Shown one piece after another: positions 1 to 64,000 of a DNA stretch of 64,000 bases. Where the stretch lies: NCBI RefSeq assembly GCF_056712565.1, contig NZ_CM160072.1. One strand, 5' to 3'. The notes beneath the pieces are model-generated. The model did no database searches, was not told where the DNA came from, and saw only the letters and a program-made list of their open reading frames with translations. How positions within the stretch are numbered: position 1 is the first letter of the stretch; the number at the start of each line of letters is the position of its first letter. The translations under genes and the position numbers were made by a program.

Positions 1-1875
1 ATTGCAACCTCCTGGGAGAGATGCAATAAGCTGATGAAACGGGAGACATGGAACGTACCACACCAGGCCCAGGGCGTGACATTTGCTTCTATTTATCGGC
101 GTAAGAAAGCGATGCTGACGCTCGGGCAGGCTGCGCTGGAAGATGCCTGGGAATATATGGCATCGCGAGAGTGTGCGTTGCTTATCCTCGATGAAACCGC
201 CTGCATTCTCAGCCGTAATGGCGATCCGCAAACCTTGCAGCAACTAAGTACACTGGGATTCAATGACGGCACGTATTGCGCCGAGGGAATTATTGGTACT
301 TGTGCGCTATCGTTAGCGGCTATCTCTGGTCAGGCCGTGAAAACGATGGCCGATCAACATTTCAAACAGGCACTCTGGAACTGGGCCTTTTGCGCAACGC
401 CGTTGTTTGACAGCAAGGGCCGATTGACGGGAACAATAGCGCTGGCGTGTCCGGTTGAGCAAACTACCGCAGCTGATTTGCCGTTGACGTTGGCAATCGC
501 ACGCGAGGTCGGAAATTTACTGCTGACGGACAGTTTGCTCGCTGAAACTAACCGTCATTTAAATCAACTTAATGCCCTGTTAGAAAGTATGGATGATGGC
601 GTGATTAGCTGGGACGAGCAGGGTAATTTGCAATTTATCAATGCCCAGGCGGCGCGGGTCTTGCGCCTTGACGCGACGGCAAGTCAGGGACGAGCAATCA
701 CTGAACTCTTAACGTTACCCGCCGTATTGCAACAAGCAATAAAACAGTCACATCCGCTCAAACACGTAGAAGCCACCTTTGAAAGTCAGCATCAGTTTAT
801 TGATGCGGTGATAACCCTTAAACCGATAATAGAAACGCAGGGAACCAGCTTTATTTTATTGCTCCATCCTGTGGAACAGATGCGGCAGTTAATGACCAGT
901 CAATTAGGAAAAGTCAGCCATACCTTCGCTCATATGCCACAGGACGATCCGCAAACCCGCCGCTTGATTCATTTTGGTCGCCAGGCGGCACGCAGTAGCT
1001 TTCCTGTCCTGCTTTGTGGAGAAGAGGGCGTGGGCAAGGCACTGCTAAGTCAGGCAATTCATAATGAAAGCGAGCGTGCAGCGGGGCCTTATATCGCCGT
1101 CAATTGTGAGTTATATGGTGATGCGGCGCTGGCGGAAGAATTTATTGGTGGCGATCGCACGGATAGTGAAAATGGCCGTCTGAGTCGGCTGGAACTGGCG
1201 CACGGCGGCACGCTGTTTCTTGAAAAGATTGAATATCTGGCGGTGGAGTTACAGTCTGCCTTGCTTCAGGTTATCAAGCAGGGGGTTATCACGCGACTGG
1301 ATGCGCGGCGTTTAATACCCATTGATGTCAAAGTGATTGCCACAACGACCGCGGACCTCGCAATGCTGGTGGAACAAAATCGTTTTAGTCGCCAGCTGTA
1401 TTACGCGCTGCATGCATTTGAAATTACCATCCCGCCACTGCGTATGCGGCGTGGCAGCATTCCGGCGCTGGTGAATAACAAATTACGCAGCCTTGAAAAA
1501 CGCTTCTCTACGCGGCTGAAAATTGATGACGATGCCCTCGCTCGCCTGGTTTCCTGTGCATGGCCTGGCAACGATTTTGAACTTTACAGCGTCATCGAGA
1601 ATCTTGCTCTGAGTAGTGATAATGGGCGCATTCGCGTCAGTGATTTGCCGGAACATCTGTTTACCGAGCAGGCGACAGATGATGTCAGCGCCACCCGCCT
1701 TTCCACCAGTCTGTCATTTGCGGAAGTTGAAAAAGAGGCAATTATTAACGCAGCCCAGGTCACAGGCGGTCGCATTCAGGAAATGTCGGCTTTACTTGGA
1801 ATCGGCCGCACCACGCTGTGGCGGAAAATGAAGCAACATGGCATTGATGTGAGTCAGTTTAAGCGCCGTGGATAG
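1..1875 (+). CDS. dhaR: DhaR, sigma54-type (AAA+/Fis-HTH) transcriptional activator of the dihydroxyacetone kinase operon; 5' end cut by window edge (frame stays open back to position 1)
   Basis: ORF 34..1875 translation has GAF/PAS-like N-terminus, a sigma54-activator-like AAA+ core (GEEGVGK, GGTLFL) and C-terminal HTH; in-frame codons 1-33 have no stop (..IATSWERCNKL MKRETW..), matching remembered DhaR sequence. Confidence 0.85.
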   Translation: MATSWERCNKLMKRETWNVPHQAQGVTFASIYRRKKAMLTLGQAALEDAWEYMASRECALLILDETACILSRNGDPQTLQQLSTLGFNDGTYCAEGIIGTCALSLAAISGQAVKTMADQHFKQALWNWAFCATPLFDSKGRLTGTIALACPVEQTTAADLPLTLAIAREVGNLLLTDSLLAETNRHLNQLNALLESMDDGVISWDEQGNLQFINAQAARVLRLDATASQGRAITELLTLPAVLQQAIKQSHPLKHVEATFESQHQFIDAVITLKPIIETQGTSFILLLHPVEQMRQLMTSQLGKVSHTFAHMPQDDPQTRRLIHFGRQAARSSFPVLLCGEEGVGKALLSQAIHNESERAAGPYIAVNCELYGDAALAEEFIGGDRTDSENGRLSRLELAHGGTLFLEKIEYLAVELQSALLQVIKQGVITRLDARRLIPIDVKVIATTTADLAMLVEQNRFSRQLYYALHAFEITIPPLRMRRGSIPALVNNKLRSLEKRFSTRLKIDDDALARLVSCAWPGNDFELYSVIENLALSSDNGRIRVSDLPEHLFTEQATDDVSATRLSTSLSFAEVEKEAIINAAQVTGGRIQEMSALLGIGRTTLWRKMKQHGIDVSQFKRRG

Positions 1876-1900
1876 CGGGAGAGTATGCACTCTCCCGCGT
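1876..1900. terminator. Inverted repeat gcgggagag-N7-ctctcccgc between convergent dhaR and the small lipoprotein gene; possible bidirectional terminator (no clear U-run)
   Basis: Perfect 9-bp inverted repeat read directly in sequence. Confidence 0.3.
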
Positions 1901-1912
1901 ATGACTTGCTAA

Positions 1913-2089
1913 TTAATAGCGACCATGACTGCCATGATTTGGCCCACCATTTGAAGGTGGCATTGGCTTACCGGAAGCCGCAGGACCACGCGGGCCATCG
2001 TTGTGGCGGTGATGATGGTGAGGAACACAAGCACTTAACAGGCTCGCGAAGACAATTGCTAACAGGCTGAAGATAAATGTTTTTTTCAT
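1913..2089 (-). CDS. Small (58 aa) His-rich putative lipoprotein: MKKTFIFSLLAIVFASLLSAC-VPHHHHRHNDGPRGP...; possible periplasmic metal-binding peptide
   Basis: ATG at 2089-2087 preceded by AAGAG Shine-Dalgarno-like sequence; signal peptide with lipobox-like LSAC; HHHHRH cluster plus more His near C-terminus; ORF track lists it as 1913..2143 with upstream extension. Confidence 0.5.
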   Translation of the reverse strand: MKKTFIFSLLAIVFASLLSACVPHHHHRHNDGPRGPAASGKPMPPSNGGPNHGSHGRY

Positions 2090-2107
2090 GACAAACTCTT
2101 GAACGGT

Positions 2108-2123
2108 TAATGCACTGTGATTG
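2108..2123. promoter_or_regulatory. CRP-consensus-like palindrome TGTGA-N6-TCACA located about 20-35 bp upstream of the small lipoprotein start codon
   Basis: tgtgattgttatcaca read directly; matches both CRP consensus half-sites. Confidence 0.35.
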
Positions 2124-2213
2124 TTATCACATAAAAGCCGCATTGTTAATATTGCCAGGAGTCTGATTATGACTTTCGGTAACTCAGAATTGAAAGAAGC
2201 AGCGTAGCAGGCG

Positions 2214-2246
2214 TAAAAAAGCCATTATGTGCGACTCACATAATGG
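2214..2246 (-). terminator. Rho-independent terminator downstream of ychF (11-bp stem gccattatgtg/cacataatggc, U-run on minus strand)
   Basis: aaaaaa + perfect hairpin on plus strand = hairpin + TTTTTT on minus strand, just 3' of ychF stop. Confidence 0.6.
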
Positions 2247-2278
2247 CTCGTTATTAACCGCCAGGATATTACGCGGAA

Positions 2279-3370
2279 TTAGACGTTGAACAGGAAGTTC
2301 ATCACATCGCCATCTTTAACGATGTAATCTTTGCCTTCTGCACGCATTTTGCCTGCTTCTTTCGCGCCTTGTTCACCTTTGTAAGTGATGAAATCTTCAA
2401 ACGAGATGGTTTGTGCACGGATAAAGCCTTTTTCAAAATCAGTATGGATTTTGCCCGCTGCCTGCGGCGCGGTTGCACCAACCGGAATGGTCCATGCACG
2501 CACTTCTTTCACCCCAGCGGTGAAGTAAGTTTGCAGGTTCAGCAGCTTATAACCGGCACGGATCACACGGTTCAGGCCCGGCTCTTCCAGCCCAAGCTCC
2601 TGCATAAACTCGTCACGCTCTTCGTCGTCCAGTTCGGCAATGTCTGCTTCAACAGCAGCACAAACCGGAACTACAACAGAACCTTCTTTCGCTGCGATTT
2701 CACGCACCTGGTCAAGATACGGGTTGTTTTCAAAACCGTCTTCGTTGACGTTGGCGATGTACATTGTTGGTTTTAGCGTCAGGAAGCTCAGGTAACGAAC
2801 AGCCGCTTTCTCTTCAGCGCTTAAATCCAGCGCACGCAGCATACCTGCGTTTTCCAGCTGGGGCAGGCATTTTTCCAGTACCGCCAGCTCGGCTTTCGCG
2901 TCTTTATCGCCACCTTTGGCTTTCTTCTGTACGCGATGAATCGCACGTTCACAGGTGTCGAGATCCGCCAGCGCCAGTTCGGTGTTGATAACTTCAATAT
3001 CATCCGCCGGGTTAACTTTGCCGGAAACGTGAATGATGTTGTCATTTTCAAAGCAGCGAACAACGTGACCGATCGCTTCGGTTTCACGGATGTTGGTCAG
3101 GAACTGGTTACCCAGACCTTCGCCTTTCGATGCGCCTTTTACCAGACCGGCGATATCGACAAATTCCATGGTCGTGGGAAGTGTACGCTGCGGTTTCACG
3201 ATTTCAGCCAGTTGATCCAGGCGAGGGTCAGGCATTGGTACGACGCCAGTGTTCGGCTCGATGGTGCAGAATGGAAAGTTGGCCGCTTCAATACCGGCTT
3301 TGGTCAGCGCGTTGAACAGGGTAGATTTCCCGACGTTGGGCAAACCGACGATACCGCATTTGAATCCCAT
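2279..3370 (-). CDS. ychF: Ribosome-binding ATPase YchF (Obg-family GTPase/ATPase)
   Basis: 363-aa ORF; P-loop [12 protein letters not shown] domain; length and sequence match E. coli YchF. Confidence 0.95.
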
Positions 3371-3486
3371 GATTTAAATCACCTTAATATCTTAATAATC
3401 AACCTGTTATTGCTAACAGATTGCAGAAATGGAAATAACTTTGCCTATTATACACGGCACTCGGCAAAAATGCCGCAGACAACGAC

Positions 3487-4071
3487 TTATTGCGCTTTAA
3501 AGGCGTGCAATCGGTTCGTTGCTTTGGTCAAGCCATCTGTAAACCACATTTCAGTACAACGCGCCGCTTCGTCGATGGCTTCATCAATTAACTTCTGTTC
3601 ACTAACAGGCGGTTTGCCTAACACAAAACCGACAACTTTATTTTTATCGCCCGGATGACCGATTCCGATGCGTAAACGGTGAAAGTTAGGGTTATTACCC
3701 AATTTACTGATGATGTCTTTCAGTCCATTGTGACCACCATGACCGCCACCCAACTTAAATTTGGCGACGCCAGGAGGCAGATCCAGTTCGTCGTGGGCCA
3801 CCAGAATTTCGTCCGGATTAATGCGGAAAAAACTGGCCATCGCCGCAACGGCTTTGCCGCTGAGATTCATAAATGTAGTCGGGACTAACAGGCGGACATC
3901 TTCGCCTCCAAGGGTGACTCGCGAAGTATAACCAAAGAATTTAGCCTCTTCGCGCAGCGGAGCGCGCAATCGCTCTGCCAGTAAGTCAACGAACCAGGCA
4001 CCAGCATTATGTCGCGTTGCGGCGTATTCAGCACCGGGGTTCGCCAGGCCGACAATCAATTTAATCGTCAC
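3487..4071 (-). CDS. pth: Peptidyl-tRNA hydrolase
   Basis: 194-aa [16 protein letters not shown]...; canonical Pth. Confidence 0.95.
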
Positions 4072-4348
4072 GTTTTTTTGTCCTGAGTGTGTACATAACT
4101 GGCGCGTAGTTTACTGGTTGCGGCCCCGCTTGACAAAAAACTGCGTATCAAATGCAGATAATGCAATTATTGCCTGAGTGGACTATTAGAAAGTCAAGGT
4201 GTTCAGGCGTTTATTTGTAAAGTTTTGTTGAAATAAGGGTTGTAATTGTGATCACACCCGCACATAACCTACAGGGTGTTGTCTATACTTTACACATAAG
4301 GAAGAGGGGTATACCCTGTTACAACCCAGAAAGTTCCGGAGGTGACAT

Positions 4349-4627
4349 ATGAAACGCAAAAACGCTTCGTTACTCGGTAACGTGCTCATGGGGTTGGGTC
4401 TGGTGGTAATGGTGGTCGGCGTGGGGTATTCAATCCTCAACCAGTTACCACAGTTTAATATGCCCCAGTATTTCGCACATGGTGCAGTGCTAAGTATTTT
4501 CGTCGGTGCGATTCTCTGGCTGGCAGGTGCCCGTGTTGGCGGGCATGAACAGGTGTGCGACCGTTACTGGTGGGTTCGCCACTATGACAAACGTTGCCGC
4601 CGTAGCGATAATCGCCGTCATAGCTAA
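4349..4627 (+). CDS. ychH: Small inner-membrane protein YchH
   Basis: 92-aa ORF with two hydrophobic segments; position between pth and dauA as in E. coli. Confidence 0.85.
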   Translation: MKRKNASLLGNVLMGLGLVVMVVGVGYSILNQLPQFNMPQYFAHGAVLSIFVGAILWLAGARVGGHEQVCDRYWWVRHYDKRCRRSDNRRHS

Positions 4628-4644
4628 CAAATAATGCAGTTTGC

Positions 4645-4672
4645 TGACCAGTCAGTTTGCGCTGACTGGTCA
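4645..4672. terminator. 11-bp-stem hairpin (tgaccagtcag...ctgactggtca) between convergent ychH and dauA; likely bidirectional terminator
   Basis: Perfect inverted repeat read in sequence; weak U-run. Confidence 0.4.
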
Positions 4673-4681
4673 ATCTCGTAC

Positions 4682-6361
4682 TTATAAATCCGCCATCGCC
4701 GCGCGACGATTCGGGAAGAATGCGAGGCGTCCCGGGATCGGTTGAATGCCTGCGCGAGCCATAGTGCGCAGTGGCTGGAATTCCAGGTTGCACACGCGCA
4801 GTTCACATCCTTCGGGCAGACGCTTCACAAAACGCTGGAACGCATCAAGACCACCAGCATCAAGTACCGGAACGGCATCCCACTTCAGAATCACAATCCG
4901 TTTACCTTCAAGACGTGACTCCAGGTCCGTGAATAAGCCTTCTGCGGCAGCAAAAAACAGCGGGCCAATAACGCGCAGAACCAGGACATCGTCTGGAACG
5001 TCTACGACTACCGGTGCCAGGCGAGTCATACGTGCGATACGACGCATAAACAGCAGCGATGCCAGCACGATCCCCACGCTGATGGCAATAACCATATCGA
5101 ACAGCACGGTCAGCGACATGCACAGCAGCATGACGATGATGTCATCTTTCGGTGCATGACGCAGCAAGTCGACCACTTTGTGCGCTTCACTCATGTTCCA
5201 CGCCACCATCAACAGCAGGGCTGCCATGGCGGAAAGCGGCAGCCAGGAGAGCAGCGGTGCCAGTACCAGCAGGGCAAGAATAACCAGAATAGAGTGGATC
5301 ACCGCCGAGATAGGGGAAGTTGCCCCGGCACGGACGTTAGCGGCAGAACGCGCGATGGCAGCTGTAGCGGTAATACCACCAAAGAACGGAGCGATAATAT
5401 TCCCCAGTCCCTGTCCAACCAGTTCGCTGTTCGCCTTGTGTTTCGTCCCGGTCATACCATCCAGCACCACGGCGCAGAGCAGAGATTCGATTGCGCCGAG
5501 CATTGCCATTGAGAATGCCGCAGGCAGCAGGGTGCGAATAGAATCCCAGGTTAGCGTGAATTCTGAATTAGGCAGATCCCACGGCAGCACCAGTTGCGGC
5601 AGCAGTTGCGGAATACCGTTACCCTGAGAACCATCGGCCAGGACGTAGTGGAATTGCGAACCGATGGTAGCAACATGTCCGCCGAGCAGGTTAACAATCC
5701 CCATCACCGCGCAACCAGCCAGCAAGGCCGGAAGGTGGCCGGGTAAACGTATGCCCAGACGCGGCCAGAAAACCAGAATGCCAAGCGTCACAATGCCAAT
5801 GGCTGCATCACCCACATTAATGGTCGGCAGCGCCATAAATAATGCGCCGACTTTTTGTAGATAATGTTCCGGGACATGGGCCATTTGCAGACCGAGAAAA
5901 TCTTTAATCTGCATGGTACCGATGGTGATCCCGATACCCGAGGTGAAACCTAAGGTGACGGAAACCGGAATATACTCAATCAGGCGCCCAAAGCGTGCCA
6001 GCCCCATCAGAATCAAAAAGATCCCCGACAGCAAGGTCGCAACCAGCAGTCCTGCCAGTCCAAACTGTTGCGAAACGGGATAGAGAATTACCACAAATGC
6101 CGCAGTCGGACCGGAAACGCTAAAGCGTGACCCCCCCGTCAGAGCAATGACAATCCCCGCAACAGCTGCGGTATATAAACCGTACTGGGGGGCCACACCA
6201 CTACCAATAGCCAACGCCATCGCCAGCGGGATAGCAATAATCCCGACGGTTATCCCGGCAATCAGGTCACGGGTAAACCGTGCGGCAGTATATTTTTCTT
6301 TCCAGCAAGCGTCGATCAGAGCGCGGAAAGGCATCACATGTGAGGAAAATATTTTGTTCAC
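4682..6361 (-). CDS. dauA: SulP-family C4-dicarboxylic acid transporter DauA (YchM) with C-terminal STAS domain
   Basis: 559-aa polytopic membrane ORF; matches E. coli DauA length and sequence. Confidence 0.92.
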
Positions 6362-6444
6362 AATAATGTTTCATCCGTGAGCGCATCATCTGTCAACTAA
6401 ATGGCAGGTGAAGGAGGCATAGGTCATACAAATGGATATTACAG

Positions 6445-6467
6445 ACAAAAAAACCCGCCGCAGCGGG
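6445..6467 (-). terminator. Rho-independent terminator of prs (cccgc-cgca-gcggg hairpin with U-run on minus strand)
   Basis: A-run + GC hairpin on plus strand immediately 3' of prs stop. Confidence 0.6.
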
Positions 6468-6485
6468 TCTTTGAGCCGGGTTCGA

Positions 6486-7559
<1,074 letters not shown>

Positions 7560-7583
7560 TCACCGAAACTCAGCTTGCCCGGC

Positions 7584-8434
7584 TTAAAGCATGGCTCTGT
7601 GCAATGGGGAAAGATTAACGCCTTTCGCCACAAAGCCATTGAGCCATTCCGGGGCTTGCTCTAGCACCTGGCGGGCTTCAGACTCTGTATCAAATTCAGC
7701 AAAGACACAGGCCCCTGTCCCAGTCAGGCGCGACGGGGCGTATTCTAACAGCCAGGAAAGCACCGCATCAACCTCGCGAAAACGTTTTCTTGCGATAACC
7801 TCGCAATCATTGCTGAATTCACATTTTAGCAACGTTTCTATTGACCTTTTTGGCGTATTGCGCGGGAGTTCAGGATCTTTAAAAATCACCGGCGTCGGAA
7901 TACTCACGCCAGGGTGTGCGACCAGATACCATTTCTCTGGCGGGTCTACCGGCGTTAATATTTCGCCAACACCTTCGGCAAAGGCGGCATGACCACGGAC
8001 AAAGACAGGAACATCTGCGCCCAGCGTCAGCCCCATTTCCGCCAGCTCATCCATGCTTAGTCCGCATTGCCAGAGATGATTTAACGCCACCAGAACCGTC
8101 GCGGCATTGGATGAACCACCGCCGAGACCGCCGCCCATCGGCAAACGCTTGTCAATGCTGATATTCGCACCGCTTCCCGTCGAAAGACGCCCGCTGTCTG
8201 CCGCAGTTTTCATCAACAACCTCGCTGCGCGAACGATCAGGTTATCTTCATGTTCCACGCCTTCAACGGGCGTTAACAGACGAATATCCCCATCGTCACG
8301 AAGCTCAATGCTGATGGTGTCGCCGTAATCAAGAAACTGAAACAGCGTTTGCAGCGTGTGGTAACCATCCGCACGCTGACCGGTAATGTATAAAAACAGA
8401 TTAAGTTTTGCCGGAGAGGGCCACTGTGTCCGCA

Positions 8435-8435
<1 letters not shown>
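7584..8435 (-). CDS. ispE: 4-diphosphocytidyl-2-C-methyl-D-erythritol kinase
   Basis: 283-aa GHMP-kinase ORF; matches IspE. Confidence 0.95.
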
Positions 8436-9127
<692 letters not shown>

Positions 9128-9271
9128 CTATGTTCACGTTGTCTTAATTGCCAGAATCTAACGGCTTTCGGCAATTACTCCAAAAGGGGGCGCTCTCTTT
9201 TATTGATCTTACGCATCCTGTATGATGCAAGCAGACTAACCCTATCAACGTTGGTATTATTTCCCGCAGAC

Positions 9272-10528
9272 ATGACCCTTTTAGCACTCGGTATCAACCA
9301 TAAAACGGCACCTGTATCGCTGCGAGAACGTGTATCGTTTTCGCCGGATAAGCTCGATCAGGCGCTTGACAGCCTGCTTGCGCAGCCGATGGTGCAGGGC
9401 GGTGTGGTGCTGTCGACGTGTAACCGCACAGAACTTTATCTCAGCGTTGAAGAACGGGATGACCTGCAAGAGGCGCTCATTCGCTGGTTGTGTGATTACC
9501 ATAATCTCAACGAAGACGATCTGCGTAATAGCCTCTACTGGCATCAGGATAACGATGCGGTCAGTCATTTAATGCGCGTTGCCAGTGGGCTTGATTCTCT
9601 CGTCCTTGGCGAGCCGCAGATCCTCGGTCAGGTTAAAAAAGCGTTTGCCGATTCGCAAAAAGGTCATATGAAGGCCAGCGAACTGGAACGCATGTTTCAG
9701 AAATCTTTCTCTGTGGCGAAACGCGTTCGCACTGAAACAGATATCGGTGCCAGTGCTGTGTCTGTCGCTTTTGCGGCTTGTACGCTGGCGCGGCAGATCT
9801 TTGAATCGCTCTCTACGGTGACGGTACTGCTGGTTGGCGCGGGCGAAACCATCGAGCTGGTGACACGTCATCTGCGCGAACACAAAGTACAGAAGATGAT
9901 TATCGCCAATCGCACTCGCGAACGTGCCCAAATTCTGGCAGATGAGGTTGGCGCGGAAGTGATTGCCCTGAGTGATATCGACGAACGTCTGCGCGAAGCC
10001 GATATCATCATCAGTTCCACCGCCAGCCCGTTGCCGATTATCGGTAAAGGCATGGTGGAGCGCGCATTAAAAAGCCGTCGCAATCAACCAATGCTGCTGG
10101 TGGATATTGCCGTTCCGCGCGATGTTGAGCCGGAAGTTGGTAAACTGGCGAATGCTTATCTTTATAGCGTTGACGATCTGCAAAGCATTATTTCGCACAA
10201 CCTGGCGCAACGGAAAGCTGCTGCTGTGGAGGCGGAAACTATCGTCGCCCAGGAGGCCAGTGAATTTATGGCATGGCTTCGAGCACAAAGCGCCAGCGAA
10301 ACTATTCGCGATTATCGTAGCCAGGCAGAGCAGGTTCGTGATGAGTTAACTGCTAAAGCGTTAGCGGCCCTTGAACAGGGCGGCGATGCGCAAACCATTA
10401 TGCAGGATCTGGCATGGAAACTGACTAACCGCCTGATCCATGCACCAACAAAATCACTTCAACAGGCCGCCCGTGACGGGGATAACGAACGCCTGAATAT
10501 TCTGCGCGACAGCCTCGGGCTGGAGTAG
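9272..10528 (+). CDS. hemA: Glutamyl-tRNA reductase
   Basis: ORF 9074..10528; start placed at ATG 9272 ([15 protein letters not shown]...), 418 aa. Confidence 0.93.
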
Positions 10529-10569
10529 CAGTACATCATTTTCTTTTTTTACAGGGTGCATTTACGCCT

Positions 10570-11652
10570 ATGAAGCCTTCTATCGTTGCCAAACTGGAAG
10601 CCCTGCATGAACGCCATGAAGAAGTTCAGGCGCTGCTGGGTGATGCGCAAACCATCGCTGACCAGGAACGTTTTCGCGCATTATCTCGTGAATATGCGCA
10701 GTTAAGTGATGTTTCGCGCTGTTTTACCGACTGGCAACAGGTTCAGGAAGATATCGAAACCGCACAGATGATGCTCGACGATCCTGAAATGCGTGAGATG
10801 GCGCAGGATGAACTGCGCGAAGCTAAAGAAAAAAGCGAGCAACTGGAACAGCAATTACAGGTTCTGTTACTACCAAAAGATCCTGATGACGAACGTAACG
10901 CCTTCCTCGAAGTCCGTGCCGGAACCGGCGGCGACGAAGCGGCGCTGTTCGCTGGCGATCTGTTCCGTATGTACAGCCGTTACGCCGAAGCCCGCCGCTG
11001 GCGTGTAGAAATCATGAGCGCCAGCGAAGGTGAACATGGTGGTTATAAAGAGATCATCGCCAAAATTAGCGGTGATGGTGTATATGGTCGTTTGAAATTC
11101 GAATCTGGCGGTCATCGCGTGCAGCGTGTTCCTGCTACGGAATCGCAGGGTCGTATTCATACTTCTGCTTGTACCGTTGCGGTAATGCCAGAACTGCCTG
11201 ATGCAGAACTGCCGGACATCAACCCAGCAGATTTACGCATTGATACTTTCCGCTCGTCAGGGGCGGGTGGTCAGCACGTTAACACCACCGATTCGGCAAT
11301 TCGTATTACTCACTTGCCGACCGGGATTGTTGTTGAATGTCAGGACGAACGTTCACAACATAAAAACAAAGCTAAAGCACTTTCTGTACTCGGTGCTCGC
11401 ATCCACGCTGCTGAAATGGCAAAACGGCAACAGGCCGAAGCGTCTACCCGTCGTAACCTGCTGGGGAGTGGCGATCGCAGCGACCGTAACCGTACTTACA
11501 ACTTCCCGCAGGGGCGCGTTACCGATCACCGCATCAACCTGACGCTCTACCGCCTGGATGAAGTGATGGAAGGTAAGCTGGATATGCTGATTGAACCGAT
11601 TATCCAGGAACATCAGGCCGACCAACTGGCGGCGTTGTCCGAGCAGGAATAA
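10570..11652 (+). CDS. prfA: Peptide chain release factor 1
   Basis: 360-aa ORF with GGQ motif ([11 protein letters not shown]). Confidence 0.95.
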
Positions 11653-12485
11653 TGGAATATCAACACTGGTTACGTGAAGCAATAAGCCAACTTCAGGCGA
11701 GCGAAAGCCCGCGGCGTGATGCTGAAATCCTGCTGGAGCATGTTACCGGCAGAGGGCGTACTTTTATTCTCGCCTTTGGTGAAACGCAGCTGACTGACGA
11801 ACAATGTCAGCAACTTGATGCGCTACTGACGCGTCGTCGCGATGGTGAACCCATTGCTCATTTAACCGGGGTGCGAGAATTCTGGTCGTTGCCGTTATTT
11901 GTTTCGCCAGCGACCTTAATTCCGCGCCCGGATACGGAGTGTCTGGTGGAGCAGGCACTGGCGCGGTTGCCTGAACAACCTTGCCGTATTCTCGATCTCG
12001 GGACGGGTACCGGGGCGATTGCGCTGGCGCTGGCCAGCGAGCGTCCGGACTGCGAAATTACCGCTGTAGATCGTATGCCAGATGCTGTCTCTCTGGCGCA
12101 ACGTAATGCCCAGCATCTGGCTATCAAAAATATCCACATTCTGCAAAGCGACTGGTTTAGCGCGCTAGCCGGGCAGCAGTTTGCGATGATTGTCAGCAAT
12201 CCGCCGTATATTGACGAGCAGGACCCACATCTTCAACAAGGCGATGTCCGCTTTGAGCCGCTCACTGCGCTGGTTGCGGCAGACAGTGGAATGGCAGACA
12301 TCGTGCATATCATCGAACAGTCGCGTAACGCGCTGGTATCCGGCGGCTTTCTGCTTCTGGAGCATGGCTGGCAGCAGGGTGAAGCGGTGCGACAGGCATT
12401 TATCTTCGCGGGGTATCATGACGTCGAAACCTGCCGTGACTATGGGGATAACGAGCGCGTAACGCTCGGCCGCTATTATCAATGA
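11652..12485 (+). CDS. prmC: Release factor glutamine N5-methyltransferase (HemK/PrmC)
   Basis: 277-aa ORF with NPPY motif (VSNPPYI); start overlaps prfA stop. Confidence 0.93.
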   Translation: MEYQHWLREAISQLQASESPRRDAEILLEHVTGRGRTFILAFGETQLTDEQCQQLDALLTRRRDGEPIAHLTGVREFWSLPLFVSPATLIPRPDTECLVEQALARLPEQPCRILDLGTGTGAIALALASERPDCEITAVDRMPDAVSLAQRNAQHLAIKNIHILQSDWFSALAGQQFAMIVSNPPYIDEQDPHLQQGDVRFEPLTALVAADSGMADIVHIIEQSRNALVSGGFLLLEHGWQQGEAVRQAFIFAGYHDVETCRDYGDNERVTLGRYYQ

Positions 12486-12874
12486 CAAGTTTTTCTACGT
12501 TGCTTAGCGTTCATCTCATTAGTATCGCGCTTTCTGTTGGGCTATTGACCTTACGTTTCTGGCTACGTTATCAGAAGCATCCACAGGCATTTGCTCGCTG
12601 GACGCGCATTGTGCCGCCGGTTGTCGATACGCTGTTATTGTTAAGCGGCATTGCGTTGATGGCTAAAGCGCACATCCAGCCATTTTCCGGGCAGGCACAG
12701 TGGCTGACTGAAAAGCTGTTTGGAGTTATCATTTATATTGTTTTGGGTTTTATTGCACTCGATTATCGTCGTATGCACAGTCAGCAGGCGCGCATTATTG
12801 CCTTCCCGCTGGCGTTGGTGGTGCTGTACATCATCATTAAACTCGCCACCACAAAAGTACCGTTACTGGGGTAA
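12482..12874 (+). CDS. ychQ: Invasion-gene-expression up-regulator SirB2-like membrane protein
   Basis: 130-aa hydrophobic ORF overlapping prmC stop by 4 bp. Confidence 0.85.
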   Translation: MTSFSTLLSVHLISIALSVGLLTLRFWLRYQKHPQAFARWTRIVPPVVDTLLLLSGIALMAKAHIQPFSGQAQWLTEKLFGVIIYIVLGFIALDYRRMHSQQARIIAFPLALVVLYIIIKLATTKVPLLG

Positions 12875-12877
12875 GTC

Positions 12878-13687
12878 ATGAGATCGTTAGCTGATTTCGA
12901 ATTTAATAAAGCGCCATTGTGCGAAGGCATGATCCTGGCTTGCGAAGCAATCCGCCGCGATTTTCCCTCGCAAGATGTTTACGACGAACTGGAGCGTCTC
13001 GTTAGTCTGGCGAAGGAAGAAATTAGCCAGCTTCTGCCATTAGAAGAGCAGCTAGAAAAATTAATCGCGCTGTTTTACGGCGAATGGGGGTTTAAAGCCT
13101 CACGCGGCGTTTATCGTCTTTCCGATGCATTATGGCTGGACCAGGTGTTAAAGAATCGACAGGGCAGTGCGGTATCATTAGGTGCGGTTTTATTATGGGT
13201 CGCGAATCGTCTCGATTTGCCGCTGCTGCCGGTGATTTTCCCTACGCAGCTGATATTGCGCATTGAATGTCCGGATGGCGAAATTTGGCTGATTAATCCT
13301 TTTAACGGTGAATCGTTAAGCGAACATATGCTGGATGTGTGGTTAAAGGGAAATATCAGCCCGTCGGCGGAACTGTTTTATGAAGACCTTGATGAAGCTG
13401 ATAACATTGAGGTAATCCGCAAATTGCTGGATACACTCAAAGCTTCGTTGATGGAAGAAAATCAGATGGAGCTGGCGTTACGCACCAGCGAAGCTTTATT
13501 ACAATTCAACCCGGAAGATCCCTATGAAATTCGCGATCGCGGGTTGATTTATGCGCAACTGGATTGCGAACACGTTGCGTTGAACGATTTAAGTTATTTC
13601 GTTGAACAGTGTCCGGAAGACCCGATCAGCGAAATGATCCGTGCGCAAATAAATAACATCGCGCATAAACATATTGTGCTGCATTAA
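12878..13687 (+). CDS. ychA: SirB1-like transglutaminase-like/TPR protein
   Basis: 269-aa ORF, conserved position upstream of kdsA. Confidence 0.85.
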   Translation: MRSLADFEFNKAPLCEGMILACEAIRRDFPSQDVYDELERLVSLAKEEISQLLPLEEQLEKLIALFYGEWGFKASRGVYRLSDALWLDQVLKNRQGSAVSLGAVLLWVANRLDLPLLPVIFPTQLILRIECPDGEIWLINPFNGESLSEHMLDVWLKGNISPSAELFYEDLDEADNIEVIRKLLDTLKASLMEENQMELALRTSEALLQFNPEDPYEIRDRGLIYAQLDCEHVALNDLSYFVEQCPEDPISEMIRAQINNIAHKHIVLH

Positions 13688-13713
13688 TTAATCGACATTT
13701 TACTCAAGATTAA

Positions 13714-14577
<864 letters not shown>

Positions 14578-14599
14578 TCTTTTTGTTTGAAAAATAAAG

Positions 14600-14628
14600 T
14601 CTTAGCGTTCTGCGTTAAGACTTTTTTT
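14600..14628 (+). terminator. Probable kdsA terminator (imperfect hairpin gtcttagcg..cgttaagac followed by TTTTTTT)
   Basis: Hairpin + U-run 20 bp after kdsA stop. Confidence 0.5.
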
Positions 14629-14643
14629 ATGGGTGCCGGATAC

Positions 14644-14675
14644 AAAAAAGGCCGCAGGCTGTTACCCCTGCGGCC
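14644..14675 (-). terminator. Rho-independent terminator downstream of ldr (ggccgcagg...ctgcggcc hairpin, U-run on minus strand)
   Basis: aaaaaa + GC hairpin on plus strand = hairpin + TTTTTT on minus strand, 3' of ldr. Confidence 0.5.
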
Positions 14676-14724
14676 GGTTTCGGGCGCATATTGCCATCAC
14701 GGCAGCCTGACGCCCGTTTTCACC

Positions 14725-14832
14725 TTACTTCCGGTTACGCCACCAGCCGACAATCGCTGCGGTAATAATTCCCGCCAGGATCGGTGCTGCCAGGTCGTGC
14801 CAGAAAATCATGGCAAACTGCGCGAGCGTCAT
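14725..14832 (-). CDS. ldrA: Ldr type-I toxin peptide (35 aa: MTLAQFAMIFWHDLAAPILAGIITAAIVGWWRNRK)
   Basis: Hand translation of minus strand; below the 60-aa cutoff of the ORF track; sequence matches Ldr family toxins; symbol is by position and copy identity is uncertain. Confidence 0.85.
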   Translation of the reverse strand: MTLAQFAMIFWHDLAAPILAGIITAAIVGWWRNRK

Positions 14833-14884
14833 ATAGCCGCCTTGTTGTAATGACAACATTTTGCGGCTATTCTTGAATTGTTGA

Positions 14885-14950
14885 TGGTTCAAGATTAGCC
14901 CCCGTTCTGTTGTCAGGTTTTACCTCTCAACGTGCGGGGGTTTTCTCTTT
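14885..14950 (+). ncRNA. Candidate Rdl antisense RNA of the ldr locus (approximate)
   Basis: Plus-strand hairpin (cccccg...cggggg) followed by T-rich run at about 14895-14950, antisense to the ldr 5' leader; placement inferred from known LDR organisation, coordinates approximate. Confidence 0.3.
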
Positions 14951-15237
14951 CCAGCAACCAATGCCACCAGGGATAAAGCCCCCGCAACATTGCGCCTCAC
15001 CGGATAACGCCGGCTTGGTGTGGATACTACGTCGCAATTCATCTTCACTTCATCCCTGAAATGTTTGCATTGAAGAGTACATTCCGGCTTTTCAACAGCT
15101 GTTGCAGTGGTTTCGTGCAGGTTGTGGTACAGGCTCGCAATTCTGATTAACGACCTGTCCAGGTAGTATGAAGAAATACAATAAGCAGGAATTTATATTA
15201 TCTCCCCCGATTTCCGTCATCGGAGGAGATATAACTG

Positions 15238-16338
15238 TCAGGCAAATATCGTCATCAAATAGGCGGCAAACAGTGCCAGATGCGCTGCGCCATTGAGCAC
15301 GTTAGTACGTCCGGTGGAGAAGGAGATATGGCACAGCACTAAAGAGGCCACCATCACCACCATTTCTGGCGCACCAAGTGCAAACTGCAATTCGTTACCC
15401 GTCATAAAGGCAATTAGCGTGACGACAGGTACGGTAAGCGAAATGGTTGCTAACACTGAACCAAAGAACAGATTCATCGCGCGCTGGACCTGGTTGTTCA
15501 ACACTGCTTTTAACGCACCTAAACCTTCCGGCGACAGAATCAACAGAGCCACCAGGAAGCCAGTAAAGGCGACAGGGGCATTCATGCTGTCGAGCAATGT
15601 CTCCAGCGGGCTGGCGTTCATTTTGGTCACCGCAATAACGGCAATCAGATGGACAATCAACCAGATAGCATGCCACAGGCTGCTATGGGCAGACGGTTTA
15701 CCGTGGTGCGGGTCGTCATCATCACTGTCATCTTCGTGCTCGTAGACAAATAAACTTTGATGCGTTTTGGTCTGGATCAGCAAAAATACGCCATACATTG
15801 CCGCAGAAATTAATGCTACCAGTAACGCCTGACCTGTTGAAAAATTCGCCGCAGGCAGAGCCATTGGAAATACCAGTACGATTATCGCCAGGGGGAACAG
15901 CGCAATTAAATACTGCTTGATACCAAACAGATTCATATATTGGGTGGCAAACTTGCGTCCGCCCAACAATAATGAAAAGCCAACCAGCCCACCGGTAACA
16001 ATCATAATGATTGAATAGAGCGTATCACGCATTAGCGTTGGCGCGGCGTCGCCGGTTGCCATTAAAGCTGAAATCAAACTGACTTCAAGAATAACCACTG
16101 AAAGGCTAAGAATAAGCGAACCGTAAGGTTCTCCCAGGCGATGGGCTAATACGTCCGCATGACGGACAACACTAAAGGCGCTACTTAAAATACCAATAAG
16201 CGCAAGAAGATTGATGGCAATGACCACTGGTAGTGTCTGGCTGCCTCCCCACAGGAACAGCACTACCAGCGCCAGAACCGGGAAAATAAGCGAAGTCTCC
16301 TTGTGGCGGGTTTTTACCGCCTCTTGAGCATTTGACAT
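15238..16338 (-). CDS. chaA: Na+(K+)/H+ and Ca2+/H+ antiporter ChaA
   Basis: ORF 15238..16425; start placed at ATG 16338 (MSNAQEAVKTRHKETS...), 366 aa. Confidence 0.92.
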   Translation of the reverse strand: MSNAQEAVKTRHKETSLIFPVLALVVLFLWGGSQTLPVVIAINLLALIGILSSAFSVVRHADVLAHRLGEPYGSLILSLSVVILEVSLISALMATGDAAPTLMRDTLYSIIMIVTGGLVGFSLLLGGRKFATQYMNLFGIKQYLIALFPLAIIVLVFPMALPAANFSTGQALLVALISAAMYGVFLLIQTKTHQSLFVYEHEDDSDDDDPHHGKPSAHSSLWHAIWLIVHLIAVIAVTKMNASPLETLLDSMNAPVAFTGFLVALLILSPEGLGALKAVLNNQVQRAMNLFFGSVLATISLTVPVVTLIAFMTGNELQFALGAPEMVVMVASLVLCHISFSTGRTNVLNGAAHLALFAAYLMTIFA

Positions 16339-16607
16339 TATGGTTATCCCTTTGCAGATGAATTTATCGAAAATGTAAAAAATAGGTAGGAAAAATAACA
16401 GAAATTGTCTGGATATCGGTAACATTTTACGAATTTTTACCCCGCTGTCGATTTTTTACTCATTTGGGCATAAAAATAAGTAATACGTTTAGACAATGTT
16501 TGTTTTAGCACTTCTTAAGAAGAGTCTGACATGAAAATTCTTATGTTTTGGCAAGAGTAGATATTGTTGACCACACTTAATGTTCAACTTTGTAAAAGGA
16601 GTCAACG

Positions 16608-16838
16608 ATGCCGTATAAAACGAAAAGCGATCTGCCGGAAAGCGTAAAGCACGTGCTTCCGTCTCATGCCCAGGATATCTATAAAGAAGCGTTCAACAGC
16701 GCATGGGATCAATATAAAGATAAAGAAGATCGGCGTGATGACGCCAGTCGCGAAGAAACAGCGCATAAAGTGGCCTGGGCTGCTGTGAAGCATGAATATG
16801 CCAAAGGGGATGATGATAAATGGCATAAAAAATCGTAA
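16608..16838 (+). CDS. chaB: Cation transport regulator ChaB
   Basis: 76-aa ORF MPYKTKSDLPESVKHVLPSHAQDIYKEAFN... Confidence 0.9.
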   Translation: MPYKTKSDLPESVKHVLPSHAQDIYKEAFNSAWDQYKDKEDRRDDASREETAHKVAWAAVKHEYAKGDDDKWHKKS

Positions 16839-16995
16839 AACTGGTAGCTTAGTTAAAGCTATTCGTGCGGTGTTGCCTTGCAAGTGGTCCGTGGATTGCA
16901 TATTGTCCCGTTAGTGGTTTCAAAATGAGCAGTAAAAATGTCCGGAAGACACCAAAAAGTTGTCGCAGGGAAGTATGCAGTGGCGGAGGTGTAAG

Positions 16996-17691
16996 GTGAT
17001 AACGCGTGATTTCTTGATGAATGCCGATTGTAAAACGGCATTTGGTGCCATTGAAGAATCACTCTTATGGTCAGCAGAACAACGGGCGGCTTCGCTGGCG
17101 GCGACGCTGGCTTGTCGACCTGATGAGGGACCGGTGTGGATCTTCGGTTATGGATCGTTGATGTGGAATCCGGCACTGGAGTTTACCGAGTCGTGCACCG
17201 GTACACTGGTTGGATGGCATCGCGCGTTTTGCCTGCGCCTGACCGCCGGGCGCGGGACTGCGCACCAGCCGGGACGAATGCTTGCACTGAAAGAGGGCGG
17301 ACGCACCACAGGCGTCGCCTATCGACTGCCAGAAGAGACGCTGGAGCAGGAACTAACCCTGCTGTGGAAGCGCGAGATGATTACCGGCTGTTATCTGCCA
17401 ACCTGGTGTCAGCTTGATCTTGATGATGGACGCACAGTAAACGCCATTGTGTTTATTATGGACCCGCGACATCCAGAATATGAATCTGACACTCGCGCTC
17501 AGGTCATAGCGCCGTTGATTGCGGCGGCGAGCGGTCCGCTGGGAACCAATGCACAATACCTGTTTTCACTGGAACAGGAGCTTATCAAACTGGGAATGCA
17601 GGACGATGGGCTGAATGAATTGCTGGTATCGGTAAAAAAACTGCTGGCGGAGAATTATCCGGATGGTGTGTTACGGCCGGGATTCGCCTGA
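16996..17691 (+). CDS. chaC: Gamma-glutamylcyclotransferase ChaC (glutathione-specific); GTG start
   Basis: ORF 16960..17691; GTG at 16996 preceded by GGAGGTG Shine-Dalgarno gives 231 aa (MITRDFLMNADCK...). Confidence 0.9.
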   Translation: MITRDFLMNADCKTAFGAIEESLLWSAEQRAASLAATLACRPDEGPVWIFGYGSLMWNPALEFTESCTGTLVGWHRAFCLRLTAGRGTAHQPGRMLALKEGGRTTGVAYRLPEETLEQELTLLWKREMITGCYLPTWCQLDLDDGRTVNAIVFIMDPRHPEYESDTRAQVIAPLIAAASGPLGTNAQYLFSLEQELIKLGMQDDGLNELLVSVKKLLAENYPDGVLRPGFA

Positions 17692-17710
17692 GTAAACTTT
17701 CCTCATAGTG

Positions 17711-17726
17711 GGGCGTCAGACGCCCC
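17711..17726. terminator. GC hairpin (gggcgtc-aga-cgcccc) between convergent chaC and ychN
   Basis: Perfect short inverted repeat; U-run weak. Confidence 0.4.
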
Positions 17727-17734
17727 CTCAAACA

Positions 17735-18088
17735 TTAAAATGTGAGCACTTTATCGGCTGACAGCGTCCATTGCGCCAGTTCAACAAGAGTACCGATTTC
17801 CACCCCATCAATCAGAGGAAGTGTACTAATTCCGCGCCCGTCGGTACAGATTTTGCACAATTTCACCGGTACATTCTGAGCGGTAAGGATCTCCAGCATT
17901 TGCTGAATGTTGTAGCCTTCCCCTGGTTTTTGCCCGCGCAACCCGGCTGTGACCGCATCAGACATCAGGAACAGACGCAGATCCAGATTGTTCTCCTGCT
18001 CTCGTAACGCAATGGCCAGCCGCAAGCTGTTAAACAAGGATTCGCTCCCGTAAGGTGCGCCATTGGCAACGATCACGATTTTTTGCAT
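17735..18088 (-). CDS. ychN: DsrE/DsrF-like sulfur-relay family protein YchN
   Basis: 117-aa ORF MQKIVIVANGAPYGSES... Confidence 0.9.
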   Translation of the reverse strand: MQKIVIVANGAPYGSESLFNSLRLAIALREQENNLDLRLFLMSDAVTAGLRGQKPGEGYNIQQMLEILTAQNVPVKLCKICTDGRGISTLPLIDGVEIGTLVELAQWTLSADKVLTF

Positions 18089-18105
18089 TATTTACTCCTG
18101 TATTC

Positions 18106-18263
<158 letters not shown>

Positions 18264-18272
18264 ACCGACGTT

Positions 18273-19667
18273 TTGAGCCGTTTCGTTCCTCGCATTATTC
18301 CGTTTTATTTACTCTTGCTGGCGGCAGGCGGTACAGCTAACGCACAATCTACCTTCGAGCAAAAAGCGGCAAATCCCTTTGATAATAACAATGATGGTCT
18401 GCCGGATTTAGGCATGGCACCTGAAAATCATGATGGGGAAAAACACTTTGCTGAAATTGTGAAAGATTTCGGCGAAACCAGTATGAATGATAACGGGCTG
18501 GATACTGGCGAGCAGGCAAAAGCTTTCGCATTGGGAAAGGTCCGCGACGCGCTTAGTCAACAGGTTAATCAGCACGTAGAGTCCTGGCTATCACCGTGGG
18601 GAAATGCCAGTGTTGACGTCAAAGTGGATAACGAAGGACATTTCACCGGCAGTCGTGGAAGCTGGTTTGTGCCGTTACAAGATAATGATCGTTATCTCAC
18701 CTGGAGCCAGCTTGGTCTTACTCAGCAGGATGATGGGCTGGTGAGCAATGTGGGCGTTGGGCAACGCTGGGCGCGCGGCAGCTGGCTGGTGGGTTATAAC
18801 ACTTTTTATGACAACTTGCTGGACGAAAATCTTCAGCGAGCGGGCTTTGGCGCTGAAGCGTGGGGCGAATATTTGCGACTATCGGCAAACTTTTATCAGC
18901 CGTTTGCTGCATGGCATGAACAGACAGCCACGCAGGAACAACGGATGGCGCGCGGGTACGACCTGACAGCCCGGATGCGCATGCCGTTCTATCAACACCT
19001 CAATACCAGTGTCAGCGTAGAACAGTATTTTGGTGATCGTGTCGATTTGTTTAACTCTGGTACGGGTTATCACAATCCCGTCGCGTTGAGTCTGGGATTA
19101 AATTACACCCCTGTGCCCTTAGTCACTGTGACGGCCCAGCATAAACAGGGTGAAAGTGGCGAGAATCAAAATAACCTCGGGCTGAATCTTAACTACCGCT
19201 TTGGTGTACCGCTCAAAAAACAACTTTCTGCGGGCGAGGTTGCCGAAAGTCAGTCGTTACGTGGTAGTCGCTATGACAATCCGCAGCGAAATAATCTGCC
19301 GACTCTTGAGTACCGACAGCGAAAAACGTTAACGGTGTTTCTGGCGACACCTCCGTGGGATCTAAAACCTGGCGAAACAGTGCCGCTGAAATTACAAATC
19401 CGCAGTCGTTACGGTATTCGGCAACTGATTTGGCAGGGCGATACGCAGATATTAAGTTTGACGCCGGGCGCACAAGCCAACAGTGAGGAGGGCTGGACGC
19501 TGATCATGCCTGACTGGCAAAACGGGGAAGGCGCAAGCAATCACTGGCGATTGTCAGTGGTGGTGGAAGATAACCAGGGGCAGCGTGTCTCCTCCAATGA
19601 GATCACGCTAACGCTTGTCGAACCGTTCGACGCATTGTCAAACGACGAACTGCGCTGGGAACCGTAA
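18273..19667 (+). CDS. ychO: Invasin/intimin-family beta-domain protein YchO (start codon uncertain)
   Basis: 464-aa ORF with N-terminal signal-like segment. Confidence 0.85.
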   Translation: MSRFVPRIIPFYLLLLAAGGTANAQSTFEQKAANPFDNNNDGLPDLGMAPENHDGEKHFAEIVKDFGETSMNDNGLDTGEQAKAFALGKVRDALSQQVNQHVESWLSPWGNASVDVKVDNEGHFTGSRGSWFVPLQDNDRYLTWSQLGLTQQDDGLVSNVGVGQRWARGSWLVGYNTFYDNLLDENLQRAGFGAEAWGEYLRLSANFYQPFAAWHEQTATQEQRMARGYDLTARMRMPFYQHLNTSVSVEQYFGDRVDLFNSGTGYHNPVALSLGLNYTPVPLVTVTAQHKQGESGENQNNLGLNLNYRFGVPLKKQLSAGEVAESQSLRGSRYDNPQRNNLPTLEYRQRKTLTVFLATPPWDLKPGETVPLKLQIRSRYGIRQLIWQGDTQILSLTPGAQANSEEGWTLIMPDWQNGEGASNHWRLSVVVEDNQGQRVSSNEITLTLVEPFDALSNDELRWEP

Positions 19668-20318
19668 TCAGAAAATGCGCTCCTGATGCACCCATACCGC
19701 AGCTTCCACGCGAGACTTTAGCTTCATTTTCTTCAGCATGTGCTTGACGTGAACTTTTACTGTGCTTTCGGTGATGTCCAGGCGGCGGGCAATCATCTTG
19801 TTCGGCAAACCCTGGGCAATTAGCTTGAGAATATCGCGCTCGCGTGGGGTTAACTGGTTAACATCGCGCTCAGTAGTGGCACGGTTAGCGCGCAAGCTGG
19901 CGGCCAGAACAGGCGTTAATGCTTCGCTTAATACCATTTCGCCAGCAGCTGCCTGATGTAACGCTTTCAGCAGATCTTCCGGTTCCATATCTTTTAACAG
20001 ATAGCCATCCGCGCCGCGTTTCAGTGCGGTGACCACATCTTCTTCATGGTTAGAGACGCTGAATACCACAATGCGCCCGGAGAGGGACTTTTCGCGCAGT
20101 TTATCCAGCGTTTCCAGACCGTTCATGCCGGGCATATTGAGATCTAACAGGATCAGATCGGGATCAAGAGACTCCGCCAGTTCAATACCCTGTTCGCCAT
20201 TACTCGCTTCGCCAACCACGGTGATATCTGGTGCCATACTGATAAGCTGTTTTACGCCAGTTCGCAACATCGGGTGATCGTCGATCAGCAGGATAGTAGC
20301 CGGTTCCTGATTACTCAT
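19668..20318 (-). CDS. narL: Nitrate/nitrite response regulator NarL
   Basis: ORF 19668..20432; start placed at ATG 20318 ([19 protein letters not shown]...), 216 aa; overlaps narX stop by 8 bp. Confidence 0.95.
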
Positions 20319-22107
20319 GGGTATCTCCTTGGACGTCTGTGAAAGTTTTTTCGGGAATAAAGGTGACCACCACTTCGGTGCCACCTGATTCACGACGGCG
20401 GACGCGGCAATCGCCTCGTAAACTTTGCGCACGGTCGCGCATTATTATCATGCCGTAGTGATTGCTGCGGATGGCATTTTCAGGCACGCCGCAGCCGTTA
20501 TCCTGGACGGTCAGTTTGACCTGATTATCGTTTTGCGCCACCGTCACCACGACCTCACTCGCTTGCGAATGTTTGAGGGCGTTACTTAATGCCTCACGGG
20601 CAATTTGCAACAAGTGGATTGCCTGATGCGAAGGCACCAGACGAGGCGGCAATTGATAATCCAGCTTCACCGGGAAGCCAAATTTGGCGCTGTACTCTTC
20701 GCAACTCGCCTCCAGCGCCGGACGTAATCCAGGCTCGGTGAGCTGCAAACGGAATGTGGTGAGCAATTCACGCAACTGCACCCAGGATGCATTCAGTTCG
20801 TTACGGATCTGACTTAACAGTTCGCGGCTGCTTTCTGGCAGCGCATCGCCCTGCATCTGTAAGCAACTCACCTGCATCTTCATGCAAGAGAGAGATTGGG
20901 CAATAGAATCATGCAGTTCGCGCGCAATGGTGGCACGCTCTTCCATCACGATCAACTGTTGCTGACGTTCCTGATGGCGATCCAGCGCCAGCGTGGCGGT
21001 GAGTTGTTCAACCAGGGTATCCACCAGTTGTTGTTGATCATGGCTAAGATGACGCCCCTGCGGCAGGGTCGCCAGCAAAATACCGTACTGCGTATGAGTG
21101 TCAGCCAGCCGCCACTTCAGGGTTGTGCCGCGATCGCCAACGGGTAATACGCCGCGCGGGCAGAGCTGGCAGCCTTTATCATCACAAGTCATATCTGGCT
21201 GGCAGGTAAACTCCTGATGATTCTCTTCATCATCAGTGTCATACACCCGCAGTTCGATATCACGTAGCAGGGTTAAATTCTGTAATCCGTTGAGTACAGG
21301 TGACAGGCGTTCACACAGCGGGGCGCGGGAATGCAATCGGCGGTTGGCCTGCCATAAAAAAGAGAGGATCTGATTTTTATGCTCCAGCCCGGCGGTTTTC
21401 TCCTGAACCCGCTGCTCAAGTACGGCATAACTTTCGGCCAGTTCTGCAGACATATTGTTCAACGCAGTTCCAAGCATCGCCATTTCGTTGCGCCCGCTGA
21501 TGTTTGCGCGTTGGGTAAAATCGCGATGGCTGACGGCACTCGCCATTGCCAGCAGTTGCCGCCACGGTTGTAGCAATCTCGCCCGCAACCAGATAATAGT
21601 GAATACCAGTAAAAGTGCCATAAATACCGCCATTACCCGATGGACCAGCACCACTGTCTCAATGCGCATTTCCGTGGTGCGATCAAAACCAGATACCAGC
21701 TGATCAAGCCCGGCAACAAACTGGCTGACATCCGCTGACACCGTTTCGCGGTTTTGTGCACGCATCAGTGCAGGGATCAGTTCATTACGCCAGTAATCTT
21801 GTAAACCCTGTAATTGCGCCAGTTGCCCGTCTCGTTCTGCTGCTCGAGTCAACTCGGCGCTAAATGCTGTTTGTTCCATCTCTTTAATTAAGGGCTTGTC
21901 TTTCTCGCTTAATGGCACTGCTGCCAACAGACGGTAACTTTGCATGCGCAGCGATCCCGCTTTGTTGATCGCATGGGCGCTGCCCTGAACGCCTTGCACC
22001 AGCCAGCCAGAAACCGCCATCCCTGCCAGTCCAATAGCAGTAGAAAGCAACACAATAAGCGCAACCTGATTAACCAGGGTGAGCGGAGAGAGACAACGTT
22101 TAAGCAT
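20311..22107 (-). CDS. narX: Nitrate/nitrite sensor histidine kinase NarX
   Basis: 598-aa ORF with HAMP and H-box (ELHDSIAQ). Confidence 0.95.
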
Positions 22108-22372
22108 GTAAACCTCTTCCTTCAGGCTTTAAATGAGCAATAACCTTAATGAATGTGACGATACATTCTGGAATGGCAGTATTCTCGGCTATTGGCTGAA
22201 GTATACCCATACCCGGAAAGAGTTACTCCTTATTTGCCGTGTGGTTAGTCGCTTTACATCGGTAAGGGTAGGGATTTTACAGCACCGTGAAAAATCTCAT
22301 AATTTTTATGAAATCACTGTACTCACTATGGATAATGATAAATATCAATGATAGATAAAGTTATCTTATCGT

Positions 22373-22386
22373 TTGATTTACATCAA
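22373..22386. promoter_or_regulatory. FNR box (TTGAT-TTAC-ATCAA) in the narK promoter region
   Basis: Perfect FNR consensus read in sequence about 60 bp upstream of narK start codon. Confidence 0.8.
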
Positions 22387-22445
22387 ATTGCCTTTAGCTA
22401 CAGACACTAAGGTGGCAGACATCGAAACGAGTATCAGAGGTGTCT

Positions 22446-23837
22446 ATGAGTCACTCATCCGCCCCCGAAAGGGCTACTGGAGCTGTCATTACAGATTGGC
22501 GACCGGAAGATCCTGCGTTCTGGCAACAACGCGGTCAACGTATTGCCAGCCGCAACCTGTGGATTTCCGTTCCCTGTCTGCTGCTGGCGTTTTGCGTATG
22601 GATGTTGTTCAGCGCTGTTGCGGTGAACTTACCGAAAGTCGGTTTTAATTTTACGACCGATCAGCTATTTATGTTGACTGCGCTGCCTTCGGTTTCTGGC
22701 GCGTTATTACGTGTTCCATACTCCTTTATGGTTCCTATCTTCGGTGGTCGTCGCTGGACGGCGTTCAGCACCGGTATTCTGATTATTCCTTGCGTCTGGC
22801 TGGGTTTTGCCGTGCAGGATACCTCCACGCCTTATAGCGTCTTCATCATCATTTCTCTGCTGTGCGGCTTTGCTGGCGCGAACTTCGCATCCAGTATGGC
22901 AAACATCAGCTTCTTCTTTCCGAAACAGAAGCAGGGTGGCGCGCTGGGTCTGAATGGTGGTCTGGGCAACATGGGCGTCAGCGTCATGCAGTTGGTTGCT
23001 CCGCTGGTGGTATCACTGTCGATTTTCGCAGTATTTGGTAGCCAGGGCGTCAAACAGCCGGATGGGACTGAGCTGTATCTGGCGAATGCGTCCTGGATAT
23101 GGGTGCCGTTCCTTGCCATCTTCACCATTGCGGCGTGGTTTGGCATGAACGATCTTGCTACCTCGAAAGCCTCCATCAAGGAGCAGTTGCCGGTACTCAA
23201 ACGGGGTCATCTGTGGATTATGAGCCTGCTGTATCTGGCAACCTTCGGCTCCTTCATCGGCTTCTCCGCGGGCTTTGCGATGCTGTCAAAAACGCAGTTC
23301 CCGGATGTTCAGATTCTGCAATACGCTTTCTTCGGGCCGTTTATTGGTGCGCTGGCGCGTTCTGCAGGTGGTGCATTATCTGACCGTCTGGGCGGAACTC
23401 GTGTCACTCTGGTGAACTTTATCCTGATGGCGATTTTCAGCGGCCTGCTGTTCCTGACCTTACCGACTGACGGACAGGGCGGAAGCTTCATGGCGTTCTT
23501 CGCAGTCTTCCTGGCGCTGTTCCTGACCGCTGGGCTGGGTAGTGGTTCCACTTTCCAGATGATTTCCGTGATCTTCCGTAAACTGACAATGGATCGTGTG
23601 AAAGCAGAAGGGGGTTCTGACGAACGTGCGATGCGTGAAGCGGCAACCGACACGGCGGCGGCGCTGGGTTTCATCTCTGCGATTGGCGCGATTGGTGGCT
23701 TCTTTATCCCGAAAGCGTTTGGTAGCTCGCTGGCATTAACGGGTTCGCCAGTCGGCGCAATGAAAGTATTTTTGATTTTCTATATCGCCTGCGTGGTGAT
23801 TACCTGGGCGGTATATGGTCGGCATTCTAAAAAATAA
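22446..23837 (+). CDS. narK: Nitrate/nitrite antiporter NarK (MFS)
   Basis: ORF 22440..23837; ATG at 22446 gives MSHSSAPERATGAVITDW..., 463 aa. Confidence 0.95.
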   Translation: MSHSSAPERATGAVITDWRPEDPAFWQQRGQRIASRNLWISVPCLLLAFCVWMLFSAVAVNLPKVGFNFTTDQLFMLTALPSVSGALLRVPYSFMVPIFGGRRWTAFSTGILIIPCVWLGFAVQDTSTPYSVFIIISLLCGFAGANFASSMANISFFFPKQKQGGALGLNGGLGNMGVSVMQLVAPLVVSLSIFAVFGSQGVKQPDGTELYLANASWIWVPFLAIFTIAAWFGMNDLATSKASIKEQLPVLKRGHLWIMSLLYLATFGSFIGFSAGFAMLSKTQFPDVQILQYAFFGPFIGALARSAGGALSDRLGGTRVTLVNFILMAIFSGLLFLTLPTDGQGGSFMAFFAVFLALFLTAGLGSGSTFQMISVIFRKLTMDRVKAEGGSDERAMREAATDTAAALGFISAIGAIGGFFIPKAFGSSLALTGSPVGAMKVFLIFYIACVVITWAVYGRHSKK

Positions 23838-23961
23838 ATCGTAATATTTGATTATCCTTTGCGCGGCATGATGTCGCGCTTTTTTTATGCGTCATTTAGT
23901 TACAACATACTAATGTTGTATGGCTTATTTCGCTGGATTTCATTAAGAGTCATTAATATGT

Positions 23962-23991
23962 TACCCATGGGGAATACTCCTTAATACCCAT
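23962..23991. promoter_or_regulatory. NarL heptamer cluster (TACCCAT / TACTCCT / TACCCAT) about 200 bp upstream of the narG transcription start
   Basis: Three TACYYMT heptamers read in sequence at the expected distance from the FNR site. Confidence 0.7.
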
Positions 23992-24124
23992 CTGCATAAA
24001 AATCTTAATGGTTTAAATAACTACAGGTGTAAAATGTCTTAATTTACAGTCTGTTATGCTATAAATGTTAATTATCCTAAAGGGGTATTCCAGGAATTTA
24101 CTTTATTTTTCATCCCCATCACTC

Positions 24125-24138
24125 TTGATCGTTATCAA
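24125..24138. promoter_or_regulatory. FNR box (TTGAT-CGTT-ATCAA) of the narG promoter
   Basis: Perfect FNR consensus about 90 bp upstream of narG ATG. Confidence 0.85.
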
Positions 24139-24229
24139 TTCCCACGCTGTTTCAGAGCGTTACCTTGCCCTTAAACATTAGCAATGTCGATTTATCAGAG
24201 GGCCGACAGGCTCCCACAGGAGAAAACCG

Positions 24230-27200
24230 ATGAGTAAATTCCTGGACCGGTTTCGCTACTTCAAACAGAAGGGTGAAACCTTTGCCGATGGGCATGGCCA
24301 GCTTCTCAATACCAACCGTGACTGGGAGGATGGATATCGCCAGCGTTGGCAGCATGACAAAATCGTCCGCTCTACCCACGGGGTAAACTGCACCGGCTCC
24401 TGCAGCTGGAAAATCTACGTCAAAAACGGTCTGGTCACCTGGGAAACCCAGCAGACTGACTATCCGCGAACTCGCCCGGACCTGCCAAACCATGAACCTC
24501 GCGGCTGCCCGCGCGGTGCCAGCTACTCCTGGTATCTTTACAGCGCTAACCGCCTGAAATACCCGATGATGCGCAAACGCCTGATGAAAATGTGGCGTGA
24601 AGCGAAGGCGCTGCATAGCGATCCGGTTGAGGCATGGGCTTCTATCATTGAAGACGCCGATAAAGCGAAAAGCTTTAAGCAGGCGCGTGGACGCGGTGGT
24701 TTTGTTCGTTCTTCCTGGCAGGAAGTGAACGAACTGATCGCCGCATCTAACGTTTACACCATCAAAAATTACGGCCCGGACCGTGTCGCTGGCTTCTCGC
24801 CAATTCCGGCAATGTCGATGGTTTCTTACGCATCGGGTGCGCGCTATCTCTCGCTGATTGGCGGTACTTGCTTAAGCTTCTACGACTGGTACTGCGACCT
24901 GCCTCCTGCGTCTCCGCAAACCTGGGGTGAGCAAACTGACGTACCGGAATCTGCTGACTGGTACAACTCCAGCTACATCATCGCCTGGGGTTCAAACGTG
25001 CCGCAGACGCGTACCCCGGATGCTCACTTCTTTACTGAAGTGCGTTACAAAGGGACCAAAACTGTTGCCGTCACACCAGACTACGCTGAAATCGCCAAAC
25101 TGTGCGATCTGTGGCTGGCACCGAAACAGGGCACCGATGCGGCAATGGCGCTGGCAATGGGTCACGTAATGCTGCGTGAATTCCACCTCGACAACCCAAG
25201 CCAGTATTTCACCGACTATGTGCGCCGCTACACCGACATGCCGATGCTGGTGATGCTGGAAGAGCGCGACGGTTACTACGCTGCGGGTCGTATGCTGCGC
25301 GCTGCTGATCTGGTGGATGCACTGGGCCAGGAAAACAATCCGGAATGGAAAACTGTCGCCTTTAATACCAATGGTGAAATGGTTGCGCCGAACGGTTCTA
25401 TTGGCTTCCGCTGGGGCGAGAAGGGCAAATGGAATCTTGAGCAGCGCGACGGCAAAACTGGCGAAGAAACCGAGCTGCAACTGAGCCTGCTGGGTAGCCA
25501 GGATGAGATCGCTGAGGTGGGCTTCCCGTACTTTGGTGGCGATGGCACGGAACACTTCAACAAAGTGGAACTGGAAAACGTGCTGCTGCATAAGCTGCCG
25601 GTGAAACGCCTGCAACTGGCTGATGGCAGCACCGCCCTGGTGACCACCGTTTATGATCTGACGCTGGCAAACTACGGTCTGGAACGTGGCCTGAACGACG
25701 TTAACTGTGCAACCAGCTATGACGATGTGAAAGCTTACACCCCTGCCTGGGCCGAGCAGATTACCGGCGTTTCTCGCAGCCAGATTATTCGCATCGCCCG
25801 TGAATTTGCCGATAACGCTGATAAAACGCACGGTCGTTCGATGATTATCGTCGGCGCTGGGCTGAACCACTGGTATCACCTGGACATGAACTATCGTGGT
25901 CTGATCAACATGCTGATTTTCTGCGGCTGTGTCGGTCAGAGCGGCGGTGGCTGGGCGCACTATGTAGGTCAGGAAAAACTGCGTCCGCAAACCGGCTGGC
26001 AGCCGCTGGCGTTTGCCCTCGACTGGCAGCGTCCGGCGCGTCACATGAACAGTACCTCTTATTTCTATAACCACTCCAGCCAGTGGCGTTATGAAACCGT
26101 GACTGCGGAAGAACTGCTGTCGCCGATGGCGGATAAATCTCGCTATACTGGACACCTGATCGACTTTAACGTCCGTGCAGAACGCATGGGCTGGCTGCCG
26201 TCTGCGCCGCAGTTAGGCACTAACCCGCTGACTATCGCTCGCGAAGCAGAAAAAGCTGGGATGAATCCGGTGGACTATACGGTTAAATCCCTGAAAGAGG
26301 GTTCTATCCGTTTCGCTGCGGAACAGCCGGAAAACGGTAAAAACCACCCGCGTAATCTGTTCATCTGGCGTTCTAACCTGCTCGGTTCTTCCGGTAAAGG
26401 TCATGAGTTTATGCTCAAGTACCTGCTGGGGACGGAGCACGGTATCCAGGGCAAAGACCTGGGGCAGCAGGGCGGCGTGAAGCCGGAAGAAGTGGACTGG
26501 CAGGACAACGGTCTGGAAGGCAAGCTGGATCTGGTGGTGACGCTGGACTTCCGTCTGTCGAGCACCTGTCTCTATTCCGACATCATTTTGCCGACGGCGA
26601 CCTGGTACGAAAAAGACGACATGAATACTTCGGATATGCATCCGTTTATTCACCCGCTGTCTGCGGCGGTCGATCCGGCCTGGGAAGCGAAAAGCGACTG
26701 GGAAATCTACAAAGCCATCGCGAAGAAATTCTCCGAAGTGTGCGTTGGTCATCTGGGTAAAGAAACTGACATCGTCACGCTGCCTATCCAGCACGACTCT
26801 GCCGCTGAACTGGCGCAACCGCTGGATGTGAAAGACTGGAAAAAAGGCGAATGCGACCTGATCCCAGGTAAAACTGCACCGCACATTATGGTCGTAGAGC
26901 GCGATTATCCAGCAACTTACGAACGCTTTACCTCTATCGGCCCGCTGATGGAGAAAATCGGTAACGGCGGTAAAGGGATTGCCTGGAACACCCAGAGCGA
27001 GATGGATCTGCTGCGTAAGCTCAACTACACCAAAGCGGAAGGTCCGGCAAAAGGCCAGCCGATGCTCAATACCGCAATTGATGCGGCAGAGATGATCCTG
27101 ACGCTGGCACCGGAAACCAATGGTCAGGTAGCTGTAAAAGCCTGGGCTGCCCTGAGCGAGTTTACCGGCCGTGACCATACGCATCTGGCGCTGAATAAAG

Positions 27201-27973
27201 AAGACGAGAAGATTCGCTTCCGCGATATTCAGGCACAGCCGCGCAAAATCATCTCCAGCCCGACATGGTCTGGCCTTGAAGATGAACACGTTTCTTACAA
27301 CGCCGGTTACACCAACGTTCACGAGCTGATCCCGTGGCGTACGCTCTCTGGTCGTCAGCAACTGTATCAGGATCACCAGTGGATGCGTGATTTCGGTGAA
27401 AGCCTGCTGGTTTATCGTCCGCCGATCGACACCCGTTCGGTGAAAGAAGTGATGGGGCAGAAATCCAACGGCAACCCGGAAAAAGCGCTCAACTTCCTGA
27501 CGCCGCACCAGAAGTGGGGTATCCACTCCACCTACAGCGACAACCTGCTGATGCTGACTTTAGGTCGCGGTGGTCCGGTGGTCTGGCTGAGTGAAGCCGA
27601 TGCCAAAGAGCTGGGTATCGCCGATAACGACTGGATTGAAGTCTTCAACAGCAACGGTGCACTGACTGCCCGTGCGGTTGTCAGCCAGCGTGTTCCGGCA
27701 GGGATGACCATGATGTACCACGCGCAGGAACGTATCGTTAACCTGCCTGGTTCGGAAATTACCCAACAGCGTGGTGGTATCCATAACTCGGTCACCCGTA
27801 TCACGCCGAAACCGACGCATATGATCGGCGGCTATGCCCATCTGGCATATGGCTTTAACTACTACGGCACCGTAGGTTCTAACCGCGATGAGTTTGTTGT
27901 AGTGCGTAAGATGAAGAACATTGACTGGTTAGATGGCGAAGGCAATGACCAGGTACAGGAGAGCGTAAAATGA
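24230..27973 (+). CDS. narG: Respiratory nitrate reductase A alpha subunit (molybdopterin)
   Basis: 1247-aa ORF, conserved NarG. Confidence 0.97.
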   Translation: MSKFLDRFRYFKQKGETFADGHGQLLNTNRDWEDGYRQRWQHDKIVRSTHGVNCTGSCSWKIYVKNGLVTWETQQTDYPRTRPDLPNHEPRGCPRGASYSWYLYSANRLKYPMMRKRLMKMWREAKALHSDPVEAWASIIEDADKAKSFKQARGRGGFVRSSWQEVNELIAASNVYTIKNYGPDRVAGFSPIPAMSMVSYASGARYLSLIGGTCLSFYDWYCDLPPASPQTWGEQTDVPESADWYNSSYIIAWGSNVPQTRTPDAHFFTEVRYKGTKTVAVTPDYAEIAKLCDLWLAPKQGTDAAMALAMGHVMLREFHLDNPSQYFTDYVRRYTDMPMLVMLEERDGYYAAGRMLRAADLVDALGQENNPEWKTVAFNTNGEMVAPNGSIGFRWGEKGKWNLEQRDGKTGEETELQLSLLGSQDEIAEVGFPYFGGDGTEHFNKVELENVLLHKLPVKRLQLADGSTALVTTVYDLTLANYGLERGLNDVNCATSYDDVKAYTPAWAEQITGVSRSQIIRIAREFADNADKTHGRSMIIVGAGLNHWYHLDMNYRGLINMLIFCGCVGQSGGGWAHYVGQEKLRPQTGWQPLAFALDWQRPARHMNSTSYFYNHSSQWRYETVTAEELLSPMADKSRYTGHLIDFNVRAERMGWLPSAPQLGTNPLTIAREAEKAGMNPVDYTVKSLKEGSIRFAAEQPENGKNHPRNLFIWRSNLLGSSGKGHEFMLKYLLGTEHGIQGKDLGQQGGVKPEEVDWQDNGLEGKLDLVVTLDFRLSSTCLYSDIILPTATWYEKDDMNTSDMHPFIHPLSAAVDPAWEAKSDWEIYKAIAKKFSEVCVGHLGKETDIVTLPIQHDSAAELAQPLDVKDWKKGECDLIPGKTAPHIMVVERDYPATYERFTSIGPLMEKIGNGGKGIAWNTQSEMDLLRKLNYTKAEGPAKGQPMLNTAIDAAEMILTLAPETNGQVAVKAWAALSEFTGRDHTHLALNKEDEKIRFRDIQAQPRKIISSPTWSGLEDEHVSYNAGYTNVHELIPWRTLSGRQQLYQDHQWMRDFGESLLVYRPPIDTRSVKEVMGQKSNGNPEKALNFLTPHQKWGIHSTYSDNLLMLTLGRGGPVVWLSEADAKELGIADNDWIEVFNSNGALTARAVVSQRVPAGMTMMYHAQERIVNLPGSEITQQRGGIHNSVTRITPKPTHMIGGYAHLAYGFNYYGTVGSNRDEFVVVRKMKNIDWLDGEGNDQVQESVK

Positions 27974-29508
27974 AAATTCGTTCACAAGTCGGCATGGTGC
28001 TGAATCTCGATAAGTGCATCGGCTGCCACACCTGTTCAGTGACCTGTAAAAACGTCTGGACCAGCCGTGAAGGCGTGGAATACGCGTGGTTCAACAACGT
28101 GGAAACCAAGCCGGGCCAGGGCTTCCCGACTGACTGGGAAAACCAGGAAAAATACAAAGGCGGCTGGATCCGTAAAATCAACGGCAAACTTCAGCCGCGC
28201 ATGGGTAACCGTGCCATGCTGCTGGGTAAAATCTTCGCTAACCCGCATCTGCCGGGGATCGACGATTATTACGAGCCATTCGATTTTGATTATCAGAACC
28301 TGCATACCGCGCCGGAAGGCAGCAAATCACAGCCGATTGCCCGTCCGCGTTCACTGATTACCGGCGAACGGATGGCGAAAATCGAAAAAGGGCCGAACTG
28401 GGAAGATGACCTGGGCGGTGAGTTTGACAAGCTGGCGAAAGACAAGAACTTCGACAACATCCAGAAGGCGATGTATAGCCAGTTCGAAAACACCTTCATG
28501 ATGTATTTGCCGCGCCTGTGCGAACACTGTCTGAACCCGGCATGTGTGGCGACCTGCCCGAGCGGTGCGATTTACAAGCGTGAAGAAGATGGCATCGTCC
28601 TGATCGACCAGGATAAATGCCGTGGCTGGCGTATGTGCATCACCGGATGCCCGTACAAAAAAATCTACTTCAACTGGAAGAGCGGTAAGTCTGAGAAGTG
28701 CATCTTCTGCTATCCGCGTATTGAAGCCGGCCAGCCGACAATATGTTCAGAAACCTGTGTCGGTCGTATCCGTTATCTTGGCGTGCTGCTGTACGATGCC
28801 GACGCGATTGAACGTGCGGCAAGTACCGAGAACGAGAAAGATCTCTACCAGCGTCAGCTGGATGTGTTCCTCGATCCGAACGATCCGAAAGTCATCGAGC
28901 AGGCGATTAAAGACGGTATTCCGCTGAGCGTTATTGAGGCTGCACAGCAGTCGCCAGTTTATAAAATGGCGATGGAATGGAAACTGGCGCTGCCGCTGCA
29001 TCCGGAATATCGCACACTGCCGATGGTCTGGTACGTGCCGCCTCTGTCGCCGATTCAGTCTGCGGCAGACGCGGGTGAACTGGGCAGCAACGGCATTCTG
29101 CCAGACGTCGAAAGCCTGCGTATTCCGGTACAGTATCTGGCGAATCTGCTGACCGCCGGTGATACCAAACCGGTACTGCGCGCGCTGAAACGTATGCTGG
29201 CGATGCGTCATTACAAACGTGCTGAAACCGTTGACGGTAAAGTCGATACCCGTGCGCTGGAAGAGGTCGGTCTGACCGAAGCCCAGGCACAGGAGATGTA
29301 TCGTTATCTGGCTATTGCCAACTACGAAGATCGCTTTGTGGTGCCGAGCAGTCATCGTGAACTGGCGCGGGAAGCCTTCCCGGAGAAAAATGGCTGCGGC
29401 TTTACCTTTGGTGATGGCTGCCACGGTTCAGATACCAAATTCAATCTGTTCAACAGCCGCCGTATCGATGCCATCGACGTAACCAGCAAAACGGAGCCGC
29501 ACCCATGA
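27970..29508 (+). CDS. narH: Nitrate reductase A beta subunit (Fe-S)
   Basis: 512-aa ORF with multiple CxxCxxC clusters; overlaps narG stop. Confidence 0.97.
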   Translation: MKIRSQVGMVLNLDKCIGCHTCSVTCKNVWTSREGVEYAWFNNVETKPGQGFPTDWENQEKYKGGWIRKINGKLQPRMGNRAMLLGKIFANPHLPGIDDYYEPFDFDYQNLHTAPEGSKSQPIARPRSLITGERMAKIEKGPNWEDDLGGEFDKLAKDKNFDNIQKAMYSQFENTFMMYLPRLCEHCLNPACVATCPSGAIYKREEDGIVLIDQDKCRGWRMCITGCPYKKIYFNWKSGKSEKCIFCYPRIEAGQPTICSETCVGRIRYLGVLLYDADAIERAASTENEKDLYQRQLDVFLDPNDPKVIEQAIKDGIPLSVIEAAQQSPVYKMAMEWKLALPLHPEYRTLPMVWYVPPLSPIQSAADAGELGSNGILPDVESLRIPVQYLANLLTAGDTKPVLRALKRMLAMRHYKRAETVDGKVDTRALEEVGLTEAQAQEMYRYLAIANYEDRFVVPSSHRELAREAFPEKNGCGFTFGDGCHGSDTKFNLFNSRRIDAIDVTSKTEPHP

Positions 29509-30215
29509 TCGAACTCGTGATTGTATCGCGTCTCCTTGAATATCCGGATGCTGCCTTATGGCAGCATCAACAAGAGATGTTTGAGGCGATTGCCGCGTCG
29601 AAAAATCTGCCAAAAGAGGATGCCCATGCGCTGGGCATTTTCCTGCGCGATTTAACGACGATGGATCCGCTCGATGCCCAGGCGCAGTACAGCGAACTGT
29701 TCGACCGTGGCCGCGCCACGTCACTGTTGCTATTTGAACATGTTCACGGTGAATCCCGTGACCGCGGCCAGGCGATGGTGGATCTGCTGGCGCAGTACGA
29801 GCAGCACGGCTTGCAGTTAAACAGCCGCGAATTGCCCGACCATCTGCCGCTGTATCTGGAGTACCTGGCGCAGCTGCCGCAAAGCGAAGCCGTGGAGGGT
29901 TTGAAAGATATTGCGCCGATTCTGGCATTGCTGAGCGCGCGTCTGCAACAGCGTGAAAGCCGTTATGCCGTGCTGTTTGATCTGCTGCTGAAACTGGCGA
30001 ATACCGCAATCGACAGCGACAAAGTGGCGGAAAAAATTGCCGACGAAGCGCGCGACGATACGCCGCAGGCGCTGGATGCAGTCTGGGAAGAAGAGCAGGT
30101 TAAATTCTTTGCTGACAAAGGCTGCGGTGATTCAGCAATCACTGCTCATCAGCGTCGCTTTGCCGGTGCCGTCGCGCCGCAATATCTGAATATCACCACC
30201 GGAGGACAGCACTAA
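29505..30215 (+). CDS. narJ: Nitrate reductase assembly chaperone NarJ
   Basis: 236-aa ORF; overlapping start. Confidence 0.95.
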
Positions 30216-30892
30216 TGCAATTCCTGAATATGTTCTTCTTTGATATCTACCCGTACATAGCCGGGGCGGTCTTCCTGATTGGTAGCTGGCTGCGTTATGA
30301 CTACGGGCAGTACACATGGCGTGCGGCGTCCAGCCAGATGCTGGATCGCAAAGGGATGAACCTCGCGTCGAACCTGTTCCATATCGGTATTCTGGGGATT
30401 TTTGTCGGTCACTTCTTCGGTATGCTGACGCCGCACTGGATGTATGAAGCCTGGCTGCCGATTGAAGTGAAACAGAAAATGGCGATGTTTGCTGGTGGTG
30501 CCAGCGGCGTACTGTGTCTGATTGGTGGCGTGCTGTTGCTGAAGCGTCGTCTGTTCAGCCCACGCGTGCGTGCAACCACTACCGGAGCGGATATCCTGAT
30601 CCTGTCGCTGCTCGTTATCCAGTGCGCGCTGGGCTTGCTGACCATTCCGTTCTCAGCCCAGCATATGGACGGTAGCGAGATGATGAAACTGGTTGGCTGG
30701 GCGCAGTCGGTAGTGACCTTCCACGGTGGTGCTTCTCAACACCTTGATGGTGTGGCGTTTATCTTCCGTCTGCACCTGGTGTTGGGGATGACGTTATTCC
30801 TGCTGTTCCCGTTCTCGCGTCTGGTGCACATCTGGAGCGTCCCGGTGGAGTATCTGACGCGTAAGTATCAGCTGGTGCGCGCTCGTCACTAA
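30215..30892 (+). CDS. narI: Nitrate reductase A gamma subunit (cytochrome b)
   Basis: 225-aa membrane ORF; start overlaps narJ stop. Confidence 0.95.
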
Positions 30893-30920
30893 GCGAATTT
30901 TAGTTCACATAGACCCTGCT

Positions 30921-32245
30921 TCGGCGCTGAGGGATCCCCATAAATCAGCGATAATAAACCAACACCATATTCTGGTAGGTTCTGGTGAGGTGATTAAGAA
31001 TGGTGCTTAGCACCGTTCGTTTTAAAATTAGCGGGGAGTGTCGTAAGACATTCTCCGCTAACGTCAGATACGAGATTACCCGCCGCGTTTTAATGCTGTT
31101 GGCCTGATATCTAAGATGTAACCCTTGATTTTCAGCGTGATAGCCAATAAGCCACAGCACTATTGTGCTCAGTGTTGCCAGCAGGCTCAGTACCAGCATT
31201 CTTCCTGCCGAACAGCTGTAACTGGCTCGCAGACCGAACCCAAAACGCTCACTTTTTTCATCCCTGAAGTTTTGCTCAATCTGCATTCGGCGGCTGTATA
31301 ACTTCATGATTTCTCGCGGTTTAAAGTCATCTGTGCTGCTGAATATTAACCATGGTTCTTTTGCCGCCGACCTGGCATCTTTTATCTGTGATGGTCTGGC
31401 TATACCACAACGCGAACGTTTATTTCTCCGGCCTTTCGGCTCTTTTTTGTGCAAATAAAAATGACCATCGCAACGGGCGTATTCCGCCCGGGAAAGCGTC
31501 CCCGGCCCCAGATATTCAGGTTTGTTACTGGCCTGTAATTCCTGACGCCTGAACCAGCATTCCCCTTTTCTCGCCAGATGCAGTTGTTTATTGCCTCGTA
31601 TCCGGCCAATAAAATCCCAGCCGAGTGATTTTATGTGCCGAAACCAGGCATTCTGGAACCCTGCATCCGTGACGATGATTACCCTTGCTTTTGGGTTTAC
31701 CGCTTCGGAAAGAGTATTAAGAAAGGCTTGCTGTATCTTTGCATTTTGCTGTTTTTCCGAAGGAACTATCCAACTCAGCAATGGAATCGAATGTCCATAG
31801 CAAATCAGGCTGGCGCGGAGTACGTGATACTCCTGAGAGGGGTATCCACTCCAGTCAACGGCGATGACACACAGTGACAGCTTGCTCGTCAGCATGGAAA
31901 TAATGTTTCTGAAAATCAGGGGGATGTCGTGATGAAGAGACTCATTACCGAGCAGACGATCAACACGTTTTATTTTATTTTTGACCTGAGCATTACCGGG
32001 TAAATAACGTCCGATGCTGGTCAGCGTCAGAGATGCGCCATTGATTAGTGCGATAGTGGCATCCAACAAAGCATTTTGTCGGTATTTGTGAAATGGTGCT
32101 AAAGCACCGCGGAAAAAATTCTGACATACTTGGCGAGCAGGCATAGAGGAGATCTCATTGAATTGGTTGCACAAGTCAGTAGATCACAAAACTCTATGCC
32201 TGTCTTTTTTTACCCGCCCATTACTGGGGATTCCTCAGCGCTCCG
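30921..32245 (-). mobile_element. IS186-like insertion sequence (IS4 family), about 1.32 kb; boundaries approximate (+/- 15 bp)
   Basis: Single DDE-transposase ORF flanked by near-perfect 17-bp inverted repeats GCGCTGAGG(G/A)ATCCCCA at 30924-30940 and 32226-32242; size fits IS186 (about 1.34 kb). Confidence 0.65.
30945..32174 (-). CDS. IS4-family (IS186-like) DDE transposase
   Basis: 409-aa ORF; DDE-type features (VIIVTDAGF) and YREK-like signature (YSRRMQIEQNFRDEK); stop codon 5 bp inside the left IR. Confidence 0.75.
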   Translation of the reverse strand: MCNQFNEISSMPARQVCQNFFRGALAPFHKYRQNALLDATIALINGASLTLTSIGRYLPGNAQVKNKIKRVDRLLGNESLHHDIPLIFRNIISMLTSKLSLCVIAVDWSGYPSQEYHVLRASLICYGHSIPLLSWIVPSEKQQNAKIQQAFLNTLSEAVNPKARVIIVTDAGFQNAWFRHIKSLGWDFIGRIRGNKQLHLARKGECWFRRQELQASNKPEYLGPGTLSRAEYARCDGHFYLHKKEPKGRRNKRSRCGIARPSQIKDARSAAKEPWLIFSSTDDFKPREIMKLYSRRMQIEQNFRDEKSERFGFGLRASYSCSAGRMLVLSLLATLSTIVLWLIGYHAENQGLHLRYQANSIKTRRVISYLTLAENVLRHSPLILKRTVLSTILNHLTRTYQNMVLVYYR

Positions 32246-32256
32246 GCGGGTTTTTT

Positions 32257-32574
32257 TTATGGGCACGGTGCGGGGGGAGTTGTCGGATGCGCTTCGCTTA
32301 TCCGACCTACAGGGGAGGATATTTTAGGTCCGGTAAACGCGGTGCCATTGGGCAGAATTAGCTCGGAGTAACAGGTTTTGAGTATTTCAGGAAGAAATGG
32401 TGGTGGGGGAAGGATTACTCAGCGCTGCGCGCTTCGCCCTACGGGTCGTTGCCTGCGGCAACGCTCTCTCGCTGGCCTCGAGTCGAACCTTGGTCGAAGC
32501 TTCTCATCCTTCCCCGCATGGGCAGAATATTTAATTGCGGATTCGTTTGAGAATTCAGGGGCTTTTGTAAGCGA
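32257..32574 (-). repeat. tyrT-distal repeat region (rtT/tpr-like); diverged about 178-bp units each beginning with a tRNA-Tyr 3'-end-like segment
   Basis: tggtggtgggggaaggatt (tRNA 3' end) recurs at 32396-32416 as ggtggtgggggaaggatta; a minus-strand reading frame ends ..[19 protein letters not shown] (arginine-rich, protamine-like tpr-type tail). Confidence 0.5.
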
Positions 32575-32659
<85 letters not shown>

Positions 32660-32692
32660 AGGGGTAATTCATATTGTAGGTAATGCTTGAGA

Positions 32693-32777
<85 letters not shown>

Positions 32778-32827
32778 ACGGGGTAATGCTTTTTACTGGC
32801 CTGCTCCCTTATCGGGAAGCGGGGCGC

Positions 32828-32856
32828 ATCATATCAAATGACGCGCCGCTGTAAAG
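32828..32856 (-). promoter_or_regulatory. tyrT promoter (-35 TTTACA, -10 TATGATG, GC-rich discriminator GCGCCCCGC)
   Basis: Minus strand reads ...ACACTTTACAGCGGCGCGTCATTTGATATGATGCGCCCCGCTTCCC..., the classical stringently controlled tyrT promoter, about 41 nt upstream of the tRNA 5' end. Confidence 0.85.
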
Positions 32857-32936
32857 TGTTACGTTGAGAAAAATGAACTGGTTGCGTGATTTTCATCCGT
32901 AACGGATTAAAGCTAACCAGTTATTTTGGCTGACGA

Positions 32937-33779
32937 TTAAAGAATAATCGTCCGATTACCGTAAACAAAGACGCGCTGCGCCAGTACTTTGTATAGCGCA
33001 CGACTTAAGACGTTTTTCTCGACGTCACGACCTGCGCGCATCATATCTTCAGCTGTGTAGGTATGATCGACATGAATAACGTCCTGCATGATGATTGGGC
33101 CTTCGTCCAGATTGTCATTCACATAGTGAGCGGTTGCGCCAATAATCTTCACGCCACGCTCATAGGCCTGGTGATAAGGACGTGCGCCGATAAACGCTGG
33201 CAGGAATGAATGGTGAATATTGATGATCTTATTCGGGAAGCGTGCCACAAATTCCGGCGTTAATACCCGCATATACTTCGCCAGCACCACATAGTCAGGT
33301 TGATAAGCATCAATGGCATCCGCCATCTTTTGATCGTGCTCGTTGCGGCTTAACCCTTCATGGCTTACCAGCTCAAACGGAATATCAAACCGCTCAACCA
33401 GAGAACGTAAAGTATCGTGGTTACCAATAACTGCCGCGATTTCGACATCCAGGCCGCCGTAATTGGCTTTCATCAACAAATCGCCAAGGCAATGCGCTTC
33501 TTTAGTGACCAGAATTACTATCCGGCGACGACCGGCAGGATTCAGCTCACGCACGGAGCCTTCTGGCAATGCGCTATCGAGATCCGCCAGCAGGGTGGAA
33601 TCATTAAAAATCCCTTCCAGTTCCGTGCGCATAAAAAAGCGCCCGGTACGATGATCTACAAATTCATTGTTCTGCACGATATTTAACTCGTGCTTGTAGC
33701 AAATATTGGTAATACGTGCGATCAGACCTTTTTGGTCCGGACAAATAGTACGCAGAACTTTACGTTGGAGTGAATGCAT
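32937..33779 (-). CDS. purU: Formyltetrahydrofolate deformylase
   Basis: 280-aa ORF with ACT domain and formyltransferase core. Confidence 0.95.
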   Translation of the reverse strand: MHSLQRKVLRTICPDQKGLIARITNICYKHELNIVQNNEFVDHRTGRFFMRTELEGIFNDSTLLADLDSALPEGSVRELNPAGRRRIVILVTKEAHCLGDLLMKANYGGLDVEIAAVIGNHDTLRSLVERFDIPFELVSHEGLSRNEHDQKMADAIDAYQPDYVVLAKYMRVLTPEFVARFPNKIINIHHSFLPAFIGARPYHQAYERGVKIIGATAHYVNDNLDEGPIIMQDVIHVDHTYTAEDMMRAGRDVEKNVLSRALYKVLAQRVFVYGNRTIIL

Positions 33780-33828
33780 TGCTGGAAAAACCTTGTTGAG
33801 AGTGTTTGCTAAACCGTACCGTCAACCA

Positions 33829-34287
33829 TTATTGGCCGCAGCACTTTTTAAATTTTTTACCTGAACCACAAGGGCAGGGATCGTTGCGGCCAAACTGCGG
33901 ACGTGTACCGTCAATATAGTACCATTGACCGTTTTCTTTCAAAAATCGCGAACGTTCAATTATTGCACCTGTTTTGCCACCCTCGGTAAATCGAGCAACA
34001 AAACTGACAAATCCGATATTGCCGCCGTCCTGCCAGCAATGTTCAAATACGGTCAATCCCAACCATTCAGTATGCGCAAATCCGGCAATCAATTCGGCTC
34101 GTAACGCCGCTGCTCCACAAGATGGATGCCAGGTCTTTATTAAATAATCTGCGTCTTGCATCACAAAAGCGCAGTAACGCGAACGCATGAGATGTTCTGG
34201 ATCAGGTGCAACCTTTTCACCAGACACATAAGGGTGGCAACATAGGCTATACTCGACAGTACTACCACAGGGACAAAGCTGAGACAC
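33829..34287 (-). CDS. ychJ: SEC-C metal-binding-motif protein YchJ; GTG start
   Basis: ORF 33829..34308; GTG at 34287 with AGGGAG Shine-Dalgarno gives 152 aa; CPCGS...[14 protein letters not shown] motifs. Confidence 0.85.
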
Positions 34288-34399
34288 AAATAATCTCCCT
34301 GGAAACAATAACGGCGTATTAACCGCCTGAGTAGCACTATGTTAACCGAGCAGTAGCGATGTGGCTACGATTGCATTCCAGGGGAATCTTGCGGGAATA

Positions 34400-35305
34400 A
34401 TGAGAAAGATAAAAATAGGGCTGGCGCTGGGATCTGGCGCGGCAAGAGGTTGGTCGCATATTGGCGTAATTAATGCGCTAAAAAAAGTGGGTATTGAAAT
34501 TGATATCGTTGCAGGATGTTCAATTGGTTCGCTGGTGGGCGCTGCCTATGCATGCGATCGATTATCTGCGCTGGAAGATTGGGTGACCTCTTTCAGTTAT
34601 TGGGATGTTTTACGCCTGATGGATCTCTCCTGGCAGCGCGGTGGGTTACTGCGCGGCGAGCGTGTCTTCAATCAATATCGCGAAATAATGCCGGAAACAG
34701 AGATCGAAAATTGTTCCCGTCGCTTCGCGGCTGTTGCCACCAATTTAAGTACTGGGCGTGAATTATGGTTTACTGAAGGCGATCTCCATCTTGCTATTCG
34801 TGCATCATGCAGTATTCCAGGACTAATGGCACCCGTTGCGCATAACGGCTACTGGCTGGTTGATGGCGCTGTAGTTAACCCAATTCCTATTTCCCTCACG
34901 CGTGCATTGGGGGCTGATATTGTGATAGCGGTCGACCTGCAGCACGATGCTCATTTGATGCAACAAGATTTGCTCTCCTTTAATGTCAGTGAAGAAAATA
35001 GCGAGAATGGTGATTCTCTGCCGTGGCATGCGCGTCTGAAAGAAAGGTTAGGCAGCATAACGACACGTCGGGCGGTGACAGCGCCAACGGCAACAGAGAT
35101 TATGACCACTTCTATCCAGGTGCTGGAGAACCGCCTTAAAAGGAACCGCATGGCAGGTGATCCGCCCGATATTCTGATTCAACCTGTTTGCCCGCAAATA
35201 TCTACGCTTGATTTCCATCGCGCGCACGCTGCCATTGCGGCCGGGCAGCTGGCAGTGGAAAAGAAAATGGACGAACTTTTGCCGTTGGTACGCACCAACA
35301 TTTGA
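34400..35305 (+). CDS. rssA: Patatin-like phospholipase RssA
   Basis: ORF 34361..35305; start placed at ATG 34400 (MRKIKIGLALGSGAARG...), 301 aa; GxSxG motif (GCSIG). Confidence 0.9.
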   Translation: MRKIKIGLALGSGAARGWSHIGVINALKKVGIEIDIVAGCSIGSLVGAAYACDRLSALEDWVTSFSYWDVLRLMDLSWQRGGLLRGERVFNQYREIMPETEIENCSRRFAAVATNLSTGRELWFTEGDLHLAIRASCSIPGLMAPVAHNGYWLVDGAVVNPIPISLTRALGADIVIAVDLQHDAHLMQQDLLSFNVSEENSENGDSLPWHARLKERLGSITTRRAVTAPTATEIMTTSIQVLENRLKRNRMAGDPPDILIQPVCPQISTLDFHRAHAAIAAGQLAVEKKMDELLPLVRTNI

Positions 35306-35396
35306 CCAGAATTTTTATCTACACTTAAGTTAATTCTGACAGGCGCAGGTGGCAATAGCATGCCACTATTGAGTAAAGCCAGTCAGGGGAGAGAAC

Positions 35397-36410
35397 ATGA
35401 CGCAGCCATTGGTCGGAAAACAGATTCTCATTGTTGAAGATGAGCAGGTATTTCGCTCGCTTCTGGATTCGTGGTTTTCCTCATTGGGAGCGACAACGGT
35501 ACTGGCGGCTGATGGGGTGGATGCCCTTGAGTTGCTGGGAGGTTTCACTCCAGACCTGATGATATGTGATATCGCGATGCCACGAATGAACGGGCTTAAA
35601 CTGCTGGAACATATACGCAACAGTGGTGACCAGACACCGGTTCTGGTGATATCTGCCACTGAAAATATGGCAGATATTGCCAAAGCGTTACGTCTGGGCG
35701 TTGAAGATGTTTTGCTGAAACCGGTTAAAGATCTGAATCGCTTGCGCGAGATGGTTTTTGCCTGTCTCTATCCCAGCATGTTTAATTCCCGCGTTGAGGA
35801 AGAGGAAAGGCTTTTTCGCGACTGGGATGCAATGGTTGATAACCCTGCTGCAGCGGCGAAATTATTACAGGAACTACAACCGCCAGTTCAGCAGGTGATT
35901 TCCCAATGCCGGGTTAATTATCGTCAATTAGTTGCCGCGGACAAACCCGGCCTGGTGCTTGATATTGCCGCACTTTCGGAAAACGATCTGGCATTTTATT
36001 GCCTTGATGTCACCCGAGCTGGACATAATGGCGTACTTGCTGCCTTGTTATTACGCGCATTGTTTAACGGATTATTACAGGAACAGCTTGCACACCAAAA
36101 TCAACGGTTGCCAGAGTTGGGCGCGTTATTGAAGCAGGTAAACCATTTACTCCGTCAGGCCAATCTGCCGGGGCAGTTTCCGCTATTAGTTGGCTATTAT
36201 CATCGCGAACTGAAAAATCTCATTCTGGTTTCTGCGGGTCTGAATGCGACGTTAAATACCGGCGAACATCAGGTGCAAATCAGTAATGGTGTTCCGTTAG
36301 GCACTTTAGGTAACGCTTATTTGAATCAATTGAGCCAGCGATGCGATGCCTGGCAATGCCAAATATGGGGAACCGGTGGTCGGCTGCGCTTGATGTTGTC
36401 TGCAGAATGA
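35397..36410 (+). CDS. rssB: RpoS-degradation adaptor response regulator RssB (SprE)
   Basis: 337-aa ORF with receiver domain (ILIVEDEQVFR ... DLMICDIAMP). Confidence 0.95.
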   Translation: MTQPLVGKQILIVEDEQVFRSLLDSWFSSLGATTVLAADGVDALELLGGFTPDLMICDIAMPRMNGLKLLEHIRNSGDQTPVLVISATENMADIAKALRLGVEDVLLKPVKDLNRLREMVFACLYPSMFNSRVEEEERLFRDWDAMVDNPAAAAKLLQELQPPVQQVISQCRVNYRQLVAADKPGLVLDIAALSENDLAFYCLDVTRAGHNGVLAALLLRALFNGLLQEQLAHQNQRLPELGALLKQVNHLLRQANLPGQFPLLVGYYHRELKNLILVSAGLNATLNTGEHQVQISNGVPLGTLGNAYLNQLSQRCDAWQCQIWGTGGRLRLMLSAE

Positions 36411-36611
36411 GCAAACGATAACACGGGCTAAATTTGCATTACCTGCTAATGTCGGCTGGTGGTACTATCGTCGCTATTCGTATAAGTAATTGTCTTAATT
36501 ATGCTAACTCGCCTCCTTTTCAGAACTTAGCCCCTTCGGGGTGCTGATATACTGGGATGCGATACAGAAATATGAACACGTTCAAAACACGAACAGTCCA
36601 GGAGAATTTAA

Positions 36612-37520
36612 ATGGCTGCCATTAATACGAAAGTCAAAAAAGCCGTTATCCCCGTAGCGGGATTAGGAACCAGGATGTTGCCGGCGACGAAAGCCATCCC
36701 GAAAGAGATGCTGCCACTTGTCGATAAGCCATTAATTCAATACGTCGTGAATGAATGTATTGCGGCTGGCATTACTGAAATTGTGCTGGTTACTCACTCA
36801 TCTAAAAACTCTATTGAAAACCACTTTGATACCAGTTTTGAACTGGAAGCAATGCTGGAAAAACGTGTAAAACGTCAACTGCTTGATGAAGTGCAGTCTA
36901 TTTGTCCGCCACACGTGACTATTATGCAAGTTCGTCAGGGGCTGGCGAAAGGCCTGGGACACGCGGTATTGTGTGCTCACCCGGTAGTGGGTGATGAACC
37001 GGTAGCTGTTATTTTGCCTGACGTTATTCTGGATGAATATGAATCCGATTTATCACAGGATAACCTGGCAGAGATGATCCGCCGCTTTGATGAAACGGGT
37101 CATAGCCAGATCATGGTTGAACCGGTTGCTGATGTGACCGCATATGGCGTTGTGGATTGCAAAGGCGTTGAATTAGCGCCGGGTGAAAGCGTACCGATGG
37201 TTGGCGTGGTTGAAAAACCAAAAGCGGATGTTGCGCCGTCTAATCTCGCTATTGTGGGTCGTTACGTACTTAGCGCGGATATTTGGCCGTTGCTGGCAAA
37301 AACCCCTCCTGGAGCTGGTGATGAAATTCAGCTCACTGACGCAATTGATATGCTGATCGAAAAAGAAACGGTTGAAGCCTATCATATGAAAGGGAAGAGC
37401 CATGACTGCGGTAATAAATTAGGTTACATGCAGGCCTTCGTTGAATACGGTATTCGTCATAACACCCTTGGCACGGAATTTAAAGCCTGGCTTGAAGAAG
37501 AGATGGGCATTAAGAAGTAA
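36612..37520 (+). CDS. galU: UTP-glucose-1-phosphate uridylyltransferase
   Basis: 302-aa [38 protein letters not shown]... Confidence 0.95.
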
Positions 37521-37544
37521 CATCCGTATCGGTGTTTTCCACGA

Positions 37545-37576
37545 AACGGCGTTGAGCAATCGACGCCGTTTTTTTA
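37545..37576 (+). terminator. galU Rho-independent terminator (aacggcgt...acgccgtt hairpin + TTTTTT)
   Basis: Hairpin + U-run 25 bp after galU stop. Confidence 0.7.
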
Positions 37577-37613
37577 TAGCTTATTCTTATTATATTGTCT
37601 TAAACCGGACAAT

Positions 37614-37641
37614 AAAAAATCCCGCCGATGGCGGGATTTTT
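37614..37641. terminator. Bidirectional terminator between galU and hns (cccgcc-gatg-gcggga hairpin flanked by A-run and T-run)
   Basis: aaaaaat-cccgccgatggcggga-ttttt read in sequence, directly 3' of the hns stop. Confidence 0.7.
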
Positions 37642-37663
37642 AGCATGTGCAATCTACAAAAGA

Positions 37664-38077
37664 TTATTGCTTGATCAGGAAATCGTCGAGGGATTTACCT
37701 TGCTCATCCATTGCTTTTTTGATTACAGCTGGAGTACGGCCCTGGCCAGTCCAGGTTTTAGTTTCGCCGTTTTCGTCAACGTAGCTATATTTTGCCGGAC
37801 GCTGAGCACGCTTAGCTTTGGTGCCAGATTTAACGGCAGCAAGGCTATTCAGCAGTTCGTTCGGGTCAATACCGTCAGCGATCAGCATTTCGCGATATTG
37901 CTGCAGTTTACGAGTGCGCTCTTCAACTTCAGCAGCAGCCGCGCTTTCTTCTTCGCGACGTTCGTTAACAACAACTTCTAATTTTTCCAGCATTTCTTCC
38001 AGCGTTTCAAGTGTACATTCTCTTGCCTGCGCACGAAGAGTACGGATGTTGTTCAGAATTTTAAGTGCTTCGCTCAT
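37664..38077 (-). CDS. hns: Nucleoid-associated protein H-NS
   Basis: 137-aa [44 protein letters not shown]..., canonical H-NS. Confidence 0.97.
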
Positions 38078-38680
38078 TGTAGTAATCTCAAACTTATATT
38101 GGGGTGGTTTGTTGAGGTAATAATAGAGCCTTAAATTCAGTTGTGCAATAGCCAGGAATGTAAGGAATTCAAAATTGTTCTTTATTTTGTGCCGCCAATA
38201 AATATCTTTTCATAAAATTAGCCAGAAAAGACGCGGCATATAGCCCTATTTGCACCGATGATTTCGCAGCACGTGAGGTTAAAACTTCCTGATTCATGTC
38301 ACATTTTATGGGGAGATAATCGTAGGCTGACGACCTTTCAGTCTTCTGTATTAGCCGTGTTTACGAGAATTCCCTATTAAGCGAATGATGAAAAGTAGAA
38401 CAGTCGCAATAAGAGCAGGGACTTAGTATTGCACTATCTCCTGGAGGTCAACAGAGGGCTATTACATGCGCAACAGGTTAAAGATTGTGAATAGTTACCG
38501 GCAGTCATTTACCCGCTTATAACAAGCGAGGCAGTTGTAATGATAGCTCAGAAGGATTATGCAAGGCTTCGTAAGGGAGAACGCATATACCACTTCTGTG
38601 CATACTGTTGAGCTGAAAAACTGACGAATTATGATAAACTCCAGCCAACTTTATTTCATATCATTGAGGGCCTGTGGCTG

Positions 38681-39298
38681 ATGGCACAGCTATATTTCTA
38701 CTATTCCGCAATGAATGCGGGTAAGTCTACAGCATTGTTGCAATCTTCATACAATTACCAGGAACGCGGCATGCGCACTGTCGTATATACGGCAGAAATT
38801 GATGATCGCTTTGGTGCCGGGAAAGTCAGTTCGCGTATAGGTTTGTCATCACCTGCAAAATTATTTAACCAAAATTCATCATTATTTGATGAGATTCGTG
38901 CGGAACATGAACAGCAGGCAATTCATTGCGTACTGGTTGATGAATGCCAGTTTTTAACCAGACAACAAGTATATGAATTATCGGAGGTTGTCGATCAACT
39001 CGATATACCCGTACTTTGTTATGGTTTACGTACCGATTTTCGAGGTGAATTATTTATTGGCAGTCAATACTTACTGGCATGGTCCGACAAACTGGTTGAA
39101 TTAAAAACCATCTGTTTTTGTGGCCGTAAAGCAAGCATGGTGCTGCGTCTTGATCAAGCAGGCAGACCTTATAACGAAGGTGAGCAGGTGGTTATTGGTG
39201 GTAATGAACGCTACGTTTCTGTATGCCGTAAACACTATAAAGAAGCGTTAGAAGTCGGCTCATTAACGGCTATTCAGGAAAGGCATCGCCACGATTAA
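38681..39298 (+). CDS. tdk: Thymidine kinase
   Basis: 205-aa [33 protein letters not shown]... Confidence 0.95.
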
Positions 39299-39424
39299 TA
39301 AGAATTTCTTTACTGACAGGGTGAGCAGGGCGCTTTTATCCTGTCAGTTCGTTTTACGCACTTCTTCCGGGCTATACACCCTTCTCGGCAGTTTTTTAAC
39401 GCCGCTATACGCCTCACAGAGCGC

Positions 39425-40630
39425 TTATACACCGACATTGACTTGTAACCTGTAAAGTACAATATCGCTGTGTGTAGGCGTTATACATCGTCGCAAATAT
39501 GATGAAGGACAATGCTGCCGGTTTATGGAAAAGTTGTTTTGGGAAAACAAAAAACGGCCCCAGAAGGGGTAATGCCAGTCAGTTAAGCAACTGACTGGCT
39601 CTTTTTCGGGGCTGTGGGGTATTTCCAGGGCCTCTCCTTTACCACTCTCGGGAAGGCCCTTTCCCTTCTTGTCGGTAATTTCACTGGTTGTCCCATACTT
39701 GCAAGATCGCGCATCAGCTCCGGTATACGTCCCGGTGAAGCGTATGGCGTCCGTCATCGACGTCAGCAGATGGCAGACTTTTCCTTTGCGCGTCACGGTC
39801 AGCAGGCGGGCTGTCACCTCATTTCCCAGTCCCGGCCACTTTTTTCGTGCCTGCGGGCTGATGTTCAGCTTCACCAGATGATCGCCTTTACCCAGTTTTC
39901 TGATCTCTTCATATTGCGCTCCCTTTCTGAGAGGGATCATCCAGTGGCGGTGTTCTCCCGCCAGGCTCCAGGCATTTAACAGTCCTGGTGAGTAATAACC
40001 TTTATCCATTAACGTCAGAGTGTTATCGCCGGTTTGTTCTATAAGTTGCTCAGCAAGCTCATTTTCGCTGTTCTTCATCGTGCCGAAGGCTGCAGTCGTC
40101 AGCAGATGGCTGGTCAGTTCCATCTGGCAGACCATTTTGACCTGCGGGTAGAGCGCCGGGTTCCCGGCATGTGTCTGGCGGGGGAAGGCTGCATCGTTCT
40201 CTGGTGTATCCGGTGTGCGCCAGAACACACCATCGATGGCCAGCAGGGTCAGGCCGCACCAGTGCGGATGCGGCGTGGCGTTATGCCAGAGCTGCGCTGT
40301 TTTCGTGAACACGCGGCGGACAGCCTCAATTCCCAGACGCTGGCGGGTCTGAATAACGGCACTGGGGGCAACGAAGGGGCGATTGCCCGGCAGCATGATG
40401 TCCAGGCGATTCACAATCTGGTGAAGAGGTTCTTTACGCTCAAGCGCCATGCCAACAATACACCAGACCATCATTTCGAGGGGAAGACGGCGCTTGCGTA
40501 GCGTTACAGTACCTGATTCGGCAAGGCAACGAGAGATGAGTTTGGGGGCGAGGTAATCCCCCAGAGAAGTCAGTGGGTTACGCAGAGAATCGTAACGGGA
40601 TACCAAATCAAGGGCCTGCCCAATGAGCAT
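39425..40630 (-). pseudogene. insZ: IS4 transposase, disrupted: N-terminal about 300 residues look intact, C-terminal part is out of frame and reads through the left IR
   Basis: 401-aa [29 protein letters not shown]... resembles IS4 transposase as I recall it; the reading frame does not stop inside the element (ends 130 bp beyond the IR), indicating deletion/frameshift; K-12 carries an insZ pseudogene at this tdk-adhE position. Confidence 0.6.
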
Positions 40631-40729
40631 ACAAAAATCCGGAAACGAGTGAGCGTTTCCGGATTCTTACACAGCCACTGGATCGGTCAACTGATCCTTA
40701 ACTGACTGGCATTACCCCAGAAGGGGCCG
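39555..40729 (-). mobile_element. IS4-derived element, internally deleted (about 1.18 kb versus about 1.43 kb for intact IS4)
   Basis: 31-bp terminal inverted repeats cggcccc(agaa/ttct)ggggtaatgccagtcagtta at 39555-39585 and 40699-40729 flank an IS4-type transposase ORF. Confidence 0.65.
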
Positions 40730-40755
40730 TTTATGTTGCCAGACAGCGCTACTGA

Positions 40756-43431
40756 TTAAGCGGATTTTTTCGCTTTTTTCTCAGCTTTAGCCGGAGCGGC
40801 TTCTTTCTTCGCTGCAGTTTCGCCTTCTACATAATCACGACCGTAGTAAGTATCCAGCAGAATCTGTTTCAGCTCGGAGATCAGCGGGTAACGCGGGTTA
40901 GCGCCGGTGCACTGGTCATCGAATGCATCTTCAGACAGTTTATCCACGTTCGCCAGGAAGTCTGCTTCCTGAACGCCAGCTTCACGGATAGATTTCGGAA
41001 TACCCAGTTCAGCTTTCAGCGTTTCCAGCCATGCCAGCAGTTTCTCGATCTTAGCTGCAGTACGGTCGCCCGGTGCGCTCAGACCCAGGTGGTCGGCAAT
41101 TTCAGCATAACGACGGCGAGCCTGCGGACGGTCATACTGGCTGAATGCAGTCTGCTTGGTCGGGTTGTCATTCGCGTTGTAGCGAATAACGTTACAAATC
41201 AGCAGGGCGTTTGCCAGACCGTGCGGAATATGGAACTGGGAACCCAGTTTGTGCGCCATTGAGTGACATACACCCAGGAAGGCGTTCGCAAACGCGATAC
41301 CCGCGATAGTCGCTGCACTGTGAACACGTTCACGCGCTACCGGATTTTTAGACCCTTCGTGGTAGGACGCTGGCAGATATTCTTTCAGTAGTTTCAGTGC
41401 CTGCAGAGCCTGACCATCAGAGAACTCAGATGCCAGTACAGAAACATAAGCTTCCATGGCGTGAGTTACTGCGTCCAGACCACCGAAAGCACACAGGGAC
41501 TTCGGCATGTCCATAACAAGGTTGGCGTCGACAATCGCCATATCCGGGGTCAGTGCATAGTCTGCCAGCGGATATTTCTGACCAGTAGTGTCGTCAGTTA
41601 CAACCGCAAACGGAGTGACTTCAGAACCTGTACCAGAAGTGGTGGTGACAGCGATCATTTTCGCTTTCACACCCATTTTCGGGAACTTGTAGATACGTTT
41701 ACGGATATCCATAAAGCGCAGCGCCAGTTCTTCGAAGTGAGTTTCCGGATGTTCGTACATAACCCACATGATCTTCGCAGCGTCCATCGGGGAACCACCA
41801 CCCAGCGCGATAATCACGTCTGGTTTGAAGGAGTTTGCCAGTTCTGCACCTTTACGAACGATGCTCAGGGTCGGGTCAGCTTCTACTTCGAAGAAGACTT
41901 CAGTTTCAACGCCTGCTGCTTTCAATACGGAAGTGATCTGATCAGCATAGCCATTGTTGAACAGGAAGCGGTCAGTCACGATGAGCGCACGTTTGTGGCC
42001 ATCAGTAATCACTTCATCCAGCGCGATTGGCAGGGAGCCACGGCGGAAGTAGATAGATTTCGGAAGTTTGTGCCACAACATGTTTTCAGCTCGCTTAGCA
42101 ACGGTTTTCTTGTTGATCAGGTGTTTCGGACCAACGTTTTCAGAGATGGAGTTACCACCCCAGGAACCACAACCCAGAGTCAGGGAAGGTGCGAGTTTGA
42201 AGTTATACAGGTCACCGATACCACCCTGAGAAGCCGGGGTGTTAATCAGGATACGAGCCGTTTTCATTTTCTGACCGAAGTAAGAAACGCGAGCCGGTTG
42301 GTTATCCTGGTCAGTGTACAGGCAAGAGGTATGACCGATACCGCCCATAGCAACCAGTTTCTCTGCTTTTTCTACCGCGTCTTCGAAATCTTTAGCACGG
42401 TACATTGCCAGAGTCGGGGACAGTTTTTCATGTGCGAACGGTTCGCTTTCATCAACAACGGTCACTTCACCGATCAGAATCTTGGTGTTTTCTGGTACAG
42501 AGAAGCCTGCCAGTTCAGCAATTTTATAGGCTGGCTGACCAACGATAGCCGCGTTCAGCGCACCGTTTTTCAGGATAACGTCCTGAACAGCTTTCAGCTC
42601 TTTACCCTGCAACAGATAGCCGCCGTGGGTTGCGAAACGTTCACGTACTGCGTCATAAACAGAGTCAACAACAACAACAGACTGTTCAGAAGCACAGATT
42701 ACACCGTTGTCGAAGGTTTTGGACATCAGTACAGATGCAACTGCACGTTTGATATCAGCAGTTTCATCGATAACAACCGGAGTGTTGCCCGCGCCTACGC
42801 CGATAGCTGGTTTACCGGAGCTGTATGCGGCTTTAACCATGCCCGGACCACCAGTCGCGAGGATCAGGTTGATGTCTGGGTGGTGCATCAGTGCGTTAGA
42901 CAGCTCAACAGAAGGTTGATCGATCCAGCCGATCAGATCTTTCGGAGCACCGGCAGCGATAGCAGCCTGTAGAACGATATCAGCCGCTTTGTTGGTTGCA
43001 TCTTTTGCACGCGGGTGCGGGGAGAAGATAATGGCGTTACGGGTCTTCAGGCTGATCAGCGATTTGAAGATAGCAGTTGAAGTCGGGTTAGTGGTCGGAA
43101 CGATACCGCAAATAATACCGATGGGTTCAGCGATAGTGATGGTACCAAAAGTGTCGTCTTCAGACAGAACACCACAGGTTTTTTCATCTTTATAGGCGTT
43201 GTAAATATATTCAGAAGCAAAGTGGTTTTTGATCACTTTATCTTCGACGATACCCATGCCGGATTCGGCAACGGCCATTTTCGCGAGTGGGATTCGAGCA
43301 TCTGCAGCAGCCAGAGCGGCGGCGCGGAAGATTTTGTCTACTTGCTCTTGAGTGAAACTGGCATATTCACGCTGGGCTTTTTTTACACGCTCTACGAGTG
43401 CGTTAAGTTCAGCGACATTAGTAACAGCCAT
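40756..43431 (-). CDS. adhE: Bifunctional acetaldehyde-CoA/alcohol dehydrogenase AdhE
   Basis: 891-aa [36 protein letters not shown]... Confidence 0.97.
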
Positions 43432-43907
43432 AATGCTCTCCTGATAATGTTAAACTTTTTTAGTAAATCATCTGCTCGAATACGAGAGTATAGTCAGTGC
43501 GGTGATGATTTGCTTAACCGATGGAAATCAAAAGCTTACTCGCGCTCACACTCACTGTGATTTACTAAAAGAGTTTAAACATTAGAGTTATTATCTCTAA
43601 TGCGTCACTTCCAGGTGGCGTAAGCAAGATTACTCACTTCTGGGTACTGATTACGTGATCCAAATCAAAATTTTGCAAAGCTGACACCTTTCAGCATGGC
43701 TTTTCGCCATTATAGCTAACAGTTAATAAATTGTAGTATGATTTGTTGGCTACATTAGCATGTTTTGCACAACTAGGTAACAATAACGAATGATAGCAAT
43801 TTTAAGTAGTTAGGAGGTGAAAAATGCTGTCAAAAGGCGTATTGTCAGCGCGTCTTTTCAACCTTATTTATGGCTAACATTATCCGGCTTTTGCTTCGGA
43901 GCTAACC

Positions 43908-44555
43908 GTGATTCAGACCCTTTTTGATTTTCCCGTTTACTTCAAATTTTTCATCGGGTTATTTGCGCTGGTCAACCCGGTAGGGATTATTCCCGTCTTT
44001 ATCAGCATGACCAGTTATCAGACAGCGGCAGCGCGAAACAAAACTAACCTTACAGCCAACCTGTCTGTGGCCATTATCTTGTGGATCTCGCTTTTTCTCG
44101 GCGACACGATTCTACAACTTTTTGGTATATCAATTGATTCATTCCGTATCGCCGGTGGCATCCTGGTGGTGACAATAGCGATGTCGATGATCAGCGGCAA
44201 GCTTGGTGAGGATAAACAGAACAAGCAAGAAAAATCAGAAACCGCGGTACGTGAAAGCATTGGTGTGGTGCCATTGGCGTTGCCGTTGATGGCGGGGCCA
44301 GGGGCGATCAGTTCTACCATCGTCTGGGGTACGCGTTATCACAGCATTAGCTATCTGTTTGGTTTCTTTGTGGCTATTGCATTGTTCGCTTTATGTTGCT
44401 GGGGATTGTTCCGCATGGCACCGTGGCTGGTACGAGTTTTACGCCAGACCGGCATCAACGTGATTACGCGTATTATGGGGCTATTGCTGATGGCGTTGGG
44501 GATTGAATTTATCGTTACTGGTATTAAGGGGATTTTCCCCGGCCTGCTTAATTAA
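43908..44555 (+). CDS. ychE: MarC-family inner membrane protein YchE
   Basis: 215-aa polytopic membrane ORF. Confidence 0.88.
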   Translation: MIQTLFDFPVYFKFFIGLFALVNPVGIIPVFISMTSYQTAAARNKTNLTANLSVAIILWISLFLGDTILQLFGISIDSFRIAGGILVVTIAMSMISGKLGEDKQNKQEKSETAVRESIGVVPLALPLMAGPGAISSTIVWGTRYHSISYLFGFFVAIALFALCCWGLFRMAPWLVRVLRQTGINVITRIMGLLLMALGIEFIVTGIKGIFPGLLN

Positions 44556-45292
44556 TTCCTTTCAAATGAAACGGAGCTGCCATGCTCCGTTTACTTCGTC
44601 ATTATTTTTACTTTGTTCCTGCGCAGTTATCAAAAGCAAAAGGAATAGGTAAAAATATTCTTCTCAAATTACAGTTAGTTATAGGGATTTCCTTAACTGC
44701 TTCTCCTCACCATCATGTTATTTTCGCCACATCATAATCCTGGGCTTGCTGAAGAATAATTGAAATGATATTAGTAATTCCACTGCCTTTGGTAGAGGAA
44801 AGTGCTAAATAATAATCAATTGTTAAATTATTGTGCATTTCACTACTGGAACTGTAATCAGAAAAGAGAGACATGCTTAACCAACCTCTATTTGATTGAA
44901 TTGAAAGATGTTTGTTAAGGCATGGATGCAAGCTATAGATTCTGATACGGTCAATAAAAGAGAATTGCTTAACAATTTTGCAAAATGTATTGGCGAGTAA
45001 GAACCGCATTTGGTACTTTCCGGGCAACCGCCAGGCGATTCTTTATTGGTAATGAGAATAATTAACAATTAAAGATCGTCGCGAAAGAATAATGTGTCTC
45101 GACAGGGGAGACACAGTACGAATCGACATAAGGTGATCGTCTGAATCACCAGAATAAATAAAGTCGGTGATAGTAATACGTAACGATAAAGTAACCTGAC
45201 AGCAGAAAGTCTCCGAGCCTGTGCAGGGTCCCAATCCGGGATTACACATGCTGGTTAATACCAGTAATTATAATGAGGGAGTCCAAAAAACA

Positions 45293-46924
45293 ATGACCAA
45301 CATCACCAAGAGAAGTTTAGTAGCAGCTGGCGTTTTGGCTGCGCTTATGGCAGGGAATGTCGCGCTGGCAGCTGATGTACCCGCAGGTGTCACACTGGCG
45401 GAAAAACAAACGCTGGTACGTAACAATGGTTCAGAAGTTCAGTCATTAGATCCGCACAAAATTGAAGGTGTTCCGGAGTCTAATATCAGCCGAGACCTGT
45501 TTGAAGGCTTACTGGTCAGCGATCTTGACGGTCATCCGGCACCTGGCGTCGCTGAATCATGGGATAATAAAGACGCGAAAGTCTGGACCTTCCATTTGCG
45601 TAAAGATGCGAAATGGTCTGATGGCACGCCAGTTACAGCACAAGACTTTGTGTATAGCTGGCAACGTTCTGTTGATCCAAACACTGCTTCTCCGTATGCC
45701 AGTTATCTGCAATATGGGCATATCGCCGGTATTGATGAAATTCTTGAAGGGAAAAAACCGATTACCGATCTCGGCGTGAAAGCTATTGATGATCACACAT
45801 TAGAAGTCACCTTAAGTGAACCTGTTCCGTACTTCTATAAATTACTTGTTCACCCATCAACTTCACCGGTGCCAAAAGCCGCTATCGAGAAATTCGGCGA
45901 AAAATGGACCCAGCCTGGTAATATCGTCACCAACGGTGCCTATACCTTAAAAGATTGGGTCGTAAACGAACGAATCGTTCTTGAACGCAGCCCGACCTAC
46001 TGGAACAACGCGAAAACCGTTATTAACCAGGTAACCTATTTGCCTATTGCTTCTGAAGTTACCGATGTCAACCGCTACCGTAGTGGTGAAATCGACATGA
46101 CTTATAACAACATGCCGATCGAATTGTTCCAGAAGCTGAAAAAAGAGATCCCGGACGAAGTTCACGTTGATCCATACCTGTGCACTTACTATTACGAAAT
46201 TAACAACCAGAAACCGCCATTTAATGACGTGCGTGTGCGTACCGCACTGAAATTGGGTATGGACCGCGATATCATTGTTAATAAAGTGAAAGCGCAGGGC
46301 GACATGCCCGCCTATGGTTACACTCCACCATATACTGATGGCGCAAAATTGACTCAGCCGGAATGGTTTGGCTGGAGCCAGGAAAAACGTAACGAAGAAG
46401 CGAAAAAACTGCTGGCTGAAGCGGGTTATACCGCAGACAAACCGTTGACCATCAACCTGTTGTATAACACCTCCGATCTGCATAAAAAGCTGGCGATTGC
46501 TGCCTCTTCATTGTGGAAGAAAAACATTGGTGTAAACGTCAAACTGGTTAACCAGGAGTGGAAAACGTTCCTCGACACCCGTCACCAGGGCACTTTTGAT
46601 GTGGCCCGTGCAGGCTGGTGTGCAGACTACAACGAACCAACTTCCTTCCTGAACACCATGCTGTCGAACAGCTCAATGAATACCGCGCATTATAAGAGCC
46701 CGGCCTTTGACAGCATTATGGCGGAAACGCTGAAAGTGACTGACGAGGCGCAGCGTACAGCTCTGTACACTAAAGCAGAACAACAGCTGGATAAGGATTC
46801 GGCCATTGTTCCTGTTTATTACTACGTGAATGCGCGTTTGGTGAAACCGTGGGTTGGTGGCTATACCGGCAAAGATCCGCTGGATAATACCTACACCCGG
46901 AATATGTACATTGTGAAGCACTAA
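45293..46924 (+). CDS. oppA: Periplasmic oligopeptide-binding protein OppA
   Basis: ORF 45221..46924; start placed at ATG 45293 (MTNITKRSLVAAGVLAALMAGNVALA signal), 543 aa. Confidence 0.95.
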   Translation: MTNITKRSLVAAGVLAALMAGNVALAADVPAGVTLAEKQTLVRNNGSEVQSLDPHKIEGVPESNISRDLFEGLLVSDLDGHPAPGVAESWDNKDAKVWTFHLRKDAKWSDGTPVTAQDFVYSWQRSVDPNTASPYASYLQYGHIAGIDEILEGKKPITDLGVKAIDDHTLEVTLSEPVPYFYKLLVHPSTSPVPKAAIEKFGEKWTQPGNIVTNGAYTLKDWVVNERIVLERSPTYWNNAKTVINQVTYLPIASEVTDVNRYRSGEIDMTYNNMPIELFQKLKKEIPDEVHVDPYLCTYYYEINNQKPPFNDVRVRTALKLGMDRDIIVNKVKAQGDMPAYGYTPPYTDGAKLTQPEWFGWSQEKRNEEAKKLLAEAGYTADKPLTINLLYNTSDLHKKLAIAASSLWKKNIGVNVKLVNQEWKTFLDTRHQGTFDVARAGWCADYNEPTSFLNTMLSNSSMNTAHYKSPAFDSIMAETLKVTDEAQRTALYTKAEQQLDKDSAIVPVYYYVNARLVKPWVGGYTGKDPLDNTYTRNMYIVKH

Positions 46925-47009
46925 TGGCAATACGTGGGGCAGGAGTGTCCTGCTCCACGGTGTCTGATTTTTATCGCATTACAGAAGGCACAGGCCAGAA
47001 GGTAGGGCA

Positions 47010-47930
47010 ATGTTAAAATTTATTCTACGTCGCTGTCTGGAAGCGATTCCGACGCTATTTATTCTTATTACTATTTCGTTCTTTATGATGCGCCTCGCTC
47101 CGGGCAGTCCTTTTACCGGCGAACGTACTTTACCACCGGAAGTGATGGCCAATATCGAAGCGAAATATCATCTTAATGATCCGATCATGACACAGTATTT
47201 CAGCTACCTGAAACAACTGGCGCATGGCGATTTCGGTCCATCGTTTAAATATAAAGATTATTCGGTCAATGACCTGGTTGCATCCAGTTTTCCCGTTTCT
47301 GCTAAACTGGGAGCCGCAGCATTTTTTCTTGCGGTAATACTGGGTGTTAGTGCTGGCGTTATTGCCGCATTAAAGCAAAACACCAAATGGGACTATACCG
47401 TGATGGGGCTGGCAATGACCGGGGTTGTTATCCCCAGTTTTGTGGTTGCGCCATTATTAGTCATGATATTTGCGATCATTTTGCATTGGCTGCCGGGCGG
47501 TGGCTGGAATGGTGGAGCGCTTAAATTCATGATATTGCCAATGGTGGCGTTATCACTCGCCTATATCGCCAGTATTGCGCGTATTTCCCGTGGCTCTATG
47601 ATTGAGGTTTTACACTCCAACTTTATTCGTACTGCCCGGGCGAAAGGGTTACCTATGCGGCGGATCATTTTACGCCACGCATTAAAACCTGCTCTGTTAC
47701 CCGTGCTCTCCTATATGGGGCCCGCATTTGTCGGCATTATTACCGGTTCGATGGTCATCGAAACCATTTATGGTTTACCGGGGATTGGGCAATTGTTCGT
47801 TAATGGCGCATTGAACCGTGACTATTCCTTAGTGTTAAGTCTGACCATTCTGGTTGGCGCGTTAACCATTTTGTTTAATGCCATTGTCGATGTGCTATAT
47901 GCGGTTATCGACCCGAAAATCCGTTACTGA
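47010..47930 (+). CDS. oppB: Oligopeptide ABC transporter permease OppB
   Basis: 306-aa membrane ORF. Confidence 0.95.
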   Translation: MLKFILRRCLEAIPTLFILITISFFMMRLAPGSPFTGERTLPPEVMANIEAKYHLNDPIMTQYFSYLKQLAHGDFGPSFKYKDYSVNDLVASSFPVSAKLGAAAFFLAVILGVSAGVIAALKQNTKWDYTVMGLAMTGVVIPSFVVAPLLVMIFAIILHWLPGGGWNGGALKFMILPMVALSLAYIASIARISRGSMIEVLHSNFIRTARAKGLPMRRIILRHALKPALLPVLSYMGPAFVGIITGSMVIETIYGLPGIGQLFVNGALNRDYSLVLSLTILVGALTILFNAIVDVLYAVIDPKIRY

Positions 47931-47944
47931 TACTGGAGCTCGCG

Positions 47945-48853
47945 ATGATGTTAAGTAAGAAAAACAGCGAGACGCTGGAAAATTTCAGTGAAAAGCTGGA
48001 GGTCGAAGGGCGCAGCTTGTGGCAGGACGCACGTCGACGTTTTATGCATAACCGTGCGGCGGTTGCCAGTCTGATAGTGCTGGTGCTGATCGCGTTATTT
48101 GTAATCCTGGCACCGATGCTTTCGCAGTTTGCCTATGACGATACTGACTGGGCGATGATGTCCAGCGCCCCGGATATGGAGTCCGGTCACTACTTTGGTA
48201 CTGACTCATCCGGTCGCGACCTGCTTGTGCGCGTTGCGATTGGCGGGCGTATCTCACTCATGGTCGGTGTTGCTGCGGCACTGGTGGCAGTGGTCGTGGG
48301 GACACTTTATGGTTCGCTTTCCGGTTATCTGGGCGGTAAAGTGGATTCGGTAATGATGCGTCTGCTGGAAATCCTCAACTCCTTCCCATTCATGTTCTTC
48401 GTCATTTTGCTGGTGACCTTTTTCGGTCAAAACATCCTGCTGATTTTCGTGGCGATTGGCATGGTTTCCTGGCTGGATATGGCTCGTATTGTGCGTGGGC
48501 AAACCCTGAGTCTGAAGCGCAAAGAGTTTATTGAGGCGGCACAAGTTGGCGGTGTATCGACGCCGGGCATTGTTATTCGCCACATTGTGCCGAACGTACT
48601 CGGTGTGGTGGTGGTCTATGCGTCGCTTCTGGTGCCCAGCATGATCCTCTTTGAATCTTTCCTTAGCTTCCTGGGATTAGGTACGCAAGAGCCGTTAAGC
48701 AGCTGGGGTGCATTGCTGAGTGATGGCGCGAACTCGATGGAAGTCTCTCCATGGTTACTGTTGTTCCCTGCGGGATTCCTCGTGGTAACGCTGTTTTGTT
48801 TCAACTTTATCGGCGATGGCTTGCGTGATGCCCTCGACCCGAAAGATCGTTAA
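47945..48853 (+). CDS. oppC: Oligopeptide ABC transporter permease OppC
   Basis: 302-aa membrane ORF. Confidence 0.95.
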   Translation: MMLSKKNSETLENFSEKLEVEGRSLWQDARRRFMHNRAAVASLIVLVLIALFVILAPMLSQFAYDDTDWAMMSSAPDMESGHYFGTDSSGRDLLVRVAIGGRISLMVGVAAALVAVVVGTLYGSLSGYLGGKVDSVMMRLLEILNSFPFMFFVILLVTFFGQNILLIFVAIGMVSWLDMARIVRGQTLSLKRKEFIEAAQVGGVSTPGIVIRHIVPNVLGVVVVYASLLVPSMILFESFLSFLGLGTQEPLSSWGALLSDGANSMEVSPWLLLFPAGFLVVTLFCFNFIGDGLRDALDPKDR

Positions 48854-48864
48854 GGAGTGCAGCC

Positions 48865-49878
48865 ATGAGCGTAATTGAAACTGCAACTGTGCCGCTCGCA
48901 CAACAACAGGCTGACGCACTGCTGAACGTGAAAGATTTGCGTGTCACCTTTAGTACCCCGGATGGCGACGTCACGGCGGTCAATGATTTGAATTTTTCGC
49001 TACGTGCCGGAGAAACGCTGGGCATCGTAGGTGAGTCTGGTTCGGGCAAATCGCAAACCGCATTTGCGTTGATGGGCCTGCTGGCTGCCAACGGACGTAT
49101 TGGCGGATCGGCAACCTTCAATGGGCGTGAAATCCTCAATTTGCCAGAGCGTGAACTCAATAAACTGCGAGCTGAACAAATCTCAATGATTTTTCAGGAC
49201 CCAATGACTTCGTTGAATCCCTATATGCGCGTCGGTGAGCAGTTGATGGAAGTGCTGATGCTGCATAAGAACATGAGCAAAGCTGAGGCGTTTGAAGAAT
49301 CGGTGCGGATGCTCGATGCGGTAAAAATGCCGGAAGCGCGTAAACGCATGAAAATGTACCCGCACGAATTTTCTGGCGGCATGCGTCAGCGAGTCATGAT
49401 TGCGATGGCATTGCTATGTCGACCTAAGCTGCTGATTGCGGATGAACCCACTACTGCGCTGGACGTCACCGTACAGGCGCAGATCATGACGCTATTGAAT
49501 GAACTGAAGCGGGAATTTAATACCGCCATCATTATGATTACCCACGATCTTGGCGTGGTAGCGGGGATCTGCGACAAAGTGCTGGTAATGTACGCCGGGC
49601 GCACGATGGAATATGGCAACGCGCGCGATGTCTTTTATCAACCCGTACATCCTTATTCTATCGGTTTGCTCAACGCGGTGCCGCGTCTCGATGCGGAAGG
49701 TGAAACAATGTTGACTATTCCGGGTAATCCGCCAAACCTGCTGCGATTACCGAAAGGTTGCCCGTTCCAGCCACGTTGTCCGCATGCGATGGACATTTGT
49801 AGTAGCGCACCGCCGCTGGAAGAGTTTACGCCTGGCCGTCTGCGTGCTTGCTTTAAACCAGTGGAGGAACTGTTATGA
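48865..49878 (+). CDS. oppD: Oligopeptide ABC transporter ATP-binding protein OppD
   Basis: 337-aa ORF with Walker A (GESGSGKS) and ABC signature. Confidence 0.95.
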   Translation: MSVIETATVPLAQQQADALLNVKDLRVTFSTPDGDVTAVNDLNFSLRAGETLGIVGESGSGKSQTAFALMGLLAANGRIGGSATFNGREILNLPERELNKLRAEQISMIFQDPMTSLNPYMRVGEQLMEVLMLHKNMSKAEAFEESVRMLDAVKMPEARKRMKMYPHEFSGGMRQRVMIAMALLCRPKLLIADEPTTALDVTVQAQIMTLLNELKREFNTAIIMITHDLGVVAGICDKVLVMYAGRTMEYGNARDVFYQPVHPYSIGLLNAVPRLDAEGETMLTIPGNPPNLLRLPKGCPFQPRCPHAMDICSSAPPLEEFTPGRLRACFKPVEELL

Positions 49879-50879
49879 ATGCTGTAACCGAAGGAAGAAA
49901 AGTCCTCCTCGAAATCGCCGATCTGAAAGTGCACTTTGAAATCAAAGATGGCAAACAGTGGTTCTGGCAACCGCCGAAAACGCTCAAAGCCGTCGATGGT
50001 GTAACTCTTCGCCTGTATGAAGGGGAAACATTAGGTGTGGTAGGGGAATCGGGATGCGGGAAGTCCACCTTTGCTCGCGCCATCATTGGCTTGGTTAAAG
50101 CGACCGACGGTCATGTGGCCTGGTTAGGTAAAGAGTTGCTGGGCATGAAGCCCGATGAATGGCGTGCCGTACGCAGTGATATTCAGATGATTTTCCAGGA
50201 TCCGTTGGCATCACTGAACCCGCGTATGACCATCGGCGAGATCATCGCTGAACCACTGCGTATTTATCATCCGAAAATGTCACGCCAGGAAGTTCGCGAG
50301 CGCGTGAAGGCGATGATGCTGAAAGTCGGTTTGTTGCCTAACCTGATTAACCGCTATCCGCATGAGTTCTCCGGTGGGCAGTGCCAGCGTATCGGGATTG
50401 CTCGTGCTCTTATTCTTGAACCGAAGCTGATTATCTGTGATGAGCCGGTGTCGGCGCTGGACGTGTCAATTCAGGCGCAGGTGGTCAACCTGCTCCAGCA
50501 GTTGCAACGTGAGATGGGATTGTCATTAATTTTTATCGCTCACGACCTGGCCGTGGTAAAACACATTTCCGATCGTGTGCTGGTGATGTATCTCGGCCAT
50601 GCGGTAGAACTGGGGACCTATGATGAGGTCTACCACAATCCGCTACATCCTTACACCAGGGCATTGATGTCGGCAGTCCCCATACCTGATCCGGATCTGG
50701 AGAAGAACAAAACCATCCAGTTACTGGAAGGGGAATTACCGTCGCCGATCAACCCGCCTTCCGGTTGTGTTTTCCGTACCCGTTGTCCGATTGCAGGTCC
50801 GGAGTGCGCCAAAACACGTCCTGTGCTGGAAGGGAGTTTCAGACACGCCGTTTCTTGCCTGAAAGTCGATCCGCTTTAA
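49875..50879 (+). CDS. oppF: Oligopeptide ABC transporter ATP-binding protein OppF
   Basis: 334-aa ORF with Walker A (GESGCGKST); overlaps oppD stop. Confidence 0.95.
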   Translation: MNAVTEGRKVLLEIADLKVHFEIKDGKQWFWQPPKTLKAVDGVTLRLYEGETLGVVGESGCGKSTFARAIIGLVKATDGHVAWLGKELLGMKPDEWRAVRSDIQMIFQDPLASLNPRMTIGEIIAEPLRIYHPKMSRQEVRERVKAMMLKVGLLPNLINRYPHEFSGGQCQRIGIARALILEPKLIICDEPVSALDVSIQAQVVNLLQQLQREMGLSLIFIAHDLAVVKHISDRVLVMYLGHAVELGTYDEVYHNPLHPYTRALMSAVPIPDPDLEKNKTIQLLEGELPSPINPPSGCVFRTRCPIAGPECAKTRPVLEGSFRHAVSCLKVDPL

Positions 50880-50888
50880 AAGCAATAA

Positions 50889-50913
50889 GGGCTGACAGTT
50901 GTCAGCCCTTTTT
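50889..50913. terminator. Terminator after oppF (gggctgaca-gt-tgtcagccc hairpin + TTTTT), also 3' of convergent yciU
   Basis: Perfect 9-bp stem and U-run read in sequence. Confidence 0.7.
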
Positions 50914-50931
50914 CACGCCAAAAGCGATTAT

Positions 50932-52756
<1,825 letters not shown>

Positions 52757-52898
52757 AGATTAGAAATCCTTTTGAAAGCGCATTGTTATGAGTTTACGCA
52801 TATGGATTCATCTGGCAAATAAAAACGCGGGAAAAGCACTGGTCAGCGTCAGGGGCGGGGGTATAATGACCATTCTGTTGTTGCATAGAGTAGTTAAC

Positions 52899-53072
52899 AT
52901 GAAGCGGAGTAGAACGGAAGTGGGGCGCTGGCGCATGCAGCGTCAGGCTAGCCGACGTAAATCGCGTTGGCTTGAGGGGCAGTCGCGCCGAAATATGCGT
53001 ATCCACAGCATCAGGAAGTGCATTCTAAACAAACAGCGTAACTCGTTATTGTTTGCGATCTACAATATCTAA
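52899..53072 (+). CDS. yciY: Small basic protein YciY-like (57 aa)
   Basis: ORF 52788..53072; start placed at ATG 52899 (MKRSRTEVGRWRMQRQASRRKSRW...); matches my recollection of K-12 YciY between cls and kch. Confidence 0.55.
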   Translation: MKRSRTEVGRWRMQRQASRRKSRWLEGQSRRNMRIHSIRKCILNKQRNSLLFAIYNI

Positions 53073-53126
53073 ATGTACTGGGCACCATTGCGGTGCCCAA
53101 TAAGTTTACTCTTCCGTCTTTAAACT

Positions 53127-54380
53127 CTATTTTTGCGCCGATTCTTTACTGTCAGCTTTCGTTTCTTGTTCATCGTTATCGCTGAAAATGCCATGACCGG
53201 AGTTCAACAACATTGAAACGAGCATATCATTATTAATCTCTTCACCATTTAAAACTCGCGCCAGAATTTCGCTGCCAAACAGTTGTGGTGAGAGAATGAT
53301 ATCCGGATGTACCATCTTAATCTTATTCAGGTTTTTGCTATCACTGACGGCGAGAACTGTTTTGACATCACTGCTCATATCTTTTGCCGAGAGTACAACA
53401 AACGCGTTATCTGCATCGTTATCACTCAGCGCCAGAATGGCCCGGCAACGATCGATTCCCGCTTTCTTTAACACTGAACTGTCATTACTGTCACCGGGGA
53501 TAACATCGGCGTTATCGCCTAAGCGTTGCTCAAGTTGCTTGATATCATCTTCAGGCAAGTTGCTGATAACCGTTACGTTTTGTCCGCGTTGATTCAGTTG
53601 CAGAATCGTATTGATGGCGAGAATCGAATGTCCGCAAACAATAAAATGATCTTTACGATGCATTGTATGATTGTTTCCTTTTACAAGTTTGTTGAATCCC
53701 CCGCGGATAAGCGGACCAAAAATTGAGGTCATAGATGTGGCAAAAACGGTAATGCCGGAAATAATGACCGAAATAGTGAACAATCGTGCTGATTCAGAAA
53801 CAGGGACAATATCGCCATAGCCGACGGTTGACATGGTTTCTATCGAAAAATAGAACGCGGTCATCAAACTTTCTATTCGCGGATTAAAACCTTCGCTTAA
53901 ATAAAGCGCACCGTAAGTGGAGTAAAATAGTAACGTCGTGAAACTAATAAATGCGAAAATTGTCCCGGCTGCTGCGCTACTGTGGGAGAAGTCTTTGCGC
54001 AGTATCAGCAAAAACACCAGCGTAAAAATGCAAAATCCAATACTAAATTTCAGCCAGGGATAAAAATGCAGAGTGTAAATTAGCGCTATCAACAACAAAA
54101 TGATACTGATTGCCCATGCGAGCTTTGCCCGGAACAGTAAGCCAATGGAGTTCAGGACAAGAAATACGCCGAGCATAAAGAGTGGGGCGTTTGCCAGCAA
54201 GGAGAGATCCAGCTCTGAAAATGCTTTGATATGGAAAATATCAAGCAAATTGACCGACATACCATAGATTGTTTTAAAAATAAGCAATCCATTTAAAAAG
54301 ACGGCCAGCGCGAGAATGTCGTGCCGTAGGGTCACCCATAACTTTGTTGCTGTTTGTTTGAATGTAGTCCAGTGACTCAC
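53127..54380 (-). CDS. kch: Voltage-gated potassium channel Kch; GTG start
   Basis: ORF 53127..54398; GTG at 54380 gives 417 aa; K-channel selectivity filter TVGYGD and TrkA-N/RCK domain. Confidence 0.92.
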   Translation of the reverse strand: MSHWTTFKQTATKLWVTLRHDILALAVFLNGLLIFKTIYGMSVNLLDIFHIKAFSELDLSLLANAPLFMLGVFLVLNSIGLLFRAKLAWAISIILLLIALIYTLHFYPWLKFSIGFCIFTLVFLLILRKDFSHSSAAAGTIFAFISFTTLLFYSTYGALYLSEGFNPRIESLMTAFYFSIETMSTVGYGDIVPVSESARLFTISVIISGITVFATSMTSIFGPLIRGGFNKLVKGNNHTMHRKDHFIVCGHSILAINTILQLNQRGQNVTVISNLPEDDIKQLEQRLGDNADVIPGDSNDSSVLKKAGIDRCRAILALSDNDADNAFVVLSAKDMSSDVKTVLAVSDSKNLNKIKMVHPDIILSPQLFGSEILARVLNGEEINNDMLVSMLLNSGHGIFSDNDEQETKADSKESAQK

Positions 54381-54679
54381 TGATACCTCTGTAACCACAA
54401 TTTTGTTTAATTATCTCAACGTGCACATTTTCTGAACATACATGCAGCGCGTGAATGTGTTAAACAATAGTAGATGACTTTATCCGCAGTAATCAAAGGT
54501 TTTGAGTGAGCAACTCTGCGTCAGGAAAGGGCATTTTCCTGAATATGTTCACATCATATAAAGAAATACAGATAAAGTTATTATCTGCTTGTGGTGGTGA
54601 ATGCACTGACCGACCTATAAGGAAAGGCCAAACAAGAACACGGTTGCAAAAACCGTGCCCTTAAATATTGAATTTCTAT

Positions 54680-54976
54680 TCAGAACACTTTCTTAAATGG
54701 TTTCACTGAAACGTGTTCATAGACTCCTGCCGCTACGTACGGGTCAGCATCGGCCCAGGCCTGAGCTGCTTCCAGCGACTCAAATTCAGCAATAACGGTT
54801 GAGCCAGTAAATCCCGCAGCCCCTGGATCGTTACTGTCTACCGCTGGCATTGGACCGGCGGTCAACAAACGACCTTCATCATGCAGTAACTGTAAACGTG
54901 CCAAATGTGCCGGACGAACGGAAAGGCGTTTTTCGAGGCTATCAGCTTTGTCTTGAGCGTAAATAACATACAACAC
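54680..54976 (-). CDS. yciI: YciI-like protein (98 aa, dimeric alpha/beta barrel family); GTG start
   Basis: ORF 54680..55072; start at GTG 54976 inferred from the conserved length. Confidence 0.8.
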
Positions 54977-55133
54977 AGGCACAACTCCTTGTTCGGGAAA
55001 GTTGTAAAGTACGTTATTTGAAAGGGCGAAGATCTGCAACGGAAAGATGATGTCTTTGTTAAGACCATGCATAAAGTAAGGTCAATTACGCCAAAAATGA
55101 CATTTTCACTGATCCTGATCGTCTTGCCTTATT

Positions 55134-55152
55134 GAATATGATTGCTATTTGC
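55134..55152. promoter_or_regulatory. Fur box overlapping the tonB promoter (GAATATGATTGCTATTTGC)
   Basis: Sequence matches the known tonB operator as I recall it; about 50 bp upstream of tonB ATG. Confidence 0.6.
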
Positions 55153-55199
55153 ATTTAAAATCGGGACCTGGTTTTTCTACTGAAATGATTATGACTTCA

Positions 55200-55916
55200 A
55201 TGACCCTTGATTTACCTCGCCGCTTCCCCTGGCCGACGTTACTTTCGGTCTGCATTCATGGTGCTGTTGTGGCGGGTTTGCTCTATACCTCGGTACATCA
55301 GGTTATTGAACTACCTGCGCCTGCGCAGCCGATTTCTGTCACGATGGTTGCGCCTGCTGATCTTGAACCGCCACAAGCCGTTCAGCCACCACCGGAGCCG
55401 GTGGTAGAGCCAGAACCGGAACCTGAGCCGATCCCTGAACCGCCAAAAGAAGCTCCGGTGGTCATTGAAAAGCCGAAGCCGAAACCTAAGCCAAAACCGA
55501 AGCCGGTGAAAAAGGTGGAGCAGCCAAAACGCGATGTCAAACCCGTAGAGTCGCGTCCGGCATCACCGTTTGAAAATACGGCACCCGCGCGCCCGACATC
55601 AAGTACGGCAACGGCTGCAACCAGCAAGCCGGTTACCAGTGTGGCTTCAGGACCACGCGCATTAAGCCGTAATCAGCCGCAGTATCCGGCACGAGCACAG
55701 GCATTGCGCATTGAAGGGCAGGTTAAAGTTAAATTTGATGTCACGCCAGATGGTCGCGTGGATAACGTACAAATCCTCTCAGCCAAGCCTGCAAACATGT
55801 TTGAGCGTGAGGTGAAAAATGCGATGCGCAGATGGCGTTATGAGCCGGGTAAGCCAGGCAGTGGGATTGTGGTGAATATCCTGTTTAAAATTAACGGCAC
55901 TACCGAAATTCAGTAA
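55200..55916 (+). CDS. tonB: Energy transducer TonB
   Basis: ORF 55149..55916; start placed at ATG 55200 ([17 protein letters not shown]...), 239 aa; Pro-rich EP/KP repeats. Confidence 0.95.
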
Positions 55917-55924
55917 GCATAAAG

Positions 55925-55950
55925 TCAAAAGCCTCCGACCGGAGGCTTTT
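55925..55950. terminator. Bidirectional terminator between tonB and yciA (gcctccg-ac-cggaggc hairpin flanked by A-run and T-run)
   Basis: aaaagcctccgaccggaggctttt read in sequence. Confidence 0.8.
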
Positions 55951-55955
55951 GATTA

Positions 55956-56354
55956 TTACTCAACGGGTAAGGCGCGAGGTTTTCCTTCGGGATCAACCGC
56001 GACATACTTAAATAATGCTTCTGTTGCTTTATAGCGTTGCCCGATTGGTTCAGACGCCACTTTTTTCACCCACACTTCAATATTAATGCTGACTGATGTC
56101 GTCCCTTTCTGGACACAGCGTGCATAGCAGCACACCACATCGCCGACCGCAACCGGCCGTAAGAAAGTCATTCCTTCAACCCGCACGGTCACTACACGAC
56201 CATGGGCAATTTCTTTCGCCAGAATAGCGCCGCCAATATCCATTTGTGACATTAACCAACCACCAAAGATGTCACCATTGGCATTGGTATCGGCGGGCAT
56301 GGCTAAAGTACGTAAAACAAGATCGCCCTGAGGGACGTTATGTGTTGTAGACAT
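55956..56354 (-). CDS. yciA: Acyl-CoA thioesterase YciA (hotdog fold)
   Basis: 132-aa ORF. Confidence 0.9.
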   Translation of the reverse strand: MSTTHNVPQGDLVLRTLAMPADTNANGDIFGGWLMSQMDIGGAILAKEIAHGRVVTVRVEGMTFLRPVAVGDVVCCYARCVQKGTTSVSINIEVWVKKVASEPIGQRYKATEALFKYVAVDPEGKPRALPVE

Positions 56355-56459
56355 GGTAAAACCGACTTAAAAGGAAAATCACAGGCGCGATGCTACTATG
56401 ATTTTCCTGAGGAGAACAGAGGAGATACAGCGCCAGCCCCTGAAGGACTGGCAGTCTGG

Positions 56460-56999
56460 TTAGGATTTATCTTCCTGCGGCATGTGGCGGTAGATATAGA
56501 TACCGCTTAACAATGTGAAGATTAAGGTAAGGGCGGTCAGGCCAAAGACTTTAAAGTTGACCCAAATATTTTGCGGCAGCCAGAATGCGATGTAGATGTT
56601 TGCCAGACCGCAAAGGATAAAGAAAACAGCCCAGGCCAGATTCAGCTTCGACCATACCGATTGCGGCAGGGTGAGTTCTTTACCCAGCATCCGCTGAATT
56701 AGCGGCTTTTTCATCACCCATTGGCTGACTAACAGGGCACCCGCAAACAGGGCATAAATGACAGTAACCTTCCATTTAATAAACTCATCATTGTGGAAGA
56801 ACAGCGTCAAGCCACCGAAGACGACCACCAGAACAAAAGTGATCAGGGCCATCTTCTCAACCTTACGAAAGCGAACCCAGCTATATATAAGCACAATCGC
56901 CGTGGCGACGATGAGCGCCGCAGTAGCCGCATAGATGTCATAAATCTTGTAAAACGCGAAAAAGACAACCAGCGGTAAAAAATCAAGAAACTGCTTCAT
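56460..56999 (-). CDS. yciB: Intracellular septation / inner-membrane protein YciB
   Basis: 179-aa hydrophobic ORF. Confidence 0.9.
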
Positions 57000-57028
57000 T
57001 TTACGATTCCGTAATCAAATGCTTAAGG

Positions 57029-57772
57029 TTATTGGCGAATCAACATATACAGGCGGAACAGATAGATGAGCAATACGGCTGAAATCAGGTTGCTCAAGGT
57101 GTTCGCCAGTACGGCACCAATTTCCGGGGTTAATGCGGCAAAAGAAGAGGCAAAAAGCAGCAACAGTGTTTTTGCCAGCAACCAGCTCAGTACTGCGGGT
57201 GCCACCAGACGCATATTCGCCCATGTCAGCCGCATACTGCTACGCATCGAGGCAAAAACGCCCATTTTGTCCTGTACCAGCATCACCGGTGCCAGAGCCA
57301 GTAAAATGGCCATGATAATTCCCGGAACGACCACCAGCATGATGCCAATCTGTACTAAAAGGGTAGTCAGAAAAATCAGAATAAATAACTTTGGTAATAT
57401 CGGCGCACTGGCACCAATAGCTCGCAGCGCACTGACTCTCTGACCCGCAGACACCAGCTGGATAATTAATATTACGCCCCCGGCGAGAATGGCGTTACCG
57501 ATTAATCCTGAAAAAGTGGACGCCGCTGAAGCCTGCAGCAAAATTTGTTGCTGTTCCGGTGACATATTCTGAACCAGGTCGAACAACCCACTACTGCCGC
57601 TAACGGGTACGCCGTCATTGAGCTGCGCAAGCTGTGCATCACTGGGTGAGAAAACATGCCCTAACACCACTGTGATAAACGCACATAGCAACGATACCAA
57701 CAGAATGGTCATAAATTGATTACGGAAAAAATTTCCGGTGTCACGGTATACGGACTGCGCCGTGATAGACAT
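57029..57772 (-). CDS. yciC: Inner membrane protein YciC (UPF0259)
   Basis: 247-aa hydrophobic ORF. Confidence 0.9.
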
Positions 57773-58127
57773 GCACTCTCCTTGAGTTTTATGCAGGTGT
57801 TAATTAGCGGGCAATTGTACCCTGGTTAAGCCCCGGGTGGCAGCATCAGGTCTTGTATGGAAAAGCATATCTTTGTAAAGCGGAGGTAATTGCTGGCCTT
57901 CAGGCGTGGGCAAACCGCTGAAAGTGGCGAGCGAGTTAATATTTGCGTAGCGAAATATATAAAAATTGATTTAAATCACATTAACCAGGATTTTCAATGC
58001 AACTTCTAAATTAATCCAGATCAATAAAGGGTGAATTACCATATGTAATGTGATCTGTGTAGGATCATTTGTTACCCCAATGTGGGTATATTCGTCACGT
58101 TTTTATAACCATAACGACGGAGCGGAT

Positions 58128-58766
58128 ATGAAAAAGTTAACAGTGGCGGCTTTGGCAGTAGCAACTCTTCTCTCTGGCAGTGCCTTTGCACATGAAGCCG
58201 GCGAATTTTTTATGCGTGCAGGTTCTGCAACCGTACGTCCAACAGAAGGTGCTGGTGGTACGTTAGGAAGTTTGGGTGGATTCAGCGTGACCAATAACAC
58301 TCAACTGGGCCTGACGTTTACTTATATGGCGACCGACAACATTGGTGTGGAATTACTGGCAGCAACGCCGTTCCGCCATAAAATCGGCACCCGGGCGACC
58401 GGCGATATTGCAACCGTTCATCATCTGCCGCCAACACTGATGGCGCAGTGGTATTTTGGTGATGCCAGCAGCAAATTCCGTCCTTACGTTGGTGCAGGTA
58501 TTAACTACACCACCTTCTTTGATAATGGATTTAACGATCATGGCAAAGAGGCGGGGCTTTCCGATCTCAGTCTGAAAGACTCTTGGGGAGCTGCCGGGCA
58601 GGTGGGGGTTGATTATCTGATTAACCGTGACTGGTTGGTTAACATGTCAGTGTGGTACATGGATATCGATACCACGGCTAAGTACAAATCTGGTGTTACT
58701 ACCGTAAAAGACTCGGTACGACTGGATCCGTGGGTGTTTATGTTCTCCGCAGGATATCGTTTTTAA
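58128..58766 (+). CDS. ompW: Outer membrane protein W
   Basis: ORF 58050..58766; start placed at ATG 58128 (MKKLTVAALAVATLLSGSAFA signal), 212 aa, C-terminal ..GYRF. Confidence 0.95.
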   Translation: MKKLTVAALAVATLLSGSAFAHEAGEFFMRAGSATVRPTEGAGGTLGSLGGFSVTNNTQLGLTFTYMATDNIGVELLAATPFRHKIGTRATGDIATVHHLPPTLMAQWYFGDASSKFRPYVGAGINYTTFFDNGFNDHGKEAGLSDLSLKDSWGAAGQVGVDYLINRDWLVNMSVWYMDIDTTAKYKSGVTTVKDSVRLDPWVFMFSAGYRF

Positions 58767-58770
58767 TTTT

Positions 58771-58803
58771 CTCTGCAAAACCTCTGCAAAACCCCTCTGC
58801 AAA
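58771..58803. repeat. Three tandem copies of an 11-bp unit CTCTGCAAAAC (third with a CC insertion) immediately 3' of ompW stop
   Basis: ctctgcaaaac ctctgcaaaac (cc)ctctgcaaaac read directly in sequence. Confidence 0.8.
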
Positions 58804-58804
58804 A

Positions 58805-58829
58805 CTGGTCATCAAATGACCAGTTTTTT
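58805..58829 (+). terminator. ompW Rho-independent terminator (ctggtcat-caa-atgaccag + TTTTTT); the integrase stop codon lies inside this hairpin
   Basis: Perfect 8-bp stem + U-run; integrase stop codon at 58812-58814. Confidence 0.75.
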
Positions 58830-59942
58830 CCATTCCTTACCGCGTGCGTCGTTGTAAATATCGGTCATTTTTTGATTCGAATGGCCCAGCAAAATTTTGG
58901 TATCAACCCCCTGCTCTCTGAACAATCGCTCTGATAAAGATCTCTGCTCATGGAAAGAGGGTGGGGTGCCATTAGCACGCCAGTTGTAATCCACAGAATC
59001 CCGGGCTTTTTTAAATGCAACGGTTAATGTTGCTGGCTTAACCATCCCGCCGCGCTTAGCTGTCCCTTTCGCGTGATGGTGGTGCAATAGCCACGGACTA
59101 AGAACGCAATCGCGGCAGGATGACACCACATCATCTAGGGTGAGATTTAATTTATCGCAACGCAGAGCCAGAGGGATGGCAATCCGGGTTCCTGTTTTTT
59201 GCTGTTCGACATGAAGATAACCATCCCGGATATCCGAAAATTGCATTTTGCAAATATCTGAAAGGCGCTGGCCTGTCATCAGTGCCAGCAGCATACCGCG
59301 CTGTAAAAAGTAACCATCCTTTTCCGCTGCGTTATAAATCATCATCCACTCATCAAAAGTCAGTCGCTGTCTTGATATCCGCACCTGCGGTTTTTTTGCC
59401 GATTCTGCAGGGTTAAAGCCTGGCGGGACATCGCCCGTTTGCTGAGCTTCCCGGAAAACATCGATCAGTACTTTCCTGAAAATTTGTCCCATTCTGTTAT
59501 GTCCTCTGGCCTTGTACTCTTCCAGTACTGATACCACATCTTTTACGGTTATGGCATCTAACGGTCTGGTGCCAAAACGTTCATCAAATACCCTGAGAGG
59601 GGCCGCTTTCTGTTTCAGCGTGTTGAGTTTGATCTCGCCGTTTTCATATCTTTCCTGTTGAATTTTTCTGTAATTATTCAGAAAAATGGTAACGGTTGAT
59701 GAACCGCCGGTGTCACTAATAATTTTCTCCTGCAGACTGAGCATTTGTTCCATTTGCTGCCGGGCAAGACGGCTGTTCGCTTCTGCTGCAATAGTTTCTG
59801 CCAGTTTCTGGTCAATACTGCCGAGACCGTGATTTTTGCCTGTTATGGGATGCCTGTAACGCCAGTAAACTTTGTTATTTCTTTTGTCAAAATACGGAGA
59901 TAATCCCGGAACATCGGTTTTATATTTTCGCGGGCGCGCCAT
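58812..59942 (-). CDS. int: Lambda-family tyrosine integrase
   Basis: 376-aa ORF; strong resemblance to lambda Int including GQRLSDICKMQFSDI..YLHVEQQKTGTRIAIP and PPSFHEQRSLSERL..LLGHS...IYND (catalytic R, H-x-x-R, Y). Confidence 0.92.
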   Translation of the reverse strand: MARPRKYKTDVPGLSPYFDKRNNKVYWRYRHPITGKNHGLGSIDQKLAETIAAEANSRLARQQMEQMLSLQEKIISDTGGSSTVTIFLNNYRKIQQERYENGEIKLNTLKQKAAPLRVFDERFGTRPLDAITVKDVVSVLEEYKARGHNRMGQIFRKVLIDVFREAQQTGDVPPGFNPAESAKKPQVRISRQRLTFDEWMMIYNAAEKDGYFLQRGMLLALMTGQRLSDICKMQFSDIRDGYLHVEQQKTGTRIAIPLALRCDKLNLTLDDVVSSCRDCVLSPWLLHHHHAKGTAKRGGMVKPATLTVAFKKARDSVDYNWRANGTPPSFHEQRSLSERLFREQGVDTKILLGHSNQKMTDIYNDARGKEWKKLVI

Positions 59943-60168
59943 CTTCCAGTATCCTCTTCAAAGCAGGGTGATCTGTGGCGATCACCTCCGGCTTGTTTAC
60001 CATTCCGACAAAGCGAGCTTGCGGATCCACTCGCCAGCGTCTTCCAACTTTTTTGGGGAGAGGAAATATCATTCCGGCTTTAGCGTATTTACTTAACGTA
60101 CTCGGAGTAGGGACCGGTTCACTGAATTCCTCCTTTGCCCACTCAGTGAGCAGAATAAGTCTTGCCAT
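59920..60168 (-). CDS. xis: Excisionase (lambda Xis-like)
   Basis: 82-aa ORF immediately upstream of and overlapping int; LLTEWAKEEF...IFPLPKKVGRRWRV parallels lambda Xis LTLQEWNARQ...IFPPPVKDGREYLF. Confidence 0.75.
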   Translation of the reverse strand: MARLILLTEWAKEEFSEPVPTPSTLSKYAKAGMIFPLPKKVGRRWRVDPQARFVGMVNKPEVIATDHPALKRILEDGAPAKI

Positions 60169-60232
60169 GAGCGTCGTTCGCTAATCATGGTCGCCGCCAC
60201 TATAGCTGGTGGGCAACGACCGGGGTTGAACA

Positions 60233-60775
60233 TTAAAAATCAGCCTGATTTGGGATCAGTTTTTGCCAGATAGCTGAAACGTATTTTGCCTGGTAACGGG
60301 CGTCATCAAGTGCATTATGGCGCTCACCTTCGAATGGAATAGCCGTTCTGGCATCGAAGTCTATGGCTTTCCCCAGCTCAACGATTGTGCGTACATCGCG
60401 ATCGTTGTAGTAACGCCACGGGCAGGGGATCCCCTGCCGTTCGTATGAACGGCGCAAAATCGTGTTGTCGAAGTTGGCTCCATTTCCCCAAACCTGAACA
60501 AAAAATTCACCGGAGTTTTCGTCGATAAATTCCCGCAATTGTAACAGTGCATCATCTAACGGGATTTCATCGGTCATAATGGCAGATTGCGCTTCGCGTG
60601 ATTGCTTAAGCCACCATTTAATGGTGTCCCGATCAATGACTCCGCCAGCAGTTTCCAGATCGATAGTCTTACTAAATTCCGGTCCCATATCTCCGGTTTG
60701 CGGATCGAAAAATATTGCACCTATTGAGATGATCGGGGCATCAGGATTTTTTCCCATGGTTTCAAGGTCGATCAT
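60233..60775 (-). CDS. Phage-encoded DnaQ-like (DEDDh) 3'-5' exonuclease
   Basis: 180-aa ORF with Exo I (MIDLETMG), Exo II (WGNGANFD) and Exo III (HNALDDARYQ) motifs. Confidence 0.7.
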   Translation of the reverse strand: MIDLETMGKNPDAPIISIGAIFFDPQTGDMGPEFSKTIDLETAGGVIDRDTIKWWLKQSREAQSAIMTDEIPLDDALLQLREFIDENSGEFFVQVWGNGANFDNTILRRSYERQGIPCPWRYYNDRDVRTIVELGKAIDFDARTAIPFEGERHNALDDARYQAKYVSAIWQKLIPNQADF

Positions 60776-60808
60776 TAGATGGTCACACGTCCTGCTGGTG
60801 GATGTGAT

Positions 60809-62704
60809 TTAGTGATGACCGTTCACCTTAATTGGGTGATCTGCCGTCTCGCCAGTTTCATTATCGCTATTGTGATGCTGATTGCCGCCAGTGTTCTCCT
60901 TGTGTGGATGTTCAGCGCCTTCCATTTCCTCCGGATCATCTTCCTGAACTTCAACCTGATACTCTTCATCGAATGTTTCTTGGTATGTTGCGTCGCCCAT
61001 CACCGCGCCACAATCAGGACAGTTGCCGCCGCCGGTCTGACCGCAGGCGGTGCAGGCTTTTTCCACTTCCTGGTGCGCCACTGGTTCAGGCTGTTTCGTT
61101 TCTGGCTCGTTTTGTAACGCATTTGGACTGTTTTGTTCCGCTTTTTGGTAGTTCCGTTCCGATTCATGCTGGTTCTGGCTCACAGAATCGCGGGTCTGGA
61201 TCCCCTTAATCCATTTCGGATCATTCGGGTCACTAATCCCTTCAACAAATTCACCACGTGATGCAGCAAGCAACTTATCGGCGTCAGGCTGGCTGATATT
61301 GGCTGCCTGCATAATTTTGTTTACTTCGTCAGCGGTAACTTTTATCGGCTCTGGTTGTTCTGAATCTTCAGCGGTATCTACATTTTGCGGTAAGCCCGTG
61401 TATGTGCCATTTTTTCGGGCAAAATATTCTTCTTTTGTGATTTCAGTGGCGCCAGCAGCCAGTGCCTTATCCAGACCAGAAAGTTTGTTTGCGCGACCGT
61501 ATTTTTCTCCGTCCTTATCTGCGAAGAGGAAATAGAACGGCCCCTCACGCTCTACAGATGGTTCAGCTTCCGGCGCGGTTTCATTTTTTGGGATATCAGA
61601 TACCTCAGTTTCCACTGCATCAGTTTGTGTTTCTGATGACTGGAGAACATCAACAGTGCCCAGGTCTGTTTCTTCATTCTCAAACACGCCCTTTGTCGTC
61701 AGGTATTCGCAGATATATTTGTTCAGTGCTACGGGATCTTTGTGAATGTCGATCGGACGCTCACGGACAAGGCCAAAAATAGTTTGGCGGTCGTAGCGAA
61801 GGGCATCAGGCTGTTTGCGCATTGATGCCGAGATACGCTTCCAGTCTTCGCGGTCGTTGTCGATAACTTCTTTTTTTGCCCAGCGATGGATGCTGCCGTC
61901 AATGTTTCCGGCATCCACATCACCAGGCCAGAGAGCGTAGGCCAGTTCGTCATCCAGTGTTTTCCATGTCTGCTTGTATTCGCGATGAATGGCAGCAATG
62001 ACCGGGCTGATTTTTCCTGTTGAATTTTCAGTGTACTGTTGATTGGCTCTGGCGCGGGCGAGATCAACAACAGACGTGTATTTTCCGGTTTCCTTGCGTT
62101 CACCTTCGCGACGTTTTTTCCAGATGCGCATCTCTGCCTGAATTTCGGGCCATTTAGCACCAGGAATACATTTATGCTTAACCCACCCAATGGCGTGCAA
62201 CTTAAGATCCGGATACATGGCGTTAACTTCTGGCATTTTCATCAACGCTTCAACGATATGTCCGTCGAATGTTGCCATGTCTTCCTGCAACAATTCCTGT
62301 GCGCTAATAACCATATCAACGGTGATGTTTTCACATGTGTCGAACTTAACCATGACAGCGTTCTGTACTTCAGGGGCCAGCTTGTCAAAAGTGACGTTCA
62401 TCGGATCGGATTCAGTCTCGACCGGAACAAAGGAAGCAGACGCCTCATCCCAGCGGTTTTCCTGCATATATTCAGCATCCCAGGAATCGAGGGCTGGGCG
62501 GGGTATACCGGGTTTATCCTCGCAAACAAGAAATTTATAAGCGCAGTCCTGAGCAGCCGGATAATGTTCCAGGAATTGCCAGTGAAATTTTGCGCGGGCG
62601 CGACGTTCATCACCGGCTTCAATGGCAGTGGCTACAGCGACGGCACCTTCTTCCTTTATTGCCTGTTCGTCCGGAATGGCGGCGCAAATAAAGACTTTAC
62701 TCAT
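60809..62704 (-). CDS. Large acidic hypothetical protein (631 aa) of prophage early region; C-terminal Cys4 zinc-ribbon-like motif (CTACGQ...CPDCG) and His-rich tail
   Basis: Long uninterrupted ORF co-oriented with int/xis/exo; GAGGT Shine-Dalgarno 8 nt upstream of ATG at 62704; no family recognised by eye. Confidence 0.7.
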   Translation of the reverse strand: MSKVFICAAIPDEQAIKEEGAVAVATAIEAGDERRARAKFHWQFLEHYPAAQDCAYKFLVCEDKPGIPRPALDSWDAEYMQENRWDEASASFVPVETESDPMNVTFDKLAPEVQNAVMVKFDTCENITVDMVISAQELLQEDMATFDGHIVEALMKMPEVNAMYPDLKLHAIGWVKHKCIPGAKWPEIQAEMRIWKKRREGERKETGKYTSVVDLARARANQQYTENSTGKISPVIAAIHREYKQTWKTLDDELAYALWPGDVDAGNIDGSIHRWAKKEVIDNDREDWKRISASMRKQPDALRYDRQTIFGLVRERPIDIHKDPVALNKYICEYLTTKGVFENEETDLGTVDVLQSSETQTDAVETEVSDIPKNETAPEAEPSVEREGPFYFLFADKDGEKYGRANKLSGLDKALAAGATEITKEEYFARKNGTYTGLPQNVDTAEDSEQPEPIKVTADEVNKIMQAANISQPDADKLLAASRGEFVEGISDPNDPKWIKGIQTRDSVSQNQHESERNYQKAEQNSPNALQNEPETKQPEPVAHQEVEKACTACGQTGGGNCPDCGAVMGDATYQETFDEEYQVEVQEDDPEEMEGAEHPHKENTGGNQHHNSDNETGETADHPIKVNGHH

Positions 62705-62796
62705 TTTGTTTTACCTCATTACAGATTTAAGGGTGAACAAATCCCTGCCATTGCTGGCATATAAGAATGAAATCGGATGTTTATTACGGAACTGTT

Positions 62797-62988
62797 TTAA
62801 AGACCTGCCGGGATTTCGTTATTATCCTGGTGAATAACTTTATCGACCGGGTAACAGTTACCGGGAATTTTCTGTTCGGTTGCTGCAGTCACACACTCCT
62901 GCATTGTCCTGTGAACACTGACTGCAGTATCAACTGGCTCTCCGGAAACAAGAAAAACTGTCAGAACAAGTGCAAATGCTGTATTCAT
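62797..62988 (-). CDS. Small secreted/membrane protein (63 aa, signal-peptide-like N-terminus MNTAFALVLTVFLVSG, two Cys)
   Basis: ORF 62797..63042; start placed at ATG 62988 with AGGA Shine-Dalgarno 9 nt upstream. Confidence 0.45.
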   Translation of the reverse strand: MNTAFALVLTVFLVSGEPVDTAVSVHRTMQECVTAATEQKIPGNCYPVDKVIHQDNNEIPAGL

Positions 62989-63738
62989 TGCCAGCATCCT
63001 TTTTGTATCGGACGTAAACGGGCCAACATTGAAAGAATGCATATTTTATTTAATAGCTCCCGTTCGTGTTTTCTCTTGTTAATGGCATCTTCAGTAAATA
63101 CAGGGTTACTGATAGTGACACCAATTTCAAAACAACCTTCAGACGTATTAACGTTTGGTAATAACGTTTCCATTATCGCGTCCTCAACAATGAATTTTGT
63201 GATGCGGTGCCTGGTGCTTCCAGGTGACGTTAACCAGTTAACAATTAACGCCGGATACAGAGAATCCACCCATAACACTGTTTTTGGTTTTAACTGTTCC
63301 GCGTGCGCTTAGCCGCATTCACCGCATCACAAAATTCACTTTAAAAAGGGCGGCAGAGCAGTCACGGAGTAAAACTGATACCGCCAAACGTCACCAGAAA
63401 ATTGATAACAGAGGGCGTTGCAGCGGGGTTGTCACTTAAGCGTATGGTCAACCTGACAACCCGGTGTCCTCAACGGTGGAAGGAATAACCCCGCCATACT
63501 TACCGCCGCGCCATTTCGCGGATTGCCACAACCGGAAGCGCACGGTCGACGAAAATTTAACGACAGGCTATCTATGAACCAGCTACCTCGCCGTGCGCTT
63601 TCGCGTTATGGTCTGACTTTTCAGGGAAATATCCTTTCAGTAAACTGTCAGTGCCGGATGCTCACCCGTGTCCGGCGCACGCACTCCACCTCACCCGTGG
63701 AGAACTCCTTAATTACCAACCTTAGCTTCGTTGGTTAG

Positions 63739-63960
63739 CTATTCACGCGGGTATGTAATCATTCTGGCAATGCTTAATGCCGCTGCTTTTTCCAGATTGG
63801 TGATATCCTGCTCCAGAGCGGACAGATTTTCAGCCTGCTTAGCCCTGGCTTCATTGGCCCATTTCAAATCCTGCGCTGCATTAATTTTCTGGCGCATCCA
63901 CTCATAAAGTTCATCATTGGTATAGTCTGGCGCGATGATGACGGGTTCTCGTTTCTGCAT
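63739..63960 (-). CDS. Hypothetical phage protein (73 aa, predicted helical, ..LSALEQDITNLEKAAA..)
   Basis: ORF with GAGGAA Shine-Dalgarno 7 nt upstream of ATG; co-oriented with prophage early genes. Confidence 0.5.
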   Translation of the reverse strand: MQKREPVIIAPDYTNDELYEWMRQKINAAQDLKWANEARAKQAENLSALEQDITNLEKAAALSIARMITYPRE

Positions 63961-64000
63961 ACTGATTCCTCGCGGTGCTGCTTCGCTTATCAGCCGTTAG

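Follow-up and report, generated by a model that had tools for sequence, protein, structure and literature searches.

A conserved small gene for a histidine-rich, lipoprotein-type protein between dhaR and ychF in Escherichia, and the CRP-type palindrome upstream of it

The dhaR–ychF interval, its distribution and its alternative contents

We analyzed a 64-kb stretch of DNA (the window, to which all positions refer unless a locus is named) that is 100% identical to Escherichia coli ATCC 11775, the type strain of the species. The gap between dhaR and ychF spans positions 1876–2278 (403 bp), as set by the open reading frame (ORF) ends of dhaR at 1875 on the plus strand and of ychF at 2279 on the minus strand, and the following features lie in and around it.

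34–1875, plus strand: dhaR, convergent left neighbor, 5′ end cut by the window (ORF list and RefSeq annotation of the identical ATCC 11775 locus)
1875–1898: GC-rich hairpin with a 10-bp stem, where dhaR and the small ORF converge (plus strand z −4.9, minus strand z −5.4; fold −19.7 kcal/mol)
1913–2089, minus strand: small 58-aa lipoprotein-type gene, stop included (RefSeq WP_001362932.1)
2003–2020, minus strand: codons of the His block H24–H29 (HHHHRH) of the small gene
2027–2029, minus strand: codon of the lipobox Cys21 of the small gene
2030–2089, minus strand: predicted signal peptide, codons 1–20 of the small gene
2097–2101, minus strand: Shine-Dalgarno-like AAGAG, 7 nt before the ATG, read from the sequence and invariant in all lineages
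2116–2131: perfect CRP-core palindrome TGTGAT-TGTT-ATCACA, TGTGATTGTTATCACA
2120–2149, minus strand: predicted sigma-70 promoter, with −35 TTAACA at 2144–2149, an 18-nt spacer and −10 AACAAT at 2120–2125; predicted start near 2113
2166–2171, minus strand: alternative −10 CATAAT (5/6 matches), with a weak −35 TTCAAT at 2189–2194, found by eye; start near 2159
2215–2249, minus strand: ychF intrinsic terminator, 13-bp stem and U-tract (fold −24.2 kcal/mol, z −4.8), retained in E. albertii
2277–2291: last ychF codons, an att-like core duplicated at island junctions of other strains (overlapping matches 1–592 and 578–751; junction sequences)
2279–3370, minus strand: ychF, right neighbor (ORF list and RefSeq annotation)

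The hairpin at 1875–1898 carries no U-tract on either strand and the terminator scan makes no call there, leaving a non-canonical bidirectional terminator as a possible function; the C1892T change of the common allele preserves a G-U pair within it. Across 1700–2450, no Rfam family matched at E ≤ 1.

A preliminary description of this DNA had stated that K-12 carries ycgV between the two genes and had pointed to an interval of only about 400 bp here, which agrees with what we found, as K-12 MG1655 holds about 3.7 kb with ycgV at this place. Similarity between K-12 and the window ends at 1868 and restarts at 2277, and because it is lost before the dhaR stop, the exchange boundary falls inside the end of dhaR. 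The last dhaR codons are mosaic, with a cluster of changes at 1850–1854 separating alleles (window 1850–1875; locus L003 2260–2267). Comparing the K-12 ycgV segment with the 403-bp interval revealed no similarity at the DNA or protein level, and blastn and tblastn detected no trace of the small ORF in the ycgV-type intervals of K-12 or of E. coli HH97, the sole exception to this search for remnants being a 79% match on the ychF-terminator side of HH97. The ycgV segment occupies exactly the same gap, from the last dhaR codons to the ychF stop, but is 3.7 kb rather than 0.4 kb long and is unrelated to the small gene in sequence and in kind of protein, such that the two are alternative fillings of one locus. 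HH97 itself (locus L012 3083–4033) represents a fourth state of the locus in which ycgV is in fragments, and its ychF-proximal 110 nt are 79% similar to window 2145–2247.

The preliminary description had proposed comparing this interval across E. coli genomes, and doing so placed it in 1297 of 5426 complete genomes, including CFT073, NC101, O25:H4 ST131, a strain labeled 648, ST73 and B2/F-type strains, as well as in four more Escherichia lineages. The compact order dhaR / small ORF / ychF recurs in E. whittamii, Escherichia sp. E1V33, E. marmotae and a divergent lineage labeled ‘E. coli’ (DhaR 93% identical). This last lineage (GCA_012294705.1 and related contigs; loci L016–L019 1224–2579) also possesses an additional gene, for an MFS transporter, in the treA–dhaM gap, a position where ATCC 11775 and CFT073 do not have it. 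The E. albertii contigs examined lacked both the ORF and the palindrome, and their gap measured 160 bp with the ychF terminator kept; DhaR is shortened to 527 aa there (locus L020 6001–7744; also L021 and L022), and the gap holds an 8-bp inverted repeat, ATTACCCT...AGGGTAAT. Since roughly three quarters of E. coli genomes and the examined E. albertii contigs lack the gene, it must be dispensable. Five plasmid matches to the interval fell on large, non-mobilizable records that are probably chromosomal pieces.

Among the carrier genomes, 690 of 1297 have the interval directly adjoining ychF and the others have an island between. Such genomic islands, inserted at the ychF 3′ end in many strains (about 600 of the 1297), have a core that duplicates the last 13–15 nt of ychF, ttagacgttgaac (window 2277–2291), with copies at 6580–6593 of locus L002, at 8400–8416 of L005 and at about 800–817 of L009 and L011. 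Their cargo includes a retron Ec67 and an ABC-three-component system in an ST131 strain and, elsewhere, a DEAD/DEAH helicase with an HTH protein and integrase fragments, the latter adjoining the small-ORF side. The space between dhaR and ychF can be filled in three ways: with the small gene, with ycgV or with integrase-borne defense islands.

A comparison of window 1876–2278 with loci L004, L014 and L019 shows two deeply diverged alleles of the interval in E. coli, about 6–7% apart (pS about 0.2) in flanks that are 99.4–100% identical; between the type strain and CFT073, for instance, the interval is 93% identical and dhaR, ychF and pth are 99.4–100% identical. The type-strain-like allele (at least 99% identity, 123 genomes) is 97–98% identical to the alleles of E1V33 and of the divergent lineage, whose flanks are only 88–95% identical. 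Because the alleles of these other Escherichia lineages resemble it more closely than the majority B2 allele does, the comparison suggests that the type-strain allele was imported by homologous recombination, and the majority allele shows a level of divergence that would match vertical descent.

A small gene under purifying selection and its predicted lipoprotein product

The 58-aa product, WP_001362932.1, already stands in RefSeq as a hypothetical protein, and divides into a predicted signal peptide, MKKTFIFSLLAIVFASLLSAC, and a mature part, VPHHHHRHNDGPRGPAASGKPMPPSNGGPNHGSHGRY. Its leader begins with MKK followed by TFIFSLLAIVFASLL. The hydrophobic stretch counts 15 residues, inside the 7–22 that define such a core in lipoproteins, Kyte-Doolittle 9-residue means reach 3.0 across residues 3–17, and the leader ends in LSAC, such that L18-S19-A20-C21 matches the lipobox pattern [LVI][ASTVI][GAS]C. 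These lipobox residues are identical in all 11 aligned alleles despite synonymous changes in the A20 and C21 codons, and UniRef names the E. marmotae copy ‘Lipoprotein’. In the Lol pathway, the residue at +2 (Asp or not) governs lipoprotein sorting, and the Val that follows Cys21 therefore predicts sorting to the outer membrane. The mature part of 38 residues has 7 His, 7 Pro, 7 Gly and 3 Arg (pI about 10) and is predicted to be disordered, AlphaFold2 giving a helix at residues 3–20 only and a pLDDT of about 59 for the remainder. Directly after Cys-Val-Pro comes the HHHHRH block, unchanged in 11 of 11 aligned alleles, though rare protein variants do alter it (Q24, loss of RH, R28H). Both the lipoprotein-like peptide with its LSAC lipobox and the His-rich mature part of the preliminary description are borne out in the ORF at 1913–2089; the protein fits all the sequence criteria of a lipoprotein, and its lipidation at Cys21 is what these would predict. 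A longer 76-aa reading from the ATG at 2143 was rejected: each of the three variable sites checked in the extension is nonsynonymous when read this way, the signal peptide would end up buried, and it is the ATG at 2089 that the Shine-Dalgarno sequence serves.

We evaluated selection on an alignment of eleven distinct alleles from at least 5 Escherichia lineages with 25 variable columns in the ORF. This revealed 19 synonymous versus 8 nonsynonymous changes in the annotated frame (synonymous-site fraction 0.23; binomial p = 2e-7), with 4–6 synonymous changes in the other frames, except for the antisense frame that shares wobble positions (17 synonymous, as expected). A plus-strand 61-aa ORF at 1885–2070 was dismissed on the same grounds, showing 5 synonymous versus 18–22 nonsynonymous changes. 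Pairwise pN/pS was mostly 0.05–0.2 between clearly diverged alleles, and pS reached 0.3. Where aligned lineages differ in length, the reading frame is kept (E. marmotae and E. whittamii have +6 nt), a −6 nt variant of the protein also exists, and frameshifted protein variants form clusters of 1–3 sequences with one contig each, as against at least 1000 contigs for each of the main alleles.

From this we conclude that 1913–2089 is a genuine gene maintained by selection. One could instead read the ORF as a chance, non-functional frame or as the scar of a lost ycgV or other gene, given that it is short, of low complexity, without a family and missing from most E. coli, and the preliminary description had itself raised the deletion scar. 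The synonymous excess, the in-frame indels and the rarity of frameshifts effectively rule this out, the excess being confined to the annotated frame; furthermore, the gene is kept across species whose flanking genes differ by 4–12%, being conserved in the four other Escherichia lineages, and the ORF has no similarity to the ycgV segment. We therefore hold a chance frame or scar to be extremely improbable.

A protein search with the 58-aa peptide, another check that had been proposed, returned matches confined to Escherichia: a HMMER search of 1.84 billion representative proteins gave only the gene's own cluster, and a word-indexed search of 5.8 billion clusters gave only Escherichia variants. 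Searches of Pfam, NCBIfam and PADLOC yielded no significant family, and the sequence matches in the PDB cover the His block of the query with the N-termini of unrelated chains, which look like expression tags. The literature searched yielded no published study of the gene, nothing on CRP-cAMP at this locus and no usable UPEC transcription-start map.

Several known systems resemble the small protein in part. The entericidins EcnA/EcnB, OsmB and LptM/YifL share its plan of a 40–70-residue precursor with a signal peptidase II lipobox and a short, unstructured, envelope-anchored mature peptide, but homology to them is not detectable, the small gene is confined to part of Escherichia, and none of them is known to have a histidine cluster. 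The LptM model (NCBIfam NF047847) reaches 13.8 bits, below its curated cut-off of 27.7, and aligns to residues 1–21, the signal peptide only. Histidine-rich metal-binding segments occur at the ZinT N-terminus, in the ZnuA loop, in PcoE/SilE and in Hpn, and the likeness here is one of composition only, a His run in a flexible segment, with no homology and with no metal-regulated promoter or metal-related neighbor detected at the small gene. Judged by its sequence, the protein belongs to none of the entericidin, OsmB, LptM or His-rich metal-binding families. A hisL-type leader or attenuator read through His codons was also rejected, as the next downstream gene is the convergent dhaR and purifying selection extends over the whole 58-aa frame, beyond the His run.

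The palindrome and the predicted promoter

The palindrome at 2116–2131 is the sole perfect TGTGA-N6-TCACA in the 64-kb window, where 0.05 would be expected and where 5 of 100 shuffles had one. CRP sites are 22 bp long with a TGTGA-N6-TCACA core, and all ten core bases as well as the inward-flanking T and A (TGTGAT/ATCACA) match the consensus here. Of the preliminary description of this element, the perfect palindrome stands and the stated distance of 20–35 bp upstream does not, as it lies 27–42 nt from the A of the ATG at 2089. Conservation is concentrated around it: all 16 of its columns are constant in the 11 alleles, which represent at least 5 lineages, and over 2090–2135 a single column in 46 is variable versus 28% in flanking non-coding DNA (p = 4e-6). 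In each of the 1296 E. coli records with the interval, a 45-nt block at 2094–2138 is at least 99% identical, and it is 100% identical in every sampled row, the two main interval alleles being about 6% apart overall.

The predicted sigma-70 promoter is the sole promoter-like site that a consensus scan found on the correct strand (9/12 matches), at a level where chance would be expected to give about one 9/12 match in the region. Neither hexamer varies, and the columns that do (2136, 2137 and 2139–2141) all fall in the predicted spacer, a restriction of variation that is as expected of a real promoter. A start near 2113 would put the palindrome at about −18 to −3. The alternative upstream −10 hexamer, CATAAT, is likewise invariant but lies below the scan threshold, and from its start the palindrome would sit at about +36.

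This geometry constrains what CRP could do. With its center at 2123.5, 34.5 nt from the ATG, the palindrome is indeed too close for class-II activation, as had been pointed out; activation with the center near −41.5, −61.5 or further upstream would require a start inside the ORF, and 2089–2096 contains no −10 element. CRP consequently cannot be a class I or class II activator of the small gene from either promoter. Because the palindrome overlaps the predicted −10, bound CRP would hinder transcription, and if CRP does bind, repression by occlusion or by a roadblock would be the simplest outcome. A precedent is cyaA P2, a CRP-repressed promoter whose CRP site overlaps the core promoter: the likeness lies in a consensus-like CRP site over the −10 and start, where binding excludes RNA polymerase, and the difference is that in the present case promoter and CRP binding alike are predicted.

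By-eye comparison with other operator architectures (Fur, Zur, DeoR, LacI-family, DnaA-box and MerR-type) gave no better fit than CRP, and a comparison of the same kind with the operators of Fur, Zur, NikR and MerR gave no convincing metal-regulator box. The idea that the palindrome folds into a hairpin within the RNA of a long 5′ UTR was set aside, as such a hairpin would be no stabler than shuffled sequence (z −0.2). A second CRP-like site, TGTAATTGTGATCACA, with one mismatch to TGTGA-N6-TCACA, lies at window 4241–4256, in the pth–ychH gap some 100 nt before ychH starts at 4349 and about 2 kb from the small gene; ychH is reported to be regulated by CRP. Paralogy between the small-gene and ychH promoters was not significant (16 of 300 shuffles did as well, and the regions are otherwise dissimilar).

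Interpretation and rival readings

Taking gene, protein and upstream region jointly, we favor a genuine, Escherichia-restricted prolipoprotein gene whose product would be a metal- or proton-binding outer-membrane lipopeptide made from a weak, CRP-occluded sigma-70 promoter, a combination that we regard as about evenly balanced between right and wrong. Under this reading, the MKK-hydrophobic-LSAC leader would pass through Sec, signal peptidase II would cut before Cys21, which would be lipidated, and Lol would carry the 38-residue mature peptide to the inner leaflet of the outer membrane by virtue of the Val at +2. The mature tail, basic, Pro/Gly-rich and predicted to be unstructured, would then hang into the periplasm with its HHHHRH cluster first, and its most likely activity may be the reversible binding of a divalent metal (Zn, Ni or Cu) or of protons at the envelope, the step of which we are least sure. 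Transcription would most likely start from the weak TTAACA/AACAAT promoter, whose −10 lies within the CRP-core palindrome, with cAMP-CRP occluding RNA polymerase, or blocking it if the upstream CATAAT promoter is used, and the gene being turned down at high cAMP. The ycgV segment of K-12-type strains would be an alternative filling rather than the source of the gene. Against this explanation stand a promoter whose match is at chance level, the second candidate −10 upstream of it and the dispensability of the gene; against metal binding in particular stand the lack of a metal-regulator box or metal-related neighbor at the locus and the fact that low-complexity tails rich in His can equally well sense pH or mediate protein contacts. 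A bolder version, in which a lineage-born orphan gene encodes an outer-membrane-anchored His-rich lipopeptide that buffers or hands over periplasmic Zn, Ni or Cu and is directly switched off by cAMP-CRP, strikes us as rather improbable.

Readings that accept the gene can still depart from ours over its regulator. The palindrome may be no CRP operator but the site of another dimeric regulator, or may be conserved for the −10 and start themselves, which we consider unlikely though a serious contender: its position bars CRP activation of the small gene, and constraint on the core promoter explains the invariance equally well. Weighing against this are the complete match of the core and flanking T/A to the CRP consensus at the only perfect site in 64 kb, the failure of the Fur, Zur, DeoR, LacI-family and MerR-type operators to fit better by eye, and the one-mismatch site upstream of ychH, 2 kb off, from which it follows that CRP-type sites are used in the neighborhood. 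The palindrome might also serve a CRP-dependent promoter on the plus strand that makes a short transcript antisense to the ychF 3′ end, with the small-ORF promoter being repressed indirectly as in crp autoregulation; in favor of this stands a TAATAT hexamer at 2147–2152 (plus strand). We judge this quite improbable, as it would place the CRP center at about −36 rather than −41.5 or −61.5, and the would-be transcribed 2161–2212 belongs to the interval's more variable stretches and has no Rfam family match.

Other readings differ over what the protein does. It could be an envelope or stress lipoprotein of the entericidin, OsmB or LptM type that works through protein or membrane contacts, with its histidines as pH-titratable charges, a doubtful but by no means negligible alternative that gains from the same size class, the lipobox, the predicted short, Gly/Pro-rich, unstructured mature part and the absence of a metal-related genomic context. 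It loses from the lack of sequence similarity (the LptM score falling at half its cut-off, with no significant Pfam match) and from the six HHHHRH codons being unchanged in the eleven alleles, even if rare variants do touch the block. A stranded phage lipoprotein, such as an Rz1-type outer-membrane spanin or a superinfection-exclusion lipoprotein, seems barely credible to us. Rz1-type spanins are likewise Pro-rich outer-membrane lipoproteins (as predicted here) of about 60 aa, and a marginal match was obtained with phrog_542 (E 0.002–0.004; function of the family unknown), but the small gene has no partner gene, lysis cassette or phage homologue, its neighbors being dhaR and ychF; tblastn against 50,697 phage records was empty, no phage genes adjoin it in the compact loci, and its chromosomal position is fixed in several species.

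This is a modest find that does not overturn current understanding. It takes a hypothetical ORF that roughly one in four complete E. coli genomes carries, the type strain, ST131 and ST73/CFT073 among them, and turns it into a well-supported gene with a predicted promoter region and a candidate regulator, among small envelope lipoproteins and lineage-restricted orphans, which are under-studied. A His-rich lipoprotein could bear on metal handling during infection. Should the bolder version hold, the extra-intestinal pathogenic B2/F lineages would have their envelope metal handling tied to carbon status, with other phylogroups holding the adhesin-like ycgV in place of a gene for a His-rich lipopeptide.

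Follow-up and report, generated by a model that had tools for sequence, protein, structure and literature searches.

The interval between kdsA and chaA in the DNA that we analyzed, a stretch of 64,000 nucleotides (the window), holds a single ldr/rdl type I toxin-antitoxin module that is intact and probably functional, and we regard it as the one-unit allele of a locus where recombination produces between one and four units (probability about 0.9). In the mechanism that we propose, the minus strand would give rise to an mRNA of ~370 nt, with a 5′ UTR of ~185 nt, from which Ldr, an inner-membrane toxin of 35 aa, would be translated. From the plus strand would come Rdl, an RNA of 66 nt that matches the middle part of the ldr 5′ UTR with perfect complementarity and could keep the toxin untranslated. 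The number of units would vary, from 1 to 4, by unequal homologous recombination between the long direct repeats of ~535 bp.

A single ldr/rdl unit between kdsA and chaA

The gap runs from the end of kdsA, at position 14577, to the border of chaA. It measures 660 bp (14578-15237) and contains one Ldr ORF of 35 aa and one Rdl antisense RNA. The features of the gap and of its right border are the following:

14596-14624, plus strand: intrinsic terminator of kdsA (hairpin and T-run), from a terminator scan; it aligns to the K-12 left flank.
14642-15114, no strand assigned: single LDR repeat core of 473 bp, from blastn against the K-12 interval; it is homologous to each of the three K-12 units.
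14650-14675, minus strand: ldr mRNA terminator of the intrinsic type, GGCCGCAGG...CCTGCGGCC and then a T-run, from a terminator scan.
14725-14832, minus strand: ldr toxin ORF, 35 aa and stop, with Gly29, from ORF translation, Pfam and a structure-database match.
14837-14843, minus strand: Shine-Dalgarno-like element AAGGCGG, with the ldr ATG 4 nt downstream, read from the sequence.
14845-14873, plus strand: putative rdl promoter (TTGTAA-17 nt-TATTCT), which stops 7 nt short of the 5′ end of Rdl, read from the sequence.
14881-14946, plus strand: Rdl antisense RNA (antitoxin), 66 nt, from Rfam RF01813 (rdlD), its fold and its K-12 rdlA counterpart.
15024-15029, minus strand: inferred -10 box of ldr, TAGTAT; inter-genus homology runs exactly up to this element.
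15200-15230, minus strand: inverted repeat just 3′ of the chaA stop codon, read from the sequence; it aligns to the K-12 right flank.
15238-16338, minus strand: chaA, the gene bounding the gap on the right.

An earlier note, made from the sequence of this DNA, had described the gap as holding a ldr/rdl type I toxin-antitoxin unit with only one Ldr ORF (35 aa, Gly29), at a place where K-12 carries a tandem triplet. The alignment to K-12 and the search for additional copies that it proposed were both carried out here, and they agree with this description. In K-12 MG1655, the pairs ldrA/rdlA, ldrB/rdlB, and ldrC/rdlC are annotated in a kdsA-chaA interval of 1,729 bp, as units with a period of 535 bp and 97% mutual identity. 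The interval in the window aligns as the K-12 left flank, one core, 97 to 98% identical to K-12 units A, B, and C in blastn, and then the K-12 right flank; the K-12 inter-unit junction (~62-70 bp) is absent from the window. The kdsA terminator constitutes the left unique flank common to the window and K-12. The inverted repeat, which is probably the terminator of chaA, sits in the right unique flank, common with the unit C side of K-12. Across the 64-kb window, no second ldr/rdl was found by tblastn with LdrA-type and LdrD peptides, by blastn with the repeat core, or by the Rfam scan. The LDR-A/B/C units of K-12, described by Kawano et al. 2002 (as cited in PMC12643268 and PMC8309996), are thus like the window unit in locus, orientation, and position of Rdl, and differ from it in number, three against one.

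Short-read assemblies can collapse tandem repeats, and one could ask whether the single copy is an artefact of this kind, in which 535-bp repeats were merged. We regard this as extremely improbable. A closed complete genome has the identical sequence, the unit stands between unique flanks without junction sequence, and the one-unit structure recurs in ~1,324 independent complete genomes, some of which are only 95 to 98% identical. Over the compared stretches the window has 100% identity to E. coli ATCC 11775, where RefSeq already annotates the Ldr gene.

The toxin

The Ldr peptide (MTLAQFAMIFWHDLAAPILAGIITAAIVGWWRNRK) is matched over residues 1-35 of 35 by Pfam PF13940 (Ldr_toxin), with 87.7 bits against a cut-off of 27 (E=5e-25), whereas an NCBIfam search with the same peptide gave no match. 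It shares 57% identity with LdrD, for which there is an NMR structure (PDB 5LBJ), and is identical to RefSeq WP_000170954.1, a protein also encoded in O157:H7 and O104:H4. Relative to the K-12 LDR-A/B/C toxins, it carries S29G when compared with LdrA and LdrC, and T9I when compared with LdrB. With ~35 aa, a single transmembrane helix, the FWHDLAAP motif, and a Trp followed by a basic C terminus, it has the features of Ldr/Rdl family toxins. The superfamily Fst/Ldr is marked by a conserved tryptophan after the predicted transmembrane helix and then a cluster of charged residues (PMC2887945), and the C terminus read from the translation, ...IVGWWRNRK, fits this pattern. LdrA itself is an inner-membrane toxin of 35 aa, under which ATP synthesis collapses (PMC12643268, PMC8309996).

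The antisense RNA

The Rfam model RF01813 (rdlD) matches Rdl over its full length (1-66 of 66), scoring 83.6 bits where the gathering score is 50 (E=3.9e-16) and without unpaired stem positions. The predicted fold has a minimum free energy of -27.3 kcal/mol (z=-4.5), and no shuffled sequence folds equally well. Rdl is hence a cis-encoded RNA of ~66 nt with the long hairpin of its family, and this hairpin together with the UUUUCU that follows forms a terminator. The plus-strand hairpin and T-run at about 14895-14950, which the earlier note took for a candidate Rdl terminator, proves to be the Rdl stem-loop and terminator, given the RF01813 match and the z score of the fold. Rdl lies opposite the ldr 5′ UTR, upstream of the coding sequence and separated by a gap of 48 nt from the ldr start codon at 14832, a geometry equal to that of the annotated ldrA/rdlA of K-12. 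The elements of the putative rdl promoter are conserved in Escherichia, Kluyvera, and Pseudocitrobacter. A scan of the interval for the generic sigma-70 consensus reported no promoter, and both the rdl and the ldr promoters were read from conservation.

Units differ most of all in the 5′ tail of Rdl (14878-14887), and thereby in the part of the ldr 5′ UTR opposite to it. Three alleles of this tail (TGTTGATGG, TGTTCT-GG, and GTGTCTG-GT) have been reshuffled between strains and between positions in the array, and are shared with Escherichia sp. E1V33. The window carries the third type, TGTTGATGG, which is found in no K-12 unit. The tail allele could determine which Rdl acts on which ldr copy.

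The unit as a functional module

In K-12, RNA expression, toxicity, and repression by Rdl have been established for LdrA and LdrD (PMC12643268, PMC8309996, bioRxiv 10.1101/510842). There, rdlA represses the LdrA membrane toxin translationally (PMC12643268), and RNase III cleaves a duplex that ldrD and rdlD form in vivo (bioRxiv 10.1101/510842). By homology to this work, the window strain may be expected to show the same expression, toxicity, and repression; its peptide is 1 aa from a K-12 Ldr and the signals are conserved. Rdl would pair with ldr mRNA positions ~72-137, upstream of the Shine-Dalgarno sequence, so that repression would have to be indirect, possibly through blocking of a leader or a standby site and/or through RNase III cleavage. 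According to one review, citing Kawano 2012, RdlD blocks the leader ORF ldrX, to which the translation of ldrD is coupled (PMC8167048), while another calls the mechanism of Rdl repression unknown (PMC8309996).

Could the remaining unit instead be a decaying remnant, with a non-functional toxin or an orphan antitoxin? Damaged units do exist elsewhere, such as the second unit of E. coli O157:H7 FRIK2533, which lacks 6 nt of the Rdl stem, and antitoxin-only loci are known for zor/orz (PMC11264685). In the window, however, the toxin ORF is intact and its product is the WP_000170954.1 protein shared with O157:H7 and O104:H4, Rdl matches the full model, and the Shine-Dalgarno sequence, the -10 boxes, and the terminators fit the family consensus. 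Unlike in zor/orz, no antitoxin-only state was seen here at the ldr locus. We therefore consider decay very unlikely, and an intact module the better description of the unit. The FRIK2533 lesion is in the chaA-proximal second unit (L051, ~1655-1665), where the gap in the Rdl stem reads AGCC------CTG, and it should weaken the antitoxin hairpin.

Copy number among E. coli genomes

We searched 5,426 complete E. coli genomes with queries of one, two, three, and four units, requiring a coverage of at least 80%. The search joins non-redundant BLAST pieces, and therefore a query of n units is covered at this level by genomes with n units or fewer; read in this way, the queries were covered by 1,324, 2,834, 5,135, and 5,168 genomes, respectively. 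The resulting shares, which depend on how the search joins BLAST pieces, are as follows:

1 unit: ~1,324 genomes (24%).
2 units: ~1,510 genomes (28%).
3 units: ~2,301 genomes (42%).
4 units: ~33 genomes (0.6%).
Otherwise disrupted, copy number unclassified: ~257 genomes (~5%).

These fractions agree with evenly spaced samples of the match lists. As an independent check, the K-12 inter-unit junction was found in 4,052 of the 5,426 genomes and was absent from 1,374. The one-copy form is hence nothing out of the ordinary in E. coli, since roughly one complete genome in four has it. The uropathogen F11 and uk_P46212 are among the strains with one copy, while O157:H7 has two units and O104:H4 three. 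We take both F11 and uk_P46212 to belong to phylogroup B2, and uk_P46212 to be an ST131 strain. In the literature that we searched, we found no published survey of ldr copy number per strain. Some of the unclassified genomes are explained by insertions. In E. coli 23CRST050, an IS200C transposase gene (L052, 3439-3897) separates the first LDR unit from the kdsA terminator, and IS200C is also present at kdsA-chaA in two further genomes (H48 and H147).

Recombination between units and the direction of change

Two strains resemble the products expected when a unit is lost from an array like that of K-12. In strain G6/7, the one unit is that of K-12 unit C at the informative sites, including a rare 1-nt deletion, and yet it is joined to the kdsA flank and has the left-boundary base of unit A. 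Strain M15 and an artificial "A+C" version of the K-12 locus, made by taking out one period (essentially unit B), are 100% identical over 2,794 nt. The two-unit locus of M15 (NZ_CP185789.1, 379096-381889) is apparently the outcome of a very recent loss of one unit, natural or in the laboratory. Some single-copy strains are thus clean collapse products of a K-12-like triplet. Furthermore, the units are mosaics of the three Rdl 5′-tail alleles, at differing positions in differing strains. The mosaic units and the clean collapse products together support unequal homologous recombination between units as the process that drives copy-number change at kdsA-chaA. The suggestion of the earlier note that the copy number differs from K-12 in a way consistent with recombination between the repeats is in line with the G6/7 and M15 products, and with a window that lacks the junction.

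Whether the lineage of the window reached one copy by loss is a separate question. The single unit could be the ancestral state, with the arrays of two to four units, the K-12 triplet included, amplified later and nothing lost here. There are reasons to take this seriously. One unit is found in the divergent E. coli E69, in Kluyvera genomosp. 3, K. georgiana, Pseudocitrobacter faecalis, and P. vendiensis, so that the loci of Kluyvera and Pseudocitrobacter (five loci) are mostly single, one Pseudocitrobacter MAG having two units. In addition, the unit closest to that of the window is the chaA-proximal copy of the two-copy strain CB7453 (4 differences in 467 nt), and given this copy the window unit has no marker that demands two source copies. 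On the other hand, two units each are present in the nearest sampled outgroups, E. whittamii and Escherichia sp. E1V33, and in E1V33 the two Rdl-tail alleles, as well as their order, are those of many E. coli strains. The K-12 junction and the chaA-side flank are, by eye, only about half matched, and this divergence, if real, implies an old duplication. Finally, the units of single-copy strains differ in composition, that of uk_P46212 being composed differently from the window unit, and repeated collapse fits this better than one retained ancestor. On balance, ancestral singleness is a serious contender at somewhat under even odds, and we slightly favor arrival at one copy by loss over a lineage that never amplified.

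Two further arguments were tried and given up. From K-12, O157, and one other strain, the window unit had looked like a chimera of an A × C crossover (breakpoint 14887-15032), with a first-copy left part and a last-copy right part. When six more strains were added, the markers turned out not to be position-specific and the last copy of CB7453 matched throughout, and the proof of an A × C deletion was therefore dropped. The polarity of the Rdl-tail alleles was sought in Kluyvera and Pseudocitrobacter, and this failed because both allele types occur there. The degenerate DNA pattern for FWHDLAAP that was used to find loci misses units with other codons, and the kdsA-proximal first unit of E1V33, which encodes FWHNLAAP, escaped the pattern and was found by blastn alone.

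Signals, candidate leader ORFs, and predicted fold of the ldr mRNA

Escherichia, Kluyvera, and Pseudocitrobacter all conserve the -10 boxes, the Shine-Dalgarno sequence, the Rdl hairpin, and both terminators. In 49 Ldr loci, the GGCGG of the Shine-Dalgarno sequence is nearly invariant and the stem of the ldr terminator is conserved, with compensatory changes. The -10 box of ldr has the variant TAGAAT in other genera. Transcription probably starts near 15016-15019, and the end of the homology at the -10 box points to an ldr mRNA of ~372 nt. Its 5′ UTR includes an ATG ORF of 25 codons (14913-14990, minus strand), whose 3′ end lies under Rdl and whose frame is broken in K-12 unit C by a 1-nt deletion. 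In E. coli units of the A/B/C type, a further ATG (14859-14857) precedes the ldr start by 9 codons, in the same frame.

The predicted full-length mRNA (14645-15017, minus strand) folds with -163.6 kcal/mol (z=-5.6). In this prediction, the Shine-Dalgarno and start region are paired to the 3′ UTR, and a GGCGC/GCGCC helix joins the 5′ and 3′ ends. RNAalifold recovered the same helices from 49 Ldr-family loci of Escherichia, Citrobacter, Kluyvera, Pseudocitrobacter, and Salmonella, in which both UTRs are more conserved than the coding sequence. In the alignment, 98.4% of the cells pair in the named structure, against 30 to 61% when the partners are slid. The covariation of the long-range helices in these 49 loci is not significant relative to shuffles, with just 3 pairs changing on both sides; the shuffles equal the observed pairing because the alignment columns are nearly invariant. 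A fold-back of the 3′ UTR onto the ribosome-binding site of ldr, conserved across genera, is a plausible reading of this model. A bolder proposal is that this fold-back (3′ UTR ~14690-14716 with the Shine-Dalgarno and start region) silences the ldr mRNA without Rdl, while the Rdl tail sets the specificity between Rdl and ldr; we offer it tentatively and would sooner bet against it than for it. If true, the fold-back would be an activation-by-processing mechanism like that of hok or aapA1, and the reviews that we read describe none for Ldr. A strain that is naturally single-copy provides a clean background for both ideas, the fold-back and the specificity of the tail.

Relation to known systems

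Judged from its sequence, the window unit can be classed in the Ldr/Rdl family by every feature that we compared except tandem repetition, with one unit in both the interval and the window. Tandem repetition defines the name "LDR" and not the toxin-antitoxin family, and ldrD is also solitary in K-12. This ldrD-rdlD pair, at the bcsG locus, is experimentally characterized and belongs to the Rfam seed. It shares with the window unit the Pfam and Rfam families, the gene layout, and conserved blocks in the 5′ and 3′ UTRs, but it occupies another chromosomal locus and falls in the LdrD group, whereas the window unit falls in the LdrB group (PMC2887945). The main phenotype reported for LdrD is nucleoid condensation, in contrast to the drop in ATP reported for LdrA (PMC8309996).

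Other systems of E. coli, namely zor/orz, ibs/sib, and tisB/istR-1, are also tandem units of a toxin and a small RNA whose number varies among strains, but they involve other toxin and RNA families. Copy-number surveys exist for zor/orz and tisB (PMC11264685), and zor/orz has one copy in 25% of genomes and two in 42% (PMC11264685). The hok/sok systems, on plasmid R1 and on chromosomes, resemble ldr/rdl in that the 5′ part of a stable toxin mRNA is faced by an antisense RNA encoded in cis, and in that coupling to a leader ORF has been proposed, mok for hok and ldrX for ldr (PMC8167048). The fold-back inhibition of hok resembles the pairing between the 3′ end and the initiation region of the ldr mRNA, which in ldr is predicted. 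The toxin families are unrelated. In a 1-kb search, the ldr 5′ UTR (14830-14983, minus strand) gave a hit to the sok/hok region model RF01794 with 27 bits (E=7e-4), below the gathering score of 59, and membership in hok/sok was rejected.

The module, the locus, and the variability of its copy number are already known, and a paper of 2010 (PMC2887945) described how Ldr loci were duplicated and lost in a lineage-specific manner. Since the system is known, the gene is annotated in RefSeq, and about one in four complete E. coli genomes has the same form, the single unit is in itself of little import. The shares of unit numbers could serve as a baseline for relating the dosage of toxin-antitoxin modules of type I to lineage or pathotype. 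Moreover, single-copy strains are handy for the genetics of ldr/rdl, since their locus has no paralogous unit that could cross-repress.

Other features of the window

Elsewhere in the window, an RtT RNA (32398-32777, minus strand; 129.4 bits) lies downstream of two tRNA genes, which we take to be the tyrT-tyrV arrangement, presumably expected ~17 kb from chaA. A lambdoid prophage adjoins ompW at 58812-64000, with genes for an integrase (~58812-59942), an excisionase, an exonuclease, ydfD, and dicB (~62985-63173). It also includes a DicF RNA at 63348-63399 (Rfam, 76.7 bits); in K-12, DicF presumably belongs to the Qin prophage, far from this region.

Follow-up and report, generated by a model that had tools for sequence, protein, structure and literature searches.

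The convergent genes ychO and narL of Escherichia coli most probably (roughly 0.8 by our estimate) form a genuine pair without any spacer, in which transcription that continues past the end of narXL is halted by Rho after about 200 nt of ychO, and ychO transcripts probably end likewise inside narL. The arrangement is real, ordinary, and already known; the additions made here are the link between both published records of it, a rut-like tract, a measure of how deeply the junction is conserved (often as a 4-nt overlap), and an embedded hairpin with weak support. The anatomy of the junction, the missing intrinsic terminator, the composition of the tracts, and the conservation were established in the present analysis of a 64-kb window (i.e., the whole stretch of 64,000 nucleotides under study), and the bicyclomycin-sensitive termination region (PMC7815308) and the transcript overlap (PMC12288877) were taken from published data.

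Abutting stop codons of ychO and narL

The ychO gene (positions 18273 to 19667 of the window, plus strand) has a TTG start, encodes 464 amino acids, and ends with a TAA codon at 19665 to 19667, according to the open reading frame (ORF) list, Pfam, and RefSeq. By the same sources, narL (19668 to 20318, minus strand; 216 amino acids) ends with a TGA codon at 19668 to 19670, which reads tca on the plus strand. The ORF list and the annotation place narX, the upstream gene of the narXL operon, at 20311 to 22107 on the minus strand. The ychO product is an inverse autotransporter or putative invasin (Pfam IAT_beta; E value, 5.5e-103), and NarL is a nitrate/nitrite response regulator with a Response_reg domain (E value, 5.7e-31) and a LuxR-type GerE helix-turn-helix domain (E value, 4.1e-23). 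In the ORF translations, the two proteins terminate as ...LRWEP* (YchO) and ...HQERIF* (NarL).

The two stop codons abut in the hexamer TAATCA at 19665 to 19670 (context, ...gaa ccg TAA TCA gaa aat gcg...; positions 19660 to 19675, gaaccgTAATCAgaaaat), leaving a spacer of 0 nt. The hexamer is identical in K-12. A test of adjacency identified ychO (plus) and narL (minus) as tail-to-tail neighbors with abutting stops, and the ORF coordinates of the E. coli pair contain no shared coding base; the coding sequences (CDSs) touch without overlapping. Across the junction, 701 bases are 100% identical to those of E. coli ATCC 11775, and the same 701 bases show 95 to 100% identity in 5,421 of 5,426 complete E. 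coli genomes. The RefSeq annotation likewise ends the two genes on adjacent bases, both in ATCC 11775 (ychO, 2770087; narL, 2770086) and in K-12 MG1655 (ychO, 1275178; narL, 1275179). An earlier note on this DNA had placed the ends of ychO and narL at 19667 and 19668 with no space between them; the sequence, the ORF list, and RefSeq in two strains bear this out. The junction is thus exact to the base and already present in the reference annotation.

The window contains 14 annotated convergent CDS pairs, with spacers of 0, 0, 37, 39, 43, 45, 52, 52, 54, 54, 143, 147, 157, and 284 nt. Twelve pairs are therefore separated by 37 to 284 nt and two by nothing; the second zero-spacer pair is a small prophage pair, comprising ydfC and a hypothetical gene. 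Among the 14 pairs of the 64-kb window, the ychO/narL junction is an outlier but not unique. The usual spacer of 37 to 54 nt offers room for one hairpin. The neighboring ychN/chaC pair, for example, has a 43-nt spacer with a GC hairpin (GGGGCG-CTTGA-CGCCCC). Both ychN and chaC were found within the 3-kb flank in 7 loci only, with another gene lying between them in 5 of the 7.

Absence of an intrinsic terminator

A consensus scan of positions 17600 to 22500 detected no intrinsic terminator at the junction. The scan returned five terminator-like sites, which is the level expected by chance (6.1 ± 2.8), and the nearest candidates on the narL strand are weak stems (5 to 8 bp) located 250 and 350 nt downstream. 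Folds of the 201 nt around the junction were unremarkable (z scores: ychO strand, +0.97; narL strand, -1.63), and a small stem spanning the narL stop was not significant in folds of short segments (-12.3 kcal/mol; z score, -1.0). A search of positions 18000 to 22500 on both strands against Rfam 15, with permissive filters, gave no match with an E value of ≤1. An intrinsic terminator at or near the junction was therefore rejected, since the consensus scan, the 201-nt folds of both strands, and the short folds yielded nothing above chance there; the earlier note was right that no terminator lies between the two genes.

Transcript ends and Rho-dependent termination

Transcript maps bearing on this locus have been published. 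Supplementary file 2 of Adams et al. (eLife 2021; PMC7815308) includes a Rho termination region at MG1655 position 1274961 on the minus strand, labeled as antisense to ychO (Rho score, 10.58; P = 5.1e-14). Coverage upstream and downstream of this position was 101 and 6, respectively, without bicyclomycin (BCM) and 649 and 408 with it (PMC7815308). As there are no indels between the strains here, MG1655 coordinates were transferred to the window with an offset of 1255511, which places the highest Rho score of this bicyclomycin-sensitive region at position 19450 on the minus strand, 218 nt beyond the narL stop; the position is approximate because the score uses 800-nt windows. K-12 and the window strain differ at 5 bases in this 218-nt 3' region. 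The data were obtained in K-12 under one condition, exponential growth in LB (PMC7815308). With bicyclomycin, coverage upstream of the site itself also rose 6-fold, and some of the signal could therefore come from transcription that started farther upstream than the narXL promoter.

The second record is Table 1 of the ExcludonFinder study (Sanmartin et al., NAR 2025; PMC12288877), which names ychO-narL among 165 convergent pairs with overlapping transcripts in 50% or more of 58 MG1655 transcriptomes. The earlier note had reasoned that, with no space between the genes, the transcripts must overlap or end inside the partner gene. For narXL, the Rho region antisense to ychO and the excludon listing agree with this, and the 3'-end mapping that the note called for is largely in print, in the form of narXL read-through with Rho termination about 200 nt into ychO. 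The sole mapped event is narXL transcription entering ychO, not the reverse. In the curated tables of Adams et al. (PMC7815308), none of narL, narX, and ychO has a discrete Term-seq 3' end, and, for cells in LB, no Rho region is given on the ychO (plus) strand here. Literature searches on narL with Rho-dependent termination, antisense, or bicyclomycin retrieved nothing, and those on ychO with H-NS retrieved nothing beyond a sigma-54 site and a target list for YfeC.

Base composition points to a place where Rho could load. Positions 19487 to 19600, read on the minus strand and antisense to ychO codons, form a C-rich, G-poor tract in the 3' RNA of narXL, which, lying beyond the narL stop, is untranslated in this frame. 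In 80-nt windows over approximately 19600 to 19480 on the narL strand, the C content is 0.35 to 0.38 and the G content 0.19 to 0.21, with a C/G ratio of up to 1.93. The C-minus-G excess peaks at 0.20 in 19566 to 19487, directly upstream of the published termination peak; among all 80-nt segments taken from the two strands of the 64-kb window, this value stands at the 99.4th percentile. On these grounds, we consider 19487 to 19600 a candidate rut site. A C excess in the region 50 to 200 nt beyond the narL stop also characterizes 61 ychO-bearing species (mean C, 0.33; mean G, 0.25) and is smaller in 17 species without ychO (C, 0.25; G, 0.21).

On the opposite strand, a moderately C-rich tract begins right after the ychO stop (19661 to 19760, plus strand, antisense to the narL 3' end), with a C/G ratio of 1.7 to 1.8 and a C-minus-G peak of 0.125 (93.6th percentile). 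This richness of the first 100 nt past the stop makes Rho termination of ychO transcripts within antisense narL plausible, and 19661 to 19760 may be a Rho loading region for them.

In the mechanism that we favor, ychO and narL both lack an intrinsic terminator. An RNA polymerase that transcribes narXL would pass the narL stop and continue along the antisense strand of ychO, and narX transcripts would thus read through across narL into ychO. The untranslated narXL RNA would then expose the C-rich, G-poor tract about 70 to 180 nt beyond the stop, where Rho would load and end transcription approximately 200 nt or more inside ychO. Transcripts of ychO would have to run into antisense narL, where Rho would probably stop them too. 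The regulatory consequence of the overlap is likely to be small.

The termination region itself fits known patterns. Many of the Rho regions of Adams et al. (PMC7815308) are antisense to the next gene, and the ychO row is of the same kind, unremarked among them; the C-rich, G-poor tract upstream of its site is what Rho loading would lead one to expect. Another row reports ychN read-through into chaC, despite the 43-nt spacer of that pair (PMC7815308).

Conservation of the tight junction

We characterized the arrangement in 80 NarL-encoding loci, one genome per species. A ychO homolog is convergent to narL in 62 of these loci, and in 57 of the 62 species the two genes are separated by no more than 11 nt or overlap. 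The commonest state is a 4-nt overlap (23 species), followed by spacers of 0 nt (12 species), 1 to 3 nt (10 species), and 5 to 11 nt (9 species); five species, in Citrobacter and Kluyvera, have spacers of 21 to 46 nt, and in three the ychO frame runs on into narL for an overlap of 48 to 54 nt. Coding bases are consequently shared, through overlaps of either 4 nt or 48 to 54 nt, in 26 of the 62 related species. The 4-nt overlap (YTAR) arises because the final Phe codon of narL (TTY), together with the TA of its stop, supplies TAA or TAG on the opposite strand. Short tail-to-tail overlaps are a known prokaryotic gene arrangement, to which the 4-nt overlap of 23 of the 62 relatives belongs, whereas the E. 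coli pair merely touches.

Although the YchO tail that follows the conserved domain can be anything from 10 to 35 residues long, the ORF still ends at narL. A motif resembling DDPRW-LLPEE recurs in this tail, showing that many lineages translate it. The arrangement is ancestral in the Enterobacteriaceae, the junction without a spacer is an old one, and Serratia and Rouxiella have the arrangement too. In E. albertii, only a remnant of about 130 nt of the ychO 3' end is left, and it still abuts narL. Among the relatives that lack ychO, several (a Hafnia, some Dickeya, and another member of the Enterobacterales) carry a GC-rich hairpin right behind narL; examples are loci L071 (-33.6 kcal/mol) and L073.

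A hairpin within the ychO coding sequence

A repeat search and minimum free energy (MFE) folding identified an interrupted inverted repeat of 11 bp, with one bulge and a 7-nt loop, at 19581 to 19610. It occupies the ychO codons for QRVSSNEITL, and on narL-sense RNA it lies 58 to 87 nt beyond the narL stop. The predicted fold is stable to -16.9 kcal/mol in the narL sense (z score, -1.82) and -17.7 kcal/mol in the ychO sense (z score, -2.49). In the cross-species alignment, an outer pairing (stem B, GGTCAG/CTGACC) is formed in 61.5% of cells. An embedded terminator or 3'-protecting structure on the narL strand may thus form the narXL 3' end, acting directly where a U-tract follows the stem and, in E. 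coli, as a stable stem-loop at which the trimming back of Rho-terminated RNA would end. We regard this alternative as unlikely for the reasons given below.

The comparative evidence lends it some weight. Most of 61 species have a hairpin at the corresponding position, and in 38 of the 61, the 9 nt that follow the stem region on the narL strand include five or more T residues, examples being Salmonella (CGCTGACC-TTTTTCATC) and Klebsiella indica (CTGACC-TTTTTTAT). The hairpin and its T-rich run resemble a terminator in Salmonella, Klebsiella, Yokenella, and Phytobacter. Using a codon-anchored, gap-free alignment and 500 shuffles, we found 78.1% of stem cells paired, compared with 73.7 ± 0.7% in the shuffles, and 30 cells with both sides changed, compared with 7.8 ± 2.8; none of the 500 shuffles reached either observed value, an excess that is not a probability because the species are related. 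Controls in which the partner was slid by 1 to 3 columns were only 27 to 51% paired. Pair 15-34 alternates among U-A (17 species), U-G (15 species), and C-G (13 species). Pairs possible only in the narL sense (45 G-U cells) slightly outnumber those possible only in the ychO sense (30 A-C cells).

Other observations speak against this role. The E. coli stem is followed on the narL strand by CCCCUGGUUAUC, which is not a U-tract, and E. coli has CCCCTGGTTATC where other species show a T-rich run. Termination there is bicyclomycin sensitive in E. coli, and the tables of Adams et al. contain no Term-seq 3' end at the hairpin (PMC7815308). When the codons of ychO were shuffled synonymously within each species, the mean z score was -0.58 in the narL sense (8% of species at P ≤ 0.05) and -0.89 in the ychO sense (20% of species at P ≤ 0.05), so the excess is larger on the strand opposite to that of narXL. 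This small excess in stability over synonymous shuffles indicates that codon usage and the conserved peptide account for most of the hairpin. The hairpin may be under selection as an RNA structure, but this is weakly indicated.

A more specific proposal would assign the hairpin a dual use, preserved through the divergence of more than 60 species, in which one strand encodes the YchO peptide GQRVSSNEITL and the other provides the 3' end of the narXL mRNA; we consider this quite unlikely. An equally doubtful extension is that the hairpin is a true intrinsic terminator in Salmonella and Klebsiella and a protective stem-loop in E. coli, where the U-tract would have been lost. If the dual use were true, it would account for a spacer never having been needed between ychO and narL, and it would couple the evolution of the ychO sequence to narL expression. 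If functional, the embedded hairpin would offer a modest example of a neighbor's transcript constraining a coding sequence.

Comparison with excludons and bidirectional terminators

The favored reading, Rho-dependent termination of narXL read-through inside ychO, is to be weighed against three further alternatives. In the first, the pair would be a functional excludon, with ychO and narXL mutually antagonistic because polymerases collide or because RNase III cleaves the duplex RNA. The pair is a listed member of the convergent excludons of E. coli MG1655 (PMC12288877), with which it has short spacers and conserved synteny in common, and the class shows shorter spacers and higher synteny than other neighboring pairs (PMC12288877); the listing is weak evidence, because in a pair without a spacer any 3' extension counts as overlap. 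The ychO/narL pair differs from the class in its spacer (0 nt, compared with a mean of 95 nt) and in the intrinsic terminator, of which we found none, whereas 146 of the 165 pairs have predicted hairpin terminators in the transcript of the neighbor (PMC12288877). Adjacency and a tight junction are kept in 62 species. Both genes can be active, as strong in vivo induction of ychO has been reported for an avian pathogenic strain. It counts against an excludon function that narXL read-through is limited by Rho (PMC7815308) and that the avian-pathogen ychO paper makes no mention of a nitrate or nar phenotype. For comparison, mscL-arfA (Life Sci Alliance 2023; PMC10070815) is a convergent E. coli pair with overlapping 3' ends, listed in the excludome like ychO-narL, in which antisense RNA crosstalk is reported to have a physiological effect; the likeness of ychO-narL to it lies in geometry and transcript overlap. 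We therefore hold a functional excludon to be very unlikely, and transcriptional interference or antisense regulation of narXL, for which the earlier note saw potential, to be a bare possibility. A functional excludon, if real, would tie nitrate sensing to adhesin expression.

Bidirectional intrinsic terminators between convergent genes were reportedly described by Ju et al. in 2019. They share with ychO/narL the gene geometry and the problem of stopping two converging polymerases. Head-on collision of polymerases, rather than Rho, might fix the transcript ends at the gene boundary. In the preprint by Wang et al. (bioRxiv 10.1101/2022.10.23.513370), a single-molecule assay is reported to show head-on and codirectional collisions driving bidirectional termination at convergent E. 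coli pairs. According to these authors, the bidirectional termination sites need an intergenic stem-loop in the nascent RNA that places collisions between the gene boundaries; ychO/narL offers no room for one, and neither the scan nor the folds found a stem-loop at the junction. The mapped narXL end, moreover, is bicyclomycin sensitive and lies about 200 nt inside ychO (PMC7815308). Collision would also require frequent transcription from both sides, but no plus-strand feature was detected here in LB (PMC7815308). It is thus highly improbable as the determinant of these ends.

Finally, an annotation artefact, in which ychO truly stops sooner and leaves an ordinary spacer with a terminator (the shorter ychO that would have undone the earlier note), draws on the poor conservation of the last 10 to 35 YchO residues, whose length differs by genus, but is effectively refuted by the frame, the tail motif, and the terminator scan, given that the TAA is the first in-frame stop of ychO in the ORF list, that the codons upstream of it encode GQRVSSNEITL, a motif shared across genera whose codons vary mostly in the third position, that the frame, whatever the length of the tail, closes no more than a few bases from narL in 57 of 62 species, that DDPRW-LLPEE and variants of it recur at the C terminus in many genera, and that no terminator-like hairpin bearing a U-tract occurs in the region.

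Implications

The significance of the Rho-terminated, spacer-less ychO/narL pair beyond its own locus is small. It is a tidy example of E. coli dispensing with a terminator between convergent genes, in which Rho takes the antisense strand of the neighboring gene as a termination zone. One practical consequence concerns genetics: deletion or replacement of ychO up to its stop also takes out the stretch that naturally serves narXL as 3' untranslated region and as termination zone. In the published ychO knockout of an avian pathogen, the resistance cassette was set directly against the narL stop. Since removal of ychO strips narXL of its 3' region, the phenotypes of ychO mutants need to be checked for effects on NarL.

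Variation at the ychO-narL junction in related species

The convergent genes ychO and narL abut in the window, and the NarL-encoding loci of other species include several variants of this arrangement. In Escherichia albertii (L004, approximately positions 3652 to 3790), most of ychO has been deleted, leaving a degenerate 3' remnant of approximately 130 nt (...RQRVSSNEITLMFVVLFGVMPNGEPRREP, followed by the stop codon). The remnant abuts narL as before, with the same TGATTA junction, and it retains the hairpin sequence that lies within the ychO codons (window positions 19581 to 19610). In Shimwellia pseudoproteus (L054), Entomohabitans teleogrylli (L055), and a metagenome-assembled genome (L016), the ychO frame lacks a stop codon at the narL junction and runs on, antisense to narL, for 48 to 54 nt. 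If these open reading frames are translated to their ends, the three loci contain real ychO/narL coding overlaps of 16 to 18 codons.

The exception is Kluyvera (L022, L035, and L037), in which a spacer is present between ychO and narL, extending 43 to 46 nt after the narL stop codon. This spacer holds a near-perfect palindrome, which in L022 reads GTGACAGG-T-CCTGTCAC. On the narL-sense strand, the most stable version of the hairpin within ychO is also found in Kluyvera (-20 to -22 kcal/mol), and this greater stability is attributable in part to the rare isoleucine codon ATA.

In a search of complete E. coli genomes with 701 bases spanning the junction, only 79% of the query was matched in E. 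coli strain H32 (hit H12, NZ_CM184319.1), with the match divided between two places; narL carries the annotation "LuxR C-terminal-related transcriptional regulator" in this strain. The divided match and this annotation suggest that narL is disrupted in H32. The window contains two IS4-family transposase genes, one of which is frameshifted. The first (approximately 30945 to 32144; NZ_CP033092.2 positions 2757610 to 2758809) adjoins narI and is convergent with it across a 52-nt spacer, and the second (approximately 39583 to 40630; 2749124 to 2750171) adjoins adhE.

Other convergent pairs and upstream elements

A second spacer-less convergent pair in the window is formed by ydfC and a gene for a 54-amino-acid hypothetical protein, which meet at 63738-63739 (NZ_CP033092.2 positions 2726015/2726016) in a prophage region; the small open reading frame facing ydfC may be an annotation call instead of a real gene. 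Bonocora et al. (2015, PMC4591121) described a sigma-54 binding site, IA11, that is located upstream of ychO, within ychN on the antisense strand, and is oriented towards ychO. Its copy in the window (17841 to 17857, plus strand) carries one mismatch relative to K-12 (TCGGTACAGATTTTGCA) and precedes the ychO start by approximately 416 nt; the site could be a ychO promoter.

The neighboring convergent pair, chaC and ychN, is separated by a 43-nt spacer (17692 to 17734) with a GC hairpin inside (GGGGCG-CTTGA-CGCCCC). Adams et al. (PMC7815308) nevertheless list a region of Rho termination, antisense to chaC, on the minus strand at MG1655 position 1272857, approximately 390 nt beyond the ychN stop codon (88/7 without and 471/461 with bicyclomycin; score, 12.3). 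This position corresponds to approximately 17346 in the window, a conversion that presumes no indels between the strains at chaC/ychN. Read-through into the neighboring gene thus occurs despite the presence of a hairpin in the spacer.

Implications for an existing ychO mutant

The ychO knockout of an avian-pathogenic strain is reported to have pleiotropic phenotypes, which were complemented in trans (PMC4787180). Aligned with window positions 19668 to 19717 (minus strand), the homology arm of the reverse mutagenesis primer from that study terminates precisely at the narL stop codon. In this knockout, the resistance cassette therefore abuts narL and takes the place of the entire narXL 3' untranslated and Rho termination region.

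Follow-up and report, generated by a model that had tools for sequence, protein, structure and literature searches.

The narK and narG control regions of an Escherichia coli strain carry the FNR and NarL site arrangement of K-12

Are the sites through which FNR and NarL control narK and narGHJI in Escherichia coli K-12 intact in another strain of the species, and how far can motif reading be trusted to recognize them? We analyzed a 64-kb stretch of DNA (64,000 nucleotides; hereafter, the window) that contains this locus. A 2.5-kb stretch has 100% identity to E. coli ATCC 11775 (DSM 30083, NZ_CP033092.2), and the same 2.5-kb stretch was found in 5415 of 5426 complete E. coli genomes. We conclude that the window almost certainly carries the standard E. 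coli narX-narK-narGHJI control regions. The genes of the locus, and the terminator that follows narK, are as follows.

19668-20318, minus strand: narL, encoding the heptamer-binding response regulator (RefSeq annotation of the identical record)
20311-22107, minus strand: narX, nitrate sensor kinase, divergent from narK (RefSeq annotation)
22446-23837, plus strand: narK coding sequence (list of open reading frames and annotation)
23861-23886, plus strand: narK intrinsic terminator and 3' end of the NarS region, GCGCGGCATGATGTCGCGC and then T7 (terminator scan)
24230-27973, plus strand: narG (RefSeq annotation)
24230-30892, plus strand: narGHJI operon, i.e., narG, narH, narJ, and narI (RefSeq annotation)

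The narX and narL genes are divergent and lie upstream of narK-narG, while fnr is outside the 64-kb window. The NarL and NarK proteins show no difference from those of K-12. The open reading frame of narX is intact, and its product differs from K-12 NarX at two residues (T337S and V443A). In the alignment, the narK terminator corresponds to the 3' part of the narS annotation of K-12. Elsewhere in the window, the annotation includes an intact IS4-family transposase gene (30945-32144, minus strand) between narI and the rtT/tyrT-tyrV tRNA cluster and a frameshifted IS4-family transposase (39583-40630, minus strand) between tdk and adhE. A prophage remnant (about 58800-64000) adjoins ompW and takes up the right end of the window; its annotated genes include integrase, excisionase, exonuclease, dicB, ydfD, and ydfC.

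The consensus for FNR binding is TTGAT-N4-ATCAA, and the consensus for CRP is TGTGA-N6-TCACA. The original prediction, which was made from the letters of the window, placed a perfect FNR site upstream of both narK and narG. A pattern search found both of them at exactly the predicted bases and with zero mismatches. We also placed a weaker FNR-like site and two putative -10 hexamers.

22373-22386, unstranded: narK FNR site TTGATTTACATCAA, TTGAT-N4-ATCAA with no mismatches, centered at -41.5 (pattern search)
24125-24138, unstranded: narG FNR site TTGATCGTTATCAA, TTGAT-N4-ATCAA with no mismatches, centered at -41.5 (pattern search)
22335-22348, unstranded: second narK FNR-like site ATGATAAATATCAA, one mismatch, centered at -79.5 (near-consensus search)
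22408-22413, plus strand: putative narK -10 hexamer TAAGGT (from the -41.5 placement and the conserved T, A, and T in the hexamer)
24161-24166, plus strand: putative narG -10 hexamer TACCTT (from the -41.5 placement; positions 1, 2, and 6 are 90-100% conserved)

Both perfect 14-mers are the same as in K-12, base for base (alignment with MG1655). In K-12, both are bound by FNR according to ChIP-seq (Myers 2013, PMC3688515, supplementary file 6), and narGHJI and narK are directly activated by FNR from sites at -41.5 (Myers 2013, PMC3688515, Table 1). If the -41.5 numbering is transferred from K-12, then transcription would start at A 22421 for narK and at A 24173 for narG. Conserved -10-like hexamers lie 28.5-29.5 bp downstream of the centers of the FNR sites, and there is no match to a -35 element, which is consistent with the -41.5 placement. 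A scan for sigma-70 promoters called neither the narK nor the narG promoter. This is not evidence against them, because activator-dependent promoters that lack a -35 element are expected to be missed. The FNR-like site at -79.5 is 38 bp upstream of the main narK site and is identical in K-12.

Overall, the 64-kb window contains three perfect matches to TTGAT-N4-ATCAA, versus 0.05 expected (standard deviation 0.22), and none of 100 shuffles reached three. The third match, TTGATAAGCATCAA at 33300-33313, is within the coding sequence of purU (a minus-strand gene, 32937-33779). In K-12, the purU 14-mer was predicted as an FNR site but was not bound by FNR in ChIP-seq, and no nucleoid protein overlaps it (PMC3688515, supplementary file 6). 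As this site shows, matching the consensus perfectly is by itself no proof of function. Among the one-mismatch matches, GTGATCCAAATCAA (43655-43668) is in the adhE/ychE intergenic region, and TTGATTTAAATCAC (57966-57979) and TTAATCCAGATCAA (58011-58024) are upstream of ompW. Sites with these sequences, at adhE/ychE and both at ompW, are bound in K-12 according to ChIP (PMC3688515). A further one-mismatch match is at 8900-8913, within lolB.

For NarL, TACCCAT and TACTCCT heptamers had been predicted at 23962-23991, as a cluster about 200 bp upstream of the narG start. This span does contain three plus-strand copies, and with the FNR site placed at -41.5, their centers are at -208, -195, and -185. 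We identified further NarL-type sites closer to narG and upstream of narK.

23962-23968, plus strand: narG NarL heptamer TACCCAT at -208 (heptamer search; identical to K-12)
23975-23981, plus strand: narG NarL heptamer TACTCCT at -195 (heptamer search; identical to K-12; within the NarL-P footprint of the -195 region, PMC4549865)
23985-23991, plus strand: narG NarL heptamer TACCCAT at -185 (heptamer search; identical to K-12)
24072-24087, unstranded: narG NarL 7-2-7-like site TTATCCT-AA-AGGGGTA, with heptamers at -98 and -89 (identical to K-12; high-affinity region)
22204-22210, plus strand: narK NarL-type heptamer TACCCAT, about -214 from the putative start (heptamer search; identical to K-12)
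22224-22230, plus strand: narK NarL-type heptamer TACTCCT, about -194 (heptamer search; identical to K-12)
22320-22326, plus strand: narK near-consensus heptamer TACTCAC, about -98 (sequence reading)

The centers of the narG heptamers at -208, -195, -185, and -89 were computed with +1 at 24173, which follows the numbering of the K-12 start site. Single matches to TACYYMT are near the chance level in the window (40 found versus 31 expected). The narG cluster is the only place in the window with three TACYYMT matches on the same strand within 30 bp. None of 400 first-order Markov simulations contained such a cluster, and the analytic expectation is about 0.001.

At the proximal narG site, the right heptamer (24081-24087) is the consensus TACCCCT on the minus strand, and the left heptamer matches at only four of seven positions. 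The native -98/-89 site is thus 7-2-7-like and not a perfect 7-2-7. The perfect 7-2-7 palindrome in PMC4549865 was engineered. Nor is the cluster near -200 a 7-2-7 site, as the heptamers there are direct repeats. In DNase I footprinting of narG, NarL-P bound the -89 region with high affinity and the -195 region with lower affinity, and both regions, as well as FNR and IHF, were needed (Katsir et al., PMC4549865). A segment of narG from -223 conferred NarL- and nitrate-dependence on a heterologous core promoter, which a single 7-2-7 site did not (Hothersall et al. 2022, PMC9314961). At narK, the heptamer at -98 overlaps the NarL site CACTGTA that is listed for narK in a database (PMC2718512). 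The supplements of MotifAdjuster have no rows for narG or narK.

To compare these promoters across species, we scanned genome contigs with an anchor made from codons 1-13 of narG, in which third positions were degenerate; this avoids selecting on the sites themselves. This gave at least 120 species loci, mostly from Enterobacterales. There were 113 loci with at least 300 bp upstream of narG, and 98 narG promoters were aligned; for narK, we compared 57 species. Among the matches listed, 96 of 113 species have a perfect FNR site at narG, and six more have a site with a single mismatch; these sites are mostly 96-103 bp from the ATG (113 loci), and the site is absent from Pantoea, Erwinia, Izhakiella, and Vibrio. 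Both half-sites are at least 95% conserved in the 98-promoter alignment (again among the matches listed). Among the matches listed, 52 of 57 species have a perfect narK FNR site and the other five have one with a single mismatch; the FNR-like site at -79.5 is restricted to Escherichia (at most one mismatch in 3 of 57 species).

The NarL sites show a range of conservation. Across the 98 narG promoters, and among the matches listed, consensus heptamers are concentrated at -200 to -191, where 67 of 98 species have one. The -195 heptamer is at least 90% conserved as TAC.CC; TAC.CCTTAATACC, which spans this heptamer and the first half of the one at -185, is mostly 70% to at least 95% conserved; and the -185 heptamer is partly conserved, with its first four bases (TACC) at 70-100% and the rest variable (98 species, among the matches listed). 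The -208 heptamer is essentially specific to E. coli and is poorly conserved outside it, among the matches listed, and its contribution is therefore less certain. In the proximal site, the -89 heptamer is an exact consensus in 23 of 98 species and is 80-100% conserved as G.GGTA, and T....CT is conserved in the -98 heptamer (among the matches listed). The DNA between the narG elements is not conserved in the 98-promoter alignment, among the matches listed. Upstream of narK, the block TATACCCATACCC (around -214) is 80-100% conserved across 57 species, the block TTACTCCTTA (around -194) is conserved in these species as well, and TACTCA (around -98) is 80-100% conserved, all among the matches listed.

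The alignment also bears on IHF. We placed a putative narG IHF site by conservation and by its expected position, not by a significant motif match.

24044-24056, plus strand: IHF-like core TTACAGTCTGTTA, centered at about -123, identical to K-12 (putative, from conservation)

This stretch has three mismatches to the IHF consensus WATCAANNNNTTR. A scan for the consensus with up to one mismatch was uninformative and did not pick out the narG site, because the number of matches equals the expectation (63 versus 63). However, CA (24047-48) is at least 95% conserved and TTA (24054-56) is 70% to at least 95% conserved in 98 species, among the matches listed, and Salmonella has AATCAGTAAGATA at the same place, which is closer to WATCAANNNNTTR. 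We read the CA...TTA pair as the putative core of the narG IHF site. Since the simple consensus scan was at chance, this is a site that we infer. IHF is required at narG (PMC4549865, PMC3688515). In the narK promoter, AATCAAACGATAA (22366-22378, minus strand) matches the IHF consensus with one mismatch and overlaps the left half of the FNR site. An IHF ChIP-chip signal is flagged at the narX/narK site of K-12 (PMC3688515, supplementary file 6).

How far do these elements vary within E. coli? We counted the records that are at least 99% identical to the window for four segments of the two promoters.

23955-24000: narG heptamer stretch, 46 bp, at least 99% identical in 4617 of 5414 E. coli records
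24105-24180: narG core promoter, 76 bp, at least 99% identical in 4211 of 5417 records
22325-22425: narK core, 101 bp, at least 99% identical in 4554 of 5417 records
24040-24125: IHF-like core to FNR site, 86 bp, at least 99% identical in 1091 of about 5415 records

For the last of these segments, the window's allele is in the minority, and most E. coli genomes differ from it by 8-12%. Within E. coli, the activator sites are stable and the spacer between them is polymorphic.

We also compared the window with K-12. Its narGHJI promoter has no base changed in the FNR 14-mer, in the -98/-89 site, in the -208, -195, and -185 heptamers, in the IHF-like core, or in the -10 hexamer, and the leader is the same throughout. 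The differences are at 24059-65 (-114 to -108), where the window has CTATAAA and K-12 has TGGTGGC (six of the seven bases differ); at 24089-91 (-84 to -82), where the window has TCC and K-12 has CTT; and at a few single positions upstream of -130. At -114 to -108, K-12 is the one that stands apart, and the window has a sequence like that of other Escherichia species; at -84 to -82, it is the window that is the outlier. The 7-bp replacement at 24059-65 seems to have arisen as one block and not through separate point mutations. The sole change that touches a listed site affects the first base of a weak heptamer in the database, which is TAGGAAT in K-12 and CAGGAAT in the window. This heptamer is listed from Li et al. 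1994, as cited in PMC2718512. Its strand-adjusted form, AGGAATT at 24092-98, is intact in the window. The changed spacer positions are weakly conserved across species (98-species alignment, among the matches listed), and we consider a qualitative effect of the spacer changes on regulation to be unlikely.

The narK promoter has the same FNR 14-mer, -79.5 site, and heptamers as K-12. In the 371 bp of the narX-narK region that were aligned, there are two substitutions (the window has A instead of G at 22313 and at 22332), and the second is 3 bp upstream of the -79.5 site. Downstream of narK, K-12 has a 123-bp element between the stop codon and the terminator that the window lacks (junction 23837/23838). 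The insert is at about 4344-4466 of the K-12 locus that we compared, within the annotated narS small RNA, and it folds as a long hairpin. We take it to be an ERIC element: it matches the ERIC1R and ERIC2 primer sequences. Copies that are at least 99% identical are found in 2457 of 5426 complete E. coli genomes. As the insert is present in some genomes and absent from others, the NarS precursor region is polymorphic in length in E. coli.

These differences raise the question of whether the strain could have all the canonical sites and yet be regulated in a quantitatively different way, because of its minority spacer (-114 to -82) and its shorter NarS precursor region, from which the ERIC element is missing. 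The six substitutions at 24059-65 and the 3-bp change at 24089-91 affect the flank of the IHF-like core and the base next to the -89 site, the 86-bp allele is found in just 1091 of about 5415 genomes, and the 123-bp insert in narS of K-12 is missing. But all of the footprinted or conserved core elements are unchanged relative to K-12, and the poor conservation of the variable positions across species suggests that they are under weak constraint. Also, at -114 to -108 it is K-12 that departs from the other Escherichia species, whereas the window resembles them. We consider a quantitative difference of this kind to be quite unlikely.

It could also be argued that the matches arose by chance in intergenic DNA that is rich in A and T, and that they play no part in regulation. 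Single heptamers near the expected number, and a perfect FNR consensus in purU that is not bound in K-12, would be compatible with this. But the window should contain just 0.05 perfect FNR sites, and the three-heptamer cluster was not seen in any of 400 simulations. The distance from the FNR sites to the start codons is fixed, and the sites are kept in 96 of 113 species (narG) and 52 of 57 species (narK), among the matches listed, while their flanks are not. Furthermore, the identical sequences from K-12 are bound in vivo and in vitro (PMC3688515, PMC4549865). Thus, it is extremely improbable that the matches arose by chance. The idea that the inverted repeats are bound by CRP, a paralogue of FNR, instead of by FNR is barely credible. 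Sites for the two proteins are alike in architecture. In an engineered narG promoter, the FNR site can be exchanged for one that binds CRP (PMC9314961). But the half-sites TTGAT and ATCAA with a 4-bp spacer are the FNR consensus and not TGTGA-N6-TCACA. Both FNR occupancy by ChIP-seq and fnr-dependent expression are recorded for these exact sequences (PMC3688515).

We return to the standard control regions as the preferred reading. The presence, position, non-randomness, conservation, and identity to K-12 of the elements come from this analysis; binding and activation come from the literature on the identical K-12 sequence. The mechanism is established for K-12, and we infer it for ATCC 11775. 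Under anaerobic conditions, a dimer of FNR with its [4Fe-4S] cluster would bind the site that is 41.5 bp upstream of each start and, at both promoters, would contact and recruit RNA polymerase in a class II fashion. If nitrate is present, NarX would phosphorylate NarL. At narG, NarL-P would then occupy the -98/-89 site, for which it has high affinity, and, with lower affinity, the direct heptamers at -208, -195, and -185, and an IHF-induced bend near -123 would bring this distal array towards the complex of FNR and polymerase, which would give full induction. The same logic would apply to narK, with heptamers near -214, -194, and -98 and the extra weak FNR-like site at -79.5. The expected outcome is AND-type control by anoxia and nitrate.

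One conserved element of narG is separate from the FNR and NarL sites and is part of the transcript.

24181-24198, plus strand: narG leader block GCAATGTCGATTTATCAG, about +9 to +26, very highly conserved (98-species alignment)

Among the matches listed, the identity of the leader block is at least 95% at 24181-87 and 70-99% elsewhere (98 species, as well as a restricted alignment of 83 species). In about 80-100 enterobacterial species, its conservation is similar to that of the FNR half-sites and higher than that of the -10 hexamer or the NarL heptamers, again among the matches listed. An ATG at 24184, within the block, opens a frame of 17 codons (MSIYQRADRLPQEKTDE, 24184-24237) that ends with TAA at 24235-37, which is 5 nucleotides into narG and overlaps the start of narG. 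Among the matches listed, this frame runs without a stop up to the start of narG in 70 of 99 species and has early stops in 29. Given these early stops, and because the frame and the sequence change between genera, we rejected a conserved leader peptide (99 species, among the matches listed). A scan of 21900-24400 with Rfam (E-value of at most 1) gave two chance-level matches and no family for NarS or the narG leader, and RNAalifold predicted no consensus structure for the narG leader from 65-80 distinct sequences. The GAGCC-N4-GGCUC hairpin in the leader is nearly invariant, so it offers no test of covariation. With no conserved peptide, consensus structure, or Rfam family, the conservation is at the nucleotide level. 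A literature search on control through the narG 5' UTR found nothing. Given its conservation, the block may act on nitrate reductase as a post-transcriptional or downstream-operator control element that has not been described before, but this is a tentative idea that we consider unlikely. One form that such an element could possibly take is a short upstream open reading frame that begins at ATG 24184 and whose termination overlaps the start codon of narG.

What do these results say about the canonical anaerobic and nitrate control architecture, which the original prediction took to be intact? At the level of the sequence it is, because the elements are identical to those of K-12. The account of it was partial, as it lacked the most important NarL site, at -98/-89, the IHF-like core, the narK heptamers, the narK site at -79.5, and the FNR match in purU. 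The proposed comparison with published footprints came out positive, since the identical sequences carry FNR binding and NarL-P footprints in K-12, and the heptamers coincide with the NarL-P footprints at -195 and -89 (PMC4549865). As had also been anticipated, nothing in this arrangement is novel, and the sites can serve as a positive control: they are the characterized narK and narGHJI targets, identical to K-12 and bound by FNR there. The control architecture of narK and narG in this strain is already known; it is the K-12 arrangement itself in another E. coli strain. Its value is for calibration, in that a published architecture can be recovered from sequence statistics and phylogenetic footprinting alone.

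The limit of motif reading is illustrated by the silent consensus FNR sites of Myers et al. (2013). The purU site in the window is the same sequence as one of these sites, which was predicted but is unbound in K-12 even though its match to the consensus is as perfect as those at narK and narG. Unlike those two sites, it is within a coding region and lacks promoter context. Among promoters that respond to both FNR and NarL, narG resembles the class II promoters of nirB and fdnG, which also have FNR near -41.5, upstream NarL heptamers, and AND-type control by anaerobiosis and nitrate. The nirB promoter has a single 7-2-7 site, at -69.5, that is bound by both NarL and NarP. In contrast, narG needs the distal direct heptamers at about -200 and bending by IHF, and it responds to NarL only.

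Follow-up and report, generated by a model that had tools for sequence, protein, structure and literature searches.

At this locus the window, by which we mean the whole stretch of DNA analysed (64,000 nucleotides), is 100% identical to Escherichia coli UTI89, S88 and APEC O1. The last gene of narGHJI, narI, occupies positions 30215-30892 on the plus strand, according to the list of open reading frames (ORFs) and to the RefSeq annotation of the identical UTI89 DNA. To its right lie an insertion sequence (IS), an RtT unit (32398-32528; Rfam RF00391, 129 bits) and the tRNA-Tyr genes tyrV and tyrT (32575-32659 and 32693-32777; ARAGORN and Rfam). The RtT unit, the two tRNA genes and purU, found beyond them, are all on the minus strand. 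The extra DNA between narI and the tyrT-distal region is an IS of the IS4 family; it encodes a DDE transposase and is bounded by terminal inverted repeats.

The boundaries of the element were fixed by comparison with empty sites and with the ends of IS10. E. coli K-12 MG1655, AR_0017 and A20, the last two being IS-free genomes close to the window, carry the identical uninterrupted site GACCCTGCTTCGGCGGGGTTTTTTTATGGG, and the DNA found on either side of the element is contiguous in all three. The initial annotation stated that K-12 has no IS here, and the narI-tyrT intervals of K-12 and of the IS-free B2 strains indeed hold the intact site. The extra DNA opens with CTGAGGGATCCCC at 30927 and closes with GGGGATTCCTCAG at 32238, which delimits an element of 1312 bp (30927-32238) with its transposase gene on the minus strand and a terminal CTGAG.RATCCCC identical to IS10 ends. 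Its first base lies 34 nt past the narI stop codon, in agreement with the insertion about 30 bp downstream of narI originally reported. The span first given to it, 30893-32260, proved too wide, as the comparison with empty sites assigns 34 nt on the left (30893-30926) and 22 nt on the right (32239-32260) to the host. An imperfect 27-nt inverted repeat brackets the ORF (30924-30950 / 32215-32241). Within the element, the left terminal repeat (30927-30950, plus strand, CTGAGGGATCCCC...) is on the transposase 3' side and corresponds to the IS10 inside end, while the right one (32215-32238, minus strand, CTGAGGAATCCCC...) is on the 5' side and corresponds to the outside end; they agree at 12 of the 13 terminal bp and at 19 of the first 24. 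The inverted repeats seen at the outset are thus present, but not at their proposed length of 17 bp, since 4 nt of it are flank.

The same unit, with a length of 1310-1313 bp, recurs in unrelated surroundings in Salmonella, Klebsiella, Pantoea and others. The three bases adjoining the IS vary with the target across these relatives (GGG, CTG, CCG, CCA) and are therefore host DNA, outside the IS. Judged from these alignments, the right boundary is unambiguous; the ambiguity suspected earlier disappears, as the empty sites are contiguous and the nearest RtT unit begins about 160 bp further right. Two other delimitations, both of which would require termini different from CTGAGG...CCTCAG, were tried and rejected. 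Ends reading GCG...CGC with a 4-6-bp duplication were discarded because the flanking triplets vary and follow the local target (loci L014, L021, L052, L058, L060 and L099). The other, in which the duplication has 9 bp and the right end gains a terminal C, suits the window and L091 at the cost of asymmetric ends, but it fails at L099, where CCTCAG directly adjoins a clean duplication of 9 bp.

The empty site of K-12 forms a hairpin, with arms CCCTGC and GCGGGG around a TTCG loop and with U7 after it (free energy -15.6 kcal/mol, z score -3.0). It is therefore the intrinsic narGHJI terminator, and the loop of this hairpin is where the element lies. The left copy of the target duplication (TGCTTCGGCG, 30917-30926) has the sequence that K-12, A20 and AR_0017 show at their empty sites; it comprises the TTCG loop, preceded by the innermost 3 bp of the 5' arm and followed by the 3 nt with which the 3' arm begins. 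The right copy (CGCTCCGGCG, 32239-32248) mismatches it at 32239 and 32243, and an additional G>T change is found beyond it at 32251. The window thus has a 10-bp duplication that is imperfect (8/10); its length lies within the range of about 9-13 bp typical of the IS4 family. In strain Z1323CEC0015, which carries the same insertion, the right flank reads CGCTTCGGCGGGGT7 instead of CGCTCCGGCGGGT8 and the right copy is CGCTTCGGCG, with a single mismatch (9/10). A target-site duplication had been proposed as a check of the insertion: it exists, but in neither strain is it exact, and a search of complete E. coli genomes for a perfect one returned none, the closest match having two mismatches. Because Z1323CEC0015 has a single mismatch, the two extra changes of the UTI89-type flank are most simply read as post-insertion mutations. 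The T>C change at 32239, shared by both flanks, converts TGC/GCG arms into the perfectly complementary pair CGC/GCG, as quasi-palindrome (template-switch) correction would produce.

These flanks bear on an alternative, namely that the element came by recombination together with flanking DNA of a donor, the odd right flank CGCTCCGGCGGGT8 being imported terminator DNA. Three substitutions do fall within 13 bp of the right end in a region otherwise about 99% identical, and the left flank of a relative in Kosakonia oryziphila, CCCCGCTCCGGCG, matches the right-flank allele of the window. However, the right flank of Z1323CEC0015 is one base away from the host site, which argues for stepwise mutation after insertion, the 32239 change could be explained by quasi-palindrome correction, and the DNA downstream is native E. 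coli sequence. We consider an imported flank unlikely and favour direct insertion into the terminator loop followed by mutation of the right flank.

An effect on narI termination had been considered possible, and the narI terminator is indeed affected: the element splits its hairpin. The left junction retains no more of the nar terminator than its 5' arm and loop, lacks a U-run and folds with a z score of -0.2. With this terminator lost, transcription of nar is expected to continue into the IS, antisense to the transposase gene, and the transcripts would probably extend by 1.3 kb. Read-through may end at an internal stem followed by a T-run (32138-32211) or at a terminator-like hybrid hairpin that spans the right junction (32212-32258, plus strand). 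In this hairpin, ACCCGCC of the IS (32212-32218) pairs with GGCGGGT of the host (32245-32251) ahead of T8 (32251-32258), with a fold of -20.4 kcal/mol and a z score of -2.0, and relatives keep ACCCGCC, or a one-base variant, at the corresponding position. The tyrT-distal region is untouched by the insertion.

Among the complete genomes of E. coli, 5426 in number, about 345 contain the element with its flanks, and the median is one copy per genome. In the 65 contigs read, the exact protein and its commonest variant occurred in the nar-purU context only. All near-identical copies inspected (≥97% identical) were at narI, although a few E. coli genomes have a second place that may represent a rare extra copy; other E. 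coli sites hold only degraded relatives (82-88% identity). Plasmid copies in PLSDB (100% and 99.6%) were rejected as independent sites because they carry narGHJI-purU, that is the same chromosomal locus. Near-identical copies at more than one site were sought in E. coli as a sign of mobility and none was seen among the copies inspected. Carrier strains are closely related and their IS are 99.6-100% identical, while many B2 strains and all other E. coli are without the element. From this sequence record it looks like one old insertion, vertically inherited and not visibly mobile in E. coli. By homology with IS10, the element would move by cut-and-paste with its DDE transposase.

A single copy at a fixed site, with an intact ORF in hundreds of genomes, could also be a domesticated one, kept by the host for instance as a terminator or regulator between the nar and tyrT operons. 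The terminator re-formed at the right junction, and the two flank changes that lengthen its stem and T-run, point the same way. Yet the intact ORF needs no selection to be explained, since the carriers are so closely related; a frameshifted copy exists in one of them, SCU-485, and the many B2 strains and all other E. coli without a copy do well to be counted against a host function, which we regard as very improbable. We therefore retain, with a probability of about 0.88, the reading that this is one intact copy of an unnamed IS10-group (IS4-family) IS, inserted once in the loop of the narGHJI terminator and inherited vertically since then in a subset of phylogroup-B2 E. coli. The IS is genuine but of an ordinary kind, and it is fixed in a sub-lineage of B2. 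It can serve as a lineage marker of the B2 sub-group that includes UTI89, S88 and APEC O1, and carries little weight for the window itself.

The likeness noted initially between the right inverted repeat and the start of the RtT repeat is real: GGATTNCTCAGCGCT occurs in the 64-kb window only at 32228-32242 and 32412-32426, where 0.01 occurrences are expected. This 15-mer, with 14 specified bases, is common to the right junction and to the RtT unit, where the look-alike reads GGATTACTCAGCGCT. It had suggested insertion into a repeat unit, or recombination with one, which would make the right boundary of the element a hybrid. Against this, the host DNA is collinear with IS-free genomes through the terminator and a REP-like palindrome up to the RtT unit, the flanks being contiguous in K-12, A20 and AR_0017, and these IS-free genomes carry the same RtT sequence. 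Moreover, 11 of the shared bases belong to the conserved IS end, present in other species too, and the AATCC of RtT goes back to the 3' end of the tRNA. Both an older repeat (spacer) unit of K-12, GGATTATTCGTCGCT, and the Rfam RtT consensus differ at the CTGAG positions. We give a hybrid origin hardly any credence and regard the likeness as a coincidence, incompletely explained and without bearing on the boundary of an element inserted in the nar terminator.

The assignment to the IS10 group was based on the transposase and on the ends. The minus-strand ORF has 1230 nt (30945-32174); its ATG form in UTI89, from 32144 to 30945, is annotated in RefSeq as "IS4 family transposase" (399 aa, WP_001111620.1). 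The IS4-family assignment made at first sight is upheld by the Pfam domain DDE_Tnp_1 (PF01609, E 8e-17). With the IS10 transposase, for which the sequence from R478 was used, BLASTP gave 36% identity end to end across 368 residues (E 8e-70). The catalytic triad D97/D160/E290 lies opposite D97/D161/E292 of IS10 and the YREK motif is complete, Y283/R286/K297 lying opposite Y285/R288/K299. The NCBIfam model NF033591 scored 344 bits with the window transposase and 404 bits with IS10; on NF033592, InsL of IS186 reached 133 bits and the window transposase 39.7, under the cut-off of 115. Each end of the element agrees at 11 of 13 positions with the biochemically defined IS10 ends (CTGATGAATCCCC and, for the inside end, CTGAGAGATCCCC), both beginning with CTGAGG. 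The length of 1312 bp and these ends fit the IS10 subgroup, described as 1200-1350 bp with 5'-CT ends and 9-bp direct repeats (De Palmenaer et al., PMC2266710, Table 1).

Placement in the IS186/IS421 group, as first proposed, has next to no chance of being right: both transposases are IS4-family DDE enzymes with YREK, and their best BLASTP match is a local one of 27 residues around that motif (K-12 InsL, E 0.059), but nothing is similar past it, the two proteins fall on different NCBIfam models and the ends CTGAG..ATCCCC are those of IS10. On these protein and end comparisons, "IS186-like" is wrong below the family level. A search of PDB sequences with the transposase found no relative, the Tn5 transposase being too distant for phmmer. 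As to a name, cluster members and RefSeq offer "IS4 family transposase" only. The generic IS4 annotation was thus already in RefSeq; new here are the correction of the sub-family to IS10-like and the fixing of the boundaries.

The element also shares with IS10 the design of its start-codon region. Perfect 11-bp arms (32138-32148 / 32192-32202) flank 43 nt with GATC at 32151-32154 and 32182-32185, and the first arm contains the transposase ATG (32144-32142, minus strand). On the plus strand, the stem is followed by TCTTTTTTT (also given as UCUUUUUUU). The antisense (plus) strand folds with -31.6 kcal/mol (z -4.0) and the sense strand with -36.9 kcal/mol (z -3.5), the start codon being buried in the latter. 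In 12 relatives, 98% of the stem cells pair, compared to 31-45% in slid controls. Two pairs change on both sides, from G-C to A-U in Salmonella indica and from A-U to C-G in Serratia, a compensatory result matched by 2 of 500 shuffles. This comparison shows that the stem over the start codon is conserved. A further Dam site, GATC at 30933-30936, occupies in the transposase-distal end the position it has in the IS10 inside end, and there is none in the other end. IS10 has the same inverted-repeat design around its own AUG, and there the repeat forms the RNA-OUT stem and the fold-back structure. By analogy, the start-codon stem together with the Dam sites (two in the stem, the third in the transposase-distal end) may hold down transposase expression, in that read-through transcripts would be inhibited by fold-back and perhaps also by an antisense RNA. 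An Rfam scan of 30700-32950 (E-value threshold) returned the RtT unit and the two tRNAs, and no RNA-OUT or other IS-related RNA. The promoter scan gave no promoter-like site inside the IS; the lone one, at 32348-32321 on the minus strand, is within chance expectation. An antisense RNA from the element is for these reasons kept as only an analogy.

In order to describe the relatives, the left-end 18-mer was scanned against species-representative genomes (70 loci) and viral contigs (16 loci), and plasmid searches added more. Identity to the window element is 94-95% in Citrobacter sp. NCU1, 91% in Salmonella indica pSARC14-41, 84-85% in Klebsiella, E. coli plasmids and Pluralibacter, 82% in Pantoea, 77% in Edwardsiella, 74% in Serratia and 68% in Izhakiella. 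Escherichia sp. MOD1-EC7003 has at least 22 copies at contig ends and a collapsed 1315-bp contig whose coverage is about 28-fold that of its other contigs; with some 28 copies, the family is therefore active there.

Most flank data come from left flanks. They place the relatives of other Enterobacterales mostly in GC-rich hairpins that resemble terminators. In 35 of 51 distinct left flanks, a triplet complementary to the three bases at the flank's end lies 3-8 nt upstream of them, whereas shuffles yielded such a complementary arm in 3.9 flanks on average and in 11 at most (1000 shuffles). The spacer is 4 nt in 24 of those flanks, and GCG ends 36/51 left flanks, a typical one being AAAAAACCCCGC-CGAA-GCG followed by the IS. 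This preference is absent (2/19) from a Pseudoalteromonas element whose terminal 18-mer is the same. A-runs precede 29/67 left flanks and T-runs follow 13/20 right flanks, which gives many of the sites the character of a terminator; the samples are too small for a claim that insertions are biased in orientation towards the terminator T-run. Among complete copies, perfect 10-bp repeats with the pattern CGC-N4-GCG flank five independent insertions, one insertion in a bidirectional terminator has the 12-bp repeat CGC-TATTAA-GCG, and one non-hairpin insertion, in a Yersinia plasmid, has a 9-bp repeat. Most relatives thus have 10 bp, compared to the 9 bp given for the IS10 group (PMC2266710).

These flanks suggest a clade with a preference for GC-rich stem-loops of the type CC-CGC-N4-6-GCG-GG. 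Joining 3 bp into each arm would produce a duplication of 3 bp plus loop plus 3 bp, usually 10 bp. We tentatively propose, at slightly less than even odds, that this enterobacterial clade of the IS10 group selects hairpins of the rho-independent-terminator type by their symmetry or structure and inserts 3 bp into each arm. The length of the duplication would then track that of the loop (10 bp for 4-nt loops, 12 bp for the 6-nt loop and 9 bp at the non-hairpin site), a link resting on seven complete cases, and ACCCGCC would pair with the GGCGGG arm of the host, re-forming a terminator. The literature search gave no paper on the element or on terminator-targeting IS10 relatives, and hairpin targeting, undescribed in the literature searched, is a modest new lead. 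If true, an IS10 relative with terminator hairpins as targets and duplications of variable length would offer a convenient natural system for how an IS4-family transposase reads target symmetry or structure, and could show how an IS finds "safe" intergenic sites.

Among known systems, the closest is IS10 (IS10R of Tn10; ISVsa5 in RefSeq annotation), with which the element shares the NCBIfam model, 36% transposase identity over the full length and aligned DDE and YREK residues. Its length is similar (1312 bp compared to 1329 bp), as are its ends, CTGAG(G)(G/A)ATCCCC here and CTGA(T/G)(G/A)(A/G)ATCCCC in IS10. Both have GATC in the transposase-distal end only, an inverted repeat at the start codon with strong folds on both strands, and a symmetric target preference. 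They differ in that protein identity is only 36%, that the window element has no Rfam RNA-OUT match, that the duplication is 9 bp in IS10 and usually 10 bp (range 9-12) in the window clade, and that the target is NGCTNAGCN in IS10 and a GC-rich hairpin CGC-N4-6-GCG in the window clade. Unlike IS10 of Tn10, the element is outside any composite transposon here.

IS186/IS421 (insL of K-12) and the window element are both IS4-family members if the family is taken broadly. The targets that IS186 prefers are GC-rich and symmetric, and its duplications vary in length. It differs by the lack of transposase similarity past the YREK motif, by its NCBIfam model and by its ends. IS231A, another IS4-family member, targets GGG(N)5CCC, and with the window clade it has in common symmetric GC half-sites, a variable spacer and a variable duplication length; however, it belongs to another subgroup (CA ends, compared to CT ends here) and the polarity of its half-sites is opposite. 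Its duplications are of 10-12 bp (PMC2266710, Table 1).

Palindromes are also targeted by other elements. IS1397 and ISKpn1 insert in extragenic palindromes. ISRm22, of the IS4 family, and ISPpu9 do the same (PMC1525189, PMC12288879). All of these resemble the window clade in using the loop or stem of small, GC-rich intergenic hairpins, so that genes are spared. Most of them have transposases of other families, and they target a repeated REP/BIME family, whereas the hairpins entered here are unrelated and terminator-like, sharing only arms of the CCCGC/GCGGG type.

Compared with the mutually identical empty sites of K-12, A20 and AR_0017, in which the narI terminator hairpin is uninterrupted, the window carries three substitutions within the 13 bp adjoining the right end of the IS (32239-32251), namely two T>C changes, at 32239 and 32243, and a G>T change at 32251. 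The first gives the hairpin arms full complementarity, and the last provides an additional A-U pair and one extra T to the hybrid terminator predicted at this junction (32212-32258). In the right flank of Z1323CEC0015, an E. coli strain with the same insertion, only T>C at 32239 was found among these three changes.

The 15-mer GGATTNCTCAGCGCT is present both at the right junction of the IS (32228-32242) and in the RtT unit distal to tyrT (32412-32426). It occurs nowhere else in the 64 kb, for 0.01 occurrences expected. The match is probably due to chance, aided by the tRNA-derived AATCC, an explanation that is still incomplete. The tyrT region itself (32398-32777) is far shorter than in K-12 (2210-3123 of the K-12 locus L002): it comprises one RtT unit and two tRNA-Tyr genes separated by a 33-nt spacer, whereas K-12 has three distal RtT units and a further one between its tRNA-Tyr genes. 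The number of tRNA-Tyr genes is one in AR_0017 and SCU-485 and three in Z1323CEC0015. A REP-like palindrome at 32283-32312, TGTCGGATGCGCTTCGCTTATCCGACCTAC, separates the nar terminator from the RtT unit and is found in K-12 as well.

Two PLSDB records labelled as E. coli plasmids, NZ_CP082081.1 and NZ_AP026904.1 (retrieved loci L003 and L004), contain narGHJI, the IS, purU, ychJ and rssA in chromosomal order and look like pieces of chromosome entered as plasmids. Non-B2 E. coli (loci L006-L009) harbour degraded relatives of the IS, 82-88% identical and frameshifted or truncated, at other island-like sites; that of E. coli M1 (L006) adjoins torI and dsdC and is still bordered by a perfect 10-bp duplication, CGCTACGGCG. 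The Salmonella indica plasmid pSARC14-41 (L005, 6001-11133) bears two copies of a 91% relative, the second of them truncated, which enclose a C69 dipeptidase gene in inverted orientation to each other, their flanks being duplicated in inverted form as well; these flanks are also present in Citrobacter sp. NCU1 (L088). The terminal 18-mer of the IS, CTGAGGGATCCCCATAAA, also occurs identically on about 19 contig ends of Pseudoalteromonas sp. S16_S37 (L027-L045), with AT-rich, non-hairpin flanks; this element appears to be a different IS with a terminal repeat in common.

Three plasmids provided outliers to the usual 10-bp target duplication, which spans 3 bp, a 4-nt loop and 3 bp of a hairpin. 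We observed a clean 9-bp non-hairpin duplication, GACAAAGCT, in Y. frederiksenii (L099), a 12-bp duplication at a terminator with a 6-nt loop in K. michiganensis (L017) and one copy devoid of any duplication in K. pneumoniae (L014). Escherichia sp. MOD1-EC7003 (L066-L087, L085) possesses a relative of 85% identity in about 28 copies, with at least 22 contig ends and a collapsed 1315-bp contig that has a coverage of 3095, compared to about 110 for the other contigs. Nearly all the left flanks of this relative are CCCGC-loop-GCG hairpins.

Follow-up and report, generated by a model that had tools for sequence, protein, structure and literature searches.

An internally deleted IS4 copy inserted in the adhE terminator hairpin

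Introduction

In IS10 and IS50, RNA secondary structure protects the transposase genes from read-through transcription, and these IS4-family transposases act mainly in cis. IS4 itself reportedly favours targets with the consensus AAA-N20-TTT. The catalytic triad of the reference transposase InsG is D133, D209 and E314, with 75 residues between the first two and 104 between the last two; the insG coding sequence stops 14 nt short of the IS end. K-12 also contains ISZ, with a degraded transposase remnant (insZ) that is ~31% identical to InsG, a full-length ISZ relative reaching 39%. IS4-family transposases are defined by D(60-110)D(100-150)E plus Y(2)R(3)E(6)K (PMC2266710), and the ends of the IS4 subgroup by the signature -AATR... 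(PMC2266710 Table 1); the same source remarks on 'spectacular' specificity in the target arms. REP-targeting IS elements insert into extragenic palindromes (PMC1525189).

Here, we describe an IS4 copy located between tdk and adhE in a 64-kb window (the whole stretch of DNA analysed), and compare it with these systems.

Results

In a nucleotide alignment with K-12 IS4/insG, 1121/1145 aligned bases are identical (97.9%); one 281-bp gap interrupts the alignment, the interior being otherwise colinear with the reference. A sequence-only reading of this DNA had placed an internally deleted IS4 between tdk and adhE, and all three elements of that description are borne out, with the loss amounting to 281 bp rather than the ~250 bp first proposed. 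At 1145 bp the copy falls below the 1400-1650 bp size range of the IS4 subgroup because of this deletion. A full-length 1426-bp IS4 occupies the tdk/adhE site in strain GF130. The RefSeq entry for the element in UTI89 reads 'IS4 family transposase, frameshifted', and PGAP calls a pseudogene; the copy is an ordinary relic, already known from RefSeq annotation. Identity with K-12 insZ was considered and rejected, as DNA similarity between the K-12 element and IS4 is confined to the terminal 18-34 bp. An Rfam search of the 39-41 kb region returned no RNA family. The element and its borders are as follows.

39570..40714, transposase on the minus strand: IS4 copy with one internal 281-bp deletion, 1145 bp
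39570..39587: transposase-distal terminal inverted repeat, TAATGCCAGTCAGTTAAG, holding the native transposase stop TAA (minus strand, 39583-39585)
40697..40714: transposase-proximal terminal inverted repeat, CTTAACTGACTGGCATTA, 18/18 complement of the other end
39558..39569: left copy of the target-site duplication, 12-bp CCCCAGAAGGGG, direct repeat, single copy in the empty-site allele
40715..40726: right copy of the target-site duplication, 12-bp CCCCAGAAGGGG, direct repeat, single copy in the empty-site allele

Inverted-repeat arms can be drawn at 39552-39587 and 40697-40732 (36 nt, 89% complementary), but this repeat is a composite in which IS4 ends account for no more than the innermost 18 bp of each arm. 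Therefore the element measures 1145 bp and not the 1175 bp proposed from repeats taken to be 31 bp long, even though an inverted repeat does bracket the region. The window contains the 18-mer TAATGCCAGTCAGTTAAG in exactly two places, in inverted orientation (0.05 occurrences expected by chance), and the -AATR... signature of the IS4 subgroup is found at both ends, in an 18/18 match. The canonical proximal end of IS4 reads ...GATCGG... and is only 16/18 complementary to its partner; here the right repeat has CT in place of the canonical TC, and the repeats are therefore perfect. The ccccagaagggg hairpin, previously assigned to the inverted repeats, is instead the 12-bp target duplication, derived from the loop and upper stem of the adhE terminator; CCCCAGAAGGGG appears inverted because it is itself a stem-loop. 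The suggested check for a target-site duplication thus gave a clear result, with a 12-bp copy on both sides and a single one in the empty allele, within the 10-13 bp range of the IS4 subgroup (PMC2266710). The empty site of strain TB06052 shows that the outermost AAACGG/CCGTTT sequences come from the adhE terminator present before the insertion, in which they form the outer stem.

40756..43431, minus strand: adhE coding sequence, the terminator of which is the insertion target
40727..40732, minus strand: proximal half of the split adhE terminator (CCGTTT plus / AAACGG minus), 24 nt past the adhE stop
39546..39557, minus strand: distal half of the split adhE terminator, comprising the outer stem (AAACGG plus / CCGUUU minus) and the U-tract

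The empty site in TB06052, aaaaaaacggCCCCAGAAGGGGccgtttatg, carries a single CCCCAGAAGGGG within an intact terminator. On the minus strand it folds into a 10-bp stem followed by U7 (-22.9 kcal/mol), and the native terminator reads AAACGGCCCC-UUCU-GGGGCCGUUU followed by a U-run, beginning 24 nt past the adhE stop. Hence, the empty-site hairpin has the G+C-rich stem-loop and U-tract of a rho-independent terminator. IS4 entered this hairpin with the 12-bp duplication centred on the loop; the A-tract, 10-bp stem, loop and T-tract suit the symmetric target preference of IS4. The insertion destroyed the adhE terminator and probably replaced its function.

39732..39742: deletion junction CCGGTGAAGCG, from alignment with intact IS4
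39425..40630, minus strand: 401-aa pseudogene ORF, with the native IS4 frame from 40630 to ~39743

In intact IS4 the lost 281-bp segment is flanked by CCGGTGAAGCG and CCGGGGAAGCG, a 10/11 microhomology, which fits a deletion between imperfect 11-bp repeats by slipped or illegitimate recombination. The native part of the 401-aa ORF comprises transposase residues 1 to ~296-298 and keeps D133 and D209. Missing are residues ~297 to ~390, and with them both E314, the last member of the DDE triad, and the Y307-R310-E314-K321 signature; YSHRWEIELGYREIK, the YREK motif of InsG, lies inside the deleted segment, so that the ORF has neither this motif nor a complete triad. Profile searches agree with this outline: PF13006 (Nterm_IS4) is matched in full (E = 1.4e-30, profile positions 2-95 of 95), Pfam DDE_Tnp_1 over positions 3-116 of 200 only, and NCBIfam NF033592 over positions 3-275 of 332. 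Because the native stop lies within the terminal repeat, the shifted frame leaves the element and ends 145 nt beyond it, crossing the inverted repeat, the duplication and then 133 nt of host intergenic DNA. The minus-strand frame running from 40630 to 39425 through the left repeat was described correctly at the outset, except that its overrun of the true IS end is 145 nt and not 130 bp. The normal transposase C-terminus is lost, as had been noted; without it, E314 and the Y-R-E-K motif, no active transposase can be made from the tdk/adhE copy. With the catalytic E absent, the frame shifted and pN/pS ~1, the copy does not appear to be an autonomous insertion sequence, judging from its sequence.

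The open frame could be taken for a domesticated truncated transposase made up of the N-terminal DNA-binding domain and part of the core, which would either bind IS4 ends and so inhibit IS4 transposition, as the Tn5 inhibitor protein does for its element, or control a host gene. All 401 codons are open in 6/6 alleles that are up to 1.75% diverged, the complete Nterm_IS4 domain is kept, and a promoter-like site lies upstream. However, pN/pS among four deleted alleles is 0.7-1.6, as expected for neutral change, vs 0.06 between intact IS4 copies, and selection on the open frame was rejected on these values. By rough estimate, chance escape from a stop codon over ~20 substitutions is not unlikely, while the last ~100 residues of the ORF consist of out-of-frame IS sequence and intergenic read-through. 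Other IS4 matches occur in 7/16 sampled deletion-allele genomes, giving no sign of exclusion, and the PGAP pseudogene call also speaks against a functional protein. We therefore consider domestication most improbable, and the deleted alleles drift neutrally.

The distribution of the allele was determined across 5426 complete E. coli genomes. The tdk/adhE site is empty in ~2200, holds IS4 in ~1130 (1133), and in ~1930 the adhE hairpin contains ISZ, a different relic of the IS4 subgroup, as in K-12. Full-length IS4 is found at the site in GF130 and in roughly 80-90 further genomes, and IS4 places across all 5426 genomes total ~5900. The 281-bp-deletion junction is present in 1043-1050 genomes, counted at ≥80% coverage with queries of 58 nt (megablast) and 51 nt (blastn); full-length IS4 partially matched these queries via the microhomology (35 and 38 nt, above threshold). 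Junction, tdk/adhE location and duplication position are identical in 6/6 alleles examined. The loop of the right duplication copy is inverted in 2/6 alleles. Between UTI89-type and EC958 alleles the element is 1.75% diverged and the flanks ~0.7-1%. These sequence comparisons indicate vertical inheritance in a lineage including UTI89, S88, APEC O1, EC958 and Nissle 1917, which we take to be phylogroup B2 strains.

A deleted copy with both 18-bp terminal repeats intact and perfectly complementary might still be mobilised in trans, as a MITE or mobile insertion cassette served by full-length IS4, which is also present in many deletion-allele genomes. Against this, every inspected deleted copy sits at tdk/adhE with an unchanged duplication position, and junction records (1044-1051) are about equal in number to genomes (1043-1050). 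The sole 'plasmid' match, pMY504-2, was evaluated as a case of mobilisation and discarded: it is a linear 237-kb record with rssB-galU-hns-tdk-adhE-ychE, i.e. a chromosomal fragment, and hence provides no evidence of mobilisation. A non-autonomous but mobile element is accordingly quite improbable, and the copy is better regarded as a relic fixed at its site.

The adhE terminator having been split by IS4, adhE transcripts should no longer stop at the native hairpin. A hairpin native to IS4 lies in their path.

40633..40668, minus strand: native IS4 hairpin with a 10-bp G+C-rich core stem and a 6-nt loop, then U5; predicted adhE terminator
40663..40690, minus strand: promoter-like site TTGACC, 16 nt, TG-AAGAAT, a consensus match only; probable transposase promoter

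The core stem contains 6 G-C pairs and can be extended to 15 bp; folding gives -32.3 kcal/mol (z = -6.2). The structure combines a stem-loop with a U-tract and lies 88-123 nt downstream of the adhE stop, falling 3 nt short of the transposase ATG (40630). A terminator scan of the minus strand did not list 40668-40633 among its sites; in our reading, maximal stem extension consumes the U-run. By analogy with ISZ in K-12, and given the predicted fold, this hairpin probably ends the adhE mRNA in the present allele, in which case the mRNA would finish ~90-125 nt past the stop codon, at the IS4 hairpin and U5 just before the transposase ATG. In K-12, Term-seq detects a strong 3' end at 1295324(-), with 100,225 reads (PMC7815308 supp. 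file 1), classed as 'orphan' by the authors and unassigned to adhE mRNA (PMC7815308). This position corresponds to the U-tract of the ISZ hairpin; the adhE stop is 122 nt upstream of it, and the insZ ATG follows after 2 nt. The -10 hexamer of the predicted transposase promoter overlaps the 5' arm of hairpin 40633-40668; in an active IS4, the same hairpin would stop outside transcription from driving transposase expression. A substitute terminator would render the insertion nearly harmless, which may help explain why the relic persists.

The opposite end of the element contains a second hairpin.

39574..39606, plus strand: native IS4 subterminal hairpin, 11-bp stem, 4-nt loop, then TCTTTTT, -19.6 kcal/mol
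38681..39298, plus strand: tdk coding sequence
39313..39355, plus strand: tdk intrinsic terminator, CTGACAGG...CCTGTCAG then TTCGTTTT, -20.5 kcal/mol

This hairpin, with its perfect 11-bp stem (arms 39574-39584/39589-39599) and T-rich run, exists as originally described and contains the normal IS4 transposase stop codon. It is not an addition to the left end, however, but native sequence identical in K-12 IS4. It had further been suggested to terminate tdk transcription or to shield the adhE 3' end, and it does rank first among plus-strand terminator-like sites (11-bp stem, 4-nt loop, TCTTTTT). Neither role agrees with the surroundings. A hairpin terminator belonging to tdk is present 200 bp upstream (~39313-39355), and the K-12 tdk 3' end is mapped at 1294198(+), within the homologous sequence (PMC7815308 supp. 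file 1). On the minus (adhE) strand the left-end hairpin is followed by AUUACCCC, not by a U-tract, and adhE transcripts must first pass the stronger hairpin (-32 kcal/mol) and U5 at 40668-40633, met >1 kb earlier, so that the left-end structure could not easily protect their 3' end. A function as tdk terminator or adhE 3'-end stabiliser is thus improbable, and the hairpin resembles a terminator that would act on plus-strand transcripts running into IS4 antisense to the transposase.

We also considered the target preference of IS4. Among 12 distinct IS4 sites sampled, canonical terminator hairpins account for 5, and A-rich and T-rich arms are seen at most of the rest, although part of this sample is biased toward query-like flanks and in the unbiased part (K-12 site included) terminators make up 2/7 distinct sites. 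The raiA/bamD terminator contains IS4 insertions with both 12-bp and 14-bp duplications, and the adhE hairpin has also been entered by full-length IS4 (GF130) and by ISZ (K-12). IS4-subgroup elements could, on this pattern, home preferentially into A-tract/hairpin/T-tract terminators, carrying their own terminator inside the transposase-proximal end as a replacement. We hold this idea tentatively and think it somewhat more likely wrong than right. Under it, the adhE hairpin may have been struck independently at least 3 times, by the now-deleted IS4, the full-length IS4 and ISZ.

Discussion

Taken as a whole, the data are best explained by IS4 insertion into the adhE terminator hairpin and a 281-bp deletion within IS4, leaving a dead, neutral relic in which an IS4 hairpin probably replaces the adhE terminator; we regard this account as highly probable. 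The dead copy itself is of little importance, and its K-12 equivalent ISZ/insZ is already catalogued. The tdk/adhE spacer is nevertheless a clear case of recurrent insertion into one terminator hairpin, and its three states (empty, IS4, ISZ), which cover ~97% of the 5426 genomes, could serve as a simple lineage marker. Lineages differ in the 3' UTR and terminator of adhE, which is a fermentation gene with high expression, and in K-12 IS-derived sequence appears to set where the adhE mRNA ends. Studies that compare K-12 with UTI89-type strains for adhE expression or for the stability of its mRNA should take this into account. If terminator homing were true, adhE would rely on an IS-borne terminator in over half of the 5426 genomes (~1130 with IS4 and ~1930 with ISZ), and the 'orphan' K-12 3' end at 1295324(-) would mark the end of adhE mRNA.

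The closest relative of the present element is the K-12 IS4 (insG; 1426 bp, 442-aa transposase), with which it shares the 18-bp ends, the subterminal hairpins and the transposase orientation. It differs in the absence of 281 bp, in a frameshifted transposase devoid of E314 and YREK, and in being stuck at one chromosomal site, where it evolves neutrally.

The hairpin at the transposase-proximal end of IS4 resembles the protective structures of IS10/IS50 in that both arms are contained only in transcripts starting outside, and in that the -10 hexamer of the predicted promoter falls within the 5' arm. Unlike those structures, it has a U-tract as well, and so resembles a full intrinsic terminator.

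Like REP-targeting IS elements (PMC1525189), IS4 resides in hairpin-forming intergenic DNA with little harm to genes. It differs from them in that it appears to recognise A-rich/T-rich arms at a fixed distance, and in that only some of its sites are hairpins, these being unique-sequence terminators and not members of a repeat family.

The nearest parallel for the locus as such is the ISZ/insZ pseudogene (b4573) of K-12, which has the same target as the IS4 copy, the adhE terminator hairpin, and is centred on the same loop. Both share their orientation, IS4-type ends (CAATGCCGTTCACTTAAG in ISZ) and an internal deletion in which the YREK region is lost, and ISZ also has a hairpin and U-tract immediately upstream of the transposase ATG. 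In contrast, the ISZ duplication is 10 bp (CCCAGAAGGG) compared to 12 bp for the IS4 copy, its deletion is ~410 bp, and it is present in ~1933 genomes that lack the IS4 allele. Given the different element, the different duplication and the non-overlapping sets of genomes, ISZ represents an independent insertion into the adhE terminator, separate from the IS4 event.

The IS4 copy and its boundaries

The window is E. coli chromosome, with positions 39300-40800 showing 100% identity to UTI89, S88, APEC O1, IHE3034 and the type strain ATCC 11775. Features at the IS4 locus and elsewhere in the window are as follows.

14881-14946, plus strand: rdlD antitoxin RNA
32398-32777, minus strand: RtT element and two tRNA genes
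38681-39298, plus strand: tdk, converging with adhE on the IS4 region
about 39313-39355: tdk's own hairpin terminator
39552-39587 and 40697-40732: arms of the bracketing inverted repeat (36 nt, 89% complementary)
39558-39569 and 40715-40726: direct 12-bp target-site duplication CCCCAGAAGGGG, immediately outside the IS4 ends
39570-40714: IS4 copy by alignment to K-12 IS4, starting TAATGCC and ending GGCATTA
39574-39606: left-end hairpin (11 bp, then TCTTTTT), same sequence in K-12 IS4
39583-39585, minus strand: native transposase stop TAA, inside the terminal repeat
39732-39742: deletion junction CCGGTGAAGCG, the one remaining copy of the bracketing repeats
40630 to 39425, minus strand: 401-aa ORF, matching Pfam Nterm_IS4 in full
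40633-40668, minus strand: second native IS4 hairpin, AAGAAUCCGGAAACG-CUCACU-CGUUUCCGGAUUUUU, 3 nt before the transposase ATG
40690-40663: promoter-like site TTGACC-16-TG-AAGAAT, its -10 hexamer within the 5' arm of the 40633-40668 hairpin
40756-43431, minus strand: adhE, converging with tdk on the IS4 region
about 56370-64000: lambdoid prophage beginning beside ompW (integrase, excisionase, exonuclease, dicB, ydfC)
63348-63399, minus strand: DicF RNA (Rfam, 76.7 bits)

RefSeq labels 39583-40630 as 'IS4 family transposase, frameshifted'. The sequence-only reading had identified an internally deleted IS4 here, and this was borne out: K-12 IS4 (insG locus) aligns cleanly to the window copy in two colinear blocks, with 1121 of 1145 bases identical and a single 281-bp gap in global alignment. 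The dimensions required revision: the element is 1145 bp long between its true boundaries, not 1175 bp, and has lost 281 bp, not about 250 bp. The empty-site sequence (strain TB06052, aaaaaaacggCCCCAGAAGGGGccgtttatg, beginning 24 nt past the adhE stop) and the direct CCCCAGAAGGGG copies resolve the supposed 31-bp inverted repeat into three parts placed end to end: an 18-bp IS4 end, which alone belongs to the element (the window has just two copies of this 18-mer, inverted relative to each other); the 12-bp target duplication; and AAACGG/CCGTTT, the outer stem halves of the split adhE terminator. The duplication seems inverted because CCCC-AGAA-GGGG is itself a stem-loop, and the hairpin formerly counted as part of the repeat is this duplication, outside the IS4 ends.

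Every one of the six deletion alleles compared reads ...ACTGACTGGC... at 40705-40706, within the right IR, in place of the canonical ...ACTGATCGGC... (K-12, GF130). With this variant the IS4 ends are 18/18 complementary, versus 16/18 in the canonical form, and the right IR matches the left-end hairpin's inner arm (39589-39599) exactly.

Internal deletion, transposase frame and allele age

The 281-bp segment is flanked in intact IS4 by CCGGTGAAGCG and CCGGGGAAGCG; a single leftover repeat copy is the hallmark of slippage, or of illegitimate recombination, across short repeats. As 281 is not divisible by three, the frame is shifted and bypasses the native stop; it then crosses the terminal repeat, the duplicated target and 133 nt of host sequence before ending at 39425. 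The earlier description of a transposase lacking its normal C-terminus and reading across the terminal repeat into the flank was thus accurate. Of the 200 DDE_Tnp_1 profile positions, the 401-aa ORF matches just the first 116; its match to NCBIfam NF033592 ('IS4 family transposase') spans positions 3-275 of 332. InsG, the intact K-12 transposase (442-aa numbering), has D133, D209 and E314, separated by 75 and 104 residues, together with a Y307-x2-R-x3-E-x6-K motif, fitting the IS4 family definition of D(60-110)D(100-150)E with Y(2)R(3)E(6)K (PMC2266710). The window ORF is colinear with InsG until residue ~296 and divergent after, leaving it without the third catalytic residue and the entire YREK motif.

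Six deletion alleles were compared (UTI89-type, EC958, AGR5151, THO-006, E5 and MY504). All share the junction and the position of the 12-bp duplication, differ at no more than 20 of 1145 bases and retain an open 401-codon frame. Among four distinct deleted alleles pN/pS is 0.7-1.6, a range based on few changes (6-14 substitutions per pair), while intact K-12 and GF130 IS4 copies give 0.06. These ratios indicate neutral drift of the deletion relic; the open frame is no evidence of function. This IS4 relic, already annotated, is in neutral decay.

The element's flanks differ by ~0.7-1% between the window and EC958, and in these flanks empty-site alleles share 94-96% identity with the window. 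The tdk-side spacer (39300-39587) has only 92.4% identity to K-12 (positions 1647-1935 of the extracted locus), a divergence well above that usual for the E. coli core. Old allelic lineages or recombination at the tdk/adhE spacer would be suggested. In THO-006 and E5, CCCCTTCTGGGG replaces CCCCAGAAGGGG as the right duplication copy (equivalent of 40715-40726), with the 4-nt hairpin loop inverted and the stem retained, possibly by a template-switch or quasipalindrome mutation.

The adhE 3' end after insertion

Identity to K-12 IS4 makes the left-end hairpin native to the element, and not a local addition as first read. Its proposed role in ending tdk transcription or shielding the adhE 3' end is unsupported; tdk has its own terminator, in which the K-12 Term-seq 3' end at 1294198(+) falls (Adams et al. 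2021, PMC7815308, supplementary file 1).

The adhE-proximal remnant of the target is a short stem-loop, CCCC-UUCU-GGGG, to which the predicted fold adds one G-C pair; UAAUGCC comes next, and there is no U-tract. The next terminator-like structure on the adhE strand is the IS4 hairpin with U5 at 40668-40633 (-32.3 kcal/mol, z = -6.2 by folding). Transcription that enters from outside the element would yield the complete structure, and transcripts from the element's own predicted promoter would be without its 5' arm.

Direct 3'-end data come from the ISZ allele only, ISZ being the separate IS4-subgroup relic at this site in K-12. A strong Term-seq end of the 'orphan' class (100,225 reads) lies at 1295324(-), and none other is among the ends listed between it and one 3' end inside adhE (PMC7815308). 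This position (NC_000913.3; 2825 of the K-12 locus; context ...AACGGCUUCCACAACAGGGAGCCGUUUUCU) marks the U-tract belonging to the ISZ hairpin and is 122 nt downstream of the adhE stop, 81 nt into ISZ and 2 nt ahead of the insZ ATG. The ISZ-internal hairpin and U-tract just downstream of adhE explain the orphan end, which is most likely the adhE mRNA 3' end in K-12. The IS4 hairpin, at the equivalent position and stronger than that of ISZ, would end adhE mRNA in deletion-allele strains; by this analogy the message probably ends there. That an IS-borne hairpin seems to have become the replacement adhE terminator is mildly new.

The adhE terminator as a repeated target

On the adhE strand, the empty site has a 10-bp stem, 4-nt loop and seven-U run (-22.9 kcal/mol by folding), a textbook intrinsic terminator. 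Empty sites were rebuilt for 12 distinct IS4 insertions, part of this sample being biased through ranking by likeness to the query flanks. Canonical A-tract/hairpin/T-tract terminators were found at 5 of the 12 (adhE; raiA/bamD, in four genomes; rpoD/mug; adjoining glcA, between gspK and glcA; and a prophage site), and at 2 of 7 distinct sites in the unbiased part. Full-length IS4 occupies the same raiA/bamD terminator in all four genomes (L012, L017, L018, L023), with a 14-bp duplication in three and 12 bp in one; that hairpin was therefore hit independently at least twice. Most remaining sites lack a strong hairpin but have, a few bases beyond the duplication, an A-rich arm on the left and a T-rich arm on the right. 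The K-12 IS4 site, one of these, reads AAA-N20-TTT. An AAA-N20-TTT consensus for IS4 targets is reported in older literature.

Across 5426 complete E. coli genomes, the tdk/adhE site is empty in 2200 (synthetic empty-site query matched in one piece), holds IS4 in 1133 (1043-1050 with the deletion junction) and K-12-type ISZ in 1933, these states covering about 97%. A 'plasmid' match for the deletion allele proved to be a chromosomal fragment: on the 237-kb linear MY504 record (NZ_AP026904.1, 'plasmid pMY504-2'), rssB, galU, hns, tdk, adhE and ychE follow the order of the chromosome, and the record is probably mislabelled in the assembly.

The adhE terminator is a repeated landing site for IS4-type elements, the other mildly new point. 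GF130 carries a full-length IS4 with intact transposase and the same 12-bp duplication as the window, in differing flanks, which suggests a third independent hit on the hairpin. ISZ belongs to the IS4 subgroup but is an element distinct from IS4, and the degraded transposase remnant in K-12 has ~31% identity to InsG. It entered the same hairpin at the same loop centre with a 10-bp duplication (CCCAGAAGGG), and is therefore an independent event. A full-length relative on pUSDA5905_2 of E. coli O55:H7 (1447 bp, locus positions 389-1835) has on either side an 11-bp duplication, CGCGAAGCGGG, also a small hairpin. This relative has 92% DNA identity to K-12 ISZ and an intact 446-aa transposase (39% identical to InsG) with its own YREK motif; K-12 ISZ, missing ~410 bp including that motif, is thus itself an internal-deletion derivative.
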